From the IMG/VR virus record IMGVR_UViG_3300009500_000011, positions 104,585 through 168,584 of that record: 64,000 nt of DNA; one strand, 5' to 3'. The position numbers and the translations under genes were made by a program. The notes under the pieces are model-generated. The model was not told where the DNA came from, made no database searches, and saw nothing but the letters and a program-made list of their open reading frames with translations. This DNA comes from a virus (lineage: Duplodnaviria > Heunggongvirae > Uroviricota > Caudoviricetes). Numbering within the stretch: position 1 is the stretch's first letter; every line of letters begins with the position of its first letter. Below are positions 1 through 64,000 of the stretch, in pieces.

Positions 1-1
1 A

Positions 2-112
2 GAAGAAATAGATTCTATGCAAAAACAATTAACAGAATTGTGTGAAAATCCTGAAATGGTCTTAGTCTCTCATAGAAGATTAAAAGTTGAAAGGCTTAGA
101 AATCCTAAATAA
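2..112 (+). CDS. C-terminal fragment of an upstream gene (hypothetical)
   Basis: Open frame from window edge to TAA at 110-112 overlapping the next ATG (TAATG). Confidence 0.3.
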   Translation, partial: EEIDSMQKQLTELCENPEMVLVSHRRLKVERLRNPK

Positions 113-1179
113 TGAAACCGGGGTTTAAATTAGACCCGGTTGCTGACCAATTCTGTGAAGTTTATGGTGTTAAGCAATTACTTGAAGATTGTGGTCTAAA
201 AAAAATTAGAAGTAGCGGAGATTATTTGATGGCTCTTTGTCCTTTTCATGATAATTCGCGTGAACCTGATTTTCAGATTACAAAGAAAAATGGTTTATAT
301 CTTTGCTTTGGCTGTGGTGCCGCAGGCAATCTTTATACTTTTGTTTCGCAAATTCATGGAATTTCAACCAAAGATGCAAATTCTTTTATTCAAAAATTAG
401 CAGGATTTGATTCTTCTATTAGTGTTGAAGATATCAAGTTTAGAGCAAATCTAAAAAATATATTTGGATTAAATAAAAATGGTGAAGAAGAGGAAGCAGA
501 AAGCAAGGCTCAATTTAAAATTACAGATTCTATAATTGCCAGAATGAATACGGGTCCAGACCCATATAATTATCTTTCCTCTAGAGGTTTCACTCCTGAA
601 ACAATCGCATATTTTGAATGTACGTTCACTAATAAGTGGCGAGTTTATAATCAAGAAACGGACCAATACGAATTCCAAGAACGTATTGTAGTTCCTGGTC
701 ATAATATAGATGGGTCTTTGTGTGGTTATATAGGTCGAACGCCTGTAAATCAAACACCTAAATATAGGTATACCGCACTTTATCCTAAATCAACATCTTT
801 ATTTAATTTACATAGAGTTAAAAATGAGATAAGTTCTACGGGAGTTATTCTTGTAGAAGGACCATTAGACGCTATGCAAATTCATAACTTGGGAATACCT
901 TATGTTTGCTCTATTTATGGAGCGAAATTACATCCCGCTCAAATTCAATTATTATGTAAATATACAAATAAAGTTTACTTAATGTTCGATAATGATAAAG
1001 CAGGACAAAATGTAATGAAAGAAAGTATCTTAAGTCTTAACGAATTATTAGATGTAAATATTGTGAGTCTTGATACTTATAAAGACCCTGGAGAAATTTT
1101 AATTCGTTCAGAATTAGATAGATTGTTAAAATCTTCTTTAAATTTTTCTACTTGGAAATTAATGAATGCAATTACATAA
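112..1179 (+). CDS. DnaG-like DNA primase (CHC2 zinc finger + TOPRIM)
   Basis: N-terminal CPFHDNSREPDF...GLYLCFGCG zinc-binding motif; TOPRIM-like VILVEGPLDAMQ and MFDNDKAGQ acidic motifs. Confidence 0.7.
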   Translation: MKPGFKLDPVADQFCEVYGVKQLLEDCGLKKIRSSGDYLMALCPFHDNSREPDFQITKKNGLYLCFGCGAAGNLYTFVSQIHGISTKDANSFIQKLAGFDSSISVEDIKFRANLKNIFGLNKNGEEEEAESKAQFKITDSIIARMNTGPDPYNYLSSRGFTPETIAYFECTFTNKWRVYNQETDQYEFQERIVVPGHNIDGSLCGYIGRTPVNQTPKYRYTALYPKSTSLFNLHRVKNEISSTGVILVEGPLDAMQIHNLGIPYVCSIYGAKLHPAQIQLLCKYTNKVYLMFDNDKAGQNVMKESILSLNELLDVNIVSLDTYKDPGEILIRSELDRLLKSSLNFSTWKLMNAIT

Positions 1180-1366
1180 AAAGGTAGAAATTATGGCTAT
1201 TAGAAAATTTGGAGCCCCTTCAACATCACACGTTAAAGGCATTATTGCTGAAGATGTTCAAGAAGTTTTAATTAAGGCAAGTGAAAAATTATCCCAAACA
1301 GAAAAAGATAAATTAAATGAAAAAGAACATGACAGCAATGAAGATGAAAGAAAAGAAGACAAATAA
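1166..1366 (+). CDS. hypothetical small protein
   Basis: Track ORF overlapping the primase stop; Lys/Glu-rich; weak support. Confidence 0.25.
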   Translation: MQLHKKVEIMAIRKFGAPSTSHVKGIIAEDVQEVLIKASEKLSQTEKDKLNEKEHDSNEDERKEDK

Positions 1367-1730
1367 CCCAGAAGAAAAGGCTTCTTTTATTCTTTCAGAA
1401 TTACAAATTATTTTAAATGAGCAAACCTTATCTGATATTGAAAAAGTCAAAAAGGTTTGCTCTTTAATTGAAAATTACTCTAATTTAGAATTTGCTGAAA
1501 TTGATGATACTGCTGAAAAAAATTGGTATCAAGAACAAATTTTAAATTTAGATGAACAAATATCTTTTTTGCAGGCAGAATTAGATGGTCTTATTAAACA
1601 AGGCTCAATGCTTAATGAAACATCTATTATAAAAATACAGAATGATGCTAGATTAAAGCAATTAGACCTAGATAAAAGAATTTTAGAAAATAAAAAACAA
1701 AGTTACTCCAACAAATTAAAAGGAATTTAA
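1317..1730 (+). CDS. hypothetical coiled-coil protein
   Basis: Track ORF, heptad-like Leu/Ile spacing; no catalytic motif. Confidence 0.35.
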   Translation: MKKNMTAMKMKEKKTNNPEEKASFILSELQIILNEQTLSDIEKVKKVCSLIENYSNLEFAEIDDTAEKNWYQEQILNLDEQISFLQAELDGLIKQGSMLNETSIIKIQNDARLKQLDLDKRILENKKQSYSNKLKGI

Positions 1731-1732
1731 TC

Positions 1733-4195
1733 GTGATTGTTGCTACAAAATCTATCGAAGATGTTTTAAAAGTTACCGCTGAAGAATTTTTCAAGAATGA
1801 AAAGATGGCAGTTGATGTATTTAATAGTAAATATGCATTGCAAAAAAAAGATGGAAGTTTAGAAACTCCAGGCGAATGTTTTTATAGAGTAGCAAAGTAT
1901 ATTGCATCTGCTGAAATTGATGATGGATTTACAAAAGAACAGGCAGATGATTTAGCTTCACAATGGTTCTGGGCAATGTGGAATAGAGACTTTATTCCAG
2001 GCGGAAGAATTATGTATGGTGCAGGTAATCCTGATAATGTTTCATTAGTGAATTGTACTACTGTGTCTTTAGGACCTAATGCAGAATTTCCAAATCAAGA
2101 TGATGATAATATTGAAGGTATTTATCGTTCTGCTTATGAAATGGCCCGTGTGCTTTCTAAAGGTGAAGGTGTTGGTATTGATGTAACTGCTTTACGTCCT
2201 ATAAATTCGCCTGTTAATAATGCTGCGAAAACAACTTCTGGTGCAGTTTCTTGGATGAGTTTATATGATTATACTACTGGAACTATTGCACAAAATGGTC
2301 GCCGTGGTGCATTATTAATTTCAATGAAAATTACTCATCCAGAAGTTTTTGAATTTATTAAAGTTAAATCTGATTTAAATAAAATTCAAAATGCTAATAT
2401 TTCTCTTCAAATTAATGATGCATTTATGAAGGCATATAAGAATGATGAAGAGTGGGAATTTAAATGGTCTTCTCTTGATGGGAAAAAAGTTATAACTTCA
2501 ACAGCCCCAGCAAGACAAATAATGAAGGCTATTGCAGAACATAGCGCAATGTTTGCAGAACCGGGTTTGCAATTTTCAGATACTGCGGCCAGGTATTCTA
2601 ATTCTGATGCTGTGGGTTATCCTGTAATAAGTACGAATGCTTGCTCTGAACAATTTTTAACACATTTGGATTCATGTGTTCTTGGTCATGCTAATTGGGC
2701 TACATTACCATTAAACTTAGAAGAAGCAGAAGTTGAAGCAGAAAAACGAGGATACTATATTTCTTGGTTTTTAGATAATGTTGTGACTAAGCAATTAGTT
2801 GATAAACGTTCTCCACTTCCAGGTTCAGCAGAAAAATCAAGATTATTGCGTCGAATTGGTCAAGGTTTCACAGGGTTAGCAGATTATTTATCTAAGATAG
2901 GCATTTCATATGATAGTGATGCAGCAATACAAGTTGCATCTAGATTATCAAAAGCAATGACCAAAGGCGCTTATAGACGTTCTATGGATGCTGGTAAAGA
3001 ACGTGGAAGTTACTTGGCTTTTAATAAAACAAAACTTTTAAATTCAAAATTTATTCAAAATATGATTGAAGATGGAGTTATTCCTGAAAATTTTGAACAC
3101 ATGAGAAATGTTTGTAATACTACGGTTGCACCTGTTGGTACAGGTAATCTTATGGTGCAAGGATGGGCCAATGGAACTGAACCAGGTATTGGTTTTGTTT
3201 ATTGGCGTAGAACGCGCGTTTCCGGTGAATATGTATGGTACTTTGTTGTTAACGAATTTGTTTTTGAATTGCTTAAAGATTATCCAGAATTAGTTGATGA
3301 AATAAAGAACAAAGTTGCAGAAATTAATGCCACTCCAATTGGCCAAAAACGTTTTGATATGGAAGATTCGGTATTTAATTTAATTGACGGAAAAATTAAT
3401 TTAAATATTCACAAATTCTCTCATTTAGTTGACCCTATAAAAAAAGCCGATTTGATGGGCGCTGTTCAAAGATATATTGATTCTGCTTTATCAGTTACTT
3501 ATAACATGCCTTTTTCAACAACAGTTGAACAAATCGAACAATTATATGTACGTTGTTGGGAAAATGGATTAAAAGGTGTTGCAATTTATCGTGAAGACCC
3601 TCAAAATAGAGAGCCAATCTTTATGTTTCAACGTCCAGAATCATATAATTATCGTCAAGTTCCAATTTCTCCTGTCATAAAGTATATGTTATCAGAAGAA
3701 AGAGTTGTTGACAAACGTCCACCTGAATTAACAGGTAAAACACAAGTTGTAAATGCAGAAGGTCATAAATTTTATTTTACATATAATTTTAATGAAGTTG
3801 GAGATTTGTATGAAGTCTTTTGTACAACGAACAGTCGTGAGCCCAAGATTTCAACAGAAGCTGCTCAAAATGTATTGGTCAATCTTTTAGAAGAATGTAA
3901 TGTTCCGAAAGATTTTATTAATGACCAATTAGAGAAATCAAGTCACCAAGGTTCTGCACAAAAAATCACTAGATTGGTTTCATTGGCTTTACGTCACTAC
4001 ATTAGTGTTCCTTTAATCGTACTTGCTCTTGATGAACTTGAAGTTCCTGTTTCTTCATATATTTATCATTTACGCAGAGGGCTTTCGCAATTTTTACCAA
4101 GACAGGTAGAAAAATGTGCTAGTTGTGGAGAAGATTCAATGATTATTGAGAGTGGATGTGAACATTGCGATAATTGCGGCGCTAGTAAGTGTTAA
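1733..4195 (+). CDS. ribonucleotide reductase, class II (NrdJ)-like large protein
   Basis: 820 aa, GTG start after AAGGAA. STNACSEQFL...SCVLGHANW resembles the RNR NPCGE/active-site Cys region. C-terminal CxxC...CxxC zinc ribbon. Confidence 0.55.
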   Translation: MIVATKSIEDVLKVTAEEFFKNEKMAVDVFNSKYALQKKDGSLETPGECFYRVAKYIASAEIDDGFTKEQADDLASQWFWAMWNRDFIPGGRIMYGAGNPDNVSLVNCTTVSLGPNAEFPNQDDDNIEGIYRSAYEMARVLSKGEGVGIDVTALRPINSPVNNAAKTTSGAVSWMSLYDYTTGTIAQNGRRGALLISMKITHPEVFEFIKVKSDLNKIQNANISLQINDAFMKAYKNDEEWEFKWSSLDGKKVITSTAPARQIMKAIAEHSAMFAEPGLQFSDTAARYSNSDAVGYPVISTNACSEQFLTHLDSCVLGHANWATLPLNLEEAEVEAEKRGYYISWFLDNVVTKQLVDKRSPLPGSAEKSRLLRRIGQGFTGLADYLSKIGISYDSDAAIQVASRLSKAMTKGAYRRSMDAGKERGSYLAFNKTKLLNSKFIQNMIEDGVIPENFEHMRNVCNTTVAPVGTGNLMVQGWANGTEPGIGFVYWRRTRVSGEYVWYFVVNEFVFELLKDYPELVDEIKNKVAEINATPIGQKRFDMEDSVFNLIDGKINLNIHKFSHLVDPIKKADLMGAVQRYIDSALSVTYNMPFSTTVEQIEQLYVRCWENGLKGVAIYREDPQNREPIFMFQRPESYNYRQVPISPVIKYMLSEERVVDKRPPELTGKTQVVNAEGHKFYFTYNFNEVGDLYEVFCTTNSREPKISTEAAQNVLVNLLEECNVPKDFINDQLEKSSHQGSAQKITRLVSLALRHYISVPLIVLALDELEVPVSSYIYHLRRGLSQFLPRQVEKCASCGEDSMIIESGCEHCDNCGASKC

Positions 4196-4198
4196 ACA

Positions 4199-4236
4199 AA
4201 AAGGACCTAAAGCGTAAATGTTTTAGGTCCTTTACT
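4199..4236 (+). terminator. intrinsic terminator after the RNR gene
   Basis: 12-bp stem AAAGGACCTAAA/TTTAGGTCCTTT, then T-rich tail. Confidence 0.6.
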
Positions 4237-4282
4237 ACAATTACTAAGTACACAACAATATAAATCTAAGGATAAATTTTTA

Positions 4283-5812
4283 ATGTTAGATGCCGATTCT
4301 GATTCTCTTTTTGATGTACCTGTGTCACACAATTCTTTATTTTCATCTGTTACTCCAACTCCAAATCCACCCAAAAGTAGTATTTCTAGTTTTAATGAAA
4401 ATAATCCTAATAAAAGTCGTTTGGATAAATTTTTTAAAGGTTTAAGCAAAGAAGAAAAACAAGAATTAAAACGTAAAATTCAAGATGAAGCATATACATT
4501 TACTGATTCTTTGTATTCAATTATTGTTGATATAGCTCGCGGGCAAGGAAAACAAGTAATAGATTATCCTGAACGTTGGTTATTACCAGAAGACCAAAGT
4601 GATGTTGATGAAACATCAATGGCTTCATTAACTAAAAATCTTGTTATCGGGTATACAAAATATATCAATGTTGTTTACTATTTGTCATTTGATTATTTAG
4701 TTCACACGAAATATTCTATCGTTAAAAGTTTTTTAATGAGAGGTGATGAACATAGACCTCCATATAAATCTAAATTTGATATTTCTTTGGATGAACAAAA
4801 AGAAGTTGTTATTCAAGGTATTTTTCACATCATAAATAATGAAAACAAAAATAAACTTCAAGTTGAAGTTACTGATGAAGCTATTATTATTACTGGATTA
4901 AACACGGATAATGAAGCTGAAAAATTTCGTGAAACTTTTGAAGAAGAACTAAAAAATAATGATGTTTTTAAAAATAAAACTTTCACTTTTACAGATAAAT
5001 TATTTCCAAAATTTATTAAACAAAGTGGTGTTGAAAGAGCGGATGTTGTTTTCCCAAAAGAAATTTGGAAAGAAATTGAAATTAATGTTATAAATGTATT
5101 TTTAAAAAATGAACAATATGTCGCCAAAAATATACCTACTAAACGCGGTATTATTTTGGAAGGACCTCCAGGTAATGGAAAATCGTTACTTGTAAAATAT
5201 ATAGAGAATGCTCTTGCTGATAAGGTAACTTTTATTTATGTTACTGATGCTTTAGTTGCAAATCCTAATTCTTTAAGTAAAATATTTGATATTGCTCGTC
5301 GGTATACTCCGTGTGTTCTTGTTTTAGAAGATGTAGATTCTATTGGTTCTTCTAGAGAATACGGAAATCCAAGTATTACTGCTGAACTTCTTTCACGATT
5401 AGATGGTTTGGAAGAATTAGTAGATTTTGTTACTATTGCTACTACAAATTTTCCTGAAAAAATTGATGATGCATTAAAAAATAGACCTAATCGTTTTGAT
5501 AGAAGAATCAAAATTAAATTGCCAAGTCCAGAAAGATGTGCCGAACTTTTAAAAATTTCCCTAAATCATAGAGGCGTTTTAAATATAAAAAATGAAGAAG
5601 TAAATCAAATTAGTGAAAAATTAAATGGGTTTTCAGGGGCACAAATTAAAGAAGTTATTATTACTGCACAGATGATTGCTCTTTATGAAAATAGAGAAGT
5701 TGAATACAAAGATTTAATTCAATCTGTTGAATTTTTAAAAGAAAACTATTATGATGACAAAAATATCGGAGTTGGAGATACTTCTAAGAAAAAAGTAGGA
5801 TTTAGAGGATGA
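4283..5812 (+). CDS. AAA+ ATPase
   Basis: Walker A ILEGPPGNGKSLL, Walker B VLVLEDVDS, sensor and arginine-finger-like region. Confidence 0.6.
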   Translation: MLDADSDSLFDVPVSHNSLFSSVTPTPNPPKSSISSFNENNPNKSRLDKFFKGLSKEEKQELKRKIQDEAYTFTDSLYSIIVDIARGQGKQVIDYPERWLLPEDQSDVDETSMASLTKNLVIGYTKYINVVYYLSFDYLVHTKYSIVKSFLMRGDEHRPPYKSKFDISLDEQKEVVIQGIFHIINNENKNKLQVEVTDEAIIITGLNTDNEAEKFRETFEEELKNNDVFKNKTFTFTDKLFPKFIKQSGVERADVVFPKEIWKEIEINVINVFLKNEQYVAKNIPTKRGIILEGPPGNGKSLLVKYIENALADKVTFIYVTDALVANPNSLSKIFDIARRYTPCVLVLEDVDSIGSSREYGNPSITAELLSRLDGLEELVDFVTIATTNFPEKIDDALKNRPNRFDRRIKIKLPSPERCAELLKISLNHRGVLNIKNEEVNQISEKLNGFSGAQIKEVIITAQMIALYENREVEYKDLIQSVEFLKENYYDDKNIGVGDTSKKKVGFRG

Positions 5813-6513
5813 ATTTAAAATTTAAAAATCGAATTGCTTTAATTGGTAGAATGGGTAGTGGAAAATCAGAAATTGCAAAACACTTTGTCAATAGTTTAAA
5901 TTTTAAGCGTGTTGCTTTAGGTGATGCTTTAAAAGAAGAAATTGTTAATTATGGTTTAATACCTGGAAGTATTATTGAAAAAAGTAGAGATAGAAAAACA
6001 CTTCAAGATTGGGGACAACATCGCAGAGGTGAAAAAGAACGTTTTGTTTTTAAATCCAAACTTTTTCATAATAAAAATAAAGTTTCTGATGGTGTAACCA
6101 ATTATATAAATTATCAAGGGAAAAAATTAAGTCTTGTAACATACAATGTTGATTCATATAATATGATTTCCAAAAGTTTTGGTGAATGTTACCTAGATTA
6201 TTGGATTGATTTATTGATGCCAAATGTCAAAAAATTAATTGCTCAAGGTAATTATGTAATTAATGATGATATTCGTCGTCAAAATGAACTTGATGCTTTT
6301 AAATATATGGGATTTACTACTGTAAAAATATCTGTTGAAAACGATATAAGATATAAACGATTAAAAATTAGAGATAATCAATCTGATTTTGATGAGTCTA
6401 TTATGAATGATATTTCAGAAAATGAAATAGATTCATTAATTGCTGATTTCGATATTAGTAATAATGGTACAATTGAAGAAACTTTGAGTACACTATATCA
6501 ATATATAATGTAA
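5809..6513 (+). CDS. P-loop nucleotide/nucleoside kinase (dNMP-kinase-like)
   Basis: N-terminal Walker A IALIGRMGSGKSEIAK; start overlaps the upstream stop (ATGA). Confidence 0.45.
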   Translation: MNLKFKNRIALIGRMGSGKSEIAKHFVNSLNFKRVALGDALKEEIVNYGLIPGSIIEKSRDRKTLQDWGQHRRGEKERFVFKSKLFHNKNKVSDGVTNYINYQGKKLSLVTYNVDSYNMISKSFGECYLDYWIDLLMPNVKKLIAQGNYVINDDIRRQNELDAFKYMGFTTVKISVENDIRYKRLKIRDNQSDFDESIMNDISENEIDSLIADFDISNNGTIEETLSTLYQYIM

Positions 6514-6542
6514 CATTTAATTAAATATTCCCTATAATATTA

Positions 6543-6572
6543 AAGAAGAAATTTTAATTTTCTTCTTTTTTC
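6543..6572 (+). terminator. intrinsic terminator
   Basis: AAGAAGAAA-TTTTAA-TTTCTTCTT + TTTTT. Confidence 0.55.
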
Positions 6573-6605
6573 TATTCTTTATATCGAAAGAAGTAATTTA
6601 TTATA

Positions 6606-6983
6606 GTGAGAACATTTGACGACGTAAGTCCAGAAAAACATAAAGAAATATCTATAAAAGTTTTAAAATATTGGTTAAAAAACATTTATAAGATGGATGG
6701 TTTATCAACTCCGTCTAATGGTGTTATCAAGCAAGAAGATATTTTATTGCAATCTCAACAACTAGGTAATGTTTTTTGTTTAAAATTAGATATTACTGCT
6801 GCAATTGATACGTTACCACTTCGCTTAAAAAAAATTGTTTATCTTCATTATATAATTGGTTTCCCGGTTAGTAAAATTTGTTTAATGTTAGGGTTTAAAT
6901 TTCGTGTTGACCTTTATAGAAGACTTGACGAATGCTTTGAAATAATGTATGATTTTTTAGGACCTAATTGGTTACGTTCTTAA
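6606..6983 (+). CDS. sigma-70 region-4-like HTH protein (possible second subunit of a bipartite sigma)
   Basis: LPLRLKKIVYLHYIIGFPVSKICLMLGF...LYRRL resembles sigma region 4.2 (LxxRER...HTH); GTG start. Confidence 0.35.
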   Translation: MRTFDDVSPEKHKEISIKVLKYWLKNIYKMDGLSTPSNGVIKQEDILLQSQQLGNVFCLKLDITAAIDTLPLRLKKIVYLHYIIGFPVSKICLMLGFKFRVDLYRRLDECFEIMYDFLGPNWLRS

Positions 6984-6994
6984 TAAGAATCAAT

Positions 6995-7546
6995 ATGGAA
7001 AATCTTTTAAAATCAGCAAAAAATATAGGATGTATTGGGACTAAGGATGATTTAGACGAGATTAGAATTAAAACTTGTCTTTTGATTGGTTATTGGATAG
7101 CAAAACAAAATAAGTTTGTTCATAGTGGAAACGCTAAAGGTTGTGATAATTTGTATGCAACTGGAGCAAATAATGTTAATCCATCTTTGGTTCACTTATA
7201 TTTAAGTGATAATAAGCATAATTCTAAATTCATAGTAGATGGAAATATTTTACATTATCAAGAAGATTTTCCTGATTGGTCTGGAATTGCTGAAATGTAT
7301 CATCCGCGATACAATTTCTTGCCGAAATATGCACAAAAACTGTTTAATCGTAATGCTGGAATTGTTCTTGCTTCGGATTTAGTTATCGCTATGCCAAGTA
7401 GATTAAAGTCTTGGGGTGGTGGAACAGGACATGGAATGAAGATAGCCAAAGGTCTTGGTATCCCAGTTATTAATTTGAGCCGAGAAGAAGAAAGAGAAGA
7501 AATTATTAAATTTATATTAAATGATAGCGACGTTTTTTCGTTGTAA
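6995..7546 (+). CDS. SLOG-family (DprA/LOG-like) Rossmann-fold protein
   Basis: GGGTGHGMKIAKGLGIPVINL resembles the DprA/Smf-LOG C-terminal motif; start set at ATG 6995. Confidence 0.3.
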   Translation: MENLLKSAKNIGCIGTKDDLDEIRIKTCLLIGYWIAKQNKFVHSGNAKGCDNLYATGANNVNPSLVHLYLSDNKHNSKFIVDGNILHYQEDFPDWSGIAEMYHPRYNFLPKYAQKLFNRNAGIVLASDLVIAMPSRLKSWGGGTGHGMKIAKGLGIPVINLSREEEREEIIKFILNDSDVFSL

Positions 7547-7561
7547 ACAAGATGGTGATTT

Positions 7562-8041
7562 ATGGAAATTATAGAAACTACTACTTCCGAAAGCGCAAAC
7601 CCACTTATAATAGATGAATTAGACTCAAAGACTCAGGAAATGGTTGAAGAAATTATTGCAAAGGAACCTCAACAACCCTTGCATGTTGTTTCAGAGATTC
7701 CAATAACTATGGATAATTTTGATTTATTAAAGAAAAAATATCGTCCATTAATGTGGAGATATATTCGTTTGGTGCATAATATGCATAATAAATCTGTTGA
7801 ATTTGATGATTTAGAACAAGAAGCAGATTGGGCATTATGGAATTCAATTAAAAATTTTGATGATACTAGAAATGTATTTTTTCCTGTTTATTTAGGTAAA
7901 GCTGTGCTAAATCGCTTATTATGTTATTGTCGAAATTACTTACCTCATTTCTATAAAAAAGACCCCGAAAAAGAAGGTAAGTTTAAGCGTGTTAAAGTTA
8001 ATGTTGATACTTTAGACGACCCAAATACTTATAATTTTTAA
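7562..8041 (+). CDS. sigma factor, region-2-only type (gp55/SigO-like)
   Basis: FDDLEQEADWALWNSIKNFDDTRN.VFFPVYLGKAVLNRL matches sigma-70 regions 2.1-2.4 (DLIQEG..GL..A..KFD...G..F.TYA..I); no region 4. Confidence 0.4.
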   Translation: MEIIETTTSESANPLIIDELDSKTQEMVEEIIAKEPQQPLHVVSEIPITMDNFDLLKKKYRPLMWRYIRLVHNMHNKSVEFDDLEQEADWALWNSIKNFDDTRNVFFPVYLGKAVLNRLLCYCRNYLPHFYKKDPEKEGKFKRVKVNVDTLDDPNTYNF

Positions 8042-8045
8042 TTAA

Positions 8046-8411
8046 ATGCAAAAACAAGATATAGACAAAATTTTATCTACGGTATATGAATTGTACGATT
8101 TGCGTCTTCAAATGGCTAATCTTATTCAGGATTTACAAGAAAATTTAGGTAAAATAGAAAATTCTGAAAATCAATTGGTTAATATGTCATATATATTAAG
8201 AGATTTTTGGGAAACTTTGTCTAACATAGATTTAAATGAATCTTTTTCTTTTATTAATGATATAGAACAAAATGCAAATGAACTATCATATAAAGTGAGG
8301 AAGGCAGAAGAAGAGATTAGAACGGCTGTAAATCCTATATTAAAAAATACGCCAGTATATTTTGATGCACTTCATCCACCAAACGAATTAGATTATTTTA
8401 GTAAGGAATAA
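8046..8411 (+). CDS. hypothetical protein
   Basis: Track ORF; no motif recognised. Confidence 0.35.
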   Translation: MQKQDIDKILSTVYELYDLRLQMANLIQDLQENLGKIENSENQLVNMSYILRDFWETLSNIDLNESFSFINDIEQNANELSYKVRKAEEEIRTAVNPILKNTPVYFDALHPPNELDYFSKE

Positions 8412-8417
8412 AAATTT

Positions 8418-8780
8418 ATGTCAGTAAATACACCAACTGCTCCTACAAGTGGAGCAACTACTCCAACGAATACAACTTCGGACCAAATCAAAGCAGTTCT
8501 TGTTCATGTTGGAATTTTAGCTGCATTAGGCGCAGGAGTCGCATTAATTCCAGCATTAATTGCTTGGTTAACAAATGCAAACTTTTCTACCTTATTGCCT
8601 CCAGCATTAGCTGTATATGGCTCTATGATTGTACCACTTGTTGTTTCTGCTTTACAAAAAGTTCAAGCACAATTGCAAGCACAACTTGCACAAGAACAAG
8701 CCGCAGTTGCAAATGCTCAAGTTTCGGCACTTCAAGCCAAATTGTTAACTTTAACGCCTAAGTCTAAAAAAACTTCATAA
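8418..8780 (+). CDS. membrane protein, two TM helices + C-terminal coiled coil (holin-like?)
   Basis: Hydrophobic stretches VLVHVGILAALGAGVALIPALIAWL and LAVYGSMIVPLVVSAL, then Gln/Ala-rich repeats. Confidence 0.4.
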   Translation: MSVNTPTAPTSGATTPTNTTSDQIKAVLVHVGILAALGAGVALIPALIAWLTNANFSTLLPPALAVYGSMIVPLVVSALQKVQAQLQAQLAQEQAAVANAQVSALQAKLLTLTPKSKKTS

Positions 8781-8781
8781 A

Positions 8782-9054
8782 ATGGACTTAGTGAGAAAAA
8801 CCGTTGAGCTTTCTGAATTACCGTTTCAATTTGAAGGTGCTTCAGTAAGAATAAAGTATAAAGGTCCAAATATAAATAAAGACAATATAGTGATTCCAAC
8901 ATCGGACAATTATATTGTCGAAGTTTATGACCCAAAAGATAATGAATGGAAAGTTTGGCATATGGTTCAATCAATTAAGATTGAAATAGATGTAAATACA
9001 AAAATTCCAAAATTAGAAATATCTTGGATTGATAAAACAAACGGTATTTTTTAA
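8782..9054 (+). CDS. hypothetical protein
   Basis: Track ORF followed by a hairpin terminator. Confidence 0.35.
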   Translation: MDLVRKTVELSELPFQFEGASVRIKYKGPNINKDNIVIPTSDNYIVEVYDPKDNEWKVWHMVQSIKIEIDVNTKIPKLEISWIDKTNGIF

Positions 9055-9057
9055 AAT

Positions 9058-9090
9058 AAAGGAACCTAAAAACAGGTTCCTTTATTGTTT
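9058..9090. terminator. bidirectional intrinsic terminator between convergent genes
   Basis: AAAGGAACCT-AAAAAC-AGGTTCCTTT flanked by T-runs on both sides. Confidence 0.55.
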
Positions 9091-9113
9091 ATGAGTCAAC
9101 CAATAGGCGCTTT

Positions 9114-9836
9114 TTATGTTGGGTCTTGGTCAAGAGCCCATAGGTCACTTATTAAGGAAGCATCAGCTTTAATGAGATGAGCCATATTACGAATCCATGC
9201 CGCAGATGAATGAACGGAAGCAATTGCTGTTGTTGCATCATTTAATAAATGATTTTGACTTGGGTCTAAACATGCAATGTCCCAGCGACAAGAAGAATCT
9301 CCTGAAAAGATTCCATATCCTCTTTGAGGAACGGTATCTTCTCCATCGTCATTTGTTTGAAGTGCGCGTTCACCGTGAGTTGAAACAATATAAATAGGTC
9401 CATTTATTAAAACAGATGGTTCTACAGAAACATTAAATGAACCGTTTGCTTCAATATTTTTTATTTTACAAACTCTTGCTACAATTCCGGCATGAATCCA
9501 TGCATGTGCAAAAGTATAAGGATTTGGACCCCAAGAACCTGTAGTAGTTACATCTGAACCATCCATCGTAAGAGCAGCGATTTCAACGTTTGCGCTTCCA
9601 TCACGGGGGTCAGAATTAAGGTGCCATGTTCCGTATGTCGTAACATCAGTTAAGTTGTTGTTTTTATAAATTGTGAATGCGTTTTTAAGAGTTTTCCAAT
9701 CAATTTTTGAGGGGTCGGTTACAGTTCCAAGAGAGGCGATATATTCACTTGAAAGATTGCCTGTTAAAGCAAATTCAATATGATAATCTCTCTGTCTTGT
9801 TGGTGGAGTAACGCTCCAATGACATGTTAAAATCAT
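9114..9836 (-). CDS. hypothetical protein (minus-strand island)
   Basis: 240-aa ORF, non-repetitive composition, convergent with the upstream + gene across a bidirectional hairpin. Confidence 0.4.
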   Translation of the reverse strand: MILTCHWSVTPPTRQRDYHIEFALTGNLSSEYIASLGTVTDPSKIDWKTLKNAFTIYKNNNLTDVTTYGTWHLNSDPRDGSANVEIAALTMDGSDVTTTGSWGPNPYTFAHAWIHAGIVARVCKIKNIEANGSFNVSVEPSVLINGPIYIVSTHGERALQTNDDGEDTVPQRGYGIFSGDSSCRWDIACLDPSQNHLLNDATTAIASVHSSAAWIRNMAHLIKADASLISDLWALDQDPT

Positions 9837-9846
9837 TTTAAAAATC

Positions 9847-10038
9847 CTAATTTAATTTTTGAATAGTAATAGTAGTTCCGCCTTCAGTAATAGAAACGTC
9901 TCCAAGACCATAGGCAGATAAATTAGCTGTTGTAGTCATTGTTGGAATTTGAACAACGATTGGTTTATTATCTTCAAAATTAGAAATATCTTTTAAAATA
10001 GCACCAATCATGCGAAGGTCTGTAAGTGGATTGCTCAT
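9847..10038 (-). CDS. hypothetical small protein
   Basis: 63-aa ORF immediately upstream of 9114..9836 on the same strand. Confidence 0.3.
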   Translation of the reverse strand: MSNPLTDLRMIGAILKDISNFEDNKPIVVQIPTMTTTANLSAYGLGDVSITEGGTTITIQKLN

Positions 10039-10110
10039 AATTATACCCTTTATGTATCAATTCTGGTTATATAATAAGAATATGCAATTGATACAAAATG
10101 AGAGTCAAAT

Positions 10111-10644
10111 ATGTTAAGACAATTAGAAGATTTAGATGAATTTTTTAAACTAAAATCTGCCGATGCTGATATTTATGCCGAACATGTTGCTGCCGAACTA
10201 TTTCGGTTTCAAACTGCTGTAAGAGCAGGAATAGAAACTGTTTTAGAAACTGCTAAACCGCACCATAATGGTATGAGTCGGGCTGTTAAAATTTTAGCTT
10301 TATGTTCGAGTATGGAAATTATACAGGCTCTTAGAAGATATTTTGCTAAAAAATCTTCTGAGGAAAGAGATACAAATATCAAAATTTTGATTCGTTCAAT
10401 TTTGGAGAATCATTCTATTGATATTTACTCAAAAATTGATATACTTCAAAATTATATTGGCAATCCAAGATTTGAACAATCTATAGATATTAAACATGAA
10501 ATAATTGATGCTTTATGTATCCTTAAATATCAATTAGATGATATAATTGAAGAAATTAAGCAATTATTGTTTAAATATTACTCAGATAAAGATGTTCGCG
10601 AGATATCTAAAAAAACTGTTGCAAAATTATTTTCATCTGATTAA
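10111..10644 (+). CDS. hypothetical protein
   Basis: Track ORF; divergent from the minus-strand pair. Confidence 0.4.
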   Translation: MLRQLEDLDEFFKLKSADADIYAEHVAAELFRFQTAVRAGIETVLETAKPHHNGMSRAVKILALCSSMEIIQALRRYFAKKSSEERDTNIKILIRSILENHSIDIYSKIDILQNYIGNPRFEQSIDIKHEIIDALCILKYQLDDIIEEIKQLLFKYYSDKDVREISKKTVAKLFSSD

Positions 10645-10647
10645 ATG

Positions 10648-10676
10648 TTGACAATATTTAACTTTTATGGTATTAT
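10648..10676 (+). promoter_or_regulatory. sigma70-type promoter (TTGACA-N17-TATTAT) upstream of the AdoMetDC/ligase/Thg1 block
   Basis: Exact -35 hexamer, 17-nt spacer, 5/6 -10. Confidence 0.5.
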
Positions 10677-10714
10677 AATAATTTGTTCGTCTTCTTAAAG
10701 GATTTTATGTTAAA

Positions 10715-11146
10715 TTGGAAGCTTTTGGAACTCATGTGATTCTTGAATTATCACAATGCGTAAATATACATTCATTTGATTCTAACGAAACGCTTGAAGT
10801 GATGATGTTGGAATCTGTGCAAAAAGGAAATTTAAGTCCTTTGCTAATAAAGACTCATAAATTTGACCCTCAAGGCATTAGCTCTGTAGCTATTTTGCAA
10901 GAAAGTCATTTAAGTTGTCATTTATTTCCTGAGATAGGATATGCTTCAATGGATGTTTATACCTGTGGAGAACAAAATAGAGTGGGTGCATATCTTGCTG
11001 CATCTAATTTTGCTTTTTGTATAGGTGCAAAAGAAATAACTATTTTAGGCTTAAAAAGAGGTATTCCCTTTACTAAAGGTTATACCTATAGAATAGATAC
11101 AGAATCATATAATTTATTTTATGATGATTTCTTAGGGAAAATATAA
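10715..11146 (+). CDS. S-adenosylmethionine decarboxylase proenzyme homologue (pyruvoyl-dependent, SpeH/class 1B)
   Basis: GTHVILELSQC...LQESHLSCHLFPEIGYASMDVYTCGE matches the bacterial AdoMetDC motifs (G.H...E..C ... ESH.S.HT.PE.GYA..D.FTCGE), including the self-cleaving Glu-Ser site. TTG start. Confidence 0.7.
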   Translation: MEAFGTHVILELSQCVNIHSFDSNETLEVMMLESVQKGNLSPLLIKTHKFDPQGISSVAILQESHLSCHLFPEIGYASMDVYTCGEQNRVGAYLAASNFAFCIGAKEITILGLKRGIPFTKGYTYRIDTESYNLFYDDFLGKI

Positions 11147-11659
11147 ATGGATTTTTTAGTTGGCGATATATTAGTTTTAAAACAAGATGCTCTTGACCTT
11201 GAAGATAAAACTGGCAAAACAATTTTATATCCCGCAGGTTCCGAAGCTGAAATTATACAAATAAAAAATGAAAATGAATATCATCTGCAATTTCCAGATG
11301 CCAAAATATGGCCTCATGACTTGGCAACTTTATTGATTTTCTTTAATCGTAAAAAAGATGGTAAAAATGTTTATACTCGCCAGGTTTCAGAGTATGGTAC
11401 GCCACCAAAAGAGCTTGCTTTTTATATACCTAGAGAAGTTGATTGGCGTAAAAACTATAGGTATACTGTCAGAATTGAAGCAGAAGATTGTGGCTTTAAA
11501 AAATTGATTTGTCCTAGTTGTTTCAATGACCTGGGAGAAAATGGCGAACCAGATAATGAAGGTTTGCAAAAATGTCAAAAATGTGGTACAATGGTTCTCC
11601 CGATAGACCCATTAACATTCAAGTATCCACATGATGACGGAAATGAACACACAACTTAA
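11147..11659 (+). CDS. hypothetical protein with C-terminal CxxC...CxxC zinc ribbon
   Basis: CPSCFNDLG...CQKCGT. Confidence 0.35.
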   Translation: MDFLVGDILVLKQDALDLEDKTGKTILYPAGSEAEIIQIKNENEYHLQFPDAKIWPHDLATLLIFFNRKKDGKNVYTRQVSEYGTPPKELAFYIPREVDWRKNYRYTVRIEAEDCGFKKLICPSCFNDLGENGEPDNEGLQKCQKCGTMVLPIDPLTFKYPHDDGNEHTT

Positions 11660-12935
11660 GAGTAATTCTCAAAAATTCTTAGAAGCAGCAAATTGGGCTC
11701 TTGTAAAAGAACGCTTTGGCGAAGATACAGGAGTTAATATTCGTCGCGCTTCTATAGATAATGTGCAAAATATTACGCTTTTCAATGGTTCAAAAGGTTT
11801 ACTTTTTGATGGATATTCGTTTCCTGAACAAGAACATCTTAAAGGCTTGATTGTTCACGAAGTATTAGGAAGCGCACATTCGGTTATAGCGGCATGTTTT
11901 CCTAAATTCTATAACTATGGCGAACCTGCTGAAAAACAAAAGCATCTTGAATACTTAAATGACGATTCTATGAGTGTGTTATTTGCTAAGAAAGAGGATG
12001 GAGTAAATATTCGTCCTTATTTCAATGCTGCAACAAATAGAGTTGAATTTGCTACGCGCGGAACCTTGCTTGTTGTTTCTGATATTGAAGAAACGTCTAA
12101 TCTTGATTATGGCGCAATGGCTCGTTCAATTGCAGAAGAAAAATATCCAATTCTTTTGGATGAGGAATTTGTAAAGAAATACTCTTGTATTTTTGAAATG
12201 ATTCATCCTGATTCCAAAATTCTTACGGATTATGGACAAAGAAAAGACCTTATTCTTCTGTCAGTATTTGATTTAGAAAATAACTGCTATGAATTTTCGC
12301 GTGAATGGGTAGCATCTTGGGCAAATATAATTGGGTTAAATTATGTTGAATATTGGTTTGACCAATATGCGCCTGTTTCTGAATTTTCTTCTTTAGTTGA
12401 AAAACTACTTAAAAAATGGAACGAAACGGATGTAGAAGGTTCTGTTGTTATATTTGTAAACTCTGAAGCAGAACCTGTATATCGTCTTAAAGTTAAAAAT
12501 GCTTATTATTTACAAATGCTTCGACTTGCAAAATTTTGCACTTTGAAGAATTTAGTCTCAATCATGGAAGAAAATAACTTTTCAAATTGGGAACAACTTC
12601 GTGCATATTTGTACGAAAGCCCTTCAATGAATGAAGAATTAGAAATGGCATATAAGGCTCATTTTGATGTATATGAAAATTGGTTAGCAAATCTTGAAAT
12701 CGAAAAACAAAATGTTTTAAAAGAATATCAAGAATTACCTTCTTTCGAATTACAAAAAGATTTTGCTTTATACATCTTAAAAGATGGCGCTTATCCATAC
12801 AATCCGCTATTCTTTGCTATTCGCAAATGGTTAGCAGAAGCCAAAAATCCTAATTTAGAACAATTCTTTGAAGAAAATGTTAAAGCAACAGTAATGTTGA
12901 AGAAAATCTATCCACTATCGGAAGTAGAGGAATAA
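11631..12935 (+). CDS. RNA ligase (T4 Rnl1-like nucleotidyltransferase)
   Basis: Motif I FAKKEDGVN (KxDG), motif IV-like DVEGSVVIF, motif V-like YRLKVK. Confidence 0.55.
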   Translation: MMTEMNTQLKSNSQKFLEAANWALVKERFGEDTGVNIRRASIDNVQNITLFNGSKGLLFDGYSFPEQEHLKGLIVHEVLGSAHSVIAACFPKFYNYGEPAEKQKHLEYLNDDSMSVLFAKKEDGVNIRPYFNAATNRVEFATRGTLLVVSDIEETSNLDYGAMARSIAEEKYPILLDEEFVKKYSCIFEMIHPDSKILTDYGQRKDLILLSVFDLENNCYEFSREWVASWANIIGLNYVEYWFDQYAPVSEFSSLVEKLLKKWNETDVEGSVVIFVNSEAEPVYRLKVKNAYYLQMLRLAKFCTLKNLVSIMEENNFSNWEQLRAYLYESPSMNEELEMAYKAHFDVYENWLANLEIEKQNVLKEYQELPSFELQKDFALYILKDGAYPYNPLFFAIRKWLAEAKNPNLEQFFEENVKATVMLKKIYPLSEVEE

Positions 12936-12936
12936 C

Positions 12937-13443
12937 ATGGGTTTATTTGATTATGTAATTTGTGATTATCCTTTACCTGATTCATATAAAGGGAGTATTA
13001 AGTTTACAACTAAAGACTTAAATTCTTTTATGAATACTTTTACTATTACTGAATCAGGTCAACTTTTAGAACACAAATTTCATTTTGAAGAAGTTCCTGA
13101 AGAAGAACGTCCTAAATTTAATACACCCGAATGGAATTCTGATAACGAAACAATTAAAACTTGGACACGCTTAATGGGTTCAAAGATTCAAGTATTTGAT
13201 GGCTTGGAACCCTACCTTTACACAGGTGCTGTTTGTTTTTACGGTTCAAATTTAGATAGTTGTAATTCGGATGGATATTATACTACAGAAAATGATGAAC
13301 CTTATGAATACAAAGAATACATTGCTTTGTTTAAAAATGGTATGTTAATTAACATTATTGAAAATAATGAAAAAGACAATGAATTTTTTACTCCAGAATG
13401 TTTTTTAACACAAAAACAGTATAAAGAAAAATATAATGAATGA
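12937..13443 (+). CDS. hypothetical protein
   Basis: Track ORF between the ligase and the Thg1-like gene. Confidence 0.4.
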   Translation: MGLFDYVICDYPLPDSYKGSIKFTTKDLNSFMNTFTITESGQLLEHKFHFEEVPEEERPKFNTPEWNSDNETIKTWTRLMGSKIQVFDGLEPYLYTGAVCFYGSNLDSCNSDGYYTTENDEPYEYKEYIALFKNGMLINIIENNEKDNEFFTPECFLTQKQYKEKYNE

Positions 13444-14197
13444 CTCGCTTGGCGACCGAATGAAAACATATTATGAAGATGTGACGCGGCATTACTTGCC
13501 TCGGCGAACTCATACAATTATTCGGTTAGATGGAAAATCTTTTCATACGTATACAAAAAAATTAGCAAGACCATTTGATGCTGGTTTGATTGAAGATATG
13601 CAAAAAACCACAATTCGACTTTGTGAGAATATTCAGGGCGTTGTTCTTGGTTATACGCAATCTGATGAAATATCTCTTGTTTTATGTGATTATAAAGAAA
13701 AAGAAACTGAATCCTTTTTTAAAGGTAATATTCAAAAAATTTGTTCAGTATCTGCAAGTATGGCTACTGCATTCTTCAATGCTTTTAGACAAGCCCGTAA
13801 TTTTGAAGGTGGTCCAGCATTTTTTGATGCTAGAGTATTTACTATTCCAGAAAAGGTAGAAGTTCTTAATTATCTTATTTGGAGACAAAAAGATGCAACA
13901 AGAAATTCTATTCAAATGGCCGCACAATCTGTTTATTCTCATAAAGAACTTAATAAAAAGAAGTGGTCTGATTTAAATGAAATGCTTTTTCAGAAAGGTA
14001 TTAATTTTAATGATTATTCTTCTTCTGAAAAACGTGGTTCTTTAATTGTGAAAGAATATTTTGAAGGGGAAGCCTATGATAAGCGTAAGCAAGAAAATGT
14101 TATAGTTACTCGGTCGCGTTGGATTGTAGAACCTGAAACACCTCTTTTTACTGCTGAAGAAAATAGAGATTTATTTGAAAGGTATTTATATAAATAA
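13436..14197 (+). CDS. Thg1-like protein (tRNA-His guanylyltransferase / 3'-5' polymerase family)
   Basis: N-terminal GDRMKTYYE...HTIIRLDGKSFHTYTKK and SDEISLV match the Thg1/TLP signature. Confidence 0.6.
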   Translation: MNDSLGDRMKTYYEDVTRHYLPRRTHTIIRLDGKSFHTYTKKLARPFDAGLIEDMQKTTIRLCENIQGVVLGYTQSDEISLVLCDYKEKETESFFKGNIQKICSVSASMATAFFNAFRQARNFEGGPAFFDARVFTIPEKVEVLNYLIWRQKDATRNSIQMAAQSVYSHKELNKKKWSDLNEMLFQKGINFNDYSSSEKRGSLIVKEYFEGEAYDKRKQENVIVTRSRWIVEPETPLFTAEENRDLFERYLYK

Positions 14198-14282
14198 ATT
14201 TAGTTATTTTCTGACTTCTTTTCATGTCGAATCGCGTACTCTATTGACATGAAGAAATTTCTCGGAAATTTTCCCTACAAAA

Positions 14283-14322
14283 AAGCCAACCATTTGTAAT
14301 AATAATGGGTGGCTTTTTGTTT
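14283..14322 (+). terminator. intrinsic terminator after the Thg1-like gene
   Basis: AAGCCAACC...GGGTGGCTT + TTTTGTTT. Confidence 0.45.
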
Positions 14323-14349
14323 GAAAAACACTATTTATGATGGAGAGCA

Positions 14350-15051
14350 ATGTATATGCCAAAAAAACAATCTTCTCAAACACCTAGAAGAATTCCAACC
14401 ATAAGAACGGTACAATTTGAAGCCCAAACAATAAATCAAGAGAAGTTTGTAAAAAATATAGAAAGAAATGTTGTTTCATTCGGAATAGGTATACCAGGTT
14501 CAGGAAAAACGTATTTAGCATTAGCAACTGCTCTTAAAGCATTAGTTGAACAAAAATGTGAACGAGTTGTAATAACTAGACCAATGGTTGAAGCAGGTCC
14601 TTCTATCGGATTCCAACCTGGAAATGAAGAAGAAAAACTTGGAGTATATTTAAAACATATTTATGATATGATATATAAATTACTACCAAAAGTTTTGGCA
14701 GATGATTTGCTTGATTCAGGAAAAATATCAATTGGTGCTATTACATTTATGAGAGGAATGAATTTTGAAAACTCATATGTAATAATAGATGAAGCCGAAA
14801 ACTTAGACAAAAAATCATTTTATTTGTTATTAACAAGAATTTGTGAAGGGTCTAAAATGATTTTTTGTGGTGATACTGGCCAGGTTGATTTAAAAAATCC
14901 TAGTGAAAGCGGATTAAATGATGCAGTTTTAAAATTTCAAGGTAAAGAAAATTTTAGTGTAACTGAATTTACTATTGAAGATTGTCGCAGAAGTAAAGTT
15001 GTTATGGAAGTTATTAAAGCATATTTCCCTAACTCAACCAAGACAAAGTAA
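14350..15051 (+). CDS. phoH: PhoH-like ATPase
   Basis: GIGIPGSGKTYLALA Walker A, VIIDEAENL Walker B, typical PhoH length and GDTGQVDL motif. Confidence 0.75.
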   Translation: MYMPKKQSSQTPRRIPTIRTVQFEAQTINQEKFVKNIERNVVSFGIGIPGSGKTYLALATALKALVEQKCERVVITRPMVEAGPSIGFQPGNEEEKLGVYLKHIYDMIYKLLPKVLADDLLDSGKISIGAITFMRGMNFENSYVIIDEAENLDKKSFYLLLTRICEGSKMIFCGDTGQVDLKNPSESGLNDAVLKFQGKENFSVTEFTIEDCRRSKVVMEVIKAYFPNSTKTK

Positions 15052-15102
15052 AACAAATTGCGTACTTAATTATGCAAACTTATTTTATGAGGCTTTTTTA
15101 GT

Positions 15103-16095
15103 ATGTTGTTTTTTGCAAATAAAATTAAAAAAATTGCATCAACCCCTTTATGGGCAAATGTTGTAAATTTAGATGACGGCTCTGGTCCTGTACAAGGGTT
15201 TTGGGTTGATTCAAGTTTGGGTATGCCATTCTTTTTAAGAAAATCCGACCATGTGATTTGGTTGCCTAAAACTTTACGTGGCAAAAAAATTGATTCTTTA
15301 ACACCAGAAGAATTACAAAATGTTCCGAAAGAAGATTCTGGAAAAGTTCATTATAAAAATTGGAAAGCAAATTCAGATAAAAGAAATATTGCCGCAAAAT
15401 TATTTAATGGATATGCTTTTACGGACGCTGGAATTCAATTAGTTCAAGGATTAAAAAAATTAGCAGATAAATATGAATTAGATGATGTTACAAATGTTCG
15501 TCTTGAACGTCGTCTTTCCATCAATCCTGGTCTTTTTGATAGACTTTTACAATGTAATAATCTTCAAGATGTTCAACGTCTTGGGCGTCTTATAGTAAGA
15601 AAATTTGTTTTCATTATTAAAAATATGAGTTTAACTGAACCTAAAATTGCCAAAAGATTAGATGCTGATTTTATGTATCAATACAAAAAAATTGAACCTC
15701 TTTTTGATATTGACCCGCTATCTATAGATGTAGAACTTCCTGAAACATTTGAAGAAAATGAAATTCCAGACCCACGTTTAGACCATGTTAAAGTTTTAAT
15801 GCAAAATTGTGAAGCAGAAATAGAACCAATGATGGATAATGACCTTCAGCTTTCTGCACCTCTCACTTGGCTAAAAGATGCTTCTAAAGTGCTTAAAAAA
15901 GCTCAAGATATTCAATCTGAAAATATAATGGAAGAAGTAAAATTTTATCTTATTTCAATGATTTTTTCTCTTCAAAAATTAGCAAAGGTTGCTCCTGCTG
16001 ACCATCCTCTTGTAGGTAAAGTCGAGCAAATTTTGAATGCTAAAAGTCTAAGTGCCATTTTAATGGCACTTGCAAAGACTGACCCGCAAATGTAA
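15103..16095 (+). CDS. hypothetical protein
   Basis: 330-aa track ORF with a GAGG RBS; no motif recognised. Confidence 0.4.
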   Translation: MLFFANKIKKIASTPLWANVVNLDDGSGPVQGFWVDSSLGMPFFLRKSDHVIWLPKTLRGKKIDSLTPEELQNVPKEDSGKVHYKNWKANSDKRNIAAKLFNGYAFTDAGIQLVQGLKKLADKYELDDVTNVRLERRLSINPGLFDRLLQCNNLQDVQRLGRLIVRKFVFIIKNMSLTEPKIAKRLDADFMYQYKKIEPLFDIDPLSIDVELPETFEENEIPDPRLDHVKVLMQNCEAEIEPMMDNDLQLSAPLTWLKDASKVLKKAQDIQSENIMEEVKFYLISMIFSLQKLAKVAPADHPLVGKVEQILNAKSLSAILMALAKTDPQM

Positions 16096-16302
16096 TATAG
16101 AGTCATGGAAGAAATAATTCGGGGTCGTTCTAATGAAGTTATTGGACGCCTCATCAAATCAAATGGCGAAACTAGTGTGTACGGTGACCGAGGTCAATAT
16201 CTTGGTTATGCTAACCAAAATGGAACTTTCGATGCTTCTGGGCGTCTTGTAAGCAATTCGGAATCTCCTACCCTACTTCTTCGGTAATAGTCGATAAAAT
16301 TG

Positions 16303-16331
16303 TTGACAAATCTATTTTAATAGACTATACT
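16303..16331 (+). promoter_or_regulatory. consensus promoter TTGACA-N17-TATACT (sRNA candidate)
   Basis: Exact -35, 17-nt spacer. Confidence 0.55.
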
Positions 16332-16337
16332 TTCAAT

Positions 16338-16468
16338 AGGACCCGTTGTAGGGACACCCGCCTGGGTATGACAGTCACTTGTCGTTTTGCCGGGCTGACC
16401 AAGAAATAGTGAACATTTTGCGGTCGTATTAAATAACCCCAGCGTGACTTATGTTCGCTGGGTTTTTA
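16338..16468 (+). ncRNA. candidate small RNA (~130 nt) between a consensus promoter and an intrinsic terminator
   Basis: TTGACA(16303)-N17-TATACT(16326-31) then no ORF, GC-rich hairpins, terminator CCCAGCG...CGCTGGG+TTTTT at 16437-16468. Confidence 0.4.
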
Positions 16469-16509
16469 ATTTGTTGGAAAACACTCTCAAAAATTTTTTT
16501 GAACGAATG

Positions 16510-16538
16510 TTGACAAAACTAAAAAAATGGCATATACT
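16510..16538 (+). promoter_or_regulatory. consensus promoter TTGACA-N17-TATACT (small ORF 16653..16775 and the tRNA cluster)
   Basis: Exact -35, 17-nt spacer. Confidence 0.55.
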
Positions 16539-16652
16539 ATAAATGCGAGCGGGCGGTTTAGTATCGCGTGAGTCTCATAAGCTCATCAAACTGGCGCAAA
16601 TCCACGGCTACGCAACCAATTTTTTAAATATTGAGGGAAGGAGATAATCAAA

Positions 16653-16775
16653 ATGTTGAACATTGCTTGTATTAATGAATGCATCAATTATCAAGGTACG
16701 AACGATAATCAGTTCGATACCCAATTTTTTCCGATTATCTCAGACTTCAATTCCGCAAGGGCTGTACCGGCTTAA
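16653..16775 (+). CDS. small protein (40 aa, Cys-containing)
   Basis: ATG 8 nt after AGGAGA, downstream of a consensus promoter and followed by a hairpin terminator. Confidence 0.3.
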   Translation: MLNIACINECINYQGTNDNQFDTQFFPIISDFNSARAVPA

Positions 16776-16804
16776 TAAAACCGAAAAAGCCTAAAAAGAG
16801 TCAA

Positions 16805-16840
16805 GGACTGAGATAGTAAAAATCTCGGTCCTTTTTGTTT
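16805..16840 (+). terminator. intrinsic terminator after the small ORF
   Basis: AGGACTGAGAT...ATCTCGGTCCT + TTTTTGTTT. Confidence 0.5.
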
Positions 16841-16875
16841 AATAGAACTTTGAAAACTGAATAAGATTTATTTTT

Positions 16876-16950
16876 GGCTCTATAGTGTAGTGGTCTGCAT
16901 AAAAGCTTGTCACGCTTTAGGTCGGGGGTCGGAACCCCGTAGAGTCGCCA
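16876..16950 (+). tRNA. tRNA-Asp (anticodon GTC)
   Basis: Acceptor GGCTCTA/TAGAGTC, anticodon stem AAAGC/GCTTT, loop TTGTCAC, G73, CCA encoded; unusual T-loop GTCGGAA. Confidence 0.65.
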
Positions 16951-16951
16951 T

Positions 16952-17027
16952 CCCCTTGTCGCTTAATGGTCTAAAGCAACTTACTGATAATGAGTAGATG
17001 AAAGTTCGATTCTTTCCGAGGGGACCA
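16952..17027 (+). tRNA. tRNA-Ile (anticodon GAT)
   Basis: Acceptor CCCCTTG/CGAGGGG, anticodon loop CTGATAA, T-arm GAAAG-TTCGATT-CTTTC, A73-CCA. Confidence 0.65.
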
Positions 17028-17049
17028 AAATACATATAATTTGGAATAT

Positions 17050-17126
17050 GGCAACATAGCCAAGGGGATAAAGGCGAAGGTCTGCAAAACCTTCATGCGT
17101 TGGTTCGAATCCAACTGTTGCCTCCA
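17050..17126 (+). tRNA. tRNA-Cys (anticodon GCA)
   Basis: Acceptor GGCAACA/TGTTGCC, loop CTGCAAA, T-arm GTTGG-TTCGAAT-CCAAC, U73-CCA. Confidence 0.75.
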
Positions 17127-17137
17127 ATTTAATTTAT

Positions 17138-17224
17138 GGAAGTATCGCATAGCGGCGATTGCATCTGACTGTAAATCAGACGCGCGAAAGCGCCTCGGAG
17201 GTTCGAGTCCTTCTACTTCCACCA
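17138..17224 (+). tRNA. tRNA-Tyr (anticodon GTA), type II
   Basis: Acceptor GGAAGTA/TACTTCC, loop CTGTAAA, long variable arm CGCGCGAAAGCGCCTC, T-arm GGAGG-TTCGAGT-CCTTC, A73-CCA. Confidence 0.75.
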
Positions 17225-17234
17225 TTTTAATAAT

Positions 17235-17308
17235 ATTTTGAGTTGCGCTAGAATAAAGTTACTTCGTCTGTAAAACGAGGAATCCGGGTTCGAGTCCCGG
17301 TCGGAATC
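17235..17308 (+). tRNA. tRNA-like element / possible pseudo-tRNA (anticodon loop CTGTAAA = GTA)
   Basis: Acceptor ATTTTGA/TCGGAAT (with G-U pairs), anticodon stem TTCGT/ACGAG, canonical T-arm CCGGG-TTCGAGT-CCCGG. No convincing D-stem; no CCA. Confidence 0.3.
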
Positions 17309-17399
17309 TAACGATTTCGGTACTTTAATCGGTAAAATCCTAAACACTTTGTTCGCTACCTTCGCTCAAAATATTTTAAAAACTTGTTGCCCATAGTAT

Positions 17400-17474
17400 G
17401 CCGAACTAGTATAATGGCTATTACATCTGTTTCGTAATCAGAGAATCTCAGTTCAATTCTGGGGTTCGGCCCCA
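17400..17474 (+). tRNA. tRNA-Thr (anticodon CGT)
   Basis: Acceptor GCCGAAC/GTTCGGC, loop TTCGTAA, T-arm CTCAG-TTCAATT-CTGGG, CCA encoded. Confidence 0.55.
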
Positions 17475-17485
17475 AAAAAATTTAT

Positions 17486-17562
17486 TCCTCTATAGCACAA
17501 TTGGTAGTTGCATCTGACTGTTAATCAGAGGGTTCCTGGTTCGACCCCAGGTAGAGGAGCCA
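17486..17562 (+). tRNA. tRNA-Asn (anticodon GTT), copy 1
   Basis: Acceptor TCCTCTA/TAGAGGA, stem TCTGA/TCAGA, loop CTGTTAA, G73-CCA. Confidence 0.7.
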
Positions 17563-17567
17563 ATTAT

Positions 17568-17641
17568 TCCTTCTTCGTTCAATGGTAGGACGTCTGGTTG
17601 TTACCCAGATAATCGCGGTTCAAGTCCGTGAGAAGGAGCCA
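17568..17641 (+). tRNA. tRNA-Asn (anticodon GTT), copy 2
   Basis: Acceptor TCCTTCT/AGAAGGA, stem TCTGG/CCAGA, loop TTGTTAC, G73-CCA. Confidence 0.6.
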
Positions 17642-17712
17642 ATTTATTCAGTTCGAAAATTATTATAAATTCAAACTAACTTACATACTATACATTTCAG
17701 AGGTACAAAATA

Positions 17713-18174
17713 ATGAAATGTAGAGTATGTAAAATAGAAAAAGAAATTGAATTATTCCCTTGGGCTAAAGTAGGTGCTAGACGTAGTTCTCGTTGTAAAG
17801 ATTGTCAAAAAATTTTAAGTAAAAAACACTATCAAAATAATAAAAAATATTATCAAGATAAAGAAAAAATTCGCCGCGAAAAATATTATAGTGAAACCAA
17901 TAAATTACTTTATGATTATTTAATTGAGCATCCATGTGTAAAATGTGGCGAATCTGAACCATTATTTTTGGATTTTGACCATTGTACTGGAACAAATGAT
18001 AAAATAGCAAATATTTCAGTTTTAGTTTCAATTAAAGTAAATTTTGATAAAATTCTTAAAGAAATAGAAAAATGTCAAGTATTATGTTTAAAATGCCACA
18101 GAATAAAAACTGCCAAAGAAGGTAATTGGTATAAATATCAAAGATATATAGAAAAACAAAATTTAAAAAATTAA
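17713..18174 (+). CDS. HNH homing endonuclease (family copy 1)
   Basis: CxxC pairs and HNH core FDHCTG...N...CLKCHRIKT; embedded in the tRNA cluster. Confidence 0.6.
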   Translation: MKCRVCKIEKEIELFPWAKVGARRSSRCKDCQKILSKKHYQNNKKYYQDKEKIRREKYYSETNKLLYDYLIEHPCVKCGESEPLFLDFDHCTGTNDKIANISVLVSIKVNFDKILKEIEKCQVLCLKCHRIKTAKEGNWYKYQRYIEKQNLKN

Positions 18175-18270
18175 AATCTTGCAGTTTGGGTATACTGCGT
18201 TCGTCGTCGTGGAGAAAGACTTTCTGATTAAGGATGTTTCCAAGGACAGTAAAACAAAAATACTCGTTAT

Positions 18271-18345
18271 GGCCCAGTCGTCTAGTGGCTAGGATTGCTG
18301 ATTTTCACTCAGTAGAAGGCGGGTCGGAACCGCTCTGGGCTACCA
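18271..18345 (+). tRNA. tRNA-Glu (anticodon TTC)
   Basis: Acceptor GGCCCAG/CTGGGCT, loop TTTTCAC, T-arm with GTCGGAA loop (as in tRNA-Asp), A73-CCA. Confidence 0.65.
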
Positions 18346-18372
18346 AATTTTAGATTAAGAAAAGAGAAGAGA

Positions 18373-18615
18373 ATGCAAAAAATTCAAATTGTTTATACAG
18401 ATAATCCAAGTGAAATAGAAGCAGTTTTTATTGATGGTAAGATAGTTGCTGCTTGGTATTTAAGTGATGCAAGTTGGCGTGGTGAATATTTTAATGGATT
18501 CATGGGAAAACTTGGTATTGAAGTAGATGATTATAGTCGAGCAACTTCGGAACAAATTGAATCTATTAAAGATTGGTTTAATTTAGATGAAGATGAATTA
18601 CTTTATGCCTTATGA
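18373..18615 (+). CDS. hypothetical protein
   Basis: Track ORF; its 3' end overlaps the tRNA-Gln 5' end. Confidence 0.4.
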   Translation: MQKIQIVYTDNPSEIEAVFIDGKIVAAWYLSDASWRGEYFNGFMGKLGIEVDDYSRATSEQIESIKDWFNLDEDELLYAL

Positions 18616-18676
18616 TGTAATGGTAGCATAAGATGCTCTGAACATCTTTGTAATCGTTCGAGTCGATTTAAGGCAG
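18606..18676 (+). tRNA. tRNA-Gln (anticodon CTG)
   Basis: Acceptor TGCCTTA/TAAGGCA, stem AGATG/CATCT, loop CTCTGAA, T-arm AATCG-TTCGAGT-CGATT, G73, no CCA. Confidence 0.6.
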
Positions 18677-18684
18677 CGATTTAA

Positions 18685-18759
18685 TCCCTTGTCGTCTAAT
18701 TGGTAGGACGCGAGATTTTGGTTCTCGCTATCGTGGTTCGAGTCCATGCGAGGGAACCA
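18685..18759 (+). tRNA. tRNA-Gln (anticodon TTG)
   Basis: Acceptor TCCCTTG/CGAGGGA, stem CGAGA/TCTCG, loop TTTTGGT, T-arm CGTGG-TTCGAGT-CCATG, A73-CCA. Confidence 0.55.
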
Positions 18760-18766
18760 GTTTTAT

Positions 18767-18843
18767 TGGAGAATGGCCAAGTTGGTAAGGCACCTCGCTT
18801 TGAACGAGGAAATGCGAAGGTTCGATGCCTTCTTCTCCAGCCA
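18767..18843 (+). tRNA. tRNA with anticodon TTG (Gln-type loop CTTTGAA), atypical 6-nt variable region
   Basis: Acceptor TGGAGAA/TTCTCCA, D-arm GCC-AAGTTGGTAA-GGC, stem CCTCG/CGAGG, T-arm GAAGG-TTCGATG-CCTTC, G73-CCA. Confidence 0.45.
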
Positions 18844-18867
18844 AATTTTTTAAATATCAAACATCGA

Positions 18868-18943
18868 CCGGGTTTAGCTGAGACGGTTCAAGCGTGTCCC
18901 TGAAGAGGACGAGACGGGGATTCGAGCGCCCCAACCCGGACCA
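18868..18943 (+). tRNA. tRNA-Phe (anticodon GAA)
   Basis: Acceptor CCGGGTT/AACCCGG, stem TGTCC/GGACG, loop CTGAAGA, A73-CCA; T-stem has one A-G mismatch. Confidence 0.55.
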
Positions 18944-18948
18944 ATCAT

Positions 18949-19020
18949 TGGAGTGGTAGCATAGAGGTAATGTACCGTTTTATCGCGAGCGGGATGAAGG
19001 TTCGAGTCCTTCCCCTCCAG
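18949..19020 (+). tRNA. tRNA-like gene with 8-nt anticodon loop (TTATCGCG) - identity unclear
   Basis: Acceptor TGGAGTG/CCCTCCA (one mismatch), D-arm GCAT-AGAGGTA-ATGT, stem CCGTT/AGCGG enclosing 8 nt, canonical T-arm GAAGG-TTCGAGT-CCTTC. Confidence 0.35.
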
Positions 19021-19040
19021 TTCTTTTTTAAAAAGAAATC

Positions 19041-19214
19041 ATGATTAATAAACAATTAGTAAAAGAAGTTGCTGCTCGAATTAAAAATCCATCACCACGT
19101 ACAGCAAAGCGTGAATCTTTTGCTATTGCTTCTATGGTAGCAGAATCTTTAAAATTATCAGGAATAATGACAACTCTAGAAGATGTTTTAAAATCTTATT
19201 ATGGAGATAAATAA
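19041..19214 (+). CDS. hypothetical small protein (57 aa)
   Basis: ATG after AAAAGAAATC, open frame to TAA 19212-19214; below the ORF-track length cut-off. Confidence 0.3.
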   Translation: MINKQLVKEVAARIKNPSPRTAKRESFAIASMVAESLKLSGIMTTLEDVLKSYYGDK

Positions 19215-19217
19215 TTT

Positions 19218-19496
19218 ATGATGAGATTCAAACCTGGTGATAAAGTAACAGCAGTTTTTTCTGCTGATAAGACAGCCCACATAATGAAATATCCAAATGG
19301 TTTGCCCGGATATGACCATTGTTGTGACAAATGCCGTGGCGTTGCTCGCATGGTTTGTTTGGCGTTTATGCATTATGATTTTGGAATTAAAGAGGGAACG
19401 CTTTTACCTACTTGTGAGTTTTGTGCAAAAGGTTTAATTGATGAAGGTAATTTATCTCCTGCTCTTGGAAAATATTTAAAAGAGATACAGGTATGA
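19218..19496 (+). CDS. Cys-rich (zinc-binding) small protein
   Basis: HCCDKCRG...CEFC. Confidence 0.35.
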   Translation: MMRFKPGDKVTAVFSADKTAHIMKYPNGLPGYDHCCDKCRGVARMVCLAFMHYDFGIKEGTLLPTCEFCAKGLIDEGNLSPALGKYLKEIQV

Positions 19497-19696
19497 AATA
19501 CAAAGTTGTTTATGAATATTATGCCGGAATGGGTGATTATGGTATTGATGAACGATTTATAGAATCAAGAGAAGAATTAATTAAAATTTTAAATAATGTT
19601 TTTAGGGACGATATAATGATTAATGCTATCAAAATTTATCGTTTAAATCCAAATAGCGAATATTTAGGAGAAATAGATTATCATGACAAAATTTGA
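19493..19696 (+). CDS. hypothetical protein
   Basis: Track ORF, overlapping start/stop. Confidence 0.3.
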   Translation: MKYKVVYEYYAGMGDYGIDERFIESREELIKILNNVFRDDIMINAIKIYRLNPNSEYLGEIDYHDKI

Positions 19697-19913
19697 AGCC
19701 TTGCCTCAATCTCAAGAAAAATATAACCGTAATACAACAACTGACAAAGTTCCTAATGCTACTCAGGCTTCTTTTCGTCGTGCTGAAATGTTAATATGTA
19801 AACATTGCAAGAAAAACTGGAATGAGCATTTAGGTTATTTTGTTGGCAAAGCAGTTCCTGGAATGTGTTTAACTGAAGAAAATTTTAAAGAAACAGGAAC
19901 AAAAATCTCTTAG
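19683..19913 (+). CDS. hypothetical protein
   Basis: Track ORF; CKHCKK motif. Confidence 0.3.
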   Translation: MTKFEALPQSQEKYNRNTTTDKVPNATQASFRRAEMLICKHCKKNWNEHLGYFVGKAVPGMCLTEENFKETGTKIS

Positions 19914-19950
19914 TATAAGATAATAATAGAAATTATATTGTCTTTGATTT

Positions 19951-20026
19951 GCAGGTGTCGTATAATGGATAATTACAGGGCATTGCCAATGCTCAAATAG
20001 GAGTTCGATTCTCCTTACCTGCTCCA
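19951..20026 (+). tRNA. tRNA-Gly (anticodon GCC)
   Basis: Acceptor GCAGGTG/TACCTGC, stem GGGCA/TGCTC, loop TTGCCAA, T-arm AGGAG-TTCGATT-CTCCT, U73-CCA. Confidence 0.75.
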
Positions 20027-20045
20027 ATATATAAAAAAAGGCAAT

Positions 20046-20414
20046 ATGTTTTCGCGTAAAATTTTTAAACCAGTTGAAATTCCAAAGTTTGATTTAAGAC
20101 CAATTAAATTACAAAGATTAGCATTTATAAAAAATTCTTGCTTTCACTCTGATTATTTATGTGTAGAACCCAATGTTGTTGAAGAAATAAAATTCTTTAA
20201 AGACAAATTTTATCCAGTTCAATTCTTTGAAAAAGTAACTCAATTTACTCTATACAGAAGTTTAGACTATTTAGATAATAATACTACTATTGGATTTTAT
20301 AAATATTCTAATATATTTAATATTAATACTAATTTAATAGATTGGATAGGACAAGAATTTGATACCGAGGAATTTCTTAATTATCATGAAGTTATAAAGG
20401 TTACGCGCAAATGA
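20046..20414 (+). CDS. hypothetical protein
   Basis: Track ORF. Confidence 0.35.
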   Translation: MFSRKIFKPVEIPKFDLRPIKLQRLAFIKNSCFHSDYLCVEPNVVEEIKFFKDKFYPVQFFEKVTQFTLYRSLDYLDNNTTIGFYKYSNIFNINTNLIDWIGQEFDTEEFLNYHEVIKVTRK

Positions 20415-20578
20415 CAGATTCAACTGTAGATGCAATAAAAAATATGAATCAATTTAAAGATAAACATAGACGTATGCAACTTATGGCTGATATTTTTGAT
20501 GCTTCAAAAGATTTTGAAGAAGATGAAGAAAATAATATAGAAGTAAAAAAAGAAGTTAAAAATAATGCAAATAAATGA
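20411..20578 (+). CDS. hypothetical small acidic protein (55 aa)
   Basis: ATG at 20411, frame closes at TGA 20576-20578; overlaps neighbours by 4 and 14 nt. Confidence 0.3.
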   Translation: MTDSTVDAIKNMNQFKDKHRRMQLMADIFDASKDFEEDEENNIEVKKEVKNNANK

Positions 20579-20777
20579 AACATCTGTTTACGAACTTCGT
20601 TTAAAATATCCTCTTAATGGCGCTTCTTCTCAGGAAGAAGTTCATAAACGCCTTAAGGATATTTCTGCTTTATTAAAAGAGCATGGGTTTACTTCTGTTG
20701 AAATAACTGCTGCGGGTCTTGAAGTTGCTAGTGGAGATTTAGACATTAGAACTTTTAAAACTCCTTTGAAATACTAA
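20565..20777 (+). CDS. hypothetical protein
   Basis: Track ORF. Confidence 0.3.
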   Translation: MQINETSVYELRLKYPLNGASSQEEVHKRLKDISALLKEHGFTSVEITAAGLEVASGDLDIRTFKTPLKY

Positions 20778-21223
20778 TGTTAGAGCGTAATCAAGATATA
20801 TTAACTCAAATTAATGAACCTCATGTAGCAACCTGTGTGACAACGAATGCAGTAGTCAAACAGGATGGTAAAGCGGTAATGGGTGCAGGGGTTGCAAAAG
20901 TTATTAGAGACATGTATAGTGGTTCCGACACAATTTTAGGTGCGCTTATTAAAACTTATGGGCATAAAGTTCAACAGTTTTGGATAACACCTGCATTAGT
21001 ATCTTTTCCTACTAAAGACCATTTCAAAAATAAATCAAATATTTCTTTAATTCAACGTTCTGCAAAAGAACTTTACGAATGGGCAAATCTTAATACACAA
21101 TATTTGACCATAATATTGCCAAGACCTGGTTGCAATAATGGGGGTTTAAATTGGGAAGATATAAAACCAACACTAGAATCAATCTTAGTAGATAATAGAT
21201 TTGTTGTAATAGATAAAGGATGA
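20777..21223 (+). CDS. macro-domain-like protein (ADP-ribose binding/hydrolase?)
   Basis: TCVTTNAVVKQDGKAVMGAGVAKVI resembles the macro-domain N-terminal motif (V.AAN..L.GGGV). Confidence 0.35.
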   Translation: MLERNQDILTQINEPHVATCVTTNAVVKQDGKAVMGAGVAKVIRDMYSGSDTILGALIKTYGHKVQQFWITPALVSFPTKDHFKNKSNISLIQRSAKELYEWANLNTQYLTIILPRPGCNNGGLNWEDIKPTLESILVDNRFVVIDKG

Positions 21224-21227
21224 AAGA

Positions 21228-21500
21228 ATGAGAATTGTTATTAATACGTGTTATGGCGGATTTAGTCTTTCCAAAGAAGCATATAAATATTTAAACAAAG
21301 AATGGGATGGATATGGATACGATTTTAATTTGTCAAGACATGACCCAAAACTTGTTGAATGTGTTGAAAAACTTGGTGCATCAGCAAATGGTACGTATGC
21401 AGAATTGAAAGTCATAGAAATTCCTGATGATGTTGATTACATAATCGAAGAATACGATGGAATAGAACATGTTGCAGAACGTCATAGAGTCTGGAATTAA
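21228..21500 (+). CDS. hypothetical protein
   Basis: Track ORF. Confidence 0.3.
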   Translation: MRIVINTCYGGFSLSKEAYKYLNKEWDGYGYDFNLSRHDPKLVECVEKLGASANGTYAELKVIEIPDDVDYIIEEYDGIEHVAERHRVWN

Positions 21501-21741
21501 AATGAATAACGAATATTATTGGGTCATATCCTGTTCTGAAGATGGCGATGTAAGAATAGAACCATATAGTAAACCTATACTTTTAAGAGGGTTAAAAGAA
21601 AAATGGTGGGGTCAACCTTTGGAAAATATACCATACGGAGGAATTGACCCCCAAGATTGGGGTAATAGAATACTAATAATTAAAGGTTCTCAAGTAGTTC
21701 CTTTTGAAAAAGAAATTGTTACGGAGTACGATATTATTTAA
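21469..21741 (+). CDS. hypothetical protein
   Basis: Track ORF. Confidence 0.3.
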   Translation: MLQNVIESGIKMNNEYYWVISCSEDGDVRIEPYSKPILLRGLKEKWWGQPLENIPYGGIDPQDWGNRILIIKGSQVVPFEKEIVTEYDII

Positions 21742-21742
21742 A

Positions 21743-21925
21743 ATGGGTAAAGTTGAATTTATTTATGATAATTATAGTGGAGAACTTCGTTTAGTTGTTA
21801 TTAATGGTCGCATGTTTAGAATTTTTGATGATACAATAACTTCTTTTAAAGATATTTTTGAACATCTTCGTTATGATGTTACGGTTAAAGGAATTGAACC
21901 CGAAGAATTTGAAGAATTAATGTGA
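21743..21925 (+). CDS. hypothetical protein
   Basis: Start moved to ATG 21743 to avoid overlap with the upstream ORF. Confidence 0.3.
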   Translation: MGKVEFIYDNYSGELRLVVINGRMFRIFDDTITSFKDIFEHLRYDVTVKGIEPEEFEELM

Positions 21926-22161
21926 GCAATTCAACTTGCGAAATGATTGCTTATGGCACTCCTTGTCGCAAAAACAACAATTTGACAAAATGTGAAACTT
22001 GCGGTAAAGTATTTTGTGGTAAGTATCATGAACGAAGTCATAATTGTCCAAAAGGCACCATTGATTCCAAAGAAGAATATAATCAATGGTTAAAAGATAC
22101 AAATTCAGAACCTTGGAGAATAGATACAGAAGCATCAAGATATAAACATCCAGGAGTATAA
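21922..22161 (+). CDS. zinc-finger small protein
   Basis: CETCGKVFCGKYHERSHNC (C2H2/zinc-ribbon-like). Confidence 0.35.
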   Translation: MSNSTCEMIAYGTPCRKNNNLTKCETCGKVFCGKYHERSHNCPKGTIDSKEEYNQWLKDTNSEPWRIDTEASRYKHPGV

Positions 22162-22163
22162 GA

Positions 22164-22454
22164 ATGACTAAAGAATTTGACCCTATAACACTTCGAAATT
22201 TAGTTTGGGAAGAACTAGATGAAAATGAAGATTATAAAGTGATTGTAGATGAAATAATATCAACTACAAGATGGGCGGTAGTTCACAAGCTTATTTTTAA
22301 GCACGACGGTAAATTTTGGCAAACTACATATAATGTGCCTGCAACCGAAATGCAAGAAGAAATGCCTTTTGAATATCAAGAAGTAGTAAATTGTCGTCAA
22401 GTTGTTCCTAAAGAAGTAACCACAATAAAATACGTGCCTGCTAATGATGAATAG
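22164..22454 (+). CDS. hypothetical protein
   Basis: Track ORF. Confidence 0.3.
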   Translation: MTKEFDPITLRNLVWEELDENEDYKVIVDEIISTTRWAVVHKLIFKHDGKFWQTTYNVPATEMQEEMPFEYQEVVNCRQVVPKEVTTIKYVPANDE

Positions 22455-22803
22455 TATAACTTTAAATTATACAATTTCGGGTTCTGCCGCAAAGTGTGCC
22501 GCTGCTGCATCGCTTCTTATTAAAAAATTTGAAGAAGTCATTTTCTTAAATGAAAGTGGTCAATTTGAAAATGCTACAAAAATTTCATTGTTTAATTTTC
22601 AGAATCAGTATCCAAATGCTTACAAAGGTATAATTGAATTTAAATCAAAGGAAAATATCCATAGAATCTCTCAATTATTAGGCGGAACATGGAAGAAACC
22701 TGTTGACCACAATATCTATTTAATTTCAGAAAAAGGTTTTCAAGAAATAGGAATTGATTGGGCTTGTCTGGAATACAGCGGAGAATGGCCTAAAATAAAA
22801 TAA
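22444..22803 (+). CDS. hypothetical protein
   Basis: Track ORF. Confidence 0.3.
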   Translation: MMNSITLNYTISGSAAKCAAAASLLIKKFEEVIFLNESGQFENATKISLFNFQNQYPNAYKGIIEFKSKENIHRISQLLGGTWKKPVDHNIYLISEKGFQEIGIDWACLEYSGEWPKIK

Positions 22804-22893
22804 ATCTAAACAGATTTATATACAAACAATCTTTACTACAATATAAATGCCTATAGGATTCACTAATTAATTCTAAATATTTTATGAGGACAT

Positions 22894-23004
22894 ATGGACG
22901 AATACGGCGAAGACGAAGATTTATTTGATAATTTATATGATGATGATTTCGTTGATAATGAAGACGAAGAAGACATTTATATAGAAGACGAAGAAGAATT
23001 TTAA
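22894..23004 (+). CDS. very acidic 36-aa protein (DNA-mimic-like composition)
   Basis: MDEYGEDEDLFDNLYDDDFVDNEDEEDIYIEDEEEF; ATG 22894 to TAA 23002-23004. Confidence 0.3.
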   Translation: MDEYGEDEDLFDNLYDDDFVDNEDEEDIYIEDEEEF

Positions 23005-23091
23005 AATTTGCACGGGCGTTGGTGACAAGGGACAGGGAAACGACCAACGAAGAATGATGACGGGCGTGGGGTTGTCATTCAAAATAATAAT

Positions 23092-23174
23092 GCTGGGGTG
23101 GCTCAGAGGCGACAGCGCCAGTTTTGTAAACTGGTATACAAACAACGTGGGTTCGAGTCCCACCCCCAGCCCCA
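23092..23174 (+). tRNA. tRNA-Thr-like (anticodon TGT) with 12-nt unpaired variable region
   Basis: Acceptor GCTGGGG/CCCCAGC, stem CCAGT/ACTGG, loop TTTGTAA, variable TATACAAACAAC, T-arm GTGGG-TTCGAGT-CCCAC, CCA encoded. Confidence 0.5.
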
Positions 23175-23388
23175 ATTATGTTATATAATGAGTATTAAGC
23201 AGATACAATATTCTAGTAGTCTAGATGGGACCCGAGCTTGTCATCCCACGGACGTTAAAGTGGTGCGGCGATAGATGTGGTTCAAGCATATGAACGACAC
23301 ATATTATTAACTGAAATAAATGCCAAATAAACAGCCTTTTGAAAGGTGTTAAATTAAGGTAATTATTGTCTTAGAAAGAAAATTAAAT

Positions 23389-24129
23389 ATGTCAAAAACA
23401 ATAAAACGAACAGTCACAACCATCGTTGAAGAAGAAGTTGTGCCTACTAATGAAGGTCTTTATACCGAAGTATTAGTAGATATGTCAGGTTCTATGTCAA
23501 ATGTTTGGGACTCTACAATTGCCGGTATCAATGAATTAAAAAACGGCCCATCTGGTTCCAATGATACAATGTCATTGACGTTTTTTGATAACGTTGTTGA
23601 ACGTCCATATATCAACAAATCTGTTAAATCAATTCCAGATGTAACTCGCGAATTATATCATCCACGCGGTTCTACTGCGTTACTTGATGCAATTGGAACA
23701 ACAATTAGAAGTGTTGAAAATATGAAAGATAGACCTTCTAAAGTTTTGTTTGTCATCATAACTGATGGTCAAGAAAATGCAAGTCGTGAATTTAATAATT
23801 CTCAAGTCTCTGCTCTTATTCGTGAAAAAGAAGCACAAGGCTGGGAATTTCTTTATATGGGAGCAAACCAAGATGCTTGGTCAACTGCTACGAATATTGG
23901 TATTCAAGGTGTAGGTAAATTTAATTTTGCTTCTAATCCTACTGTTACTGCTGCTGCTTTTAAAGGTGCTTCAGCAACACGTTCTGCTTATTCTAGTGGT
24001 ATGTCATACAATGCATCGGTTGGTGCGACATACAGCACGTTAAATGCTGTAGCACCAGAACTTAATGCAAACTATCTTGACAATAGTGGAAACACTTCTA
24101 TAATCGACACAGATATTACAAAGATTTAA
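23389..24129 (+). CDS. von Willebrand factor A (vWA) domain protein
   Basis: MIDAS-like VLVDMSGSMS ... TALLDAIG ... VIITDGQEN. Confidence 0.55.
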   Translation: MSKTIKRTVTTIVEEEVVPTNEGLYTEVLVDMSGSMSNVWDSTIAGINELKNGPSGSNDTMSLTFFDNVVERPYINKSVKSIPDVTRELYHPRGSTALLDAIGTTIRSVENMKDRPSKVLFVIITDGQENASREFNNSQVSALIREKEAQGWEFLYMGANQDAWSTATNIGIQGVGKFNFASNPTVTAAAFKGASATRSAYSSGMSYNASVGATYSTLNAVAPELNANYLDNSGNTSIIDTDITKI

Positions 24130-24165
24130 TTTGTACGCCCAGCCCAAGCGTTATTGGGCTCCTTT

Positions 24166-24240
24166 GCCTCTATCTTTCAACGGCTAGGAAACATCATTGG
24201 TAATGATGCAATGAAGGTTCGATTCCTTCTAGGGGCTCCA
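24166..24240 (+). tRNA. tRNA-Thr (anticodon GGT)
   Basis: Acceptor GCCTCTA/TAGGGGC, stem CATCA/TGATG, loop TTGGTAA, T-arm GAAGG-TTCGATT-CCTTC, U73-CCA. Confidence 0.7.
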
Positions 24241-24446
24241 ATTCTTAAGAGGATAGAATGTTTGATAGATTAAAAGAAATATTTGCGGTTAGATTAATTA
24301 TTAAACTTGGTTTTGAAGATAAATTAATGGGCGCTCATCTTCCTAAGATTACTGATATGGATATTAAAGCAATTTTGGTCCAGATGAGAAAAGAGGGCTA
24401 TTATAGTCCTCATGGTTTTATATAAAATTAAAAAGATTGATGTAAA

Positions 24447-24935
24447 TTGAAATATTTTTTTGATACCGAATTCATAGAAAATGGAGAAACTATAGACCTA
24501 GTAAGTATAGGTATTGTTTCTGAAATTGGACGTACTTACTATGCAATTAGTAAAGAATTTGACCCTACCAAGGCTGACCCTTGGGTTATTGAAAATGTTC
24601 TAACTCTTTTAGTTAAAGATGGTAAGCCAATCGAACCTGAAAATTGGAAAAGTCGAGAACAAATTAAGAATGATATTTTAACATTTGTTGATGATGAACC
24701 TGAATTTTGGGCTTGGTACGGAGCTTATGACTGGGTATGTTTAGCACAATTGTTTGGTAAAATGGTAAATTTACCAAAACATTTTCCCATGTATGCCAGA
24801 GATATAAAATTATTATCAGAATTAAAGGGTAATCCTCCTAAGCCTCCTCAAGCAGGAAGTAAGCATAACGCTCTTGAAGATGCAAAATGGAATAGAATGT
24901 TTTATAATATGCTTATCAAGATGCCTTACGTTTGA
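24447..24935 (+). CDS. DEDDh 3'-5' exonuclease
   Basis: Exo I FFDTEF, Exo II YGAYDW, Exo III HNALEDAKW. Confidence 0.55.
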   Translation: MKYFFDTEFIENGETIDLVSIGIVSEIGRTYYAISKEFDPTKADPWVIENVLTLLVKDGKPIEPENWKSREQIKNDILTFVDDEPEFWAWYGAYDWVCLAQLFGKMVNLPKHFPMYARDIKLLSELKGNPPKPPQAGSKHNALEDAKWNRMFYNMLIKMPYV

Positions 24936-24938
24936 TAC

Positions 24939-24967
24939 TTGACAAAATATTTGAAATAGAGTAATAT
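24939..24967 (+). promoter_or_regulatory. promoter TTGACA-N17-TAATAT directly in front of the Cys-rich mini-ORF (near-leaderless)
   Basis: The -10 ends 6 nt before ATG 24974. Confidence 0.45.
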
Positions 24968-24973
24968 GTAAAT

Positions 24974-25093
24974 ATGAATACTAATCATAGAGTCTGCCGT
25001 TGCGACGGTAAACCATATCCAAAAAGTCTAAGATGCAAGTGTAATTGCCAATGCGAAGGTTGTTCAGGAGCCCGCAAGGCAAGAAGCAAATAA
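24974..25093 (+). CDS. Cys-rich 39-aa protein
   Basis: MNTNHRVCRCDG...CKCNCQCEGC; a consensus promoter lies immediately upstream. Confidence 0.3.
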   Translation: MNTNHRVCRCDGKPYPKSLRCKCNCQCEGCSGARKARSK

Positions 25094-25103
25094 ACTGAAT
25101 ATT

Positions 25104-25188
25104 GGGACTTTGGCAGAGCGGTTATGCAACGGACTCTTAATCCGTGAGGGAAACCTCTATGTGGGTTCGACCCCCACAGGTCCCACCA
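25104..25188 (+). tRNA. type-II tRNA (15-nt variable arm) carrying a Lys-type anticodon loop CTCTTAA (CTT)
   Basis: Acceptor GGGACTT/AGGTCCC, stem ACGGA/TCCGT, variable arm GAGGGAAACCTCTAT, T-arm GTGGG-TTCGACC-CCCAC, A73-CCA. Confidence 0.5.
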
Positions 25189-25197
25189 AATAACTAT

Positions 25198-25274
25198 GGG
25201 ATAGTAGGAGAATTGGCATATCTACCACGTTTAGACCGTGGGTTCTGTGGGTTCAAGTCCCACCTATCCTACCA
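25198..25274 (+). tRNA. class-I tRNA (5-nt variable loop) carrying a Leu-type anticodon TAG
   Basis: Acceptor GGGATAG/CTATCCT, stem CCACG/CGTGG, loop TTTAGAC, T-arm GTGGG-TTCAAGT-CCCAC, A73-CCA. Confidence 0.55.
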
Positions 25275-25281
25275 AATATTT

Positions 25282-25310
25282 AAAAGACCTGATATCAGGT
25301 CTTTTATCAT
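25282..25310 (+). terminator. intrinsic terminator after the tRNA pair
   Basis: AAAAGACCTGA-TA-TCAGGTCTTTT + ATCATT. Confidence 0.6.
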
Positions 25311-25587
25311 TCAAAAAGTTTAATTTAATATGGCAAGAAAAAACATAGATGATATTTATAACGAAAACAATTATGTTCAGAAAAATTATACAGGCAGCGG
25401 TTTTGCCCTTGGTTTAGCCTTGGCGGCGACATGTTTGATAGCGTTGCACCTTCTGGGAGTTAAATTGATTTAATATGGTAAGATTAAAATTAAAATGGAA
25501 AATAAAAAAAGATGGATATGGTTTAAAATCATCTTGGAAAAAGAAAAACAAACATAAAAAATCTTTTATTATCTGGAAATAAAAATA

Positions 25588-26253
25588 ATGCCTTTAAAAA
25601 TCGTGTGTATTTCTGATACTCACAATTCATTAAATCAACTTGAACTTAATGGATTAAAAATGCCAGAAGCAGATGTTCTTATACATGCTGGTGATTTAAC
25701 ATTTAAAGGCCAACTTCCAGAAATTTCAAAAGCAAATTATCATTTAGGGAAAATTAAACATAAGTATAAACATGTGGTTTTTGTTCCAGGAAATCATGAT
25801 TTTCTTTTTCAAAAAGATGAAGCAATTGCAAGGGCTGTATTGTCTAATGCAACCGTATTAATTGACCAACCTTTAGAAATTGAAGGTTATAAATTTTACG
25901 GTAGTCCTTGGCAACCCTGGTATCAAGATTGGGCATTTAATTTTAAAAAATATTCAGCAGGAGGAAAAGAACAGTCAATTCGTATTTGGGGAGCTATTCC
26001 TGAAGAGACTGATATTTTAATTACTCATGTCCCGCCATATATGATGATGGATAAAACTGAATATGGTGAAAATATTGGTGATGCTTGGCTTGCTAAACGT
26101 TTGAAAGAACTTCCTAATCTTAAACTTCATGTTTTTGGGCATGTTCATGAAAGATACGGTAAAGTAGAAGCAAAAATTACCTTTGTTAATGCAGCTTCTA
26201 TGAACCGTAGATATAGCATTGTGAATCCACCAATTGTTATAGATTTGCCTTAA
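25588..26253 (+). CDS. calcineurin-like metallophosphoesterase
   Basis: CISDTHN, GDLTFKG, GNHD, GHVH motifs. Confidence 0.6.
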   Translation: MPLKIVCISDTHNSLNQLELNGLKMPEADVLIHAGDLTFKGQLPEISKANYHLGKIKHKYKHVVFVPGNHDFLFQKDEAIARAVLSNATVLIDQPLEIEGYKFYGSPWQPWYQDWAFNFKKYSAGGKEQSIRIWGAIPEETDILITHVPPYMMMDKTEYGENIGDAWLAKRLKELPNLKLHVFGHVHERYGKVEAKITFVNAASMNRRYSIVNPPIVIDLP

Positions 26254-26262
26254 AATAAGAAT

Positions 26263-26742
26263 ATGGATAACAAAGATTTGGTAGTTCATTGTAAGATAAA
26301 ACCTTACGACGTTTATATTGGGCGAAGCAAAGACCCTAAAAAAGGTAAGTGGGGGAATCCTTATTCTCATGAAGAAGGAACCCTTGCCGAATATAAAGTG
26401 GCAACCCGAGAAGAAGCGGTAGAATGTTTTCGTAAATATTTATTAAAAAATGTCGATTTAATGAAACAAATTTTAACCTTAAAAGGTAAAGTTTTGGGAT
26501 GCTGGTGTAAGCCTAAATCTTGTCATGGAGATATTATTGTAGAATTTATTAATAAAATTGACAATGGTGAATCCTTGTGCGATAATTGTGAAGAGGAAGA
26601 TTGTTATTATTGCAATCTTGGTTGTCCTTGGTGTGGACATGCACACAGTTTAGATGGTTCATGTAAAAATTGTTGGTTAGAAGCATGTCAAATAAATGAT
26701 GAAGAAATGCTTCTAAGAATAAAAGATTTAATACCTAAATAA
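26263..26742 (+). CDS. hypothetical protein (DUF4326-like N-terminus, Cys-rich C-terminus)
   Basis: GNPYSHEEG ... LGCWCKPKSCHGDII, then a CxxC cluster. Confidence 0.3.
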   Translation: MDNKDLVVHCKIKPYDVYIGRSKDPKKGKWGNPYSHEEGTLAEYKVATREEAVECFRKYLLKNVDLMKQILTLKGKVLGCWCKPKSCHGDIIVEFINKIDNGESLCDNCEEEDCYYCNLGCPWCGHAHSLDGSCKNCWLEACQINDEEMLLRIKDLIPK

Positions 26743-26746
26743 AATT

Positions 26747-26833
26747 GGCCGAATGGCGGAATTGGTAGACGCGGCAGACTCAAAATCTGTTGTCCGAAAG
26801 GGCGTGTGGGTTCAAGTCCCACTTTGGCCACCA
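26747..26833 (+). tRNA. tRNA-Leu (anticodon CAA), type II
   Basis: Acceptor GGCCGAA/TTTGGCC, stem GCAGA/TCTGT, loop CTCAAAA, long variable arm, T-arm GTGGG-TTCAAGT-CCCAC, A73-CCA. Confidence 0.7.
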
Positions 26834-26862
26834 CAAATTGAATTCTTTAAGAAGAGGAAAAA

Positions 26863-27309
26863 GTGATTAACTTTATTAAAAAGATTTTTAAACTAGGTAG
26901 TACCCAACCGAAGAATATTTCGTCAAATTCAAAACCATCGACAGCGAGTAATTCAATTAATTACAATGTTCATCCCATTGTGATTGAGCGACCTCTTCCG
27001 ACTCCTAAGCCGGTGTATTACGATGATACATCTTCGCAATTAACGAATATGTTGTTAATGGAAGAGATTATTGATTCAAGTTATCAACCTACCACAACGG
27101 TAATTGTAGAACCACCAGCACCTGTTGATAATTACAATAACTATTCGGCACCAGAACCTTCGCCGTCTTCGTCGCCAAGTCCATCATATGATAGCGGTTC
27201 ATCATATTCAGATAGTAGTTATTCGTCGTCTTCTTCATGGTCTTCTTCGTCATATGATAGCGGTAGTAGTAGTTCGTCTTCATCATATGATAGTGGTGGT
27301 GGTTGGTAA
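26863..27309 (+). CDS. Ser/Tyr/Pro-rich low-complexity protein
   Basis: C-terminal SSSPSPSYDSGSSYSDSSYSSSSS repeats; flanked by two tRNA-Leu-type genes. Confidence 0.35.
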   Translation: MINFIKKIFKLGSTQPKNISSNSKPSTASNSINYNVHPIVIERPLPTPKPVYYDDTSSQLTNMLLMEEIIDSSYQPTTTVIVEPPAPVDNYNNYSAPEPSPSSSPSPSYDSGSSYSDSSYSSSSSWSSSSYDSGSSSSSSSYDSGGGW

Positions 27310-27320
27310 ATAATAATAAA

Positions 27321-27403
27321 GGGCAAGTGGTGGAACTGGTATACACGTATGTCTAAGAAGCATATGCGAAAGCATGTGGGTTCGAGTCCCACCTTGCCCA
27401 CCA
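27321..27403 (+). tRNA. type-II tRNA, Leu-like body, anticodon loop CTAAGAA (reads AAG; A34 unusual)
   Basis: Acceptor GGGCAAG/CTTGCCC, 7-bp anticodon stem, variable arm TGCGAAAGCAT, T-arm GTGGG-TTCGAGT-CCCAC, A73-CCA. Confidence 0.5.
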
Positions 27404-27425
27404 TAATTTAAGGGAATATAAATCT

Positions 27426-27881
27426 TTGATGTTAGATGATTTAATTACGCCACTTAATTCTTTTCAAGAATTAAAAAATATTCTTGAAGAAAATCCTAGA
27501 CTACATTATAGCAAAGGTTATGCAGGTAATATTTCTACGATACCTGGTCCTGTAATTCTTTATCCAATTATTGGTGTGGTTAGAAATAAGGCTAATTGGC
27601 GTTTGATAAATGGCAAAATTTATGGCGGAGAAATTTTAATAAAAGTTTTTGCAGAAGTCGATTATACAACTACTGTTTATCCTTTAGATTATTTACTTGA
27701 TGATTTAAATGAACTTACTCTTGAAGAATTAGCACGACCTATTTTGATTTCTCCATGTAAGAGAAATCAAAATATCGAAGAAGTCACTCTATATGCAGAG
27801 TGTGCAGGAATTTTAACTCGACCAGATGAATTTGATACCAACCTATATTTAGGTTTTGGAAAATTGCCAGAAATCATATAA
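27426..27881 (+). CDS. hypothetical protein
   Basis: Track ORF. Confidence 0.4.
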   Translation: MMLDDLITPLNSFQELKNILEENPRLHYSKGYAGNISTIPGPVILYPIIGVVRNKANWRLINGKIYGGEILIKVFAEVDYTTTVYPLDYLLDDLNELTLEELARPILISPCKRNQNIEEVTLYAECAGILTRPDEFDTNLYLGFGKLPEII

Positions 27882-27889
27882 TGAAATTT

Positions 27890-27979
27890 GGGGATATGGT
27901 GAAATTGGTCAGACACAACAGGCTTAAACCCTGTCGGGCGTTATATCCCATGTCGGTTCGAATCCGACTATCCCTACCA
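27890..27979 (+). tRNA. tRNA-Leu (anticodon TAA), type II
   Basis: Acceptor GGGGATA/TATCCCT, stem ACAGG/CCTGT, loop CTTAAAC, 17-nt variable arm, T-arm GTCGG-TTCGAAT-CCGAC, A73-CCA. Confidence 0.75.
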
Positions 27980-28138
27980 ATTAAATAATGAAATGCATTG
28001 AAAACACTAAATCCTGTAGTAATATAATTTTTACTTGCAGGATTTGTAATAATAAGAATTGTTTTATTCATTCTAATTTGCTTCATTGGTCAACAATGAA
28101 AGCGATTTGTTTGCATTGTCAAAAGGAAAAGAAGAGTA

Positions 28139-28615
28139 ATGATGCACAATTATAAAGTGTCAGAAAAATATTGGGCGCAATTTGATACTGATGAGAAACT
28201 TATAGAATTTGCGTATAGTCGTCTTTTAAAATATTCTTTAAAAGATTTAAATAAATTAGCGCGCGAATGGTTATCCGAGATTGGTGCCATTGAAGGTAAA
28301 GAATTTTATATAGAATATATTATTGAAAATAATATTGATACTGATGATGTTGAATATCATGAACTAGATACACTTGATAAATGGGATTTAGAAGATTACA
28401 TCGTTTCAGATATGTATTTTTATACACCTTCTGATGTTGTTCTTTGGTTAAAAGATACAAATTATTTTAATCTTGATAAAGAAATTCTTCGTAGTGAACT
28501 TATTGCTTTTGTAGAAAATACTTTTAGCGATTTTGATGATTGGCCAGATGAACAATCTATAATTGAAGTGTTCAAGAACCCTAATCAATTAGAATTTAAT
28601 TTTGATGAAATATAA
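28139..28615 (+). CDS. hypothetical acidic protein
   Basis: Track ORF. Confidence 0.35.
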   Translation: MMHNYKVSEKYWAQFDTDEKLIEFAYSRLLKYSLKDLNKLAREWLSEIGAIEGKEFYIEYIIENNIDTDDVEYHELDTLDKWDLEDYIVSDMYFYTPSDVVLWLKDTNYFNLDKEILRSELIAFVENTFSDFDDWPDEQSIIEVFKNPNQLEFNFDEI

Positions 28616-28862
28616 AACCATAAAATACTTTGATTGTCAAGATATGCCTGAAAAAGTAAAAGAGGCATTTTTTAATACTTTTGAAATTTTTGAAAAATAT
28701 TATCCAAATAATATCATTATTGAATGGTTTGAAGAATATTCAAAAAGTGGATTTAAAAAACAATTTCCAAATAATGCTGATAATTTAAACAAAGTAAATC
28801 TTTGGTTGAAAAAAAATGGAGCATTACCTGGAGAATTAGTATTAATTAAACATTGGTGGTAA
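28602..28862 (+). CDS. hypothetical protein
   Basis: Track ORF. Confidence 0.3.
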   Translation: MMKYKTIKYFDCQDMPEKVKEAFFNTFEIFEKYYPNNIIIEWFEEYSKSGFKKQFPNNADNLNKVNLWLKKNGALPGELVLIKHWW

Positions 28863-28864
28863 AT

Positions 28865-29404
28865 ATGTCTAAAGAAATTTTAACCGTGTATTTAGCCGGT
28901 CGTATAGATGGTATTAGTGCAGATAGAGCAACAAATTGGCGCGATGAAGCATTAAAGTTACTTGCAAAAAATAAATTTGCAGGTCTTTGTCCTATTACTC
29001 ATGGTGTTGATTTAGAACTTAACTCTGGTGTTCCCGCCGATTTGACTAAACCAGAAATACATAATAAAATTTTTGAAATAGATTTAGATTTAATTTTTAG
29101 AAGCGATGCAGTTATTGCAAATATGGAATATATATCGTTTGGAACCGCACAAGAAATATTTTATGCAGATAAAATATTAAATATTCCTGTAATTGCATTT
29201 AATAATAAAAGTTGCACTTCTGCTTTTCTTTATGCAACAACTTACAAAATAGTTGACACATTAGAAGATGCTATTGAAGTGTTAAAAACATTAAATAAAA
29301 AATCAGAAATGTTAACAATTGGTGGTTTAAGAGAAGTTCTTTGGAGTACAAGAGAGACATACGATATTCCTTTAGAAAAACTAAAAAAACGTAATTCTTT
29401 TTAA
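28865..29404 (+). CDS. nucleoside 2-deoxyribosyltransferase-like protein
   Basis: N-terminal VYLAGRIDG motif (YLAGP/F-type) and overall size; ATG 28865. Confidence 0.4.
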   Translation: MSKEILTVYLAGRIDGISADRATNWRDEALKLLAKNKFAGLCPITHGVDLELNSGVPADLTKPEIHNKIFEIDLDLIFRSDAVIANMEYISFGTAQEIFYADKILNIPVIAFNNKSCTSAFLYATTYKIVDTLEDAIEVLKTLNKKSEMLTIGGLREVLWSTRETYDIPLEKLKKRNSF

Positions 29405-29408
29405 AAAT

Positions 29409-29609
29409 ATGGGTTGTTTTGATGACTTTCAAGCATATTATAATGCTATATGTCCTAACTGTGACCCCGATGATATTCATGAAAATTTCGCATCTTTGCA
29501 TCAACGATGTTTTGAATATTACACATCCTTAATAATTATGCGTTTAGATTATGGCCTTCATATGAATATCCTAAATCTTATACTAGGATTAGAAGATTTA
29601 GGATATTAG
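29409..29609 (+). CDS. hypothetical small protein
   Basis: Track ORF; weak. Confidence 0.2.
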   Translation: MGCFDDFQAYYNAICPNCDPDDIHENFASLHQRCFEYYTSLIIMRLDYGLHMNILNLILGLEDLGY

Positions 29610-29682
29610 GAACAATTCTCGTTTGACTTTTCTTTCTAAATATGTTATCATATAAGGGTAATATAAAAAAAGGAAAAGAAAA

Positions 29683-30408
29683 ATGATTAATACATATGTT
29701 GTAGGGGACGTACACGGTTGCTACGATTCTCTAATCGAATTACTAGAATTGGTTAATTTTAATGTTGACCGAGATATGTTAATAAGTGTTGGCGACCTTG
29801 TAGATAAGGGTCCAAAAACCAAGGAAGTTTTAGACTTCTTTATGAAGTATGGTTATCCTGTGGTTAGAGGCAATCATGAAGATAAGATTGCTCGTCTTGC
29901 CAAGGGAAACAAGATTAAGATTAACTCTGAAATTCAAGATACTGTTGAACAACTTGGAGAAGGTTGGCAGGAAACGTATGGCCTATTTCTTCAATCAATG
30001 CCATTATATCTTCCGTTTGAAGATGCTTTGGGTAAGGGATATATTGTCCACGGTGGCGTTGCACCAGACCTTCCTATCGAAAGGCAAAGTTCTAATTTCT
30101 TAATGCGTCTTAGAACGTGGCCTTTTGAAGAATATGTACGTGGGGTAGAGGCAACTCAACCTCCTTGGCAGACTGAATATAGAGGTCACTTAGGAACAAT
30201 ACTTCACGGGCATATTCCAAGTGCAGGCGTAATGTATGCAGGTTCTGAAAAGCATGGAAATCCCAATGTATATTCATTGGATGGTGGATGTGTTTACGGG
30301 AATGACCGTCCTTGGGGCGGTAGTCTTCGGGCTATTAAACTTGATACTAGAGAGATTTTCTCTGTTCCCGGTAATCAAGAACAAACAGAACATTATAACA
30401 GTTTGTGA
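29683..30408 (+). CDS. PPP-family Ser/Thr (lambda-type/ApaH-like) phosphatase
   Basis: GDVHGCYD, GDLVDKGP, RGNHE signature motifs. Confidence 0.65.
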   Translation: MINTYVVGDVHGCYDSLIELLELVNFNVDRDMLISVGDLVDKGPKTKEVLDFFMKYGYPVVRGNHEDKIARLAKGNKIKINSEIQDTVEQLGEGWQETYGLFLQSMPLYLPFEDALGKGYIVHGGVAPDLPIERQSSNFLMRLRTWPFEEYVRGVEATQPPWQTEYRGHLGTILHGHIPSAGVMYAGSEKHGNPNVYSLDGGCVYGNDRPWGGSLRAIKLDTREIFSVPGNQEQTEHYNSL

Positions 30409-30420
30409 AATAATCACAAA

Positions 30421-30462
30421 TTGACAAAACAATAGCCTACATTGTAATATATGTAGGCTATT
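30421..30462 (+). promoter_or_regulatory. promoter TTGACA-N18-TAATAT overlapped by a perfect 12-bp inverted repeat (AATAGCCTACAT / ATGTAGGCTATT)
   Basis: The inverted repeat at 30431-30462 ends 1 nt before the dCMP-deaminase ATG; possible operator or 5' hairpin. Confidence 0.4.
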
Positions 30463-30888
30463 ATGTTTTCTGAAGAACTTGCCACTTTACCTTTTGGTTT
30501 GAAGATGGCTCAAAAAGTATTTCAAAATACTCCTGATAAAAAGAAGCGGGTAACTGCTTGTTTTGTGAAAGGAGGTTTATTTCTTGCTGACACCAATCAA
30601 TTTAAGACCGACCCTACAGGCCATAAATTGAATAGTCGGGGTTGTCGCCTTCATGCTGAAATGAAAGTTCTAAAAAGACTTCGTTTCCAAGAAACAAATG
30701 GTGGCAAGTTGTTTGTTTATAGAGAAGATATGTCCGGTGCAATTAAAAATGCCAGGCCGTGTCGTGCTTGTAGAAAAATGATAGTAGAATGTGGAATTAA
30801 CACAGTTTACTATACAATAGAAGAAGGATACATAAAAGAGAAGATAAACAACTCAGCAGATTATATAGGCTCAGATAATGAATATTGA
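30463..30888 (+). CDS. dCMP/cytidine deaminase (zinc-dependent)
   Basis: HAEMKVL and PCRACRKM (H-x-E ... PC-xx-C) motifs. Confidence 0.6.
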   Translation: MFSEELATLPFGLKMAQKVFQNTPDKKKRVTACFVKGGLFLADTNQFKTDPTGHKLNSRGCRLHAEMKVLKRLRFQETNGGKLFVYREDMSGAIKNARPCRACRKMIVECGINTVYYTIEEGYIKEKINNSADYIGSDNEY

Positions 30889-31186
30889 TGATAAGTGCGA
30901 AACATGCGATGGTAAAGGTACATGGGAAGTACCCTGGGATGAAGTTGATGATGCAACCAAGGCTATGCTTGGTGGCATTGATGACTTGATAAGTAAATTT
31001 CCTGGTTCTAAATTGGGTCCATTAGTTTATAATTGTCCTGATTGTCAACAAACTGGTTCGCAAGCCGTTCGAGAACAATGGTCAATAAATCGTTTAGACC
31101 CTAAAAAACATGAGTATGTTTTTCAATGTACTGATGGTGACCCTTGTTGGGAATGTAAAGCAGAGAAAAAAGAGCATTTAAAATGA
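30878..31186 (+). CDS. zinc-ribbon protein
   Basis: CETCDG ... CPDCQ ... CWEC. Confidence 0.35.
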   Translation: MNIDDKCETCDGKGTWEVPWDEVDDATKAMLGGIDDLISKFPGSKLGPLVYNCPDCQQTGSQAVREQWSINRLDPKKHEYVFQCTDGDPCWECKAEKKEHLK

Positions 31187-32001
31187 TTGATTATACAACA
31201 AAACCGGATTTAGGAAAATTATCTGAATCAGAATTTTTTGATTTAGATAATCCGCCTTTTGATATTCAAAAACATTGTTTATATTCAGTCATATCTGGTT
31301 CAAAAGCATATGGATTAGATACGCCTACAAGCGATACTGATATTCGTGGAGTTGTATATTTACCAGAAAGAATGTTGCTTGGTTTAGGTAGATTTGAACA
31401 AATTGAAAATCAAAGCAAAGATATTTGTTATTACAGTCTACAAAAACTTTTTAATTTGGCATTAAAAAATAATGTTCATGCAATGGAAATGCTTTGGATG
31501 CCAAAAAGAACGGTTAACTTTATACATCCTTTATTTGAGCAAGTTCTAGATAATAAAAATTTATTTATGTCTAAACGCATTGCATATACTTGTGGTGGAT
31601 ATGCTTTCCAACAAGTTAAGGTTGCCTTTACAAAGATGAAAAATAAGACTGGTAGAGTTAGTTTATTAGAACAATTTGGCTATGATACTAAATTTATGAG
31701 TCATAGTATTCGTATTTATAGAATGGCCCGTGAAGCATTAGAAACAGGTTTTCTAAATGTCTATCGACCTGATAGAGAGTTTTTACTTGATGTTAAGGTT
31801 GGTAAATATAAACTTGAAGATATTGTTGTTATGGGTAAAAATTCAGAAGGTAAAGATACTTTTGTTGGTGGATTATTAGCAGAAGAATTGCGACTTTTTA
31901 ATGAAGCACTTGCAAAAACAAAATTACCAACCGACCCTCCTTTCCAAAAAATTGAAAATCTTTTAATTAAAGTTCAAAAAGAAGCTTTATCTTTTAATTA
32001 A
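31183..32001 (+). CDS. nucleotidyltransferase-fold protein (pol-beta superfamily)
   Basis: GSKAYGLDTPTSDTDIRGV fits the GS-x(9-13)-D-x-D motif. Confidence 0.4.
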   Translation: MIDYTTKPDLGKLSESEFFDLDNPPFDIQKHCLYSVISGSKAYGLDTPTSDTDIRGVVYLPERMLLGLGRFEQIENQSKDICYYSLQKLFNLALKNNVHAMEMLWMPKRTVNFIHPLFEQVLDNKNLFMSKRIAYTCGGYAFQQVKVAFTKMKNKTGRVSLLEQFGYDTKFMSHSIRIYRMAREALETGFLNVYRPDREFLLDVKVGKYKLEDIVVMGKNSEGKDTFVGGLLAEELRLFNEALAKTKLPTDPPFQKIENLLIKVQKEALSFN

Positions 32002-32003
32002 CC

Positions 32004-32321
32004 ATGCCTTTTTCCCGAATAAATAGTATTTCTGATTTAGAATATCTTCCCAAGTTTAATAAAGCAATTCAACAACGATATAATAAGAATGCTGTTGGAA
32101 TTACTATTTATCATTCTTATTCTGATTTGAATAAACTAGAAATAGTTTTTGATTTCAGAATCGTTAAAAGAGAAAATATTAAATTAATAAAAAGATTACC
32201 TTTTTGTATATTGAAGGATAATTGTGCAAAAACAGCCAATTTAGTTTCTTTTGTAGACGAAGCAAGAGAAGAATTAGAACAGAATTTCTTTGAGAAAGCA
32301 CATTTTAGTGTATTTGAGTAA
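32004..32321 (+). CDS. hypothetical protein
   Basis: Track ORF. Confidence 0.35.
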   Translation: MPFSRINSISDLEYLPKFNKAIQQRYNKNAVGITIYHSYSDLNKLEIVFDFRIVKRENIKLIKRLPFCILKDNCAKTANLVSFVDEAREELEQNFFEKAHFSVFE

Positions 32322-33611
32322 TTGATGAGTTTTGATATAACACCAGTAACAACATTTATAAAATCAAATCCTTGGGTAATTGGAGGATTTTCTTTTATCG
32401 CAGGCGGAAGTTTTGTTGCAGCAATAAAAGAAATTCCTATTGCTATTTTTCAAGGTATTCGTCGTCAATGTATTCTTAGTTTAGATATTACTGATGAAAC
32501 AGAATTATATAATATTGTTCTTGAATGGTTAAATGACCATCAATATTCAAAAAAAACAAGACTTGTTACTGCTAATATTGACGACGATGACGACGATGAT
32601 AACAGACCTGGAACAAGTTATTCTTCTAATAAAAAGCAAAATGTTTATAATTTAAAAATGACACCTGCTCCGGGTAATCATTTTATTTGGCATAAACGTA
32701 AATTGATTTGGATGAATAGATATCGTCGTCCCTCTAATGCTGGTAATCACAAAAGTTATGTTCAAGGTTTCGAGATTGTTTGTGTAGGTAGAAATCAGAA
32801 ATTTCTTCGTACTTTTCTTGAAGAAATAATAAAATCTTATGCAGAAAAACATGAAGATAAAATTTCACTTCATGCCAATGTTGATGGAAGTTGGCGTTTG
32901 GTTAAAGAATTACCACAACGTGAACTTTCAAGTGTTATTTTAAAAGAAAATGAAATGGAAAATATTATAAATGATTTAACTGAATTTCAATCTAATGAAG
33001 AATGGTATCATAAATTAGGTATACCCTATCATAGAGGTTATCTTTTATATGGTTTGCCTGGAACAGGAAAATCAAGTTTAATTCAAGTCTTAGCACAAAA
33101 TTTTAAGAAAAATCTGTATGTTATCAATCTATGTGAAAAATATATGAGTGATGCTACATTAACTAATCTTATTTTGAGAATGCCTCATAGTTCTTTTCTA
33201 TTATTAGAAGATATTGATGCTGTTTTTAAATCTAGAGAAGAAATTCAAAATAAAACAGATTATCAAGGTGATGATAGCGAAGTAACCCTTTCTGGTTTGT
33301 TAAATGTATTAGATGGCGTAGTTGCTAAATCTGGTATTATCACATTTATGACAACAAATTATAAAGAAAAATTAGATACAGCATTAATTCGCCCAGGTCG
33401 TATAGACTATGAGTTGGAATTTACTTATGCAGATAAATTTCAGTTTAAAAAAATGTTTGAACGATTTTATCCAAATGCTGGAAAATCAGAAATGACAGAA
33501 CTTTTAAAAATAATTCAAGATAAACAAATGACAATGGCACAAATTCAAATGATTTTCTTAAAGAATAAAGACAATCCAAAAGGCGCAATAAAGGATATTG
33601 CAAAAATATGA
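32322..33611 (+). CDS. BCS1-like AAA ATPase with N-terminal TM segment
   Basis: YHRGYLLYGLPGTGKSSLIQ (BCS1-type Walker A context), Walker B LLLEDID, hydrophobic N-terminus; DDDDDDD linker. Confidence 0.6.
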   Translation: MMSFDITPVTTFIKSNPWVIGGFSFIAGGSFVAAIKEIPIAIFQGIRRQCILSLDITDETELYNIVLEWLNDHQYSKKTRLVTANIDDDDDDDNRPGTSYSSNKKQNVYNLKMTPAPGNHFIWHKRKLIWMNRYRRPSNAGNHKSYVQGFEIVCVGRNQKFLRTFLEEIIKSYAEKHEDKISLHANVDGSWRLVKELPQRELSSVILKENEMENIINDLTEFQSNEEWYHKLGIPYHRGYLLYGLPGTGKSSLIQVLAQNFKKNLYVINLCEKYMSDATLTNLILRMPHSSFLLLEDIDAVFKSREEIQNKTDYQGDDSEVTLSGLLNVLDGVVAKSGIITFMTTNYKEKLDTALIRPGRIDYELEFTYADKFQFKKMFERFYPNAGKSEMTELLKIIQDKQMTMAQIQMIFLKNKDNPKGAIKDIAKI

Positions 33612-34465
33612 GCAGAATTTATTTTCATTCACTAGATAAAGAATCAGAAGTTTATGGTTCTGAAAGAGCATATATGGGTCATTTGTGTACAGACTTGGCT
33701 TATAGTGTTTCAGACCTTGATTCGTTCTTTTTTGAAAAATCTCCGATGCTTAAAATTTTAGAAGAATCTAATAATCGTAAATACAACAAAGAAGATGCAA
33801 AAATGGCATTTAATCCATTTAATTCAATGTTTTTTAATATTAACTGGAAGGTCAACGATAGAAATGTAAATCCTTTTGCAGTTGTTTTAAATACAGCAAT
33901 GGCTCTTGGCGGTGATGCCATAAAACTATATGCCAGATTACATGGCCAATGCGAGATTCATGCATATGTTGAAGGAGAATACAGAAGTTGGCTTGCTGAT
34001 ATTATTGATAAAGGCGTCGAATCAAAAATTTTGCGTGTTTTTCCTGAAGATGGCGAAAAAGAATATTTACAAAATCAAAAAAGATTTATTGGATGGAATC
34101 AAGTTTCTAAACATTTAAGAGAAAATAATGTTAATCCTGTTGTAACTTCTTATAGTGTTTGTGAATCTTTTCCCAATTATCAATTTACTTTTGATTATCA
34201 AAATTTAAAAGATAAGTTGTCCAAAAAAGAAGATTTATCAAAAGATAATTTTCACAAGAAAATTGAGGATTGGACTGAAAAGAATTATTATTCATGGTCA
34301 ACAGAAATGCAATGGAGAGAGTGTATGCATTATTTGAGAACATGTGACAACGGATTGAGGGAAATTTGTCCTGAAACTTGGGATAATTTTTATTTTGGAC
34401 CACAAAATGATACTGTTTTTTCAATAATAGAAGAAGTGAATACCGCACAAAAGGAATTAATTTAA
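33608..34465 (+). CDS. hypothetical protein
   Basis: Track ORF. Confidence 0.4.
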   Translation: MSRIYFHSLDKESEVYGSERAYMGHLCTDLAYSVSDLDSFFFEKSPMLKILEESNNRKYNKEDAKMAFNPFNSMFFNINWKVNDRNVNPFAVVLNTAMALGGDAIKLYARLHGQCEIHAYVEGEYRSWLADIIDKGVESKILRVFPEDGEKEYLQNQKRFIGWNQVSKHLRENNVNPVVTSYSVCESFPNYQFTFDYQNLKDKLSKKEDLSKDNFHKKIEDWTEKNYYSWSTEMQWRECMHYLRTCDNGLREICPETWDNFYFGPQNDTVFSIIEEVNTAQKELI

Positions 34466-35905
34466 TTGAACAAAATTTACGACCTTATCATTATTGGAAC
34501 TGGCCCAGCAGGTTTTTTCTGTGCAATAGATTTAGTTAGAAAAGGATATACAAATATCCTTATGATTGATAAAGGTTCTCTTCGTACAGGTAAATCAGAC
34601 GAAAATGTGACAGAAGGATGGGCAGGGGCTGGGGCACATTCCGATGGTAAGGTCAATATGACTCATAAAGTCGGAGGAATCTTAGCCGACGTTATTGGGT
34701 TAAAGCGTTTCCATGAGTTATTAGAAAAACAAGACCAAATGTGGCTTGATTTTTCTCCAACAAATGAACAAAAAAAATTACGTCAACAAAAATCTCCTGA
34801 TGCTGATTTAGATGTAAGGTTATTCGTTCCAACTGATGAATCTAAAATTTTAAGAGCTAAAGCCTTAGCAAATCACATGGAACTTGAAACATATCCAATA
34901 AGACATTTGGGCACAGATAATATGTTAGATTCAACTAACAATATGCTCGAATATCTTAAATCTAATGGTGTTGAAGTAGTATTAGAGGCTGAAGTAAAGC
35001 AAATCTGTAAATATAAAAATGAAGAAGAATTTGTAGTAAGAGTTCAAAAAAAAGATAGTTGGTGTGACCCAGAATTTGGAGACTATGAACTTGAACATTA
35101 TGACGGGAAGAATGTTCTTATTGCTACAGGACGCTCTGGGGGGCATTTCTTCCGTGAAACCATGCAATGCTTAGATATTCCTATGTTAAATAATGGCGTT
35201 GATATTGGTGTTCGTGTCGAAGTTCCAAATGAGATTACAGATGGACTCTTAAAAGCCGGTATTTATGAACCTAAAATGCTTTATAGAACACCAACATTTG
35301 ACGATTCCGTTCGCACATTTTGCTGGTGTAATAGTGGATTTGTTGCAATAGAAGAATATCGTGATACCGGAATTAAGACAGTTAATGGTCATTCCTATGC
35401 CGACAAGAAATCTAACAATACAAATTTTGCTTTACTTGTTACAAAAACATTTACTTCGCCATTCGATAACCCACAAGCATATGCAGAATCAGTTTCAAGA
35501 ATGGCCAATCTTTTATCGGGTAATTCTGTTTTAGTTCAAAGATATGGAGATTTTAAAGCAGGTAGACGTACAACAGAAAAAAGATTAAATGAAGGAGCCC
35601 TTGTTCCAACTCTTGATGCAGTACCAGGAGATTTATCTCTTGCTATTCCTTATCGTCAAATGTTGGCAATCGGAGAAATGTTAGAAGCTATGGACAAAGT
35701 TTTACCAGGTATTGCAAGTAAATACACCTTGTTATACGGTATTGAAGCTAAATTCTATAGCAATCGAGTTAATATTGATTCAAATAGTATGACAGAAATT
35801 AAAGGTCTTTATGTTGCTGGAGACGGTTCTGGATGGACAAGAGGGTTAAATCAAGCGGCAATTCAAGGACTTGTTGTTAGTGAAGGAATTTTAAATGCAA
35901 AATAA
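34466..35905 (+). CDS. FAD/NAD(P)-binding oxidoreductase (COG2509-like)
   Basis: N-terminal dinucleotide fold DLIIIGTGPAGFFCAIDL and C-terminal GLYVAGDGSG. Confidence 0.55.
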   Translation: MNKIYDLIIIGTGPAGFFCAIDLVRKGYTNILMIDKGSLRTGKSDENVTEGWAGAGAHSDGKVNMTHKVGGILADVIGLKRFHELLEKQDQMWLDFSPTNEQKKLRQQKSPDADLDVRLFVPTDESKILRAKALANHMELETYPIRHLGTDNMLDSTNNMLEYLKSNGVEVVLEAEVKQICKYKNEEEFVVRVQKKDSWCDPEFGDYELEHYDGKNVLIATGRSGGHFFRETMQCLDIPMLNNGVDIGVRVEVPNEITDGLLKAGIYEPKMLYRTPTFDDSVRTFCWCNSGFVAIEEYRDTGIKTVNGHSYADKKSNNTNFALLVTKTFTSPFDNPQAYAESVSRMANLLSGNSVLVQRYGDFKAGRRTTEKRLNEGALVPTLDAVPGDLSLAIPYRQMLAIGEMLEAMDKVLPGIASKYTLLYGIEAKFYSNRVNIDSNSMTEIKGLYVAGDGSGWTRGLNQAAIQGLVVSEGILNAK

Positions 35906-36149
35906 TAAAACAGATTTATGTTTAAAGGCTTGGTTCTTTGCTTTTAATGTCGGAGATAGAATTTCTTTCACTTATAATAGCGCAGAATGTCAAGGCGAAA
36001 TTATTGAAATTCTCTATCAAACAGAATCAGATAATGAATTTGTAGCAGCCGTTAGCTTCTGTAATGATTGGCCAGCACTTGGTAATAGTACGCAGGTGAC
36101 ACTCACTAACAGTAATAACCTTAAATTACTTTATCCTCAAAATTGGTAA
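35895..36149 (+). CDS. stand-alone 'PQNW' domain protein (paralogue of the C-terminus of the 41543..44878 gene product)
   Basis: Shares F.YN...CQG.II...FC..W.A.G..T...N.L...PQNW with residues ~1040-1111 of the 1111-aa protein. Confidence 0.4.
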   Translation: MQNNKTDLCLKAWFFAFNVGDRISFTYNSAECQGEIIEILYQTESDNEFVAAVSFCNDWPALGNSTQVTLTNSNNLKLLYPQNW

Positions 36150-36233
36150 ATAATTAAACCACTTGAGTATAGTATACTTGTGTGGCCATAACTATTATAT
36201 CATGGCTTAATTTTGAAGGAGTATTTAAATTTT

Positions 36234-36779
36234 ATGTTCGAAAAACTAAAAACTTTTTTAAGCGTTGCCTATGATGTAATTCGCGGACGCGCTTTAGTAG
36301 AAACGCTTCATCCACGTAAACGTAATAAAGTTCGTTTGGAAATTATTCGTGCTGATGGCACAAGAGAATTACTTTCCGCAGGATGCAATAGTCGTGTAAA
36401 TAGCGGAGCAAACTGGCAAGCTTCACTTATGGGAAGTGCCGCAGGTACACCAGCAAATTATATGGCCCTTTCAACGGCAACATTATCTCCTGCTCTTACA
36501 GATACTTCACTTACCGGAGAAATTACTTCAGGTACAAATGCTGGACTTGCAAGAACACAAGCAACATATCAAAACTATACAGCACCAACAACCTTGGGCG
36601 GTCCTGCTTCATATCAATTGCAACATACATTTACTTCTTCAGCAACCGCTACAGTAAATAGTGCTGCTCTTTTTAATGCGTCTTCTTCTGGAACAATGTT
36701 CGTTGAAGCAAACCTTTCCCCCTCTGCCACACTTGCTTCTGGGGACCAGATAGTTTTAACGTGGAGTGTTCAAATTTAA
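36234..36779 (+). CDS. Ala/Thr/Ser-rich protein, possibly structural
   Basis: ATG 36234 with GAAGGAG upstream (the track start is TTG 36213); low-complexity surface-like composition. Confidence 0.35.
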   Translation: MFEKLKTFLSVAYDVIRGRALVETLHPRKRNKVRLEIIRADGTRELLSAGCNSRVNSGANWQASLMGSAAGTPANYMALSTATLSPALTDTSLTGEITSGTNAGLARTQATYQNYTAPTTLGGPASYQLQHTFTSSATATVNSAALFNASSSGTMFVEANLSPSATLASGDQIVLTWSVQI

Positions 36780-36826
36780 TAATTAATCAATGTTAGGTAA
36801 TTGTTAAATTTGACTTTCTATATTTT

Positions 36827-37306
36827 TTGTTATATGATTCTATCATGGAAGATATGAATTTATTCAAAAAATGTGGTCATTGCAAATTAGTTTATCGTAA
36901 AACTTTCTTTTTTAATAATAAAGCAAGATATGATGGATTAAGTAGTCAATGCAAAAAGTGCCATCAAGAAGACACTACCAAACGATATAATTCATTAAAA
37001 CAAAAATGTTTTGAAAAATATGGTGGTAAATGTATAAAATGTGGCGATACTGATAGTCGAGTTCTTCAATTTGACCATATAAATGGTGGTGGTGCAAAAG
37101 AATTAAAAAGTCAAATTTTTGGCGGAACTTATGTACCTTCTACTTACTTTCAAAAAGTTTTAAAAGATACTACAAATAAATTTCAATTATTATGTGTAAG
37201 ATGTAATTGGATAAAGAGACATGAGGAACGTGAGCAGTTTACTCGTCTGAATGAGCAGCCAATTACAGGTGAATTACTTCAAAGGTTTATAGAATATAGG
37301 GGCTAA
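36827..37306 (+). CDS. HNH homing endonuclease (family copy 2)
   Basis: CGHCK...CKKCH ... QFDHINGGG ... CVRCNWIKRHEE. Confidence 0.6.
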   Translation: MLYDSIMEDMNLFKKCGHCKLVYRKTFFFNNKARYDGLSSQCKKCHQEDTTKRYNSLKQKCFEKYGGKCIKCGDTDSRVLQFDHINGGGAKELKSQIFGGTYVPSTYFQKVLKDTTNKFQLLCVRCNWIKRHEEREQFTRLNEQPITGELLQRFIEYRG

Positions 37307-37310
37307 TTAA

Positions 37311-40300
37311 ATGCCAGAAGGCTTTGTTTCAGTCCCAGATAATAGTGATGCAAGTATAACAGTTAAGGTAGTTGATACAAATGAAATAAGCATTATATCA
37401 ACTACCTTAACCACAGCAGTTACAGGTGCAGGTATATTTACCGTAACGCCTGCATCTATTACTGGAATTGGTATCGGAACACCATTAATTGTTGACACTC
37501 TTGTAAGTGGTGTACAAGAATCTGTCAATGTTCTTTCTATTGTTGGTTCAAGTTTTTCTGCAAAATTTGCATATGCTCATGCTTCAGGTGTTCCATTAGT
37601 ATTAAATGTAGAGCGCCAGAATATGAGTATAGCAGACCCAACAACTTATGGCAATATTGCTAAGGTTGCAAGTGGTACTGCATCTATAACTGATATTGGT
37701 TTAACTGTAAGACCTATTCCTACTTCGATTCCTGCTGGGACAAATACCATTGGAAATGTTGCTATAACTAGTCCTAATGGTGCTGCTGCTGGTATATATG
37801 GCCTTGTTAATCCTTATGGTACTACTCGTATTAGTGGAGAGCCAATAGGTTTATTTACTGATACTTTTGATGGTACAACTTTTGATACTGTAAATCGTTG
37901 GAATACGCCTACTGTGGTTAATGGTGGTGCATATTCACAAAATAATGGAGATTTAAGTTTAACAACTGGTCTTACTGCTAATGCTCAATCTATTGTTACA
38001 TCGCAACCAAATTTTGTGCATGTAGGTAGTAGTTTTCTTGAATATACAACAGTTGTTCAATTAGAATCTAGTCCAATAGCTACAGGTTGTCATCGTTATT
38101 GGGGAACAGGAACTTCTCCAACAGTTATTTCTGCGACAAACCCTGTTCAAAATGGATATGGATTTGAAGTAACAACTACAGGAACAATGAATGCAGTTGT
38201 TTATGCATCTGGAACTAAAGTTGGTTCTTATCCATTATCTATTCCAACGGATGGACTTCCACATAGATATGCAATTATTATTCGTTCAGATGTTGTTTTT
38301 TATTATGTAGATAACATCGAAGTTCCAGTTGCCGAATTTATGTTTGTTTTACCATCTGTACAAACTCTACCAATAAGATTTCATATTTTAAATGGAACTT
38401 CTGCTTTAACAAAAGCGCCAATTCTTTATGCTTATGGTGTTGCTATGTCCGATACGGCAGAAAATTCATCTGCTATTTCTGATGGTACTTATCCTTGGCG
38501 TAAGGCTTCTGTTGAAAATATAAATCCTAGTTCATCTGATTATGGGTTAGTAACTAGAAATATTCCCAATAGTACATCTAATCAAGCAATCGTTTCAAAT
38601 GATTTATCTACGACAGGAACTATACAAAATTTAAATGATACTGTTTCTTTAACATTAAATGGTATATCAAGTTGGATTGCTGAATTACAAGGAACTTGGA
38701 CAGGAACAGTACAATTTGAAGCATCAATTGATGGTATTAATTTTGTACCATTACGCGGCAGACAAAGTGGTATGGGTGGAAACACTATACTTTCAACTCA
38801 GGTTACAAGTACAAATGGGTATTGGCGTGGTAATGCTGCTGGGTTTAATATTTTTAGAGTACGTGCAATAACTGCTTTAACTGGTCCTGCAACTATAAAT
38901 ATTAAAGCAAGCATTGGTACAGATGCTGTCTTTTTAGATGCAGGTTTACCTCCAGGAACTGATTATATCGGTCAGGTTGGAGGAACTACCACAACATATC
39001 CTGTTACAGCCGGTGCAGTAATTACAACTACTCCAGGAACTACTGGTGTATCCGTTTATTCAGATACATATGGTAATATGAGAACTATTGTTTCTGATTA
39101 TGTTCAAACAGGAACACTTGTTAATTTAAATGATACTATTGTTGTAAATCAAAATGGTGGTTATACTGCTTGGAATGTATCATTATCTGGAACTTGGACT
39201 GGCGTAGTAACTTTTGAAGGTTCAGTAGATGGTACTAATTGGCAATCTATTACGGGTAGATTAGCCGGTGTAGAAAGTGGTCCTTTATATAATTCAACAG
39301 GTCTTAACGGTGTGTATAGAGGAAATGCTGCTGGTCTTCAATTCAGAGTAAGATTAAGTGCTATAACTAGCGGAAGTGTTACTGTTACAATTCGTTTAGG
39401 TCAAGGACCTTATGGAGTTTTCTTAAATTCTGCATTACCTGTTGGAACTAATAATATCGGTAGTATTTCTACTAGCACATTTCCTTCAACAGGCGTAAAC
39501 AATGCCCCAGGTACAGTTGGACAGACGCTATTATCTGATAGTGACGGTTCATTAAGAATACATGCTGCTGATATTTATTCTTCGGGAACAATTAATACAT
39601 TAGGCGCTACTGTTCAAATACAACCTGTTGGTCATGCTACTGCTTTAATTAATATTCAAGGAAGTTTTGTTGGTACGTTTCAATTTGAAGTTTCATTAGA
39701 TAGTTTAACGTATTATCCTATTGAAGTCAAACAAGTAGGTGTTTCAACAACGACATTATTAACAACCTCTAATGTTGGTGGAATTTTTAGAGGAAATATT
39801 GCCGGGGCTTTATATTTTCGTGTTCGCGCAACAAGTTGGACTTCAGGAAGTGCTACAGTTTATATTAACGGTTCACATGCTACTGCCCCTGTATTTTTAG
39901 ATGCTGGTCTTCCTATAGGTACAAATAACCTTGGAAGCACACAATTAGCGGACGGAACAAATAGTTCTCAATTAGCCAAGGTAACATCTGATGGGGCTCA
40001 ACTTGTTGCTATAGATTCAACAACATCATTGCCTGCTGGAACTAATTCAATTGGAAATGTTACATTAAATAACGACCTTACCTATACTGGAACTATTCTT
40101 GCCGGAACACAATTAAGCCATATTATTATACCTTTAAATGGTGCTAATACTATCGGTGTTAGCTGGACAAATAACAGTACAAATGCTATTTTACAATTTC
40201 AAGCAAGTGTTGATGGAGTAAACTATGTAGGTATTGTTCCTTATGAATCAAGTGTTTTGAATTCTTATGTTTCTACAGTATCGTCAGTATTATTTAACGG

Positions 40301-40886
40301 GCGTGTAAGTGTTGCTGGTTATAGTTACTTTAGAATTAGTAATCAATCCGCAACAGGTAGTGTTGGTTCAAATACAATCAATGTTAATTTTACTGTTAGT
40401 GGTAATTCTTCTATTGTAACTCTTGTAGACCCTATTCCACCTGGTACAAATGCTATCGGTACTGTTGGAGTAACAGCATTGCCATCAATACCTGCTGGTG
40501 GTAATACAATTGGAAATGTAAAATTAGTTGATACTGCTGGAAGCAATCAAGCTTCTGTAAATACAAATGGTTCTCTTTCGGTTTTATCTTACAATGATTC
40601 AACTACGACATATTATTATGCTACCGCAGCTAGTGCAAATGTTCTTGTTAAAAATGGTCCCGGCAGATTAATCTCTGTTACTGTTTTTAGTGCAAGTACA
40701 GGCATTTATGGTATTCTTTTTGATACTAATGGAACTCCAGTAGCAGGAACAACCACTCCATTAGTTGTTATACCTGCTTATGCCCCGGCAGGATATACAG
40801 TTTTTTGTGATATTCCTTTTGCAAATGGTTTGACTATTTTTGGAACCGGCTCAACCGGACCTACATATACTGTAAATTATCGTTAA
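37311..40886 (+). CDS. tail fibre / receptor-binding structural protein with 4 tandem ~200-aa domain repeats
   Basis: 1191 aa, Gly/Thr/Ser/Asn-rich. Recurring ...GTWTG.V.FE.S.DG.N...I.GR...G...RG.AAG...FRVR...T.G...I... module four times. Confidence 0.5.
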   Translation: MPEGFVSVPDNSDASITVKVVDTNEISIISTTLTTAVTGAGIFTVTPASITGIGIGTPLIVDTLVSGVQESVNVLSIVGSSFSAKFAYAHASGVPLVLNVERQNMSIADPTTYGNIAKVASGTASITDIGLTVRPIPTSIPAGTNTIGNVAITSPNGAAAGIYGLVNPYGTTRISGEPIGLFTDTFDGTTFDTVNRWNTPTVVNGGAYSQNNGDLSLTTGLTANAQSIVTSQPNFVHVGSSFLEYTTVVQLESSPIATGCHRYWGTGTSPTVISATNPVQNGYGFEVTTTGTMNAVVYASGTKVGSYPLSIPTDGLPHRYAIIIRSDVVFYYVDNIEVPVAEFMFVLPSVQTLPIRFHILNGTSALTKAPILYAYGVAMSDTAENSSAISDGTYPWRKASVENINPSSSDYGLVTRNIPNSTSNQAIVSNDLSTTGTIQNLNDTVSLTLNGISSWIAELQGTWTGTVQFEASIDGINFVPLRGRQSGMGGNTILSTQVTSTNGYWRGNAAGFNIFRVRAITALTGPATINIKASIGTDAVFLDAGLPPGTDYIGQVGGTTTTYPVTAGAVITTTPGTTGVSVYSDTYGNMRTIVSDYVQTGTLVNLNDTIVVNQNGGYTAWNVSLSGTWTGVVTFEGSVDGTNWQSITGRLAGVESGPLYNSTGLNGVYRGNAAGLQFRVRLSAITSGSVTVTIRLGQGPYGVFLNSALPVGTNNIGSISTSTFPSTGVNNAPGTVGQTLLSDSDGSLRIHAADIYSSGTINTLGATVQIQPVGHATALINIQGSFVGTFQFEVSLDSLTYYPIEVKQVGVSTTTLLTTSNVGGIFRGNIAGALYFRVRATSWTSGSATVYINGSHATAPVFLDAGLPIGTNNLGSTQLADGTNSSQLAKVTSDGAQLVAIDSTTSLPAGTNSIGNVTLNNDLTYTGTILAGTQLSHIIIPLNGANTIGVSWTNNSTNAILQFQASVDGVNYVGIVPYESSVLNSYVSTVSSVLFNGRVSVAGYSYFRISNQSATGSVGSNTINVNFTVSGNSSIVTLVDPIPPGTNAIGTVGVTALPSIPAGGNTIGNVKLVDTAGSNQASVNTNGSLSVLSYNDSTTTYYYATAASANVLVKNGPGRLISVTVFSASTGIYGILFDTNGTPVAGTTTPLVVIPAYAPAGYTVFCDIPFANGLTIFGTGSTGPTYTVNYR

Positions 40887-40892
40887 TAAATT

Positions 40893-41540
40893 ATGCCTGG
40901 TTTACAAACGTTATATCTTACAAACACAGAATCCGTTATAACACCTGTTACTTCAATAAAACAGATGAATTTAGCATATGGTACAGCAAGTGATTCGTCT
41001 ACAAAAGTTGTTAATACAGCAAGTGGAACATATCAATTTATTCCAGCAAATGCTGCTAATGGAACTGCTGCAACTGTAAGCACTTCGCCGACTTCTAAAG
41101 GTTGGATATTTGAAAATACAATACCAGGGAGATATTGGCCTGGAACATGGACAATTCAGGCTTATGTTGCTTGTTCAAATAGTGGAGTTTGGACAGGTGA
41201 AACAGGGAATCTTGAAGCAAAATTTTATATTGTAACTCCAGGAACAACCACCGTTACAGAATATGCTGGTAATGCAAGCGGTACATTTACGTCAACAGCA
41301 CAAAATTTATCAGCAAATAATTTTACATTTTCTTCAAATTTAACTGTTAATCAATTTTTTTACATTTATCCAACTGCTTTATTATATGTAGAGCTTTATT
41401 GGGTTCTTGCCAATAATGCTTTTACTACAACAACTGCTTTATGGTTGGATTCACCAAACACATTTATTAAAACTTCATTTTTTGAAGAATATACAAATTT
41501 CAATTATCAAACTAGAAGAAGAACAGGAATGGGGAATTAA
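40893..41540 (+). CDS. tail-fibre-associated structural protein
   Basis: Thr/Ser/Asn-rich 215-aa ORF between two fibre genes. Confidence 0.35.
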   Translation: MPGLQTLYLTNTESVITPVTSIKQMNLAYGTASDSSTKVVNTASGTYQFIPANAANGTAATVSTSPTSKGWIFENTIPGRYWPGTWTIQAYVACSNSGVWTGETGNLEAKFYIVTPGTTTVTEYAGNASGTFTSTAQNLSANNFTFSSNLTVNQFFYIYPTALLYVELYWVLANNAFTTTTALWLDSPNTFIKTSFFEEYTNFNYQTRRRTGMGN

Positions 41541-41542
41541 AA

Positions 41543-44500
41543 ATGTCGCTACTCTTGTTGTATAACCGTAAACTTTTTCAGTCTACATTAACTAATTCTA
41601 ATTTAACTTCTGATTCAAATTCAAGAAAAACTTATTTTTCAAGAACTAATGTAGATTCAAGTTTGTTTTCTGATTCTTCTGCTAGAAGTGCAAATTATAA
41701 TAGAGCATCATCAGATATATTCAACTTATCTGATAGTCTTTTGCGTAATACGTTTTATGCACGTAGTTTTCAAGAAATATATTCTTTTTTCGATTCATTA
41801 AATAGACAAGTTGATAACAGTAGAAGTGAATCAGAAATTTTTAGTACGATTGATATTCAAAATTTATCACGATTTTATAATCGTTCATCCACAGATTCTT
41901 TTAATTTTTCTGATAGTAATTCTCGGTTTTTAGATTTTGCTCGTCTTCAATCTGATGTTTTAATTTTTAATGACTTAATTAATCGTTCCACTAATGTAAA
42001 TCGTTCTATAACCGACCAATCTATAGAGATAGATTCTTTAACAAGACAAATTATTGATAATCGCCAAACTTCGGACGTATTCAATACTATTTTATCTTTT
42101 ACAGAACAGCAGTTTTTATCTAGGTCAACTACCGATGGATTAAGTTCTTTTACAGATTCTTCATCGTATAGTCGAGTTTTGCCACGTTCTGTTATGGATA
42201 CTTTTAGTTTTTCGGATTCAAATTCTATTTCTCAATTACTTCTAAGAACATTTAGTGAAAGTTATTCTTTCAATGATGTTCTTAGTAATTCTGGAACTCA
42301 TATCGCTTTTTTAAGTGATGTATTAACAAATTTTGTAGATTCAATAAGCGCCGAACAGTTTGTTTCAAGAACAATGTCTGATAATCTAACGACATTAGAT
42401 TTAGTAACTTCAGTTAAGACTTTTTATAGATTAAATTCAGATAATACTAACTTTGCAGATGCTATCTCTTCTGCTAATATTTTAAATAGATTTAATATTC
42501 AAAATTTAAATTTTAATGATTCACTTAATAATCAAAATATTTTTAATAGAAATAATAGTGATTTAGTTAATAATTTTAATGATTCCACTTTAATATCTCA
42601 ATTTTTAAATCGAACCTCAAATGAGGTGTTTTCAACATCTGATATTTTATCTTTGGCGCAATTTTTGTCTCGTAATCCAACAGATATTCTTACAACGTTA
42701 GATAATAACGGTAGAAATATCTTTATTTCTAAATCAGTAATTGATTCTATTTTAACTTTCGATAGTCTTCAAAGCACGAAGATTGCTAATTTAAATCTTC
42801 AAGAAACATTTAGCTTTAGTGATGTTCTTTTAAGAAATATTATAGATTTCCGTACAAATTCAGACAGTTTTGCGTTTGTTGATTTTGTCAATAATTATAA
42901 TATATTTACAAAATCAATTGTTGAATCTTTCCAAACAAATGATTTGCTAACAAGGGAGTATATCTCAAATCAAAATCTTCAAGAAAACTTTAATTTTTTA
43001 GATATATTATCTGAAAGTCAATTTTTACAAAGACAATGTTCAGAACAATTTAATTTTATTGATGGTATATTGAGAGAAGTAATCATTAATAGGGCCATGA
43101 ACGAAACTCTATTGGAATCAGATGACATTACTACTGCTTTAGTTTTCTTTAGGAATATAAATGAACAATTCTCTACCGCAGCATCTGTAAGTTATGTACA
43201 TTCATTCGTTAGAAATTTGTTAGAAAATTTTGCAACTTCTAATTCCATTAGCAGGGCTCTTATTTCTCCAAGAAATACTTCTGATTTCTTTAATCAAATT
43301 GTCGATACTTTAAATTCATATAAAATTGCCAATTTTAATCTTGATGAAACTTTTGCATTTAATGATTCTTTATCTCAAATGTCTCTGGTTTTTAGGAATT
43401 TTTCAGATTTATTTAGTTTTTTTGATTTTACAACAAGTAATGCAATAATTCCTAGAAATATTGAAGAATCATATCCTATAAGTGATTCATTGTCCAATAA
43501 CAATTTGTTTTCAAGACTTTTCGAAGAAGAATTTAATTTTACTGATGCTGTTAATATAAGTCAGAGTTTGGCGCGTCAATTCTTAGATAGTTTTATTTTT
43601 TTTGATAATGTTTCAACAAATAGTTCAGGCGGTTTGTTTTTAAGAGTAATATCAGATGTTTTAAATACTAATGATTCTAGTGAAATAAATCAATTTTTAA
43701 ATCGTGAAAATACCGATACATCATTAACTAGTGATTCGCTCCAAAACTCCAATATTTTAAATAGACAATTTCAAGACTTATTAAGTATAGCAGATACCTT
43801 AACTTCTACTAATGAATTTAATAGATTTTTTTCTGATTTGTTGCAAACTAATGATGCTGCAAATTCAAATTACGTTTATAATTCAAATTTATCTGATAAT
43901 TTAAACACAAGTGATTCGCTAAATAGATTTTTTCTAAATATTGCAAACTTAGCAGAAACATTTACAACAACAGATTCCAACTCCAGAGAATCTATTTTGG
44001 CGCGAAGTCTATCTGAAACATTTTCTCTATTGGATTTATTAACTAGAGTTTTATCTAAAGTAAGGTTATTAAACGATAATCTTCCCTTTACTTTTGATTC
44101 ACTTGCAACATATAGTACGTTTTTTAGAGAACTGCAAGAAGAGTATATATCATCCGAAGAATTAATTAACGAATCTATTTATAAAAGGCAACTTGAAAAT
44201 ACATTTACAACTTTGGATGAGTTGATGCGTGTTTTACTTATTGCTAGGGAAGTATTTGAAGTCGGAGAAATATCAGATACTGTTGCAAGTAAAGCAGTTA
44301 TTCTAAGATTTGTAGAAGAATTTTTTGAATTAGTAGATAATATTGCCTTAAATCAAAGAATTAATCGTAGTTCTGAGTATCAAAGTAACTTCTCGGATAT
44401 TCTAAATAGAGAAGTTATATTAGAAAGATTTTTGTCTGATTCAAGTCAATTTTTTGACAATTCTTTACTTCAAAAAGTTGGTGCAAGATTTTTCGTTAAT

Positions 44501-44878
44501 TTATTTGATGAATACTCATTTACTGATGAACTTATTGGGACAAGTTTGTTAGAAAGATTTTCTCAGGACATATTACAAACAGCCGATGAAGTTGCTCGTT
44601 TAGTAAATAATAATAGAAGTGTAGAAGAAATTTTTGAATTCTTAGATATTGCTTCGCGTAAACCAGTATTTAAAATTGGTCAAAGAGTTAAATTCAGATA
44701 TAATGGTGCCTTATGTCAAGGTAAAATTATTTTAAGATATTATGCAACAAATCCTAGTGAAGGCATTAGATATCAAGTTAATGTTGATTTTTGTAGTAAT
44801 TGGAAAGCAATTGGAAAAACAACACGAATTGATGTAGATTTAAATGATTTATTATCAATTAATCCTCAGAATTGGTAA
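41543..44878 (+). CDS. large fibrous repeat protein (~21-aa period S/N/D/F repeats) with C-terminal PQNW domain
   Basis: 1111 aa. Dozens of F-[NST]-x-[ST]-D-[ST]-L-x-R/N-type repeats; distinct globular last ~70 aa. Confidence 0.5.
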   Translation: MSLLLLYNRKLFQSTLTNSNLTSDSNSRKTYFSRTNVDSSLFSDSSARSANYNRASSDIFNLSDSLLRNTFYARSFQEIYSFFDSLNRQVDNSRSESEIFSTIDIQNLSRFYNRSSTDSFNFSDSNSRFLDFARLQSDVLIFNDLINRSTNVNRSITDQSIEIDSLTRQIIDNRQTSDVFNTILSFTEQQFLSRSTTDGLSSFTDSSSYSRVLPRSVMDTFSFSDSNSISQLLLRTFSESYSFNDVLSNSGTHIAFLSDVLTNFVDSISAEQFVSRTMSDNLTTLDLVTSVKTFYRLNSDNTNFADAISSANILNRFNIQNLNFNDSLNNQNIFNRNNSDLVNNFNDSTLISQFLNRTSNEVFSTSDILSLAQFLSRNPTDILTTLDNNGRNIFISKSVIDSILTFDSLQSTKIANLNLQETFSFSDVLLRNIIDFRTNSDSFAFVDFVNNYNIFTKSIVESFQTNDLLTREYISNQNLQENFNFLDILSESQFLQRQCSEQFNFIDGILREVIINRAMNETLLESDDITTALVFFRNINEQFSTAASVSYVHSFVRNLLENFATSNSISRALISPRNTSDFFNQIVDTLNSYKIANFNLDETFAFNDSLSQMSLVFRNFSDLFSFFDFTTSNAIIPRNIEESYPISDSLSNNNLFSRLFEEEFNFTDAVNISQSLARQFLDSFIFFDNVSTNSSGGLFLRVISDVLNTNDSSEINQFLNRENTDTSLTSDSLQNSNILNRQFQDLLSIADTLTSTNEFNRFFSDLLQTNDAANSNYVYNSNLSDNLNTSDSLNRFFLNIANLAETFTTTDSNSRESILARSLSETFSLLDLLTRVLSKVRLLNDNLPFTFDSLATYSTFFRELQEEYISSEELINESIYKRQLENTFTTLDELMRVLLIAREVFEVGEISDTVASKAVILRFVEEFFELVDNIALNQRINRSSEYQSNFSDILNREVILERFLSDSSQFFDNSLLQKVGARFFVNLFDEYSFTDELIGTSLLERFSQDILQTADEVARLVNNNRSVEEIFEFLDIASRKPVFKIGQRVKFRYNGALCQGKIILRYYATNPSEGIRYQVNVDFCSNWKAIGKTTRIDVDLNDLLSINPQNW

Positions 44879-44904
44879 CTTTACAGTTTCTTTACATAGC
44901 ATTG

Positions 44905-44933
44905 TTGCAAATATTGGTATGCTTGTCTATAAT
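44905..44933 (+). promoter_or_regulatory. promoter TTGCAA-N17-TATAAT driving the noncoding region upstream of Ro60
   Basis: 5/6 -35, 17-nt spacer, perfect -10. Confidence 0.5.
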
Positions 44934-45036
44934 CTCTAATAGAGTTGAAGCTGAAGGAAACGAAGCAGGTGGTTTAAATGCCATCGGAAGCAAGTGCAAG
45001 TCTTGCCATCTCTGCCATAAAAAACTAAATAAATTT

Positions 45037-45070
45037 GAGTTGCGTTAGAGTACGGTTACTTCTTAATTGA
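45037..45070 (+). repeat. repeat copy R1 (tTGCG-N-TAC-G-TTACTTCTTaatTGA)
   Basis: gagttgcgttagagtacggttacttcttaattgac, shared with R2/R3. Confidence 0.5.
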
Positions 45071-45278
45071 CATATACCTAATGTCCCACCTCAATAAAGG
45101 AGTAAAATCTTTTATTGGGCTAGTCACCTGAGTCGTGGTGAGACGCATTGTGCAAATGTTAGTGGAGGCTCGTAAAATAAGCCTAGAACTAAAAATTCTT
45201 AGACTTAAGATGTAAAAATCAAAAGTCGGTCCCGTACTTGCCCTCTTCTCTCAAATTTATTTTAAAAATTAAAAACTT

Positions 45279-45312
45279 GGGTTGCGACAGATTACAGATA
45301 CTTCTTATATGG
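45279..45312 (+). repeat. repeat copy R2
   Basis: gggttgcgacagattacagatacttcttatatgg. Confidence 0.5.
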
Positions 45313-45367
45313 AATAAAAAAGCTGTATTCGCTACCTTCTCCCGAGTATAAATTTTATAATATTTAA

Positions 45368-45400
45368 ATTGCGTTAATTACAGATACTTCTTGTATATTG
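45368..45400 (+). repeat. repeat copy R3 (followed by tRNA-like T-loop GGTTCGAGTCC)
   Basis: aaattgcgttaattacagatacttcttgtatattgg. Confidence 0.5.
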
Positions 45401-45519
45401 GTTCGAGTCCATTAAGTGTAGTCGGTACACAACTGTAGTTGTTCCATTCGTTTAAATTTTATTTAATCCTTGGGAATATATTTCTCAAGGATTTTTTTGT
45501 TGTCATAAAGGAAAAAAGA

Positions 45520-47205
45520 ATGAAATACAATACTAAAACAGTAAATGCTGGTCCAGGAACAAAAATGATAAATCTTGCAGGCGGAGAAGCTTTTAAAGTT
45601 GATAATCGTACTGCATTATATTTAACTTCTGCAACTTCTTTAGGTGGCGGTCAAGGAAATAAATATTATGTTTCTGCAAATCAAGAATACAAAAATATTC
45701 TTGAACTAATTGAAAAGGTTTCCGCTCAAGACCCAGAATTTATTTTCCAATTGGCTGCATATTGTCGTCAAGATTTATACCTTCGTAGTATTCCAACGGT
45801 ATTATTTATCGAAGGTATTCGTGCAATGCATAAGCAAAAAAAGGCCAATGCACCATATCCAGTAGATGCATCTAAGTATGCAAATGCTATTTTTGGTCGT
45901 GCTGATGAAATTGTTGAAGCAGTTGCATATTGGCTTGGAGTTGAAGGCCATCACAAATTGCCTTCCCCTCTTCGTAAATCTTTGACCATTGCTTTAAATT
46001 CATTTGATGAATACCGCTTGCTTAAATATAATCAAGAAGATAAGCAAGTTACATTTAAAGATATTGTTCGTCTTGTGCATCCAGAACCAAAAACTGATGT
46101 GCAAAGTGCAATTTTCAAATACTTCATCAAGGATGAAATCAGTCCAGAATTAATGCCAAAGGCAACTGCCCGCAAGGCTTTGCTTTCACGTACTCAATTT
46201 GATGAAGAAGCACAACGCTTGATGAGAGATTCATCTGCTACTTGGGAAACTGTAATTGCTAAATTCGGTTCGACTAAAGAAATTTGGGAAGCAGTTATTC
46301 CAAATATGGGATACATGGCTTTATTACGTAATCTTAATAATTTTCTTAAAAAAGAAGTAGATTTAGATTTAGTAATTCCTCGCCTTGTGAATCCGCAAGA
46401 AATTCGTAAAAGCAAGCAATTGCCTTTCCGTTTTTACACAGCAATGAAACAACTTGGTGTAGAAGATAACAATAAGAATTCTACGATGACATATTATGGA
46501 TATTCCGATTCAGTAAAAACAGCATTTGAAAAATGGCGTAATGTAAATTCTAGCGATGGAATTTCTCGTTTACGTAATGCTCTTGGTGTTGCTATGAATA
46601 TTGCAGTAGAAAATGTTCCTCACCTTTCAGGTCGTACCGTTGTTGCGGCAGACCTTTCTGGTTCTATGAGTCAACCTCTTAATAACAAATCAAATGTAAC
46701 TTATCGTGAAATCGCTTGTATTATGGCTGGTATTGCTGGTTCAATAGCACCAGATAATGTAATTTGTGGATTTGGTTGTTCATTTGCTGTTGCTAAAAAA
46801 GGCAAAGATATTCTTGAAACTGCAAATAATATTGATAAATTAAATGTTGGAATGTCAACGGATGCATGGCGTATTCTTGATTACTTGCTTACAAACAAAA
46901 TTTTTGTAGATAGAGTCATGTATTTTACAGATACACAATGTTATAATTCATATGGGGGCGCAAATTTAAACGAACTTTGGAAAAAATACAAAGTTCTTTG
47001 CCAATCAACTGGTAAAAAAGTTCCTGTTCTTTATGAAGTAAATCTTGCAGGTGGTAATACATCTAGTTTTAATTCTGAACAAAGAGTTGCTACCATTGGT
47101 GGATGGTCTGAAAGAATTTTTGATTTAATTACTACTTATGAAACTGACCCTCGTCAAGCAATAAGTAAAATTAAAGAAAAATATTCAGATTTAGTATCTG
47201 TTTAA
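45520..47205 (+). CDS. Ro60/TROVE-domain protein with C-terminal vWA/MIDAS
   Basis: Size, helical N-terminal repeats and C-terminal VVAADLSGSMS MIDAS motif as in Ro60/Rsr orthologues. Start set at ATG 45520 (AAAGGAAAAAAGA upstream). Confidence 0.5.
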   Translation: MKYNTKTVNAGPGTKMINLAGGEAFKVDNRTALYLTSATSLGGGQGNKYYVSANQEYKNILELIEKVSAQDPEFIFQLAAYCRQDLYLRSIPTVLFIEGIRAMHKQKKANAPYPVDASKYANAIFGRADEIVEAVAYWLGVEGHHKLPSPLRKSLTIALNSFDEYRLLKYNQEDKQVTFKDIVRLVHPEPKTDVQSAIFKYFIKDEISPELMPKATARKALLSRTQFDEEAQRLMRDSSATWETVIAKFGSTKEIWEAVIPNMGYMALLRNLNNFLKKEVDLDLVIPRLVNPQEIRKSKQLPFRFYTAMKQLGVEDNNKNSTMTYYGYSDSVKTAFEKWRNVNSSDGISRLRNALGVAMNIAVENVPHLSGRTVVAADLSGSMSQPLNNKSNVTYREIACIMAGIAGSIAPDNVICGFGCSFAVAKKGKDILETANNIDKLNVGMSTDAWRILDYLLTNKIFVDRVMYFTDTQCYNSYGGANLNELWKKYKVLCQSTGKKVPVLYEVNLAGGNTSSFNSEQRVATIGGWSERIFDLITTYETDPRQAISKIKEKYSDLVSV

Positions 47206-47282
47206 TAATGAAGGGGTAGGGGAAATCTTACCCCTTCGTTATATAATTAGACTATATAAACTTTAATAAAAGGAATGATTTT

Positions 47283-47858
47283 ATGATTTCTTGTTGCGAT
47301 GAATGTGTAAATTATGTTGAGTGTGATAAATGTGAAGGATGTTATGAGTGTGATTCTTGTATTTGTTCGCAATCAAACTCTGGAGAAGAAGACTTTGTGG
47401 CAGAACTTCCTGATGCACCATTTGAAACTTATTATGCTCAAGATGGTTTAATTTCTTTTGGCGCATATTTAGACATTATCTTAATGTATAAAAAATTATT
47501 TTCACCTAATTTAGAAAATTCATTAAGTGTAAATGAAATGTCTATTAATTCTATGCGTGAATTTATTTGGGAAAAACTAAAAGAGCTTTCAACAGAAAAT
47601 GATGAATTTAAAGAATCTGTCGTAAATACTCAACAAAATGTTGATAAAATGCGATTAGAGTTTGAAGCAAATAAAAATAAAATGCAAAGCTTAGAGCAAG
47701 AAAACGTTAATCTTGGTAAAAATATGATTGACAAAGATGCTGAACTTGAAAGATTAAGACGAGAAATAGATACTTTAAAGAGTGAACTTAGAGTTGCCCG
47801 TGGAGTCAATTATTTTCAATCACATAATATTAAAACGGAAGACATGAAGCATGAATGA
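47283..47858 (+). CDS. Cys-rich N-terminus + coiled-coil protein
   Basis: CCDECVNYVECDKCEGCYECDSCIC, then a heptad-rich segment. Confidence 0.35.
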   Translation: MISCCDECVNYVECDKCEGCYECDSCICSQSNSGEEDFVAELPDAPFETYYAQDGLISFGAYLDIILMYKKLFSPNLENSLSVNEMSINSMREFIWEKLKELSTENDEFKESVVNTQQNVDKMRLEFEANKNKMQSLEQENVNLGKNMIDKDAELERLRREIDTLKSELRVARGVNYFQSHNIKTEDMKHE

Positions 47859-48468
47859 AAATAAAAAATACACAGGCATAATTTTTGTTGGTCCTCTTGG
47901 TTCAGGGAAAGATTTTATTTTATCTCGTATTCGTAAAGCTTTTGATGAAAGTTTGACAGAATATCATGTCTGGAATGTTGGAGATTATTATTATAAGCAT
48001 TTAGGCAAACAAATTAATAAATCCGTTAAATATATTGTTGATAATAAAGCTCGTTTTAGAAGTCAACTGCAAGCAATAGGAACAACTCCATCTATTGTTG
48101 AACAAGGTGTTGCGTATTCACTCGGGAAATATCAAGACCTTAGTGCTTGGGGTGTCTTACCTGTTTTAACAGGTAGATTAAAAAATGAAGTTATTGCTTT
48201 AAAAGAATTAGGTATTGCAGTTATTTTTGTTAAAACTTCTGTTGAAACAAGAGCAAGACGTATATATCAAAGAGACGGAAAATTTCCTTCTGAATCCCAA
48301 TTAAATCATCCAGTAGAACCTAAATTTGAAGATTTTGAAGAATTGGCAGATGCAGTAATCATAAATGAAGATGAATCTGGAGATTTTTATGTAAAATTTA
48401 ATCCCGATGTTAATGCATTAACATATCTTAATAAATCATGTCAAGGCAAACTTATTTTTGACATTTAA
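47851..48468 (+). CDS. P-loop kinase (polynucleotide/dNMP kinase-like)
   Basis: Walker A IIFVGPLGSGKDF. Confidence 0.45.
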   Translation: MNENKKYTGIIFVGPLGSGKDFILSRIRKAFDESLTEYHVWNVGDYYYKHLGKQINKSVKYIVDNKARFRSQLQAIGTTPSIVEQGVAYSLGKYQDLSAWGVLPVLTGRLKNEVIALKELGIAVIFVKTSVETRARRIYQRDGKFPSESQLNHPVEPKFEDFEELADAVIINEDESGDFYVKFNPDVNALTYLNKSCQGKLIFDI

Positions 48469-48495
48469 TGTGTTTTATGATATAGAGAAATAGTT

Positions 48496-49146
48496 ATGGA
48501 AACTCAAAAAACCTTCTTTACTAGTGATAATCACTTCAATCATGAGAATATAATTAAATTTTGTTTTCGTGGTTATGGTTCTTATGAAGAAAGAAAAAAT
48601 AACCCAGAACTTCATTTCAAATCAATAGGTGAAATGAATGAAATTATGGTTCAACGTTGGAATGAAGTGGTTGGACCAACCGATACTGTATATGTACTCG
48701 GTGATTTTGCTATGGGTGATAAATATAAGTCTGTTGAATATTTTAATAGGCTAAATGGAACAAAACATCTAGTTCTTGGAAATCATGATTGTAGTAACTT
48801 TGTCAAAAAAGAAGTTCACCCTGCAATCCTTGAAATGGGTTTTGCTTCAATTACTGAAGAACTATACGCAAAAATAGATGGTCGAAATGTATGGATGGCT
48901 CACATTCCATATGGTCATAATAATGATAAACGTAACTATCTTCGTGAAAAAGTTAAGCCAGGTTTTTCTCTTAAAAAAGATGTTATTCTAAGTGGCCATG
49001 TACATGATAAATGGATTATAAATAATCATAATTCCATTAATGTGGGAACAGATGTTTGGGATTTTTACCCTCAAACCTTGTCTCAACTTCTGGAAAAAAC
49101 AAAAGACCTTCCTCGTTTTGATTCTTCAATATTTCTTCCTGTTTAA
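48496..49146 (+). CDS. calcineurin-like metallophosphoesterase
   Basis: TSDNHFNH, LGDFAMGD, GNHD, GHVHD motifs. Confidence 0.6.
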   Translation: METQKTFFTSDNHFNHENIIKFCFRGYGSYEERKNNPELHFKSIGEMNEIMVQRWNEVVGPTDTVYVLGDFAMGDKYKSVEYFNRLNGTKHLVLGNHDCSNFVKKEVHPAILEMGFASITEELYAKIDGRNVWMAHIPYGHNNDKRNYLREKVKPGFSLKKDVILSGHVHDKWIINNHNSINVGTDVWDFYPQTLSQLLEKTKDLPRFDSSIFLPV

Positions 49147-49147
49147 G

Positions 49148-49402
49148 ATGTGGCGACCTTTTTTCTTTTTTTCAAAGGAACCTATTGCCATTGCTAATGG
49201 TAAATTAGATGTAAACGATTATATTTGTGAAAATATGACTGATTTAAAATATGGATTTCCTACACTTTCAGATTTTAAAATAGGTCGCATGTTAGGCATG
49301 AAATATTGTAATTTATTATGGACGAGTGAAACAAGTTTTACTCCTCTTGTAATTGATTATATTAATATACATAAATTCTTTAATTTTGGTAGTGTTCCAT
49401 GA
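49148..49402 (+). CDS. hypothetical protein
   Basis: Internal ATG of track ORF 49040..49402; the earlier part overlaps the phosphoesterase. Confidence 0.25.
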   Translation: MWRPFFFFSKEPIAIANGKLDVNDYICENMTDLKYGFPTLSDFKIGRMLGMKYCNLLWTSETSFTPLVIDYINIHKFFNFGSVP

Positions 49403-49680
49403 ATCTCTATTTAGCTATTTATTTAATAATTGGGTTAATATGTGTATTAATTGGTTATTTTTTTGCTGAGTATGGCGAAGGATTGGCGATAACAGCAAAA
49501 GAATTTGAAAATCAATATACAAAATATGAATATGAAAATATAAATGAATTAATCGAATATTTTCACTATCTAAAAAATAGACCATTTTTTTCAAGAGTTT
49601 TTGGAGCATTATTGTTTGTATTTATTTGGCCAATATTCTTTTTATTAGTTATATTTCAATTAATTGCTATGCAAAAATAA
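49399..49680 (+). CDS. small membrane protein (2 TM)
   Basis: Hydrophobic N- and C-terminal segments. Confidence 0.35.
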   Translation: MNLYLAIYLIIGLICVLIGYFFAEYGEGLAITAKEFENQYTKYEYENINELIEYFHYLKNRPFFSRVFGALLFVFIWPIFFLLVIFQLIAMQK

Positions 49681-49723
49681 AAATTGTATATCTTATTAAA
49701 GACTTTAAGTTTTTTTAAGAAAT

Positions 49724-50029
49724 GTGGTGGTTGCTATGGCAAGAGATACAGTTTACATCACAATTGATATACAATTAGATTCATATGAAATAGCAAACCT
49801 ACTTTTGGCTTTAGACTATGTTCCAAAAACTGGCGAATGGTATGATAAAATTGTAAATAAAATAGCAGATGCTATGGCTCTAAAAGGTGTGAAAATAGAA
49901 GAATTTTATTATAAGCCTAATTCAGGTTTAAATTTAAAATCTGTTCATAGACACCTCGAACTTATGGAACACAAAGAAAAATATCCACATTTAAAAACAA
50001 AAAAAGTTGACAAAACTACTGAAAAGTGA
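49724..50029 (+). CDS. hypothetical protein
   Basis: Track ORF; a promoter for tRNA-His overlaps its 3' end. Confidence 0.35.
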   Translation: MVVAMARDTVYITIDIQLDSYEIANLLLALDYVPKTGEWYDKIVNKIADAMALKGVKIEEFYYKPNSGLNLKSVHRHLELMEHKEKYPHLKTKKVDKTTEK

Positions 50030-50035
50030 TAAAAT
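50007..50035 (+). promoter_or_regulatory. promoter TTGACA-N17-TAAAAT for tRNA-His
   Basis: Ends 12 nt before the tRNA 5' end; overlaps the upstream stop codon. Confidence 0.45.
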
Positions 50036-50046
50036 GTAAGAATCTT

Positions 50047-50124
50047 GGTGTTTGTAGTGTAGTGGTTTTAGCACGTTAGCCTGTGAAGCTGAAAGGGCCG
50101 TTTCGAATACGGTCAAACACCCCA
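50047..50124 (+). tRNA. tRNA-His (anticodon GTG) with genomically encoded G-1
   Basis: G-1 + acceptor GTGTTTG/CAAACAC, stem TTAGC/GCTGA, loop CTGTGAA, T-arm GCCGT-TTCGAAT-ACGGT, C73-CCA. Confidence 0.7.
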
Positions 50125-50155
50125 ATTAAATCTTTCTTGAAGAAGAGAAAAATAA

Positions 50156-50284
50156 ATGCACATTATAAAAACTTACTCACCTTATCATGTTGCTTGTACA
50201 TGTAATCATCCTAAATATAAACATATTGAAGGAGCAAAATGTGTAAAAGCAGAATGTAATTGTGAGTCATTTAACCGTAAGTAA
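50156..50284 (+). CDS. Cys-rich 42-aa protein
   Basis: MHIIKTYSPYHVACTCNHPKYKHIEGAKCVKAECNCESFNRK between tRNA-His and tRNA-Gly. Confidence 0.25.
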   Translation: MHIIKTYSPYHVACTCNHPKYKHIEGAKCVKAECNCESFNRK

Positions 50285-50291
50285 AATTTTT

Positions 50292-50369
50292 GCGAGTATG
50301 GTGTTTAACGGTTCAGCATGGGTGCCTTCCAAGCATTTGGTGCCGGTTCAAATCCGGCTACTCGCTCCA
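50292..50369 (+). tRNA. tRNA-Gly (anticodon TCC)
   Basis: Acceptor GCGAGTA/TACTCGC, stem GGTGC/GCATT, loop CTTCCAA, T-arm GCCGG-TTCAAAT-CCGGC, U73-CCA. Confidence 0.7.
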
Positions 50370-50387
50370 ATTATTTAAGGAATTATA

Positions 50388-50858
50388 GTGGCAAAACATA
50401 GATTAAGTTTTTTTCAACGTTTATCTGGTTTAACAACTGAACTTGATGGATATAAACTTGATGACAATGCCTACTTTATTTATAGTTATCGACCTCATAA
50501 ATTAAATGACGTTTATAGATATGAAATCACATTAGCCCAGGGCAAAATTGTTCAAATATCTACATTTGATTTTGATGATGACTTTCATCCTTACACTATT
50601 AAAACTGAAAAAATTTATCACCATATTCTGGATATTTTCAGAACAAGACAAAAAGTTACACCACTAGTTGATATTGATAGAAACATTGGTGTTAACCGAA
50701 ATAATATTTTTGTTAGTTATGATGCTGCACTTGAAAAATATGAAAAAATTGTTACTGAAACATTTTACTTTTTTAAAGATATGGAAGCAGCATCTTCATT
50801 TAAGAACCAAGCAGACGAATTGAATGCTCATCATGAATATCTTTTGAAGTTTTTGTAA
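50388..50858 (+). CDS. hypothetical protein
   Basis: Track ORF. Confidence 0.4.
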   Translation: MAKHRLSFFQRLSGLTTELDGYKLDDNAYFIYSYRPHKLNDVYRYEITLAQGKIVQISTFDFDDDFHPYTIKTEKIYHHILDIFRTRQKVTPLVDIDRNIGVNRNNIFVSYDAALEKYEKIVTETFYFFKDMEAASSFKNQADELNAHHEYLLKFL

Positions 50859-51162
50859 GAGTTGTTTGCATAAAATCAAGACAATCTTTACACATTAAAA
50901 TTAATTTTGGATTTTGAAAATTTTCTTCATCAATAATTTCAACAAAATTATTTTTTTCTGTCTTGCAAAGCAAACATAAATGTGGTATTCCATCATTAAC
51001 TGCCAAAAAATATAAAGAATTGGAAAATTTTTCAACAATAATAAATGGCCTCATTTGATGAACAATTTCTCCAATATTTAAAAGATATTTTTCCATTAAA
51101 TCGAATTCTTCATCGGTACTAAACCCAGCAGATGTTCCATCGGGCTTGAATTTGAATAGCAT
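50800..51162 (-). CDS. hypothetical protein (minus strand), Cys-pair containing
   Basis: 120-aa ORF with ordinary composition; convergent with and overlapping 50388..50858 by ~58 nt. Confidence 0.3.
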   Translation of the reverse strand: MLFKFKPDGTSAGFSTDEEFDLMEKYLLNIGEIVHQMRPFIIVEKFSNSLYFLAVNDGIPHLCLLCKTEKNNFVEIIDEENFQNPKLILMCKDCLDFMQTTLTKTSKDIHDEHSIRLLGS

Positions 51163-51174
51163 ATATTGTATAAT
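51146..51174 (+). promoter_or_regulatory. promoter TTGAAT-N17-TATAAT for the atypical tRNA-like gene 51187..51263
   Basis: 17-nt spacer, perfect -10. Confidence 0.4.
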
Positions 51175-51186
51175 CTCCTTATATAT

Positions 51187-51263
51187 GGCCGTATACCAGC
51201 CTAATTTCCTAAATTAGTAACTGTAGATGGACAAGGTAGGTTCGAATCCTATTGCGGCCTCCA
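51187..51263 (+). tRNA. tRNA-like gene with aberrant core (hairpin CTAAT-TTCCTAA-ATTAG = CCT anticodon-like; no canonical D-arm)
   Basis: Perfect acceptor GGCCGTA/TGCGGCC and T-arm GTAGG-TTCGAAT-CCTAT, U73-CCA, 77 nt; the interior does not fold as a cloverleaf by eye. A consensus promoter sits just upstream. Confidence 0.35.
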
Positions 51264-51286
51264 TATAATTATAAGAAGATAATAAT

Positions 51287-51637
51287 ATGCTTGAAGATTT
51301 TAGTATTCGTGTATATCCAAATCAAAGCCTTACTCATGAAGAAGTGGTATTTTTTCTAAAAAATCGAATATTATGTTCTGATAGGATAACAAAAAAATTT
51401 ATTGCTTTAAAGAAAAAAACTATTCTAAATGGACTTTTTAGAAATTGTATAACTAGAGGTTCAAAGTGGAAACAAGCTTTTCAAACTAAAGAAGAAGCTA
51501 ATACTTTTGTTGAAAAACGATTTGGTAAAGATAAAGCATATAGTTATAAATGTGAACTTCATGGTTATCACATATCTTGCATAGATGAAAGTACGTATCG
51601 AAGAGGATATTTGAAAAGAGAAGAAGAGACGAGATAA
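51287..51637 (+). CDS. hypothetical protein
   Basis: Track ORF. Confidence 0.35.
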   Translation: MLEDFSIRVYPNQSLTHEEVVFFLKNRILCSDRITKKFIALKKKTILNGLFRNCITRGSKWKQAFQTKEEANTFVEKRFGKDKAYSYKCELHGYHISCIDESTYRRGYLKREEETR

Positions 51638-51670
51638 ATTTATTGGACCTTTCTCAAAGGAAATAATAAA

Positions 51671-52426
51671 ATGCGCGCTCTTGGTTTAAAATCTTTAGTA
51701 GACCCACGTAGGGACCAATATCCAAAATTAATTTTAAAAGATGGTCCAATTCCTTCAAAAGTTGAATATGCTCCTTTATATCCTCCGGTTGATGACCAAG
51801 GAAATTTTGGTACATGTGTTGCATTTGGAACCGGCAAAGTCTTTGAATACTTTTATAATAAGCAGAACAACAAACAACTTTTAATTTCAAAACGTGCCCT
51901 TTTTTCAGAAATTAAACAAAATTTTTACCCTCATGATACTCAAGATGATGGTGCCCAAGTTTCTGATGGATTACAAATATTATCTTTAAATTACATCTTA
52001 GAATCTGATTTTCCTTATGAACCGGCTGGAGATTTTAGTCAGTTTTTACATGGGGTTCCAGCAAATCTTGAAAAAACAGATTTTAAAATAAAACATTTTG
52101 TATCGGTAAATCCCGTCATTGATGATATGAAAAATGCATTATTTCATCAAGGCCCTTTAGCTATCGGAACATCCTTTGCAAACGAATGGATGGAGATTGG
52201 TAGTGATGGTCGTTTACCTGGTTCTAATCTTACATCTGCTGGTGGACATTGCATGTCTATTACCGGATATGATGATGACTTTGTAAATCTAGATGGTTCA
52301 AAAGGTGCTTTCCATTATATTAACAATTGGTCAACTGCTTGGGGCCAAGAAGGATATGCTTGGTTGCCATATAACGTTGATACAGACTTTTTTCCAACCG
52401 ACCTTTTTACAGTTCAAGTTCAATAA
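51671..52426 (+). CDS. papain-like (C1A) cysteine peptidase
   Basis: Catalytic Cys motif QGNFGTCVAFG, His motif GGHCMSITGYDDD, Asn/Trp motif NNWSTAWGQEGYAWLPY. Confidence 0.6.
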   Translation: MRALGLKSLVDPRRDQYPKLILKDGPIPSKVEYAPLYPPVDDQGNFGTCVAFGTGKVFEYFYNKQNNKQLLISKRALFSEIKQNFYPHDTQDDGAQVSDGLQILSLNYILESDFPYEPAGDFSQFLHGVPANLEKTDFKIKHFVSVNPVIDDMKNALFHQGPLAIGTSFANEWMEIGSDGRLPGSNLTSAGGHCMSITGYDDDFVNLDGSKGAFHYINNWSTAWGQEGYAWLPYNVDTDFFPTDLFTVQVQ

Positions 52427-52437
52427 TAATCAAACTG

Positions 52438-52466
52438 TTGACAAAACAGAGGAAATTGATTATACT
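52438..52466 (+). promoter_or_regulatory. consensus promoter TTGACA-N17-TATACT (large ncRNA candidate)
   Basis: Exact match to the 16303 and 16510 promoter type. Confidence 0.55.
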
Positions 52467-52472
52467 ATAGAT

Positions 52473-53097
52473 ATGGTCGTAAGAGACTAGTCGCGGTCTG
52501 AAAAAAAGCCGCCTTGCGTTGACCCTCTTATCACGCCCGTAAACTCGGGACTTAGTAAGTCCTTCCAGAACAAGTCTAATAAACACTCTGGAAGGCAAAC
52601 TTGGGATATAGCAGTTTTGACTGGAAAACCAAGGGCTATAAGACAAGCAGTAGAGCATTAGGCTACTATAAAAAATGCAAACAAACAATCGCAGACTTTT
52701 CTGTAACTGGGTTCAACGACTTCATCGCTCGCGAAGCGGTCGCTGCCTAAAACCTCTCTAGGCTCGTAGAGTAATACGGGCTAAGGGAAACATAGTTTCC
52801 CTACCTTATCCGTGGGGCCACACGGAAGGTTCGATTCACGTTTCAGAGGTTACTACTCTGTAGCACCATAAACGAGAATATTACCCTTATGAATAAGGGC
52901 GACCGGAGGGCTAGGTCGTAAATGGCGCTCATTGTAGGCTGAAATTTCCTACAAAACCAAGTCCTGGTTGAGGGAATAAATATCAGGAAGCTTGTATAAT
53001 CAAATAGTTCGAAGATTCTAGGACTCGGGGGGCGGCTCCCCGAATATTCCACCAAATAATAATAAACCTTCAATGTAAAAGTTGAAGGTTTATTTAT
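52473..53097 (+). ncRNA. candidate large structured noncoding RNA (~620 nt)
   Basis: Consensus promoter TTGACA(52438)-N17-TATACT(52461-66); terminator AAACCTTCAA-N8-TTGAAGGTTT+ATTTATT (53064-53097); locally elevated GC; many local helices; no credible ORF on either strand. Confidence 0.45.
53064..53097 (+). terminator. intrinsic terminator closing the large ncRNA candidate
   Basis: AAACCTTCAA-TGTAAAAG-TTGAAGGTTT + ATTTATT. Confidence 0.55.
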
Positions 53098-53125
53098 TGA
53101 CATTCTTAGGTAATTCTGATATAAT
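53097..53125 (+). promoter_or_regulatory. consensus promoter TTGACA-N17-TATAAT
   Basis: Perfect consensus 7 nt before ATG 53132. Confidence 0.55.
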
Positions 53126-53131
53126 ATTGAT

Positions 53132-53335
53132 ATGTACCCAATGAATATTCAAGTAATTTATAAAGATATTCCTGGTTTTAAAGGAATGGGTCGCGTTGTC
53201 GGTGTTGCATCTTATGCTTTTCCTGGAATGGGCTGCATGTATATTGTTGAAGACTTAGATGGTAATATTCCGACCAAAGAATATCCTTATAAAACTTTTA
53301 TTGTTCAAGAATCTTTATTACATTTTTGTACTTAA
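53132..53335 (+). CDS. hypothetical protein
   Basis: Track ORF just downstream of a consensus promoter. Confidence 0.35.
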   Translation: MYPMNIQVIYKDIPGFKGMGRVVGVASYAFPGMGCMYIVEDLDGNIPTKEYPYKTFIVQESLLHFCT

Positions 53336-53538
53336 TAAAAATGACAGTTAAAGAATTAATTTTGGGATTATCTAAATTTGACGAAAATTTTACTATTGTT
53401 ACCAGGACTGGAAAATATTATTTAGCAGATAAAGTAACAACCGTTGAAGATGGATGGTTTGATGAAGAAAATATGATTTTTTATATTGAATCTTCATTTA
53501 AAGACATAAATATTAAAAACGCTGTATTAATAGAGTGA
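53326..53538 (+). CDS. hypothetical protein
   Basis: Track ORF. Confidence 0.3.
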   Translation: MYLIKMTVKELILGLSKFDENFTIVTRTGKYYLADKVTTVEDGWFDEENMIFYIESSFKDINIKNAVLIE

Positions 53539-53624
53539 TGGGTGAATTGGTCAAACCACCTTCCTGCTAAGAAGGCGCGACCCCTCAAAAGGTCTTCCGG
53601 GTTCGAGTCCCGGTCACTCTGCCA
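53532..53624 (+). tRNA. tRNA-Ser (anticodon GCT), type II
   Basis: Acceptor AGAGTGA/TCACTCT, stem CCTTC/GAAGG, loop CTGCTAA, 21-nt variable arm with GACC/GGTC stem, T-arm CCGGG-TTCGAGT-CCCGG, G73-CCA. Confidence 0.7.
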
Positions 53625-53646
53625 ATTTAAATCTAAGAAAATTATA

Positions 53647-53868
53647 ATGCGAAATATAAATGATTCTGTTGCAATTATAGCTTATTCTCAAGATGATTAT
53701 ATTATTGTTACATCTGGAAGAATAGTAGGTATAAAAATCCATGTTACTAAACCTGATTTATATAATGTTCTTAGTATAGATGGCAACATTTATAGTGTAT
53801 CAGATGATAAAATTTTTGATTCTTTTGAATCTGCTTTAGAAATAGCCAAATCAAAACCAAATTTATAA
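53647..53868 (+). CDS. hypothetical protein
   Basis: Start moved to ATG 53647 because the track ORF's 5' part is the tRNA-Ser gene. Confidence 0.35.
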   Translation: MRNINDSVAIIAYSQDDYIIVTSGRIVGIKIHVTKPDLYNVLSIDGNIYSVSDDKIFDSFESALEIAKSKPNL

Positions 53869-54287
53869 TGTCTTATAAATTATTAAAAATTATACCTGGG
53901 GCTTCAAAAGGCATAAAATTATTTAGAACAAGTAAATTTAATCGTGATGGTATGCCTAAAATAAAGCCCAAATCTAGCAAATATAGGTCTTCTATGTTTG
54001 CTTCTTATTTTATAGAACATACCCGTTGTGCTTTTAAAGGTCATGTTCCTAAACCTTCGGGTCGCAAAAATCATTTGCCAACATGTAAATATTGTTATCA
54101 TATTTTGCCTGAATATGGATACGGTTATGGATGGACAAAAGAATTAGAAATTTCTATATATGGTGAAAAGGATTGTCGTCGGTATTGTGAGAATTGCACA
54201 TCAGGTTATTATTTAAAGCCAGATTCGATTAAATGTAATAACTATTTTTGCGGTAAAGAAAGAAAATATATTATTAATCATGCATAA
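53868..54287 (+). CDS. Cys-rich protein
   Basis: CKYCYH, CRRYCENC, CNNYFCGKE clusters. Confidence 0.35.
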   Translation: MSYKLLKIIPGASKGIKLFRTSKFNRDGMPKIKPKSSKYRSSMFASYFIEHTRCAFKGHVPKPSGRKNHLPTCKYCYHILPEYGYGYGWTKELEISIYGEKDCRRYCENCTSGYYLKPDSIKCNNYFCGKERKYIINHA

Positions 54288-54567
54288 ATATGCTGTTTTC
54301 CATCAAAATTATAATGAAAAATATGATAAACGTTTGATTGCAGTAGTTGAAATTGCAGAAGGTGTTAATCCTCATGCTGCTCATATGTATGGGCAATCAT
54401 TTTTAAATGACCCTGAGCATTATTATACCATTGTCGAAAGATATGAAGAACCAAAGGTTGTATTGATAACAGAAAAAGTTCTTCAAGCAAGATTGTCTAT
54501 AATAGAAAAGCAACGTGAAATTGCTGAAAGACAAAAAGAAATTAATAAGTTATTAAAGGTTGGATAA
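54280..54567 (+). CDS. hypothetical protein
   Basis: Track ORF. Confidence 0.3.
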   Translation: MHKYAVFHQNYNEKYDKRLIAVVEIAEGVNPHAAHMYGQSFLNDPEHYYTIVERYEEPKVVLITEKVLQARLSIIEKQREIAERQKEINKLLKVG

Positions 54568-54881
54568 TGAAACCAGCAAATAAACCATGTTCAAAAGAGT
54601 ATTGTTTTAAAGAGGCAAAAGAATTTGAAGATGCTTTAATTGAAGATGGCATGGTTGTCACACGAACAAAACCTAAACTTTTTAAGTGTGGCAAATGTGG
54701 TATTCTTGTTTGTGCCTACCATTCGACGGCATTAGTTATGTTTAGGGATGAACATGGAAATCGAAAACAAATTGCGTATAAACCAGCAATTTGTCGTCGT
54801 TGTTCTTGGTTAGAAGATAATGCTGGTTTACATGGTAGACCCGCAGGTTGGATTGCAACGAGAGTCCCTATTCCTTGGTAA
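54567..54881 (+). CDS. zinc-ribbon protein
   Basis: CSKEYC ... CGKCGILVC ... CRRCSW. Confidence 0.35.
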   Translation: MKPANKPCSKEYCFKEAKEFEDALIEDGMVVTRTKPKLFKCGKCGILVCAYHSTALVMFRDEHGNRKQIAYKPAICRRCSWLEDNAGLHGRPAGWIATRVPIPW

Positions 54882-54924
54882 TAATCAAAATAATAATTGA
54901 CAACACTAGAAAAGAAAGTAAGAT

Positions 54925-55179
54925 ATGAACATGGATACTAAATCACAGAATTCGGAAGAAACAAAAATTGTAGGTCGTACTGCTTTAGTTACTGGCAAAA
55001 TTGGCCCAGACACACTTGGTCAAGTTACTGTTGCTATACGTGAAGGCACAGATACATATTCTGCGCGTTCGGCTCATCCTGACGAAGTAATATCTGTTGG
55101 TTCTGAAGTTGTAATTTCAAAGTTTTTTCCTCCACGGACTGTTTTAGTTTCAAAAACTACTACTTCTACGAAAGAATAA
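54925..55179 (+). CDS. NfeD-like OB-fold protein (short form)
   Basis: GRTALVTGKIGPDTLGQVTVAIREGTDTYSARS...ISVGSEVVI resembles the NfeD C-terminal beta-barrel, and sits directly upstream of an SPFH gene. Confidence 0.45.
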   Translation: MNMDTKSQNSEETKIVGRTALVTGKIGPDTLGQVTVAIREGTDTYSARSAHPDEVISVGSEVVISKFFPPRTVLVSKTTTSTKE

Positions 55180-55185
55180 TAAATC

Positions 55186-56619
55186 TTGACTAGTTTACTT
55201 ATGACATATGGAATTCCGGTAGGTATCGGATTATTAGCATTATTTTTCATCGTTGGACTTCTTCGTTCAATGTATAAAGTCGCAGAACCGAATGAAGCTT
55301 TAATTATTTCAGGTTTTGGGGCAGGCAAAAAAGGTTCTGACTTAGATTTCAAATCAGTTGCTGGCGGTGGCACATTTGTAATTCCTGGCCTTCAAATTGT
55401 GCGTAAACTTTCTTTAGAAGCCCGTACTGCTAAATTGGTTACAAGTTGTGTTTCTAAGCAGGGTATTGGTGTATCTATTGAAGGTGTTTGTATGTACAAA
55501 ATTGGTGATAGCGCACAATCTATTGCCAACGCTGCACGACGTTTTCTAGGTCAACCAGATGACTTAATTGATAGCAATATTCAAACAGTTCTTGACGGTC
55601 ATCTTCGTTCAATTATCAGTAATTTAACGATTGAAGAAATTCTTCAAAATCGTGAAAAACTTACTGGTGAGACAAGAAGTGCTGCTGATGATGAACTTGC
55701 ACAGATGGGTCTAGTTATTAACTCGCTTCAAATCATTAGTATCAAAGATTCTAGTAATTATGTTGCAAGCATGGCTGCTCCTCATGTTGCAGAAGTTCAA
55801 AAGAATGCTCGTATTGCACAGGCTGCTGCTGAACAAGCAGCAACAATTGCTGAACAAGAGGCTGCTGCTCAAAAGGCCGCTGCTACTAGAGATTCAGAAG
55901 TCAAACAGGCTGCATATTTAGCAGAGATTGAATCTGCGAAAGCAACAGCAGCACAACAAGGCCCTCTAGCGGCTGCTAAAGCGCAACAAGCCGTTATGGT
56001 TGAACAAACTAAAATGACGGAACTTGAAGCTAATCGTAAAGAACAAGAACTTCAAGTTAGTGTTCGTCGTCCTGCTGATGCAGAAGCCTATGCTGTTACA
56101 GTTAAGGCAAATGCTCAAAAGGTTGCTACGATTGCTGCTGCTGAAGCAAATGCACAACAAACTAAACTTGAAGCTGAATCTCGCGCTGCCGCAGCTAGGG
56201 TTCTTGGTGAAGGTGAAGCAGAGGCTACAAAGGCCCGTGGTGCTGGTGAAGCTGCTGCTATTGAAGCCAAAGGTCTTGCTGAAGGTAAAGCAATTCAAGC
56301 GCGTGTACTTGCCGAAGCCGAAGGTATTGCCGCTAGTGGTAAAGCATTCGCTGAAAATAAAGAATCTGTTATTCAAAAGATTCTTGCAGAACATATGCCT
56401 GAAATTGTTAAAGAAGCTGCACAACCATTTGCTGCAATTAAAAACTTCATGGTTCTTGATGGTGCCCAAGGTGTAAATCGTACACTTACCGGAATCATCG
56501 GTGTGGGTGCAACCTTGCTTCCACAAATCATGCAGACTTTTAAAGATGGTGCAGAGGTTGTTAAGAATCAAGTATCACTCACGAATTCTGGAACAGACTC
56601 TGAAAAACCCAAGAAGTAA
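55186..56619 (+). CDS. SPFH/band-7 (flotillin/YqiK-like) membrane protein
   Basis: N-terminal TM helix, SPFH core (IISGFG...VIPGLQIV...) and a long Ala/Glu/Gln-rich coiled-coil tail. Confidence 0.6.
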   Translation: MTSLLMTYGIPVGIGLLALFFIVGLLRSMYKVAEPNEALIISGFGAGKKGSDLDFKSVAGGGTFVIPGLQIVRKLSLEARTAKLVTSCVSKQGIGVSIEGVCMYKIGDSAQSIANAARRFLGQPDDLIDSNIQTVLDGHLRSIISNLTIEEILQNREKLTGETRSAADDELAQMGLVINSLQIISIKDSSNYVASMAAPHVAEVQKNARIAQAAAEQAATIAEQEAAAQKAAATRDSEVKQAAYLAEIESAKATAAQQGPLAAAKAQQAVMVEQTKMTELEANRKEQELQVSVRRPADAEAYAVTVKANAQKVATIAAAEANAQQTKLEAESRAAAARVLGEGEAEATKARGAGEAAAIEAKGLAEGKAIQARVLAEAEGIAASGKAFAENKESVIQKILAEHMPEIVKEAAQPFAAIKNFMVLDGAQGVNRTLTGIIGVGATLLPQIMQTFKDGAEVVKNQVSLTNSGTDSEKPKK

Positions 56620-56690
56620 GTAATTTACTACAATCACATAGCAGGTAGATTAATCTCTACCTGCTATGTTTATTTAAAAGGTTCATATAT

Positions 56691-56993
56691 ATGTTAAGCG
56701 AAGAATTTAAAGAAAAAAGATTTAAAGAAAACACATCATTAGATAAAGACCGCATTCTATATTCAGGTGCTTTATATGATGATGTTAGAGCGGCAATATA
56801 TGCTGTAGTTCGTCAATGGCGCGCTTCACATAATAATTTTGGTAAAAATTCTACAATGAAACATGTAGATGAAATTATGACTATGCCTGAAGTAATTCGA
56901 TTATATGACCCATTTTATACAACAAAAAGTTGGTTTAATTATACAGGTTGCACCTGTCGCGGTGATTGCTGCGAAAATCATGAAGAGGAATAA
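56691..56993 (+). CDS. hypothetical protein
   Basis: Track ORF. Confidence 0.35.
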   Translation: MLSEEFKEKRFKENTSLDKDRILYSGALYDDVRAAIYAVVRQWRASHNNFGKNSTMKHVDEIMTMPEVIRLYDPFYTTKSWFNYTGCTCRGDCCENHEEE

Positions 56994-57000
56994 TAAAAAA

Positions 57001-57228
57001 ATGCCGTTTTACAAATTTCGTTGCTCAAATTTTGAATGTAGTTATAACCAAAAAGATTTAAAACCATTAGTATTTGAATTAAATATGTCAATGACAAATT
57101 ATTCTCAATTATCTAAAGATAGTATCACCGGGAATCCAATGGTAAAATGTCCAGAATGTTCTTATGATGCTATTAGAGTATTTGAAGCCCCAGCAGTTCA
57201 TACAGAAACGGGAGTTAAATCAAGATAA
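57001..57228 (+). CDS. FmdB-family zinc-ribbon protein
   Basis: MPFYKFRCSNFECSY ... CPECSY (CxxC...CxxC; MP.Y.FRC.) signature; ATG at 57001. Confidence 0.45.
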   Translation: MPFYKFRCSNFECSYNQKDLKPLVFELNMSMTNYSQLSKDSITGNPMVKCPECSYDAIRVFEAPAVHTETGVKSR

Positions 57229-57443
57229 TGAATCAAAAAGTTTACCAACCTAGAAAAGAAGATAGAAGAAAATCTTCAAGACGCGAAGCTGATGATAAAG
57301 TTATGGTAACCTTTGAACTTGATAGAGAAGTTTATTTCGAAGTTTTAAAAATTTGTATTGAGACAAAACAAACCTTTGAAGAATTTGTTGTCAAAGCGGT
57401 AAAAGAACAATTAGAAAGAATTAAAAATTCGGATGTTGGGTAG
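57228..57443 (+). CDS. ribbon-helix-helix (CopG/Arc-like) protein
   Basis: VMVTFELDREVYFEVLKICIETKQTFEEFVVKAVKEQLERI beta-strand + two-helix pattern. Confidence 0.35.
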   Translation: MNQKVYQPRKEDRRKSSRREADDKVMVTFELDREVYFEVLKICIETKQTFEEFVVKAVKEQLERIKNSDVG

Positions 57444-57681
57444 ACAACAATCTTTGTACAATTCTTGTAAAATTAATTTTAATACTTTAAAACAAAATGT
57501 TAAAATTTTGTTGGGTGATAATAAAAAAGTTTTAGATGCCTTACAAGTTGTTGAATTAGAACTAATTAAAGTCAATCCTTATTGTAAAATAACTTCAATT
57601 AAAAATGTTACAGAAGAAGAAAACAATTCTCCTGTTCTAGAAAAAGAGAATACTACTGATGAAAGCAAAACAAGCAATTAA
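57433..57681 (+). CDS. hypothetical protein
   Basis: Track ORF. Confidence 0.3.
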   Translation: MLGRQQSLYNSCKINFNTLKQNVKILLGDNKKVLDALQVVELELIKVNPYCKITSIKNVTEEENNSPVLEKENTTDESKTSN

Positions 57682-57853
57682 AATGCTAAAAAACATAGGA
57701 TTTGATATAGAGCGTATGGGAAAAGGTGACCATATATTATTGCGGAGTCCTGATAATAAAAGAATTGTTCTGCAAAATGGTGCATTAGAATTATCTCCAG
57801 GTTTGACAGGTAAAGTTAGAAGTCTTTTGCAAAAAGGTAAGTTAAATGAGTGA
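57659..57853 (+). CDS. HicA-like toxin-fold protein (YcfA/HicA family)
   Basis: K..IKMLKNIGF...R.GKGDHILLRSPD.KRIVLQNG...LSPGLTGKVRSLLQKGKL matches the HicA pattern including the conserved His. Confidence 0.5.
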   Translation: MKAKQAIKMLKNIGFDIERMGKGDHILLRSPDNKRIVLQNGALELSPGLTGKVRSLLQKGKLNE

Positions 57854-58106
57854 CCATTATACTTATTCCTATGATTCTCCTCCTTTTTGTTATAAATGTA
57901 AAACATTACATAATAATAATCTAATTTGTGATGTTCTTAAAGAAGAATATCTTAAAAAAAGTTTAGAACCCGAAAGATTTATAAAAGTCCACGAAGAAAA
58001 ACGCTGGATTGATTCGACTAATTTCCGAATAATAGAATATTTCAATCTTTTGCCTAAAAAAATTTATGGAAATTGGGCTAAACCAATATTGTTGACAAAA
58101 CAATAA
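57846..58106 (+). CDS. hypothetical protein (overlaps the hicA-like stop by 8 nt)
   Basis: Track ORF; no HicB signature seen. Confidence 0.3.
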   Translation: MSDHYTYSYDSPPFCYKCKTLHNNNLICDVLKEEYLKKSLEPERFIKVHEEKRWIDSTNFRIIEYFNLLPKKIYGNWAKPILLTKQ

Positions 58107-58120
58107 AATTGTGCTATTAT
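58092..58120 (+). promoter_or_regulatory. promoter TTGACA-N17-TATTAT for tRNA 58131..58213
   Basis: Ends 10 nt before the tRNA 5' end. Confidence 0.5.
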
Positions 58121-58130
58121 AAAAGTATAT

Positions 58131-58213
58131 CGGCGGGTTCCCGTAGCGGCGAACGGTCTGCTTTTACATGGCAGCATACCACATCGTGGGTTCGAGTCCC
58201 ACCCTGCCGACCA
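58131..58213 (+). tRNA. tRNA-Val-like (anticodon TAC) with ~11-nt unpaired variable region
   Basis: Acceptor CGGCGGG/CCTGCCG, stem CTGCT/GGCAG, loop TTTACAT, variable CATACCACATC, T-arm GTGGG-TTCGAGT-CCCAC, A73-CCA; a consensus promoter lies 10 nt upstream. Confidence 0.45.
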
Positions 58214-58230
58214 CTTTAGCAGAGAAACAA

Positions 58231-58560
58231 ATGGCAAAAGTAACAAAAAAATTAGAGCATTGCCCTGATTGTTATGTTAAGATAAATGAACGCCATCATA
58301 AAGGCTGTGACATTGAAAGATGTACGGTTTGTGGCGGTCAAAGACTTGTTTGCGGTTGTAAAGGTCATAAGCCTTGGAGTGCTGTTTGGACCGGATTTTG
58401 GCCCGGTGTAATTGAATGTCAAGTTTTAGGATGGTATTCAAAATTTATTCCGAATTATGGTTGGCGTCAAACTACCCAAGATGACCCAGATGGAATGGAA
58501 GATTTAAACCGATGGGTTATCTATAACATGGAAGTTCATCAGTTGACAAATCTTTCCTAA
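58231..58560 (+). CDS. Cys-rich protein
   Basis: Start moved to ATG 58231 because the track ORF's 5' part is a tRNA gene; CPDC...CTVCGG...CGCKGH. Confidence 0.35.
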   Translation: MAKVTKKLEHCPDCYVKINERHHKGCDIERCTVCGGQRLVCGCKGHKPWSAVWTGFWPGVIECQVLGWYSKFIPNYGWRQTTQDDPDGMEDLNRWVIYNMEVHQLTNLS

Positions 58561-58571
58561 TTTAGTATCAT
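58543..58571 (+). promoter_or_regulatory. promoter TTGACA-N17-TATCAT ahead of the structured leader and tRNA 58686..58776
   Basis: Exact -35, 17-nt spacer. Confidence 0.4.
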
Positions 58572-58685
58572 ATAATTGTAAGCACCAAGCGGGTAAGAGA
58601 ATGAATGTAAGAAGTTCTCTCTTCGTAGTGCAATTCCGTGGTTCTTGTCGTCTTAAACCGAACGGCGCTTTTTCGGTTAAAATAT

Positions 58686-58776
58686 CTCGGTGTGGTGTAA
58701 CTGGATAGCACAAAACGCTACGAACGTTTAGGGAGCCGCAAGGCCATTGGGGGTTCGAATCCCTCCATCGAGGCCA
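58686..58776 (+). tRNA. type-II tRNA (Ser-like body, G73) carrying an Arg-type anticodon loop CTACGAA (ACG)
   Basis: Acceptor CTCGGTG/CATCGAG, D-arm GTGT-AACTGGATA-GCAC, perfect stem AAACG/CGTTT, variable arm AGGGAGCCGCAAGGCCATT (GCC-GCAA-GGC hairpin), T-arm GGGGG-TTCGAAT-CCCTC, G73-CCA. Confidence 0.5.
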
Positions 58777-59009
58777 ATTAAAAAATTCCTTCTAGTAAAG
58801 AAGGGTAAGAGCATGAGTTAGGCGGGTAAACTGTACTATGCCAGGCCAAGGTAGTGGCAGCACAAATCTACTGTAGAGCAAGAGTCGAACAGTTTACATA
58901 AGAACACCTAGCAAACTGGGAGAGTTGAGGCCCAGGGATGCCGCCGAACATTCACTCTGTACAATTCGGCATTCAAAATTTCAAACTGCAAATTGAGTGC
59001 AGTATTTAA

Positions 59010-59294
59010 TTGAAACATTATAGATATCAAAGTCAAGAAGATGGTTACTGTCTTTCAAAAGAAGAATGGTGCTATCTTTGGTCATTAGAAGATGATTATT
59101 TAGGTCCAAATTGGACTCATGAAGATAGTTGGGAAGTTTATTTTGATGAAAGGTTGAATAACAAAAGCTTTATATCTATTGAAGATGAACAACATTCATG
59201 CAATAGATATAAAGGACAAACAATTCAACAAATAGAAGAAGAAATGATTCACTACTTTGAAAAAATTGAAGGAATGAAAAAAATTTCAAAGTAA
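59010..59294 (+). CDS. hypothetical protein
   Basis: Track ORF. Confidence 0.3.
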   Translation: MKHYRYQSQEDGYCLSKEEWCYLWSLEDDYLGPNWTHEDSWEVYFDERLNNKSFISIEDEQHSCNRYKGQTIQQIEEEMIHYFEKIEGMKKISK

Positions 59295-59297
59295 GAC

Positions 59298-59326
59298 TTG
59301 TCTTTTCCACAACAATGATATATAAT
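59298..59326 (+). promoter_or_regulatory. promoter TTGTCT-N17-TATAAT for the 27-aa peptide gene
   Basis: Perfect -10, 17-nt spacer. Confidence 0.45.
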
Positions 59327-59382
59327 GCTACAAGTGTGGATTTTCCACATAATTTGATTAAAGAAGAAAGGAACTTATCGAA

Positions 59383-59466
59383 AATGCAAACTGCTAATAA
59401 CGTTGCAATGGCCCCGGTTGTTGTCGTTCCCGCACCTCAAGGTGTGTTAGTTAGTTATGCCCGATA
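59383..59466 (+). CDS. 27-aa hydrophobic peptide
   Basis: ATG 9 nt after AAGGAA, bracketed by a consensus promoter and a strong terminator. Confidence 0.3.
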
Positions 59467-59496
59467 AGTAACCTTAAGGTCTAAAAAAGAATTTAG

Positions 59497-59525
59497 AACC
59501 CCTGGTGAAAACCGGGGGTTTTTTG
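59497..59525 (+). terminator. intrinsic terminator
   Basis: ACCCCTGG-TGAAAA-CCGGGGGT + TTTTTTG. Confidence 0.6.
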
Positions 59526-59590
59526 TATAATCGGGGGTAGGCAAGCGGTGAGCCATCTGGCCTGGACTCATTGTTATTAATCCAAATCAA

Positions 59591-60082
59591 TTGAGTATTT
59601 CTCCTTTAGAAGGAGATTATTCAAAAATGAAAACTTGTTTAAACTGCAAACAAATTAAAGACGAATCTTTATTTAGATGGAAAAATAAATCCAAGGGTTG
59701 GAAAAAAGCTAATTGTATAGAATGTGATAAAGTCTACGATAGAAAATATCATCAAAATCGACCATTAGAAAAGAAAAAAAATAAATTAATTTTAAGTAAA
59801 AAAAGAATAGACGATATAACAGAAAAAATTTGTTTACTTTTATTAAATAAAAAATGTATTGATTGTGGTCAATCTGATATTAGAGCTTTAGATTTTGACC
59901 ATCAAGAAAATAAAACTAATAATATTGGTAATCTTACTAGTATTAAATGGAGTTGGGAAAGAGTTCAAGAAGAAATCGAAAAATGTGTAGTTAGATGTGC
60001 TAATTGTCATAGAATTAAAACTCATAAAGAGAGAAAAACACGAAAATATTTATTTGGTTTAAAATATAATCTCTGGGAGTAA
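59591..60082 (+). CDS. HNH homing endonuclease (family copy 3)
   Basis: CLNCKQ...CIECDK ... DFDHQENK ... CANCHRIKTHKE. Confidence 0.6.
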   Translation: MSISPLEGDYSKMKTCLNCKQIKDESLFRWKNKSKGWKKANCIECDKVYDRKYHQNRPLEKKKNKLILSKKRIDDITEKICLLLLNKKCIDCGQSDIRALDFDHQENKTNNIGNLTSIKWSWERVQEEIEKCVVRCANCHRIKTHKERKTRKYLFGLKYNLWE

Positions 60083-60122
60083 CTCAAAAGTAGAGTGCTA
60101 TGTTTGGAACATAGAAGTTGGG

Positions 60123-60515
60123 ATGGCAGAATTCCCCTCTCAGACCAATCTTTTAGAAAGAAGAGACATGGGACTGTTTAGAAAAATATCTACGGCCACT
60201 TTACCATCAAATAACGCTGTAATGAAAAGTTATTTGGTAGATACAAAAAATCCAAATCCCTATAAGTATAAAATTTTAAAAACAGAACAATTAGGTGAAT
60301 ATTTGATTGTCAAAATTAATTATCCTAATTGTGAAAATTACGAAGGAAATAAAATTTTAGTTTATAAAAATACTACAATAGATAAATTAGTATCAGGAAA
60401 ATATATAGACCCGCATTTTTTTGATAATAAAATTTACAATTCTCCAATTGCTAGATTTCGACCAACCAAAGAAGGTTGGAATATGGCAATTAATTTTGTA
60501 AAAGGTTTAAAATAA
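60123..60515 (+). CDS. hypothetical protein
   Basis: Track ORF. Confidence 0.35.
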   Translation: MAEFPSQTNLLERRDMGLFRKISTATLPSNNAVMKSYLVDTKNPNPYKYKILKTEQLGEYLIVKINYPNCENYEGNKILVYKNTTIDKLVSGKYIDPHFFDNKIYNSPIARFRPTKEGWNMAINFVKGLK

Positions 60516-60519
60516 ATAT

Positions 60520-60593
60520 AGCGGAGTGGTGAAATGGTATCATGCGTGGTTTGGGACCATGTGGCGAGGGTTCGATTCCCTCCTCTGCTACCA
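60520..60593 (+). tRNA. tRNA-Pro (anticodon TGG)
   Basis: Acceptor AGCGGAG/CTCTGCT, stem CGTGG/CCATG, loop TTTGGGA (G37), T-arm GAGGG-TTCGATT-CCCTC, A73-CCA. Confidence 0.7.
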
Positions 60594-60597
60594 ATTT

Positions 60598-60672
60598 CCC
60601 CGGTTAGTTCAGCGGGAGAACGCCACATTGACATTGTGGAGGTGGTAGGTTCGACACCTACACCGGGGACCA
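60598..60672 (+). tRNA. tRNA-Val (anticodon GAC)
   Basis: Acceptor CCCCGGT/ACCGGGG, D-arm GTTC-AGCGGGA-GAAC, stem CCACA/TGTGG, loop TTGACAT, T-arm GTAGG-TTCGACA-CCTAC, A73-CCA. Confidence 0.75.
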
Positions 60673-60792
60673 ACAAACTTAAAGAAGTTGCGCTCAATCC
60701 GACGCTACAAGGTCGCTCCTTGTATCTTGTATAGAGAATATCGGAGTGCGAGACGTTTTCGGTTCACTACGAGTAAGAAGGGAACCGTTTAA

Positions 60793-60867
60793 GGGGAACT
60801 AGTGCTAATGGTAACACGACTCGCTTGCACCGAGTAATTCAGAGTTCGATTCTCTGGTTCTCCACCA
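60793..60867 (+). tRNA. tRNA-Ala (anticodon TGC), G3:U70 present
   Basis: Acceptor GGGGAAC/GTTCTCC, stem ACTCG/CGAGT, loop CTTGCAC, T-arm CAGAG-TTCGATT-CTCTG, A73-CCA. Confidence 0.75.
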
Positions 60868-60891
60868 AATTTATTCAAGGTAAATAGTAGT

Positions 60892-61110
60892 ATGTCATTT
60901 AGAAAATTTGTATTTGAAAGAAGTGAAGATGTAAGCGGAGTATCAGGAATCGGTATTGTTGCTGAAGGCGTAGAATTTTCAAATGGTAAAACAGTAATTG
61001 CTTGGTGCGTTCCTGGAAAACCAAATTCAGCAGTTATATACGATAATATACACGAAGCAATAGAAGTACATGGTCACGAAGGCCGAACAGTAATAAAATG
61101 GATAGATTAA
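60892..61110 (+). CDS. hypothetical protein
   Basis: Track ORF. Confidence 0.3.
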   Translation: MSFRKFVFERSEDVSGVSGIGIVAEGVEFSNGKTVIAWCVPGKPNSAVIYDNIHEAIEVHGHEGRTVIKWID

Positions 61111-61111
61111 G

Positions 61112-61513
61112 ATGGATGAATTTGAAGAAATTATTGATGTTTTAGTCCGAAAAATTGAACTATCTGATGATAGATATGTTTTGGTTATAAATGGTAAATA
61201 TCAATTAGTAGTTGATGCAGATTGTTGCTCTGAAACATGGATTGAACATATTATTGGTGTAAAACAATTATTAGGTTCAAAAATAAGAAGTGTAAAAAGA
61301 TTAGAATTTCCATCTGAATATATTGAATGCTTGACGAAAGCAGAACCATCTGCCGACTATACACAATATTATGGATTAGCTATAACTTCTAGAAATGGGC
61401 AAATGATTATTGATTTTCGTAATCGGAGCAATGGTTATTATGGTGGAAGTATTCAGTTGCTTATTAGCGAAAAAATTCCTTCAAATTTAAGATTGATAAC
61501 CGAGGATGAATAA
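61112..61513 (+). CDS. hypothetical protein
   Basis: Track ORF. Confidence 0.35.
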   Translation: MDEFEEIIDVLVRKIELSDDRYVLVINGKYQLVVDADCCSETWIEHIIGVKQLLGSKIRSVKRLEFPSEYIECLTKAEPSADYTQYYGLAITSRNGQMIIDFRNRSNGYYGGSIQLLISEKIPSNLRLITEDE

Positions 61514-61515
61514 TA

Positions 61516-61716
61516 ATGTTCTGCGGTAAAAAACCAACTCAAGATGAAATAATGAAAATCAAAGAGTTTGCTGCTTTCTTAAGAAATATAAATTCTATCG
61601 AAAAAGATGAGAACTTGACAAAAGAAGAAAAAAAAGATAAACTAAACGAAATTATAGCGCAAGCAAATAATAAAATACAAAAAGAATGGGAAAATGGCAG
61701 AAAAAAACGACGATAA
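61516..61716 (+). CDS. hypothetical protein
   Basis: Track ORF. Confidence 0.3.
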   Translation: MFCGKKPTQDEIMKIKEFAAFLRNINSIEKDENLTKEEKKDKLNEIIAQANNKIQKEWENGRKKRR

Positions 61717-61924
61717 GTTTGAACTAAAAGGTTTTGTACTTAAATCACATCCCGGAGCAACTTTTTCAGTTCGATTAGAAGGAATAGAAAAAGATGTTCT
61801 TTGTCATCTTTCTGGGAAAATGCGAATGAATAATATTCGTGTTCTAGAAGGTGATACTGTGGATGTTGAAATGGATGTATATGATTTATCTAGGGGTAAA
61901 ATCATATTTAGGTATAAGAAATAG
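61694..61924 (+). CDS. hypothetical protein
   Basis: Track ORF. Confidence 0.3.
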   Translation: MAEKNDDKFELKGFVLKSHPGATFSVRLEGIEKDVLCHLSGKMRMNNIRVLEGDTVDVEMDVYDLSRGKIIFRYKK

Positions 61925-62081
61925 ATGGTCGATAGACTATTACATTTTCTTCAAAATAAATATGTTCCCGCACTATGGGCAGTTTTATTAACAGTATGGT
62001 TAATTGGTGCTATAATTGATACAACTCCCAAAGTATATAATGTAATAAATTTAATAAATAAACAAATAAAGGTCAATCATC

Positions 62082-62360
62082 ATGTTTGAAATTGAATTTG
62101 TTGGTGGATATCATGATGGAAGAATTGAAAAGGTTGCTAAAACAAATCCTACAAAAACATTAACAATTAGCCAAAAAATGTCTACGAATGATTTAACTGG
62201 AGAAATTAAATCTCTTGTAAGCAGCTACAAATTAGATAGGAAAACTGAAGGTGTAAATGGTTTTCCACGCATTATTTATATAATTGATGCAGAAATTATA
62301 GAAACATCATTGATGCAAGATTTAATTAAAAATACAAGACACCTTCCAGAAGGATTATAA
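62082..62360 (+). CDS. hypothetical protein
   Basis: Track ORF. Confidence 0.3.
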   Translation: MFEIEFVGGYHDGRIEKVAKTNPTKTLTISQKMSTNDLTGEIKSLVSSYKLDRKTEGVNGFPRIIYIIDAEIIETSLMQDLIKNTRHLPEGL

Positions 62361-62361
62361 A

Positions 62362-62562
62362 ATGGCAGAAAAAGTTCAAAGTGATTCAACTATGTTTTTT
62401 AATTCGCGAGAAGATTCTGAAAAATTAATTAAAGAAGTTAAACATATTTCGACTACTAAGGTTCAAATTCCATTGCATGATGAATTACAAAAATTGATAT
62501 CCCATTCTGTTGGGATACCTCCTGAAGTAATGAATATTGACAAAACTAAAGAAAAAGAGTAG
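62362..62562 (+). CDS. hypothetical protein
   Basis: Track ORF. Confidence 0.3.
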   Translation: MAEKVQSDSTMFFNSREDSEKLIKEVKHISTTKVQIPLHDELQKLISHSVGIPPEVMNIDKTKEKE

Positions 62563-62577
62563 TATATAAATAAATAT

Positions 62578-62652
62578 GGGGTTATCATATAGTGGCTATT
62601 ATGACGGTTTTGCAAATCGTTCACCTCAGTTCGACTCTGAGTAGCTCCACCA
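62578..62652 (+). tRNA. tRNA-Ala (anticodon TGC), second copy, G3:U70 present
   Basis: Acceptor GGGGTTA/TAGCTCC, stem ACGGT/ATCGT, loop TTTGCAA, T-arm CTCAG-TTCGACT-CTGAG, A73-CCA. Confidence 0.6.
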
Positions 62653-62662
62653 AACAAAAATT

Positions 62663-62863
62663 ATGGAACATAATGATATAGACCAAAAAACAGTTCATGC
62701 TCTTGTATATAAATTTGCAAATGATTTAAATGCATTATTTGGCTGTGAAACAACTTTTAAAATTTCTAAAATGCCCCATGCAAAATATGGAATGGCTATG
62801 GAAATAAAGGTTCATCCACATTATCCAGTTAATGAAATAAACATTGATTTAACAATAAATTAA
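62663..62863 (+). CDS. hypothetical protein
   Basis: Track ORF. Confidence 0.3.
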   Translation: MEHNDIDQKTVHALVYKFANDLNALFGCETTFKISKMPHAKYGMAMEIKVHPHYPVNEINIDLTIN

Positions 62864-62868
62864 AATAT

Positions 62869-62944
62869 GGCTCTATCGTATAGCGGTTTATTATAGGGGT
62901 TTCATAAGCCTTTGACGAAAGTTCGACTCTTTCTAGAGCCTCCA
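62869..62944 (+). tRNA. tRNA-Met-type (anticodon CAT; elongator or Ile-lysidine type, G1-C72 paired)
   Basis: Acceptor GGCTCTA/TAGAGCC, stem GGGGT/GCCTT, loop TTCATAA, T-arm GAAAG-TTCGACT-CTTTC, U73-CCA. Confidence 0.65.
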
Positions 62945-62969
62945 AAATTCTTACTTTTAAGGAAATCCT

Positions 62970-63194
62970 GTGCAAGTAAACAAGAACGGTATTCCCATTG
63001 CCGGTTTTCGGGTTAAAAATATACCTGCTAGTTGCAGGAATAAAAGCCGTCAAACTGGCATGAAGAAAAGTTTTCAAACTCAAGCCAGCGCACAAAAATG
63101 GCTTGATAAAAAATTTCATGTAGATTTTATAGGAATGGAGCCTTATCCTTGTAGCATACATGGTTGGCATGTAGGCCATTCTATACGTAATTGA
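62970..63194 (+). CDS. hypothetical basic protein
   Basis: Track ORF. Confidence 0.3.
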   Translation: MQVNKNGIPIAGFRVKNIPASCRNKSRQTGMKKSFQTQASAQKWLDKKFHVDFIGMEPYPCSIHGWHVGHSIRN

Positions 63195-63219
63195 TTTTTC
63201 TTGTGCATTCTGGTACAAT

Positions 63220-63738
63220 TTGTGTATGAAAATTACTGATAAATACGTTTTGTTTTTTGGGCCAGAAGATTGTCCTTCCCAATGGTATCCTGTAAAGTTC
63301 AAAACTAGATTATTCGATTTTGAAAATTTAGAATTTAATTGTAGTGAACAATTCATGATGGCTGCAAAAGCATTATTCTTTGATGACAAAGAATCATTTG
63401 TTAAAATCATGAATACGTCTAGCCCCAATCAACAAAAATCTTTAGGTCGAAATGTTCAAGGTTTTGATAAAGATAAATGGAATGCTGTTTGCCGACCTTT
63501 AGTGACAGTTGGCAATATGGCTAAATTTACTCAAAATGATGATTTAAAGCAGTTTATGTTAGACAATGAGGGGAAAATTTTTGTTGAGGCTTCTCCTTAT
63601 GACGATATTTGGGGTGTTAAACTTGGGGCCAACGACCCTAGAATTTTAGACCCTTCTAAATGGAGAGGGACTAATTGGCTTGGAGAAATTTTGACTAGAA
63701 TTAATATTATAATTTGCAAAAAGGAGAAGTCAAAATGA
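63220..63738 (+). CDS. NADAR-domain (YbiA/DUF1768-like) protein
   Basis: FN.SEQFMMAAKALFFDD ... KFTQN..L...L..EGKIFVEASPYDDIWGVKLGANDP match the NADAR signature blocks. Confidence 0.55.
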   Translation: MCMKITDKYVLFFGPEDCPSQWYPVKFKTRLFDFENLEFNCSEQFMMAAKALFFDDKESFVKIMNTSSPNQQKSLGRNVQGFDKDKWNAVCRPLVTVGNMAKFTQNDDLKQFMLDNEGKIFVEASPYDDIWGVKLGANDPRILDPSKWRGTNWLGEILTRINIIICKKEKSK

Positions 63739-64000
63739 GTATTTGGGAACCTTTCACGGAAAGAGCTAGACGTTCAATTGTTTTAGCCCAAGAAGAATCT
63801 CAACGTCTTGGTAGGGATTATATTGGAACCGAACATATTTTGCTTGGTATAATTTCTGAAAATGCATCTTTTGCAGCAGAAACATTAATCAATGAAGGTT
63901 TAAATCTTCAATCTGTGAGAGGAGAAGTTGAAGCAATTGTAGGTAGAGGTCAAAGAGCAAACAACAATGAAATGGTGTTTACTCCTCGTTCTAAAAAAGT
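63735..64000 (+). CDS. Clp ATPase N-terminal-domain protein (partial, continues past window end)
   Basis: FTERARRSIVLAQEESQRLGRDYIGTEHILLGII is a Clp_N repeat. Confidence 0.45.
   Translation, partial: MSIWEPFTERARRSIVLAQEESQRLGRDYIGTEHILLGIISENASFAAETLINEGLNLQSVRGEVEAIVGRGQRANNNEMVFTPRSKK

Follow-up and report, generated by a model that had tools for sequence, protein, structure and literature searches.

From its transcription signals, its predicted fold and its distribution among related contigs, we conclude that positions 16303–16468 are probably an independent gene of an uncultivated AT-rich jumbo phage, with a structured non-coding RNA of about 125–131 nt as its product. The window, which is the whole 64,000-nt stretch of DNA analysed here, has a GC content of 33%, bears almost all of its genes on the + strand and contains 32 tRNA genes according to ARAGORN. 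Metagenomic contigs, of which one measures 274.8 kb, contain near-identical DNA, which identifies the source as an uncultivated jumbo phage. The phage was detected in the sequencing runs SRR5829579 and ERR10755936 and in the assemblies ERZ25039472 and ERZ25039479. None of 50,697 phage records matched positions 16200–16900 (blastn, distant mode), and a 1191-aa ORF of the window had no match in the 50,697 deposited phage genomes (tblastn). The region possesses its own promoter, an intrinsic terminator at its 3' end and no conserved coding frame, as is generally expected of sRNA genes. The first-pass annotation had described it as a compact promoter-to-terminator unit, and our results uphold this description: the signals are non-random, the fold is strand-specific, the nearby ORF is not conserved, and the unit is nearly unchanged amid about 8% divergence. 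The unit and its surroundings comprise the following features.

Upstream of the PhoH gene and the RNA unit: Rnl1-type RNA ligase and Thg1-like protein
14350–15051, + strand: PhoH, 233 aa, upstream of the RNA unit
15103–16095, + strand: 330-aa ORF without a known domain, upstream of the RNA unit
Stop at 16287, + strand: 60-aa ORF, the last ORF before the RNA unit
16303–16331, + strand: sigma-70-type promoter P1, with TTGACA (−35), a 17-nt spacer and TATACT (−10)
16338–16359, + strand: inferred transcript start and 5' segment AGGACCCGUUGUAGGGACACCC, weakly structured according to the fold and pair probabilities
16360–16395, + strand: predicted hairpin P2, RNA positions 23–58, pair probabilities 0.98–0.999
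16396–16426, + strand: predicted hairpin P3, RNA positions 59–89, pair probabilities 0.97–0.996
16427–16437, + strand: A/U-rich linker UAUUAAAUAAC, 11 nt, directly before the terminator and unpaired in the minimum free energy (MFE) and centroid structures
16438–16468, + strand: intrinsic terminator T1, a CCCAGCG/CGCUGGG stem with inner pairs, followed by UUUUUAAUUU
16510–16538, + strand: second promoter, of the exact TTGACA-N17-TATACT type, 40 nt past T1
16545–16620, + strand: degenerate initiator-tRNA-Met-like element, 76 nt, with a transcript start at about 16545
16653–16775, + strand: 40-aa ORF with a strong RBS
16803–16833, + strand: terminator T2, which ends the unit of the second promoter
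From 16876: tRNA cluster, beginning with tRNA-Asp, downstream of the RNA unit

Promoter, RNA body and terminator

The perfect TTGACA-N17-TATACT promoter claimed previously is present exactly at 16303–16331 on the + strand. It agrees with the sigma-70-type consensus at 11 of 12 positions. One correction applies: the −35 hexamer reads TTGAAA in three related haplotypes, so that the perfect TTGACA is specific to the haplotype of the window. The promoter as such is kept in all haplotypes, the relatives carrying TTGAAA-N17-TATACT with its weaker −35. The window has three exact TTGACA-N16-18-TATACT sequences where 0.06 would be expected, and none of 100 shuffles reached three. The looser pattern TTGACA-N16-18-TANNNT has 15 sites where 5.05 would be expected for the two strands together; all 15 are on the + strand, and several of them, at 24077, 50007, 58092 and 62537, lie directly ahead of tRNA genes. 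Because of this excess, the restriction to the + strand and the sites preceding tRNAs, we regard the class to which P1 belongs as a real, used promoter class and not as a chance pair of hexamers. The extended form TG-TTGACAAA of P1 recurs in both of the other exact copies. Each of these precedes a stable-RNA-like element: in one case the initiator-tRNA-like element that begins at 16545, in the other a leader with a tmRNA at 52603–53054. The exact TTGACAAA...TATACT promoters of the window thus look dedicated to RNA genes, which supports the same reading for P1.

Judged from the spacing, transcription would start at A16338 or G16339, 7–8 nt past the −10 hexamer. For the 131-nt RNA 16338–16468 the MFE is −45.3 kcal/mol (z-score −2.97), a value that none of 200 dinucleotide shuffles equalled. 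Within the 5' segment a small hairpin pairs C5–C7 with G14–G16, with a pair probability of 0.95 for 5–16 and 0.58 for 2–21. P2 consists of a 6-bp outer stem (23–28/53–58), an internal loop, a 7-bp inner stem (31–37/42–48) and the loop UCAC. It is followed, with no linker, by P3, which has a 5-bp stem, a 2×2 internal loop, a second 5-bp stem and the loop AGUGAAC. Read from the sequence, GUGA of the P3 loop is complementary to UCAC of the P2 loop, although a kissing contact between them is only putative. The GC-rich paired segments noted in the first-pass annotation are confirmed by these pair probabilities and z-score and by the base composition of the RNA, whose GC content is 0.49–0.51 compared with 0.33 for the window; its 120-nt peak of 0.508 lies within the range of tRNA genes, and the 103-nt body after the promoter has a GC content of about 50%. 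The − strand folds 8 kcal/mol more weakly than the + strand, and five G-U pairs can form only in the + strand RNA, which indicates that the signal is at the RNA level and on the + strand.

The RNA of about 130 nt was also claimed to be free of ORFs, and this holds. The longest + strand frame within it has 13 codons from an AUG that lies inside a hairpin and has no Shine-Dalgarno sequence. A 32-aa GTG frame at 16444–16542 begins in the terminator and is frameshifted in L001, the contig of the 96%-related phage discussed below.

The terminator, called a textbook one in the earlier annotation, deserves that description: its hairpin has a free energy of −15.3 kcal/mol in the window and −14.9 to −17.8 kcal/mol in the relatives, runs into UUUUUAAUUU and is kept in all four haplotypes. 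The loop carries two substitutions in relatives while the stem is intact, and the U-tract of L001 is interrupted (UUAUUU). A simple terminator scan did not report T1, probably because its unextended loop of 11 nt exceeds the 8-nt limit of the scan. As no terminator was found between the stop of the 60-aa ORF at 16287 and the start of P1 at 16303, T1 must also end the upstream operon of PhoH, the 330-aa ORF and the 60-aa ORF.

Conservation, homologue searches and the variable slot

The 330-aa neighbour has nine relatives among 5.8 billion proteins, and the RNA is retained only next to the one that is 96% identical. The loci compared were the contigs of eight of these nine relatives and further contigs found through the 60-aa ORF, for which the search returned near-identical contigs only. 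The RNA unit is confined to the closest clade (L001/L002/L013, L014 and L015; L016 has a sequence identical to the window's). Four near-identical haplotypes carry it there, one of them on the 274.8-kb contig, and identity over the unit is at least 97%. Between the window and L001, 7.9% of positions differ over 10.2 kb, compared with two differences in the 103-nt RNA body. One of these, G37A in P2, changes a G-U to an A-U pair and is the sole substitution, so that pairing is preserved; the other is the deletion of one C at the 3' edge of the single-stranded linker. The sequence of P3 is invariant across all haplotypes. Among the four haplotypes, at least 97% identical as they are, the G-U to A-U change in P2 is the one pairing-informative change, and there is no double compensatory change. 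The low divergence of the RNA body is consistent with constraint. In the same comparison, however, about 11% of 103-nt windows have at most one difference against the two of the RNA body, which makes the conservation suggestive but not decisive.

Searches for a known family or a more distant homologue gave no match. A gathering-threshold scan of the whole window with Rfam 15 (4227 covariance models) returned tRNAs only, and E-value scans of 14000–30000 and of 16290–16660 gave only noise over the RNA unit. The best scores there, each compared with its gathering cutoff, were 18.5 against 90 bits for MicC (E 2.5), 13.8 against 55 for rnk_pseudo and 19.9 against 80 for SNORA22. The Rfam scan proposed with the first-pass annotation has therefore been carried out and assigns the unit to no family, with scores at noise level. 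No paralogue of the RNA was found in the window by blastn or with its covariance model R1 (filters off), the best other match, of 15.2 bits, lying inside an ORF. Applied to eight distant loci with filters off, R1 matched only the downstream terminator, at 19.6 bits. Two patterns were without any match in viral contigs, metagenome contigs or the contigs of 185,579 species-representative genomes: one of 23 nt, exact apart from a single N (RNA positions 26–48), and a transition-tolerant one of 42 nt (RNA positions 22–63). A further exact 20-mer had none in viral contigs; a search of viral contigs for related loci found none, and the 40-aa ORF used as query for homologous loci gave no candidates. 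Since no Rfam family, pattern or covariance model matched outside the close clade, we regard the RNA as an orphan of a narrow lineage. Among specific candidates, a tRNA, tmRNA or tRNA-like identity was rejected, as ARAGORN, RF00005 and RF00023 gave no match over 16338–16468, and informal inspection by eye revealed no fit to the hammerhead and pistol ribozyme cores or to a Cas12a repeat.

The search for targets was made within the 64-kb window. A duplex scan of 128 translation-initiation regions gave a result no better than that of shuffles (9/60), and antisense matches of the RNA reached at most 11 contiguous nucleotides, with one of 13 nt containing a mismatch.

Downstream of T1, the claimed second promoter of identical type and the tRNA cluster are both found, at 16510–16538 and from 16876 onwards, respectively. 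The second promoter, however, directly serves the tRNA-like element and the 40-aa ORF up to T2, and not the tRNA cluster. The tRNA-like element has an anticodon loop CUCAUAA, a T-loop-like CAAAUCC, a 3' end CGCAACCA and mismatched acceptor and T stems; it resembles the tRNA-Met of the relative L008 and was called by neither ARAGORN nor Rfam. A module of promoter, small ORF (39–40 aa), T2, AACTTTGAAAACTGAATA and tRNA-Asp is conserved in the distant relatives L004 and L010, without the tRNA-like element.

The stretch between the 60-aa ORF and this module is a variable slot. In relatives whose 330-aa protein is 40–58% identical, it contains other cargo and no RNA unit. A protein of 319–373 aa occupies it in L003 (7238–8359), L004 (7251–8297), L007 (7068–8060) and L008 (7017–7976). 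This protein has an N-terminal OB fold of the anticodon-binding type and weak but consistent profile matches to LysRS/AspRS (best 3a74_A, E 2.4e-7), from which we consider it a shortened, divergent class-IIb aminoacyl-tRNA synthetase (aaRS)-like protein beside the tRNA cluster. The slot of L010 holds a 115-aa sigma-70-region-4 HTH protein with a TTGACA promoter of its own. The cargo of the sister phages at this slot, be it the class-IIb aaRS-like or the HTH protein, is self-promoted, and no homologue of these slot proteins was found in the window (tblastn). One genomic slot can hold RNA cargo or protein cargo.

Other RNA-related features of the phage genome

Ahead of the tRNA cluster, the block at 11631–14197 encodes an AdoMet decarboxylase-like protein and the Rnl1-type RNA ligase and Thg1-like 3'–5' polymerase listed above, together with PhoH. 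The same block is conserved in the relatives L003–L008, with Ku as an additional member in sister phages, and its content suggests a phage-borne tRNA/RNA repair toolkit. Mobile elements vary among genomes that are otherwise near-identical. In L001, PhoH has 584 aa (4195–5949) and bears a faint Hom_end_hint (intein/Hint-type) Pfam mark, compared with 233 aa in the window, and its tRNA region (9342–10556) contains an inserted IS605-type TnpB (OrfB_IS605/Cas12f1-like) that is absent from the window.

The third exact TTGACA-N17-TATACT promoter, at 52438–52466, lies ahead of an ORF-free GC-rich region (52438–53095). The tmRNA model RF00023 matches 52603–53054 with 45.7 bits (gathering cutoff 47; E 8.8e-16), and ARAGORN made no call. 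By eye, GGGAUAU pairs with AUAUUCC-ACCA to form an acceptor stem with a G3-U pair, and the tag frame would read ANKQSQTFSVTGFNDFIAREAVAA followed by a stop. A structured 130-nt leader (52473–52602; z-score −2.44) lies between this promoter and the tmRNA.

The phage also encodes a Ro60/Rsr orthologue, a 588-aa ORF at 45439–47205 with TROVE (E 4e-32) and Ro60 vWA domains; neither YrlA nor Y_RNA was found by Rfam in the whole window. Upstream of the Ro60 gene, a gap of 560 nt (44905–45440) holds a promoter TTGCAA-N17-TATAAT, followed by an odd tRNA at 44941–45014 (32 bits) whose anticodon loop, UUUAAAUG, has 8 nt and whose CCA is encoded. The gap further contains several short modules that repeat the pattern TTGCG..TA..TAC..TACTTCTT, one of them then followed by a GGTTCGAGTCC T-loop. 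Such modules also occur around an atypical 67-nt 'tRNA-Tyr' at 17242–17308 (region 17229–17400), and they may represent split, permuted or Y-RNA-like tRNA-derived elements. The tRNA at 18948–19021, to which ARAGORN assigns the four-base anticodon atcg and which scores 35.2 bits against the Rfam tRNA model, is conserved in L001 (10896–10969) and may be a quadruplet-decoding or otherwise unusual tRNA.

Function, alternative readings and relation to known systems

If the unit is an independent gene, a host-type sigma-70 RNA polymerase would start the RNA about 7 nt past TATACT. The transcript would fold during its synthesis into the small 5' hairpin, the stable bipartite P2 and P3 structure and the single-stranded A/U-rich linker. 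Release would take place at T1, which would also stop read-through of the upstream operon. The unit as a whole would represent self-contained cargo, with promoter, gene and terminator, inserted in the variable slot before the tRNA cluster. Our leading guess, and in our analysis the most likely mode of action, is that the RNA acts in trans as a stable small RNA or riboregulator. The linker, terminator hairpin and U-tail have the layout that is usual at the 3' end of chaperone-dependent base-pairing sRNAs, and pairing would probably involve either the linker or the first 22 nt of the RNA, which are loosely structured. Protein binding by the RNA is nearly as likely as such base-pairing in trans. 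The further description of the RNA as an abundant and early sRNA is plausible but unproven, as it draws only on the near-consensus host-type promoter.

The RNA could instead be a cis-acting leader that, together with T1, forms an attenuator, a riboswitch-like switch or a put-like processive antiterminator, and that determines how much of the transcription from P1 reaches the downstream units and, beyond T2, the tRNA cluster. We consider this unlikely. It does account for several observations: positions 7–16 of the nascent RNA can pair with the 5' arm of the terminator (100–107) before the 3' arm is made, giving a three-way junction that encloses P2 and P3 (−31.4 vs −30.0 kcal/mol), and the UCAC/GUGA complementarity of the P2 and P3 loops recalls junction aptamers with kissing loops. 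Moreover, no consensus promoter was seen between T2 (16803–16833) and tRNA-Asp (16876), so that the tRNA cluster may depend on read-through. Yet the completed, terminated fold is about 13–15 kcal/mol more stable than the alternatives, and the other alternative examined, a riboswitch-type pairing of 22–29 with 101–107, is 15 kcal/mol worse and occurs in none of 30,829 suboptimal structures within 6 kcal/mol. Control at T1 would also add little, as an equally strong second promoter follows 40 nt past T1. Rfam scans detected no riboswitch, T-box or leader family, and the sister phages keep the downstream module (promoter, 39-aa ORF, T2 and tRNA-Asp) without the RNA element. A riboswitch or attenuator would be expected to show mutually exclusive terminator and antiterminator structures of similar stability and a regulated gene downstream; here no alternative structure is comparable in stability to the terminated fold, and the next feature downstream is a strong promoter. 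It is quite unlikely, too, that the RNA is just the structured 3' end and terminator of the PhoH/330-aa/60-aa operon, with promoter hexamers that are weak or incidental. T1 is the first terminator after the 60-aa ORF stop at 16287, and stable 3' structures shield mRNAs from exonucleases, which would favour such a role. A terminator, however, needs far less than 100 nt of tRNA-like GC content with three hairpins; P1 belongs, as an exact copy, to a strand-specific promoter class, the remaining exact copies of which serve RNA genes, and TTGAAA-N17-TATACT persists in the related haplotypes.

We regard it as very unlikely that the RNA is a decoy or protein-binding RNA directed against a host or phage factor, whether a CRISPR-repeat-like anti-CRISPR, a sponge for a defence nuclease or a Y-RNA partner of the phage Ro60 protein. 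Such a role would suit a highly structured RNA with no evident base-pairing target in a phage that encodes a TROVE/Ro60 protein and, upstream of the unit, an Rnl1-type ligase, a Thg1-like protein and PhoH, and examples are known of phage RNA decoys that come with a promoter and terminator of their own. An anti-CRISPR RNA is countered by the patterns of RNA positions 26–48 and 22–63, which matched none of the 185,579 species-representative genomes. A Y RNA is opposed by ends that form no terminal stem, by the lack of a tRNA-like module and of any YrlA/Y_RNA match in Rfam, and by the distance of 29 kb from the Ro60 gene. The Y-RNA partner of Ro60 was rejected as a candidate, given that no T-arm motif is present and that, by the MFE and centroid structures alike, the 5' end is taken up by a local hairpin and the 3' end by the terminator. 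A non-functional relic, that is, a decayed gene, tRNA or mobile-element fragment that retained its transcription signals, is highly improbable. The slot does vary among relatives, the phylogenetic distribution is very narrow and the adjoining 16545–16620 looks like a degenerate tRNA-Met, but the RNA resembles neither tRNAs nor any other part of the window nor the slot proteins of relatives (tblastn), its body has diverged less than the coding sequence around it, and its fold is significantly better than those of shuffles. A 3'-UTR structure, a defence decoy and a relic are each less well supported than an independent gene. Least probable, and a distinctly speculative proposal, is that the RNA founds a new class of structured phage RNAs. 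In this proposal the 5' segment and the terminator 5' arm would close a three-way junction, the P2 and P3 loops would kiss, and the element would, in this lineage, take over the function of the divergent class-IIb aaRS-like protein that sister phages have at this position, with an effect on tRNA metabolism or on how the adjacent tRNA cluster is expressed. If this were true, the RNA could be, for example, a tRNA- or ligand-sensing switch or a processive antiterminator.

An independent RNA gene in this position has partial counterparts in known systems. The closest in kind and position come from the tRNA region of the large virulent phage T4, which yields two small stable RNAs, RNAC and RNAD, whose role is unknown decades on (PMC3014915, PMC9697503) and which are classified as late RNAs (PMC9697503). 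Like them, the RNA described here is a small non-coding RNA beside or within the tRNA cluster of a large phage, a likeness of position and kind only. RNAC and RNAD are processed out of tRNA precursor transcripts, unlike the present unit, which has its own consensus promoter and terminator. Sequence features shared with Hfq-type sRNAs such as MicC, MicL and DapZ are a strong sigma-70 promoter, a length of about 100–130 nt, hairpins, an A/U stretch and a GC-rich terminator with a U-tail, and sRNAs of this type likewise have a promoter that adjoins the 3' end of the upstream gene and a terminator common to the upstream mRNA. Unlike in these sRNAs, no seed or target was found in the window, and the MicC score is at noise level (18.5 vs 90 bits). 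The unit also resembles phage morons in having its own promoter and terminator and in residing in a slot with differing cargo in related phages. Classical morons are protein-coding and were defined in temperate phages, whereas the cargo here is an RNA, in a jumbo phage that is apparently virulent in style. Similarity to the YrlA Y RNAs that act with Ro60/Rsr is limited to size and to the presence of a Ro60 orthologue in the same genome; unlike YrlA, the RNA lacks both a Ro-binding stem formed by its ends and a tRNA-like domain, it gave no Rfam match, and it is not adjacent to the Ro60 gene.

The RNA is reasonably interpreted as a new orphan among the phage-encoded small RNAs, which are as such a known kind. 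As it stands, the unit opens no larger question alone. Its practical value is that of a well-defined target for RNA-seq or northern blotting if the phage or its host is cultivated. Phage small RNAs are poorly charted, and the unit adds one candidate to them, in a phage genome whose other RNA-related genes include those for a tmRNA, over 30 tRNAs, a Ro60 orthologue and enzymes of the RNA-repair type.

Follow-up and report, generated by a model that had tools for sequence, protein, structure and literature searches.

The window, by which we mean the whole 64,000-nt stretch of DNA that was analysed, has a G+C content of 32.6%, and nearly all of its genes lie on one strand. Encoded are 32 tRNAs, along with a primase, a ribonucleotide reductase, an RNA ligase, Thg1, PhoH and a Ro60-like protein. 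Three open reading frames on the plus strand (17713-18174, 36827-37306 and 59591-60082) encode small HNH-type proteins. The preliminary description had reported HNH genes at 17713, 36827 and 59591; these ORFs are confirmed, and all three match PHROG 2255. Each is a complete, separate ORF, although the listed starts of the second and third are upstream TTG codons. With the ATG starts of the gene calls the genes are:

17713-18174, plus strand: HNH copy 1, 153 aa, within a tRNA array
36845-37306, plus strand: HNH copy 2, 153 aa, beginning MEDMNLF... at an ATG (longest ORF from the TTG at 36827)
59627-60082, plus strand: HNH copy 3, 151 aa, beginning MKTCLNCK... at an ATG (longest ORF from the TTG at 59591)

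A JGI contig carries a gene call for the exact 151-aa protein of copy 3. When the window was translated in six frames and searched with an HMM of the three copies, no further member turned up.

In each protein a CxxC...CxxC ribbon at the N terminus precedes CxxCG...(L/Q)DFDH...CxxC(H/N)xIK. The CxxC pairs thus number four per protein rather than the two first described, and copy 2 has CNWIK at the place where the earlier motif gave CH.IK. Invariant in a 44-sequence alignment of the family are C75, C78, H90, K120, C125 and C128, and at least 90% conserved are D89, C121, H129 and K132. All three window copies retain the putative general-base His (H90, in DFDH) and the Cys4 site. Position H129, the metal-ligand site after the second CxxC of the core, is His in copies 1 and 3 and Asn in copy 2. 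Asn at this last-His position is found in active His-Me nucleases, for example T4 endonuclease VII and I-HmuI. A conserved Asn between DFDH and the last CxxC is lacking in the 44-sequence alignment, in which the segment before strand 2 is taken by the invariant K120 and near-invariant C121. The middle Asn of H-N-H motifs is structural and variable across the superfamily, so its absence does not exclude HNH membership. Taken literally, the His-Asn-His triad expected of the three copies is not conserved: the DFDH His is present throughout, but there is no conserved middle Asn and the last His of copy 2 is replaced.

PHROG 2255 (annotated "HNH endonuclease") is matched by copy 1 at E 7e-28, copy 2 at E 3e-19 and copy 3 at E 1e-27. 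Weaker matches are to other HNH PHROGs and to two "endonuclease VII" PHROGs (phrog_1035 and phrog_2633, E 1e-6 to 1e-7). Matches of the window proteins to Pfam HNH are below the gathering score (E about 0.04-0.22, or no match), while PF01844 is matched at E<=0.01 by 13 of the 44 aligned family members (best 2.2e-6). No match to Pfam Endonuclease_7 was found at E<=1 for any copy, and NCBIfam returned no meaningful match. An AF2 model of copy 1 (pLDDT 95.5 at full length, 93.1 for the trimmed core) gives a core in the order strand (LDFDH), 30-residue helical insert, strand (CQVLC) and helix (CH...). Searches of PDB sequences with full-length and core profiles gave no significant match, only noise from zinc ribbons and cytochrome-c CxxCH motifs; McrA and a phage HNH surfaced at E 0.4-0.9. 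We consider the case for an HNH fold good but not decisive, and these comparisons support the assignment of the three genes to one HNH-type family, PHROG 2255. This is a very large family: among representatives of clusters at 50% identity, 81,170 match at E<=1e-3 and 31,891 at E<=1e-10. Tandem versions are common among its best-scoring proteins.

The three copies share only 36-37% amino acid identity with each other, and for each a closer homolog lies on another contig (copy 1, 61%; copy 2, 42%; copy 3, 62%). Recent duplication within the genome was rejected on these values, and the original designation of the genes as paralogous does not hold in the sense of recent paralogs within one genome.

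Megablast of positions 16000-21000 against cultured phages yielded a tRNA-Asn as the sole match, and thus no close cultured relative is available. The window sequence is also found in metagenomes, in Logan SRR5829579 and on JGI contigs of up to 168,584 bp. The closest relative, with a nucleotide identity of about 91-96%, is contig_29692 of ENA ERZ25039479 (274,834 bp), sampled here as L003, L015 and L016; L002, L004, L017 and L018 are samples of shorter related contigs. Aligned blocks between the window and these relatives are mostly 85-97% identical at the nucleotide level.

Copy 3 lies in a rearranged tRNA-Pro locus with the following features:

59532-59566, plus strand: what is left of a tRNA-Pro(UGG), namely its 5' half as far as the anticodon loop (...CCTGGA)
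59567-60147, plus strand: segment in place of the tRNA-Pro 3' half, comprising a leader of about 60 nt, HNH copy 3 and cloverleaf B
60073-60147, plus strand: cloverleaf B, a tRNA-Pro(UGG)-like element of 75 nt (minimum-free-energy fold) that ends in ACCA
60520-60593, plus strand: second, canonical tRNA-Pro(UGG), identified by ARAGORN and Rfam (63 bits)

The gene is missing in L016, L017 and L018, where the interval between a 50-aa gene and a 115/130-aa gene is 162 nt and contains no HNH gene. By BLAST, window positions 59567-60128 face only 20 nt in these relatives, and the flanks are 93.4-96.7% and 93.6-93.8% identical, with no obvious step in identity at the gene. The empty site in the relatives is an intact tRNA-Pro(tgg) (L016 9903-9978). 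The remnant half in the window matches this gene base for base except for a one-G deletion, and diverges past the anticodon. The three genes were originally placed in intergenic positions, and they are so located; however, copy 3 is inside a disrupted tRNA-Pro and not merely after a small-peptide gene.

Cloverleaf B folds with a 7-bp acceptor stem, a 4-bp D stem, an anticodon arm with UGG and a 4-bp T stem. Its D and T loops are non-canonical (TTCRA is lacking in the T-loop). It can be aligned with tRNA-Pro genes from other phages and was called neither by ARAGORN nor by the Rfam tRNA model at E<=10. The copy 3 stop codon (TAA, 60080-60082) constitutes positions 8-10 of the cloverleaf. Both tRNA-Pro genes are carried by the relatives, and the canonical gene at 60520-60593 could cover the loss of the disrupted one.

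A group I intron within the tRNA, with copy 3 as its resident gene, was considered and rejected. Neither group I nor group II introns were matched at E<=10 in 59300-60700 or 17350-18700, the insert has only some 100 non-coding nt, and the upstream half-tRNA is unable to pair with the downstream 3' strand. Because the halves cannot pair and no intron family matches, we describe the locus as a replacement and not as an intron.

The closest homolog of copy 3 (P0145, 62% identity) is encoded on contig L033 in a different gene context. The layout there is the same: an anticodon-arm-like sequence, TCTGACCTGGAC, opens a leader shared with copy 3, and is followed by the HNH gene and a tRNA-Pro(tgg). 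The tRNA begins inside the HNH stop codon, with an overlap of only about 2 nt. Most simply, the intact tRNA-Pro of the relatives is the ancestral state, and copy 3 with cloverleaf B is a cassette that converted it. Mobility of copy 3 is well supported by genome comparison. Given that the cassette replaced the 3' half of the tRNA-Pro, the likely target would be the intact tRNA-Pro(UGG) gene near its anticodon arm.

Copy 1 is located 71 nt past a tRNA-Asn and 96 nt ahead of a tRNA-Glu. Its neighbours in the array are:

17486-17641, plus strand: pair of non-identical tRNA-Asn(GUU) genes immediately before copy 1
18271-18345, plus strand: tRNA-Glu(UUC), the first tRNA downstream of copy 1, without TTCRA in its T-loop

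There is no tRNA-like element directly past the copy 1 stop codon. The relative encodes a 153-aa ortholog of copy 1 (65% amino acid identity) at the same site of its tRNA array, preceded by a single tRNA-Asn that represents a third variant. The BLAST alignment to the relative breaks exactly at 17486/17637. The region of the copy 1 gene is 79.6% identical to the relative, against 91-94% for the flanking DNA, and dN is 0.30, against 0.005-0.07 in neighbouring genes (88-99% protein identity). The divergence is restricted to codons 39-140 (52% amino acid and 62% nucleotide identity, dS 0.92). The gene ends have dS values of 0-0.23 (0.23 for codons 1-38), and little or no difference from the relative is seen in the final 13 codons and the spacer that follows. 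The core of the protein is nearer to an unlinked homolog, P0003 (68%), than to its positional ortholog (60%).

These values support a reading, based on alignment, in which the centre of copy 1 and the adjoining tRNA-Asn would form a local patch of allele replacement. The pattern is that of a mosaic centred on the nuclease and the neighbouring tRNA, and is not evidence for recent insertion; it offers indirect support for a homing-type interpretation of copy 1. The three genes were thought to mark mobile islands and to explain mosaic gene content. Copy 1 does lie at a mosaic boundary and is the only HNH copy to do so, but the other indels between the window and the relative are mostly inteins, TnpB elements or unrelated segments.

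Copy 2 is situated between two fibre genes, one encoding a 1191-aa protein and the other, upstream, as follows:

36234-36779, plus strand: Gp80-like fibre I gene (Pfam PF23140 Gp80, E 6e-6)

The latter served as the anchor for comparing relatives at this site; a scan of IMG/VR with the Gp80-like protein gave no matches. The relative has an ortholog of copy 2 at the same site (90.8% amino acid identity, dN/dS 0.28), which retains the CNWIK motif with Asn in place of the near-invariant H129. The surrounding block is 95.4% identical, with no obvious step at the gene. A TTGACT-17-TATGAT site is present 7 nt ahead of the copy 2 start and is not significant. Scans for promoters and terminators showed no excess over shuffled controls. 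In three more distant lineages compared at the site, the Gp80-like proteins are 63-67% identical. No gene occupies the copy 2 position in L005-type and L009-type relatives, and in L011-L014 a protein of 336 aa is encoded there that consists of two copy-2-like repeats (42% and 33% identical) with altered last motifs (LCQNHN and LCANHN). Copy 2 belongs to a distinct "H..N" sub-lineage that recurs at the fibre-gene junction; in the lineage of the window it is maintained by selection, and it is patchy over a longer timescale. A homing-type reading of copy 2 is ambiguous: purifying selection and a conserved position beside a fibre gene are compatible with either a selfish or a domesticated role, and copy 2 may have been domesticated.

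Recent mobility, as far as genome comparison can establish it, is shown for copy 3 only. The closest relative carries copies 1 and 2 at the corresponding sites, and these two are therefore not recent insertions. The original classification as free-standing homing endonucleases agrees with the lack of any intron or intein signal and with the presence/absence polymorphism of copy 3; as a statement about recent insertion it does not extend to copies 1 and 2. Presence or absence in relatives, by which the preliminary description would have each insertion checked, varies for copy 3 (absent from L016, L017 and L018) and is patchy for copy 2 among distant relatives, whereas copies 1 and 2 both occur in the closest one.

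We also considered where members of the family lie in other viruses. In 11 of 14 sampled cultured-virus lineages, among them a Haloarcula virus and a crAss-like phage, the homolog is at most 22 nt from an annotated tRNA or pseudo-tRNA. In JimJam the homolog has a tRNA-Pro(tgg) on both sides, in S-CAM3 a tRNA-Pro lies downstream, and in Francesca and Dandelion a tRNA-Pro is immediately upstream. An overlap of 10 nt between the ORF and the next tRNA occurs in KIL4, JimJam, S-CAM3, Francesca and the archaeal virus HCTV-16. A survey of IMG/VR covered 80 family loci (76 non-identical), with 202 other ORFs from the same tRNA-rich loci as controls. A tRNA was found within 1.5 kb in 49 of the 80 loci, and thus about 39% have none within that distance. 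A same-strand tRNA starts between -25 and +11 nt from the HNH stop in 20 of the 76 loci (exactly at -10 in seven of these), compared with 16 of the 202 control ORFs (odds ratio 4.2, Fisher p 1.8e-4). The HNH family is enriched next to tRNA genes.

The 10-nt overlap itself, in which the stop codon falls at tRNA positions 8-10, was downgraded as a family signature, as some control ORFs also end at -10. Any ORF that runs into the conserved U8-A9-G10 of a tRNA would probably end in this way.

We consider it probable that the window carries three independently acquired HNH (beta-beta-alpha-metal) genes that are selfish elements of homing type, from a family that favours tRNA genes; in each protein an N-terminal zinc ribbon would precede an HNH core stabilised by the Cys4 site. 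The comparisons show to which family the genes belong, the fold predicted for them, how copy 3 is inserted, which relatives carry the genes and the link to tRNAs, whereas nuclease activity, target sites and homing are what we infer from sequence. During co-infection the enzyme would cleave a relative's allele that lacks the nuclease, and repair of the break by recombination would then carry the nuclease gene and flanking DNA into the cut genome. The outcome is clearest at the copy 3 locus, where the 3' half of tRNA-Pro(UGG) has given way to the leader, the HNH gene and its own tRNA-Pro-like element. Copy 1 would be an older resident of the tRNA array, the centre of which was swapped, together with the neighbouring tRNA-Asn, for divergent alleles. 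Copy 2 would have become fixed between the two fibre genes in the lineage of the window and kept by purifying selection.

Rather unlikely, although it overlaps with the homing-type explanation, is that the genes are domesticated nucleases that benefit the phage, with copies 1 and 3 perhaps serving amplification or turnover of tRNA genes and so escape from host defences that target tRNAs, and copy 2 recombination of the fibre (host-range) module. There is precedent in SegB, which amplifies tRNA genes and so enables escape from the Septu defence, and a statistical association of SegB homologs with tRNAs is on record (PMC13096335). Copy 1 adjoins two tRNA-Asn genes in tandem, but these clearly differ in sequence and are not recent duplicates. 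Copy 3 disrupted a tRNA gene instead of amplifying one, and is dispensable, judging from the relatives that lack it. Copy 2 has a dN/dS of 0.28 and keeps its position after Gp80-like genes of only 64% identity. Nuclease genes have been reported at the boundaries of genetic exchange between phages (PMC10448857), which would suit such a role.

We regard it as improbable that one or more of the copies are catalytically dead remnants, or regulators or other DNA-binding proteins of zinc-finger type. Copy 2 is the main candidate, since Asn replaces the near-invariant H129 both in it and in its ortholog, the tandem relative in L011 has also lost the last Cys (LCQNHN, LCANHN), and the Pfam match is under threshold. 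This substitution is, however, tolerated in active His-Me nucleases, and the general-base His and Cys4 site are intact in all three copies. The ORFs are complete, and dN/dS is below 1 for copies 1 and 2 (copy 3 has no ortholog in the relative). Least credible of all, and very improbable, is that these are non-mobile junction resolvases of endonuclease VII type, or packaging-associated HNH proteins, that function in DNA maturation: the weak matches to phrog_1035 and phrog_2633, the annotation of some database homologs as endonuclease VII and the CxxCN motif of copy 2, which we take to resemble the arrangement in T4 gp49, are outweighed by an HNH PHROG match that is 20 orders of magnitude better, by the lack of a Pfam Endonuclease_7 match, by the occurrence of three divergent copies (one dispensable), a poor fit to a core maturation enzyme, and by the absence of a terminase gene next to any copy in the window.

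A broader proposal, which we put forward tentatively and think rather unlikely, is that the HNH family, or large branches of it, constitutes a tRNA-gene-specific drive in bacterial and archaeal viruses that is copied along with a fused, cleavage-resistant tRNA. Cleavage would fall, in genomes that lack the nuclease, on one specific tRNA gene, in this case tRNA-Pro(UGG) close to the anticodon arm. Some cassettes have the nuclease stop codon within the tRNA (positions 8-10), so that the two genes would not easily be parted, and maturation of the tRNA by RNase P would sever the nuclease mRNA immediately before the stop codon. Only three tRNA-type elements in the window are without a canonical T-loop, and two of these are directly downstream of copies 1 and 3, which hints at immunity of the target site. 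The counterpart of the tRNA-Glu in the relative (L003 10559-10635) also has a cloverleaf fold, with the T-loop GGCAGAA, and is not called by ARAGORN. A non-canonical T-loop as a general means of immunity is weakened by the fused tRNAs of JimJam, S-CAM3, Francesca and KIL4, in which the T-loops are canonical. If the proposal is true, such elements would be a main engine of turnover in phage tRNA repertoires.

For the window itself the finding is largely routine, in that small HNH genes are among the commonest selfish genes of large phages. HNH genes have been reported as the most widespread CDS of Mycobacterium-associated tRNA arrays and have been proposed to spread or diversify the arrays (PMC5966550, PMC6409571, PMC6582537). 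The link to tRNA arrays is thus already published, and the three genes are further members of an abundant family. The anatomy of copy 3 provides a concrete target prediction for an extremely abundant, uncharacterised nuclease family, and suggests one route by which phage tRNA sets are reshuffled. We found no paper on the replacement of a tRNA-Pro by a member of the PHROG 2255 HNH family, within a coverage of the literature that is incomplete. If the target prediction is true, the family may be a source of new sequence-specific nucleases.

Small HNH proteins of this type (PHROG 2255/PF01844) carry annotations in phages of Mycobacterium cluster C, such as Dandelion (gp160) and Myrna (gp210), in the Streptomyces phages Mildred21 and JimJam, in Pseudomonas phage KIL4 and in Felix O1-like phages. 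The window proteins share with them a zinc ribbon and the CxxCG...DFDH...CxxCH arrangement (30-40% identity over about 85-95% of the length), as well as a position within tRNA arrays, abutting a tRNA gene. They differ in that no cultured-phage protein is more than 39% identical to them, and in that copy 2 has the His-to-Asn change and is located between fibre genes rather than tRNAs. We know of no mapped cleavage site among these annotated cultured-phage homologs. Phage T5 encodes HNH nicking endonucleases of the tRNA region (the F-Tfl enzymes; SciA, structure 9qgx). The window proteins showed no significant similarity in sequence to T5 HNH proteins, T4 MobE or other free-standing HNH homing endonucleases.

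With T4 endonuclease VII (gp49) the proteins have in common a predicted His-Me finger, a Cys4 zinc site and, in copy 2, the Asn after the second CxxC. Unlike endonuclease VII, they do not match Pfam Endonuclease_7 and are encoded by multiple, dispensable copies. We infer that the N-terminal zinc ribbon stands in place of the dimerisation helices of endonuclease VII.

T4 SegB, encoded in the tRNA cluster of that phage, promotes its own inheritance and that of adjacent tRNA genes, recognises a conserved motif of tRNA genes and is absent from close relatives (PMC2330249). The resemblance is that of a free-standing nuclease gene in a phage tRNA cluster that is missing from close relatives. The fold is different (GIY-YIG in SegB, HNH here), and homing and cleavage, experimentally documented for SegB, are predictions here. 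Unlike SegB, copy 3 appears to have replaced part of a tRNA gene and to have brought a tRNA-like replacement with it.

The TTCRA T-loop motif is missing from only three of the 33 tRNA-type elements in the window:

Window 16876-16950, tRNA-Asp
Window 18271-18345, tRNA-Glu
Window 60073-60147, cloverleaf B, a tRNA-Pro(UGG)-like element overlapping the stop codon of HNH copy 3

Two of the three are the first tRNA-type element 3' of an HNH gene. In the close relative (ENA ERZ25039479 contig_29692), the counterpart of the tRNA-Glu (locus L003, 10559-10635) has the T-loop GGCAGAA, the same as that of cloverleaf B, and its anticodon loop is different; it receives no ARAGORN call. The 3' CCA is self-encoded by nearly all tRNA genes of the window.

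Two further tRNA calls were noted. The first (window 18948-19021) has a four-base anticodon (atcg), and ARAGORN left its identity undetermined. It is kept in relatives (L002, a shorter related contig, 12380-12453; L003 11238-11311). A frameshift-suppressor-like tRNA and a mis-call are both possible readings. The second is a short (67-nt) tRNA-Tyr(gta) at window 17242-17308, right behind a normal 87-nt tRNA-Tyr. Relatives also carry this short form, perhaps a tRNA that is truncated or atypical.

The window is densely equipped with RNA and translation genes, among them those for a T4-type RNA ligase, a Thg1-like protein and a Ro60/TROVE-like protein, in the following regions:

Window 11631-14197
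Window 45439-47205
Window 60892-61110, Acb5-like gene
Window 61694-61924, eIF-1a-like gene

The last two genes take their Pfam labels only via orthologous genes called in related loci; a direct scan of window 60892-61107 returned no Pfam family (E<=0.001).

Tandem-duplicated proteins of the family of HNH copies 1-3 are common, with 2-5 repeats per protein (L011 3445-4455, also L012-L014, all more distant relatives; protein representatives P0249-P0396), and dominated the top scores in a search of 1.84 billion proteins. Relatives also carry more nuclease genes from other HNH families (HNH_3, RRXRR, HNH/HNH_5) near the sampled regions:

L003 19344-19895, minus strand
L002 20170-20462
L011 11146-11260

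Related contigs carry inserted TnpB/IS605 OrfB (Cas12f-like) genes where the window has empty sites; one such gene, immediately 3' of the copy 1 ortholog, splits an 80-aa gene:

L002 10826-12040
L017 (a shorter related contig) 816-1949
L017 7224-8417

The 274-kb close relative lacks window segments 54927-56511, 57547-58067 and 60674-60890. The first, a block of 1.6 kb, takes in the greater part of the gene at 55186-56619, whose 477-aa product gives a weak 'lipoprotein' PHROG match, and a tRNA-Ala (60793-60867) lies within another.

Two proteins of the close relative are enlarged by an extra in-frame segment. PhoH is 584 aa in the relative (L003 5681-7435) but 233 aa in the window (14350-15051), and the longer version has a faint Hom_end_hint match. 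Likewise, an FAD-dependent protein is 831 aa in the relative (L015 7177-9672) and 479 aa in the window (34466-35905), with a weak LAGLIDADG_3 match for the longer version. The window lacks both insertions, its BLAST alignment with the relative is interrupted exactly at both sites, and the insertions look like inteins.

What the first reader, a model, noticed from the sequence alone, without database searches (positions are those of the whole stretch)
25104..25274. Adjacent tRNA pair with swapped architecture: type-II (long-arm) tRNA with Lys anticodon CUU next to class-I tRNA with Leu anticodon UAG
- 25104..25188 folds with a 15-nt variable stem-loop (GAGG-GAAA-CCTC) and A73, i.e. a Leu-type body, but its anticodon loop is CTCTTAA (CUU, lysine).
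- The neighbouring 25198..25274 has a 5-nt variable loop but anticodon UAG (leucine).
- LeuRS recognises A73 plus tertiary structure rather than the anticodon, so the first could be leucylated yet read AAG codons.
- Together with the tRNAs at 27321 and 58686, this suggests phage tRNAs with unusual identity/decoding relationships, or novel isoacceptors.
Basis: seen in the sequence. Interest (0 to 1): 0.75.

Follow-up and report, generated by a model that had tools for sequence, protein, structure and literature searches.

The report
Long-armed lysine tRNA, short-armed leucine tRNA
Two real, neighbouring phage tRNA genes have unusual shapes (a lysine tRNA with an extra arm, a leucine tRNA without its usual extra arm); both shapes recur in many phages and nothing indicates that either changes the genetic code.

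Summary
25104-25188 is an 85-nt tRNA with anticodon CUU, a 3-bp D stem and a 15-nt variable arm (GAGG-GAAA-CCTC-UAU). 25198-25274 is a 77-nt class-I tRNA with anticodon UAG.

The interpretation (swapped bodies, possible AAG-to-Leu decoding) is not supported.
- The long-arm tRNA lacks a Leu-type D loop and has the wrong arm geometry for Leu. It scores 23-44 bits below the real Leu tRNAs on a type-II Leu model. Its anticodon arm is a normal Lys(CUU) arm.
- The short tRNA keeps the known LeuRS identity features.
- In orthologues, AAG codons align with Lys as often as AAA does, and CUA with Leu as often as UUA.

Each shape is a recurrent class.
- Long-arm tRNA-Lys (CUU and UUU) occurs in dozens of viral contigs, in mobile tRNA arrays and in cultured phages such as XacN1. 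The arm stem shows compensatory changes.
- About half of the phage tRNA-Leu sampled lack the long arm, whereas Ser and Tyr keep it.
- The two traits are not coupled.

I found no paper describing either class. The purpose is inferred: my leading guess is evasion of tRNA-cleaving host defences.

The parts
24939..24967 (+). sigma-70-like promoter candidate (TTGACA-17-TAATAT), upstream of a 39-aa Cys-rich ORF (24974-25093) and the tRNA pair
   Evidence: 10 of 12 consensus matches. This is a consensus match only; the region holds fewer such sites than shuffled sequence, so it is weak evidence.
25104..25188 (+). tRNA-Lys(CUU), 85 nt, with type-II architecture: 3-bp D stem, long variable arm, A73, encoded CCA
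   Evidence: ARAGORN. Rfam 55.7 bits. Homologues with compensatory changes in the acceptor, T and variable stems. Model scores.
25136..25138 (+). anticodon CUU within loop CUCUUAA. The anticodon arm ACGGA-CUCUUAA-UCCGU matches ordinary bacterial and phage class-I tRNA-Lys(CUU).
   Evidence: Comparison with class-I Lys(CUU) sequences.
25146..25160 (+). variable arm: 4-bp stem GAGG/CCUC, GNRA tetraloop GAAA, 3 unpaired nt UAU
   Evidence: In 7 homologues the stem is 100% paired, with double (compensatory) changes at 3 of 4 pairs. The same design is seen across 55 long-arm Lys.
25189..25197 (+). 9-nt spacer (AAUAACUAU) between the two tRNAs, consistent with one transcript
   Evidence: Co-transcription is inferred, not shown.
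25198..25274 (+). tRNA-Leu(UAG), 77 nt, class-I (5-nt variable loop GUUCU at 25242-25246) with a Leu-type D arm, A14, A15:U48, A73, encoded CCA; anticodon at 25232-25234
   Evidence: ARAGORN. Rfam 54.3 bits. Its T arm GUGGGUUCAAGUCCCAC is identical to that of the window's type-II Leu(CAA) at 26747. It is the best non-type-II hit to the Leu model, at 49.7 bits.
25281..25306 (.). 11-bp palindromic hairpin (UAAAAGACCUG-AUAU-CAGGUCUUUUA) just after tRNA-Leu; a likely bidirectional intrinsic terminator
   Evidence: 3 terminator-like sites in the region against 0.8 expected. The scan scored this one on the minus strand. On the plus strand the U run partly overlaps the stem.

Best explanation
These are two functional tRNA genes in the tRNA island of an uncultivated, low-GC, jumbo-phage-like genome. 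They are probably co-transcribed. Each decodes according to its anticodon: AAG as lysine and CUA (probably also CUG) as leucine.

**tRNA 1** belongs to a widespread but apparently undescribed class of long-arm (type-II) tRNA-Lys. It has a normal Lys anticodon arm and A73. Its core is built to carry an extra arm (3-bp D stem, GAGCGG D loop). The arm itself is a 3-4-bp stem with a GNRA cap, followed by 3-4 unpaired nucleotides. LysRS reads mainly the anticodon (U35, U36) and A73, so it should still charge this tRNA (inferred). The arm geometry is the one used by tRNA-Tyr, whose synthetase also needs the anticodon. It is not the geometry used by Leu or Ser, whose synthetases ignore the anticodon. 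That choice would avoid mischarging (inferred).

**tRNA 2** is a tRNA-Leu that has lost the long arm but keeps what bacterial LeuRS is known to use: A73, A14, the A15:U48 pair, the placement of G18G19 and a Leu-type D loop. About half of the phage tRNA-Leu I sampled are of this kind. Ser and Tyr, whose synthetases bind the arm, almost always keep it.

The two traits are independent. Their adjacency here is coincidence, not a swap.

**Why the arms change** is not shown. My leading guess (about 0.35) is that gaining or losing the arm alters the surface that tRNA-cleaving defence nucleases recognise while leaving charging and decoding intact.
For: **Shown**
- Gene calls and folds agree across methods.
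- The family is real and under selection. In 7 homologues from metagenomes, viral contigs and a MAG, 95.2% of cells pair and 10 pairs carry double changes; 0 of 500 shuffles reach this. The variable stem is 100% paired, with 3 of 4 pairs compensatory.
- Across 24 diverse long-arm Lys, each stem position shows 4-5 pair types, and 20 of 24 have GNRA loops.
- The class is widespread. A pattern scan found 27 IMG/VR contigs. A genome scan found about 17 dense tRNA arrays, mostly in Alphaproteobacteria.
- Cultured phages carry it, annotated simply as tRNA-Lys: XacN1 has one (89 nt by ARAGORN, 87 nt as annotated) and Mesorhizobium phage Cp1R7A-A1 has two of 88 nt.
- Slot filling. Complete 20-isotype arrays L042 and L059 contain only long-arm Lys. 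L148 contains only class-I Leu, for five anticodons. The window has 19 isotypes, and its only Lys is the long-arm one.
- Other isotypes with an added arm keep their own discriminator base: Asn 8/8 G, Cys 6/6 U, Trp 3/3 G, Ile 13/13 A.
- There is no recoding signal at AAG or CUA.
- Class-I Leu: in control contigs 55 of 112 Leu are class-I. All 55 have A73 and 47 have a Leu-type D loop. Ser is long-armed in 62 of 64 and Tyr in 22 of 23.
- Model scores.

**Context for the defence idea**
- The window encodes a T4 Rnl1-like RNA ligase, a Thg1-like enzyme, RlaP, Ro60/Rsr, phosphoesterases and a 3'-5' exoribonuclease.
- PARIS AriB cuts tRNA-Lys(UUU), Thr(UGU) and Asn(GUU) at 40|41, next to where the arm emerges (PMC12409363).
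- Septu and retron-Eco7 PtuAB cut the variable arm of tRNA-Tyr, and T5 escapes with a different arm (PMC13096335).
- In my sample, added arms are most frequent in Ile(UAU), Lys, Thr(UGU) and Asn(GUU).
Against: - No charging, expression or decoding data exist for these genes.
- The Tyr-like arm together with A73 and U35 leaves some room for TyrRS mischarging.
- Relatives often carry a class-I Lys(CUU) right beside the long-arm Lys(CUU). That redundancy could mean the long-arm copy does something different.
- The recoding test uses early and metabolic genes, and relatives that may share the same tRNAs. It cannot see low-level mistranslation.
- The model comparison is only moderately discriminating: Leu(CAA) scores 52.9 on the Tyr model against 54.8 for the long-arm Lys.
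- The defence rationale is circumstantial. The window's tRNA reads only AAG (17% of Lys codons), so it could not rescue AAA decoding if host tRNA-Lys(UUU) were destroyed.
- The prevalence figures come from contigs chosen for one particular anticodon-arm sequence and from ARAGORN calls. They count distinct sequences, not independent lineages.
Confidence: 0.72

Rival explanations
1. Identity mismatch. The long-arm CUU tRNA is charged by LeuRS, or by TyrRS or SerRS, which accept type-II bodies. AAG is then partly or wholly read as a non-lysine amino acid during infection, as deliberate mistranslation or recoding.
For: - It has a type-II body with A73, and LeuRS and SerRS ignore the anticodon (established knowledge).
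- The arm geometry and D arm are Tyr-like, and the tRNA ranks third of 32 on the Tyr model. U35 is shared with tRNA-Tyr.
- Relatives carry a redundant class-I Lys(CUU) next to it.
Against: - It has no Leu-type D loop, and its score on the Leu model is generic.
- The arm has 3 unpaired nt on its 3' side, unlike Leu and Ser. It has no G73, which Ser would need.
- About half of all long-arm Lys carry U73, which fits neither Leu nor Tyr.
- AAG aligns with Lys exactly as AAA does, with no excess of Leu or Tyr.
- Long-arm Lys is the only Lys in complete 20-isotype arrays.
- Added arms in Asn, Cys and Trp come with those isotypes' own discriminator bases.
Confidence: 0.07
2. Neutral or structural drift. 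Phage tRNAs are under relaxed constraint. Leu loses an arm that LeuRS does not need. Other isotypes pick up a stable GNRA hairpin that helps folding, processing or stability (for example of under-modified phage transcripts). Immunity plays no part.
For: - Arm loss tracks synthetase need: Leu is about 50% short, while Ser and Tyr are over 95% long.
- Arms appear in many isotypes, not only known nuclease targets.
- GNRA-capped hairpins are generic stabilisers (established knowledge).
Against: - The arm is maintained by compensatory change across divergent phages, so it is selected rather than drifting.
- Its geometry is stereotyped.
- Added arms are concentrated in a few anticodons: Ile-UAU 50%, Lys about 20%, Thr-UGU 16%, Asn 14%, against 2-4% or less for many others.
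- The phage invests heavily in RNA-repair genes.
Confidence: 0.2
3. One or both genes are decaying pseudogenes or tRNA-derived elements (for example an attachment site or processing signal) with no role in translation.
For: The window does contain degenerate tRNA-like sequences: 17242-17308, 18948-19021 and 44941-45017.
Against: - Both have complete cloverleaves, conserved G18G19 and a UUCRA T loop, an encoded CCA and mid-range Rfam scores.
- Their helices covary.
- Homologues fill the only Lys or Leu slot in complete arrays.
Confidence: 0.02

Closest known systems
Phage tRNA variants that escape defence nucleases: T5 tRNA-Lys(UUU), Thr(UGU) and Asn(GUU) against PARIS AriB; T5 tRNA-Tyr against retron-Eco7/Septu PtuAB (PMC11464382, PMC12409363, PMC11555353, PMC13096335, PMC10264068)
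   Same: - They are phage-encoded copies of tRNAs that differ from the host versions in the anticodon/variable region while keeping their decoding role.
- For tRNA-Tyr, the variable arm is itself the contested site.
- The isotypes with added arms overlap AriB's targets.
   Different: - The known cases are point substitutions, or a different arm sequence within the same architecture. Here a whole arm is added to Lys or removed from Leu.
- No nuclease resistance has been tested for these tRNAs.
- The window's Lys keeps the U36-A-A-U-C motif next to the AriB cut site.
Type-I tRNA-Leu(CAA) of Streptomyces coelicolor (PMC6614811), and mitochondrial class-I tRNA-Leu
   Same: A tRNA-Leu with a short variable loop coexists with type-II tRNA-Leu and is served by one LeuRS.
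   Different: - That paper presents it as a rare bacterial exception needing a special LeuRS domain, and reports that C74 rather than A73 matters.
- Here the trait is phage-encoded and common (about half of sampled phage Leu). It keeps A73 and the Leu-type D loop.
- The host LeuRS is unknown.
Bacterial tRNA-Tyr (type II)
   Same: A 3-bp D stem, a GAGCGG-type D loop, a variable arm followed by 3-4 unpaired nt, and A73. The window's own Tyr D stem (GCA/UGC) is identical.
   Different: - The anticodon is CUU, not GUA, and the anticodon arm is Lys-type.
- It scores 17 bits below the window's real Tyr on the Tyr model.
- Descent from Tyr versus convergence is unresolved.
Identity-mismatched tRNAs: allo-tRNAs, CUG-clade tRNA-Ser(CAG), yeast mitochondrial tRNA-Thr(UAG) (PMC7609411)
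   Same: On the surface, the body type does not match the anticodon.
   Different: Those tRNAs carry the full identity set of the other amino acid, and the codon is demonstrably reassigned. Here the Leu and Ser identity sets are absent and the codon shows no reassignment.
Long tRNA arrays (L-arrays, tRNA array units) on mobile elements (PMC8421152, PMC5966550, PMC12803027)
   Same: Dense arrays covering nearly all 20 amino acids. Their tRNAs differ from chromosomal copies in the D, anticodon and variable arms, and an anti-defence role has been proposed for them.
   Different: Those papers do not report long-arm Lys or class-I Leu. I found both in alphaproteobacterial arrays.

Membership tests
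tRNA (Rfam RF00005) | Cloverleaf matching the covariance model at or above the gathering score (29 bits) | tested here: met
   55.7 and 54.3 bits. ARAGORN agrees.
Type-II (long variable arm) tRNA, for 25104-25188 | Variable region longer than 10 nt that forms a stem-loop, with a 3-bp D stem | tested here: met
   A 15-nt arm with a 4-bp stem. The stem covaries in homologues.
Bacterial tRNA-Leu body, for 25104-25188 | Leu-type D loop (A14 A15 U16 U17 G18 G19 plus 20a; GAAUUGGYAGA) | tested here: not met
   The D loop is GAGCGGUUA. Compare the Leu alignment A3.
Bacterial tRNA-Leu body, for 25104-25188 | Variable arm followed by 1-2 unpaired nt, and a high score on a Leu-specific model | tested here: not met
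   It has 3 unpaired nt, whereas Leu has 1-2 in 81 of 84. On model R1 it scores 43.7 bits against 66.9-88.1 for real Leu.
Bacterial tRNA-Leu body, for 25104-25188 | Discriminator A73 | tested here: met
   A73 is present, but ordinary tRNA-Lys shares it (142 of 164 class-I Lys), so it does not discriminate.
tRNA-Lys, for 25104-25188 | Anticodon NUU with a Lys-type anticodon arm and A73 (the main LysRS identity elements; established knowledge) | tested here: met
   The arm ACGGA-CUCUUAA-UCCGU equals that of class-I Lys(CUU). The tRNA ranks 5th of 32 on the class-I Lys model despite its arm, and all other long-arm tRNAs score 31.4 bits or less.
tRNA-Lys, for 25104-25188 | Class-I architecture (4-5-nt variable loop, 4-bp D stem), as in cellular tRNA-Lys | tested here: not met
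tRNA-Lys, for 25104-25188 | Charged with lysine by LysRS | not testable with these tools
   Indirect support only: AAG behaves as Lys, and long-arm Lys fills the only Lys slot in complete arrays.
tRNA-Leu, for 25198-25274 | Leu anticodon, A73, A14, an A15:U48 pair and a Leu-type D arm (the E. coli LeuRS identity set; established knowledge) | tested here: met
   Its T arm is identical to that of the window's Leu(CAA). It is the best non-type-II hit on R1, at 49.7 bits.
tRNA-Leu, for 25198-25274 | Long variable arm (the bacterial type-II norm) | tested here: not met
   It has a 5-nt loop. The same holds for 55 of 112 phage Leu in the control set.
Identity-mismatched or recoding tRNA | The codon read by the anticodon is used at positions conserved for a different amino acid | tested here: not met
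   AAG aligns with K at 43% against 46% for AAA. L+Y is 3 of 82 against 10 of 332. CUA aligns with L at 63%, the same as UUA.
Nuclease-evading phage tRNA | Resists a defence tRNase that cuts the host counterpart | not testable with these tools
   Context only: RNA-repair genes in the window, and overlap of the arm-bearing isotypes with AriB targets (PMC12409363).

The most novel reading that the evidence does not exclude
Gain or loss of the variable arm is a general, previously unrecognised way for phages to evade immunity. In this reading, a Tyr-geometry arm grafted onto tRNA-Lys (and onto Asn, Thr-UGU and Ile-UAU) shields the anticodon-stem face from tRNA-cleaving defence nucleases such as PARIS AriB, OLD or PrrC-type enzymes. 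Deleting the arm from tRNA-Leu removes the handle used by nucleases that target the arm or type-II tRNAs (PtuAB/Septu, Schlafen-like). The choice of arm geometry is limited to what will not attract SerRS or LeuRS.
Probability: 0.3. Interest if true: 0.8.

Novelty: new variant of a known kind. Interest (0 to 1): 0.55.

Why it matters
Textbooks and current reviews limit long-arm (type-II) tRNAs in bacteria to Leu, Ser, Tyr and Sec, and treat bacterial tRNA-Leu as essentially always type II. In the contigs I sampled, phages and mobile tRNA arrays break both rules repeatedly and in a patterned way. Lys, Asn, Ile(UAU) and Thr(UGU) gain an arm of one stereotyped geometry. Leu loses its arm in about half of cases, while Ser and Tyr do not.

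This gives a natural experiment on which tRNA features synthetases and ribosomes really need. It also offers testable candidates for the current arms race between tRNA-cleaving defence systems and phage tRNAs. Cultured, tractable examples already exist: XacN1, Mesorhizobium phage Cp1R7A-A1, Erwinia phage Hena1 and Acinetobacter phage Acibel004.

For annotation, it warns that a type-II body carrying a non-Leu/Ser/Tyr anticodon in a phage is not, on that basis alone, evidence of recoding.

Tried and rejected
- **Near-identity search.** A megablast of 23000-29000 against GenBank phages found only a short tRNA-Leu match in XacN1. A tblastn of the 1191-aa ORF found nothing. No close cultured relative exists.
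- **Neighbouring gene as a handle.** Relatives found through the adjacent metallophosphoesterase were unrelated phages without these tRNAs.
- **First metagenome pattern.** An exact pattern spanning the anticodon stem and variable arm found nothing. A degenerate pattern for the 5' half then found 15 contigs.
- **Recoding test on one gene.** Using only the ribonucleotide reductase against 100+ homologues was underpowered: 9 AAG codons, with conserved columns K, K, E and Y. I replaced it with a multi-gene comparison against two syntenic relatives.
- **MAFFT/RNAalifold on 21 diverse long-arm Lys.** This mis-registered the variable arm and acceptor. I used anchor-based parsing and a gap-free alignment of close homologues instead.
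- **Tyr model.** Phage tRNA-Tyr are heterogeneous, so the Tyr model was built from only 8 canonical sequences and discriminates modestly.
- **Literature.** Eight searches found no description of long-arm tRNA-Lys or of class-I tRNA-Leu in phages. The XacN1 paper and the L-array paper are silent on it. Subscription journals are not covered, so prior description cannot be excluded.
- **Rejected: alternative fold or intron restoring canonical structures.** ARAGORN, Rfam and the energy fold all agree on the anticodon position.
- **Rejected: coupling of the two traits.**

Full report
**1. Observation**

ARAGORN calls tRNA-Lys(ctt) at 25104-25188 (85 nt) and tRNA-Leu(tag) at 25198-25274 (77 nt). Rfam's tRNA model scores them 55.7 and 54.3 bits against a gathering score of 29. 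That is mid-range among the window's 29 Rfam tRNAs.

- tRNA 1 has a 3-bp D stem (GCA/UGC), the loop CUCUUAA, a 15-nt variable arm GAGG-GAAA-CCUC-UAU, A73 and an encoded CCA.
- tRNA 2 has a 5-nt variable loop, the loop UUUAGAC, A73 and an encoded CCA.

The energy fold of tRNA 1 recovers the acceptor, anticodon, variable and T helices.

**2. Setting**

- The window is about 32% GC, with nearly all ORFs on the plus strand, and carries 32 tRNA calls.
- It encodes ribonucleotide reductase and primase.
- It also has a striking set of RNA-repair and tRNA-maintenance genes: a T4 Rnl1-like ligase, a Thg1-like enzyme, PhoH, RlaP, Ro60/Rsr, three metallophosphoesterases, and an Rv2179c-like 3'-5' exoribonuclease directly upstream of the pair.
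- No close cultured relative exists.
- A promoter-like site lies upstream of the pair, and a strong hairpin follows it.

**3. Is tRNA 1 a Leu-type body? No**

- A73 is the normal discriminator of tRNA-Lys: 142 of 164 class-I phage Lys have it.
- The D loop reads GAGCGG (Tyr/Ser-like spacing). All Leu tRNAs here, including the class-I one, read GAAUUGGYAGA.
It is 3-4 in 47 of 55 long-arm Lys, which resembles Tyr.

Scores on three covariance models built here:

| Model | Real members in the window | Long-arm Lys (25104) | Class-I Leu(UAG) (25198) |
|---|---|---|---|
| Phage type-II Leu (R1) | Leu 88.1, 76.8, 66.9 | 43.7 | 49.7 (rank 4) |
| Class-I Lys (R2) | none in the window (Asn tops at 67.7) | 43.1 (rank 5 of 32) | 37.3 |
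| Canonical phage Tyr (R3) | Tyr 72.0 | 54.8 (rank 3) | 30.1 |

On the Leu model the long-arm Lys sits at the level of Pro, Ser, Gln and Tyr. On the Lys model every other long-arm tRNA scores 31.4 bits or less.

So tRNA 1 combines a Lys anticodon arm with a Tyr-like type-II core. The model evidence for 'Tyr-like' is modest, because Leu(CAA) scores 52.9 on the Tyr model.

**4. tRNA 2 is a Leu tRNA without the arm**

- It keeps A73, A14, A15:U48, a 3-bp D stem and the Leu D loop.
- Its T arm is identical to that of the window's type-II Leu(CAA).
- From established work on E. coli LeuRS, which I cite from memory and did not test here, the arm is dispensable for leucylation.

**5. Both shapes recur widely**

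Long-arm Lys:
- A pattern for a Lys(CUU) anticodon arm with type-II spacing hit 27 IMG/VR contigs. Nearly all are 81-92-nt Lys(CUU), and several sit beside long-arm Lys(UUU).
- The same pattern hit 25 places in 185,579 reference genomes. About 17 of these are true long-arm Lys inside dense arrays of 20-40 tRNAs, mostly in Alphaproteobacteria.
- A lineage-specific pattern found 15 metagenome contigs. Nine carry a long-arm Lys(CUU) homologous to the window's.
- The closest relative, L056, shares the identical arm but has a different T stem and acceptor.
- In seven homologues, 95.2% of cells pair and 10 pairs carry double changes. The variable stem is fully paired, with 3 of 4 pairs compensatory; 0 of 500 shuffles match this.
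- Across 24 diverse members, every stem position shows 4-5 pair types, and 20 have GNRA loops.
- Cultured phages carry the same thing, annotated simply as tRNA-Lys: XacN1, Mesorhizobium phage Cp1R7A-A1 and others.
- Erwinia phage Hena1 has an 86-nt tRNA-Asn with almost the same arm, GAGC-GAAA-GCUC-UAU.

Class-I Leu:
- In 120 control contigs chosen for an ordinary class-I Lys(CUU), 55 of 112 distinct tRNA-Leu are class-I. All 55 have A73 and 47 have a Leu-type D loop.
- In the same contigs Ser is long-armed in 62 of 64 and Tyr in 22 of 23. Lys(UUU) is long-armed in 5 of 51.
- Acinetobacter phage Acibel004 has two annotated 77-nt tRNA-Leu.

**6. The traits are independent**

- The class-I Leu fraction is 56% with long-arm Lys and 49% without.
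- The window's closest long-arm Lys relatives sit beside type-II Leu, and often beside a class-I Lys(CUU) and a Lys(UUU).
- 'Swapped architecture' is therefore a coincidence of adjacency.

**7. Identity and decoding**

- Against two syntenic relatives (about 50-70% protein identity), AAG aligns with K in 35 of 82 positions and AAA in 153 of 332 (p=0.62).
- L+Y is 3 of 82 against 10 of 332 (p=0.73).
- CUA aligns with L in 17 of 27 and UUA in 188 of 297 (p=1.0).
- Complete 20-isotype arrays have only long-arm Lys (L042, L059) or only class-I Leu (L148).
- Added arms in other isotypes keep those isotypes' own discriminators: Asn G, Cys U, Trp G, Ile A.
- Half of the long-arm Lys carry U73, which suits neither LeuRS nor TyrRS.
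- Together these findings argue that anticodon-defined identity is retained. Charging itself is inferred, not shown.

**8. Why the arm changes (inferred)**

- Arm retention follows synthetase need. SerRS and TyrRS bind the arm and bacterial LeuRS does not (established knowledge). This explains why only Leu loses it.
- The added arms use a geometry that Leu and Ser do not use, which would avoid the two anticodon-blind synthetases.
- The purpose may be evasion of tRNA-targeting defences. AriB cuts Lys(UUU), Thr(UGU) and Asn(GUU) at 40|41 (PMC12409363). PtuAB cuts the arm of tRNA-Tyr, and T5 escapes with a different arm (PMC13096335, PMC11555353).
- In my sample added arms are commonest in Ile(UAU) 13/26, Lys(UUU) 16/81, Thr(UGU) 6/38 and Asn 13/91.
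- This is circumstantial, and I give it about 0.35. A neutral or stability explanation remains plausible at about 0.2.

**9. Novelty and caveats**

- I found no paper describing long-arm tRNA-Lys or the high frequency of class-I tRNA-Leu in phages.
- A 2019 paper calls type-I tRNA-Leu in Streptomyces a rare exception.
- The genes themselves are already in GenBank under plain names.
- The counts depend on ARAGORN calls, on contigs chosen for one anticodon-arm sequence, and on distinct sequences rather than independent lineages.
- The literature search excludes most subscription journals.

**Verdict**

The swap and recoding reading is not supported. The two genes are ordinary in function, but each represents an unremarked, recurrent architectural class of phage tRNA.

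Noticed in passing
window 23092-23174, 58131-58213, 58686-58776: Three more tRNAs of normally class-I isotypes have long variable regions. Thr(UGU) is 83 nt with a 12-nt unstructured loop. Val(UAC) is 83 nt with the loop CAUACCACAUC. Arg(ACG) is 91 nt, with an arm carrying a GCAA loop and a CAUU tail. Thr(UGU) is a known PARIS AriB target.
   Followed up: partly
window 27321-27403 (and ORF 30463-30888): tRNA-Leu(AAG) has A34, which is rare in bacteria outside tRNA-Arg(ACG), and a minimal arm UGC-GAAA-GCA. CUU is 27% of Leu codons in the window. A small cytidine-deaminase-fold ORF lies nearby; the match is weak and may be a dCMP or dCTP deaminase.
   Followed up: partly
window 11631-12935, 13436-14197, 14350-15051, 24447-24935, 25588-26253, 29683-30408, 31183-32001, 45439-47205, 48496-49146: A dense RNA-repair and tRNA-maintenance toolkit: a T4 Rnl1-like ligase, a Thg1-like 3'-5' polymerase, PhoH, an Rv2179c-like exoribonuclease, three metallophosphoesterases, RlaP and Ro60/Rsr.
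   Followed up: partly
window 17242-17308, 18948-19021, 44941-45017, 51187-51260, 60073-60144: Degenerate or odd tRNA-like elements. These are a 67-nt Tyr-like remnant, a tRNA with an 8-nt anticodon loop (ARAGORN '???'), a tRNA-like sequence with loop UUUAAAUG and CCA found only at relaxed settings, and two weak covariance-model hits that ARAGORN does not call.
   Followed up: partly
L006, L007, L008, L045, L054, L064 (tRNA-Ile(UAU), 90-96 nt): Half of the tRNA-Ile(UAU) sampled (13 of 26) carry a long arm of a different design: a 4-bp stem, a CAGAUUA-like loop and 5-6 unpaired nt. It is conserved across viral contigs and alphaproteobacterial arrays, and looks like a separate undescribed class.
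   Followed up: no
L042, L050, L059 and other genome loci (L040-L064): Alphaproteobacterial MAGs and genomes (including Thalassospira xianhensis and Pseudaminobacter soli) hold arrays of 20-40 tRNA genes in about 5 kb. These arrays contain long-arm Lys (UUU and CUU, U73), class-I Leu, long-arm Asn and Gln, and a 101-nt 'Ala(GGC)' call that overlaps the Gln gene.
   Followed up: partly
L021, L022, L027 (next to long-arm Lys): Type-II-length tRNA-like genes with odd anticodon loops, which ARAGORN calls '???(ttta)' and '???(tt)', sit beside long-arm Lys. A tRNA-Tyr(AUA) is also present. I did not examine them.
   Followed up: no
L039 and L185 (syntenic relatives of the window's left end): Relatives of this phage encode a translation initiation factor IF3 homologue, ClpP and sigma-70 region-2-like proteins. 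In one relative the RNA ligase is fused to DUF6065.
   Followed up: no
window 1733-4195 compared with P0001: The closest ribonucleotide reductase homologue (98% identity, 1137 aa) carries Pfam PF14528 and is about 300 aa longer, which probably reflects an intein-type insertion. The window's copy (820 aa) lacks it.
   Followed up: no
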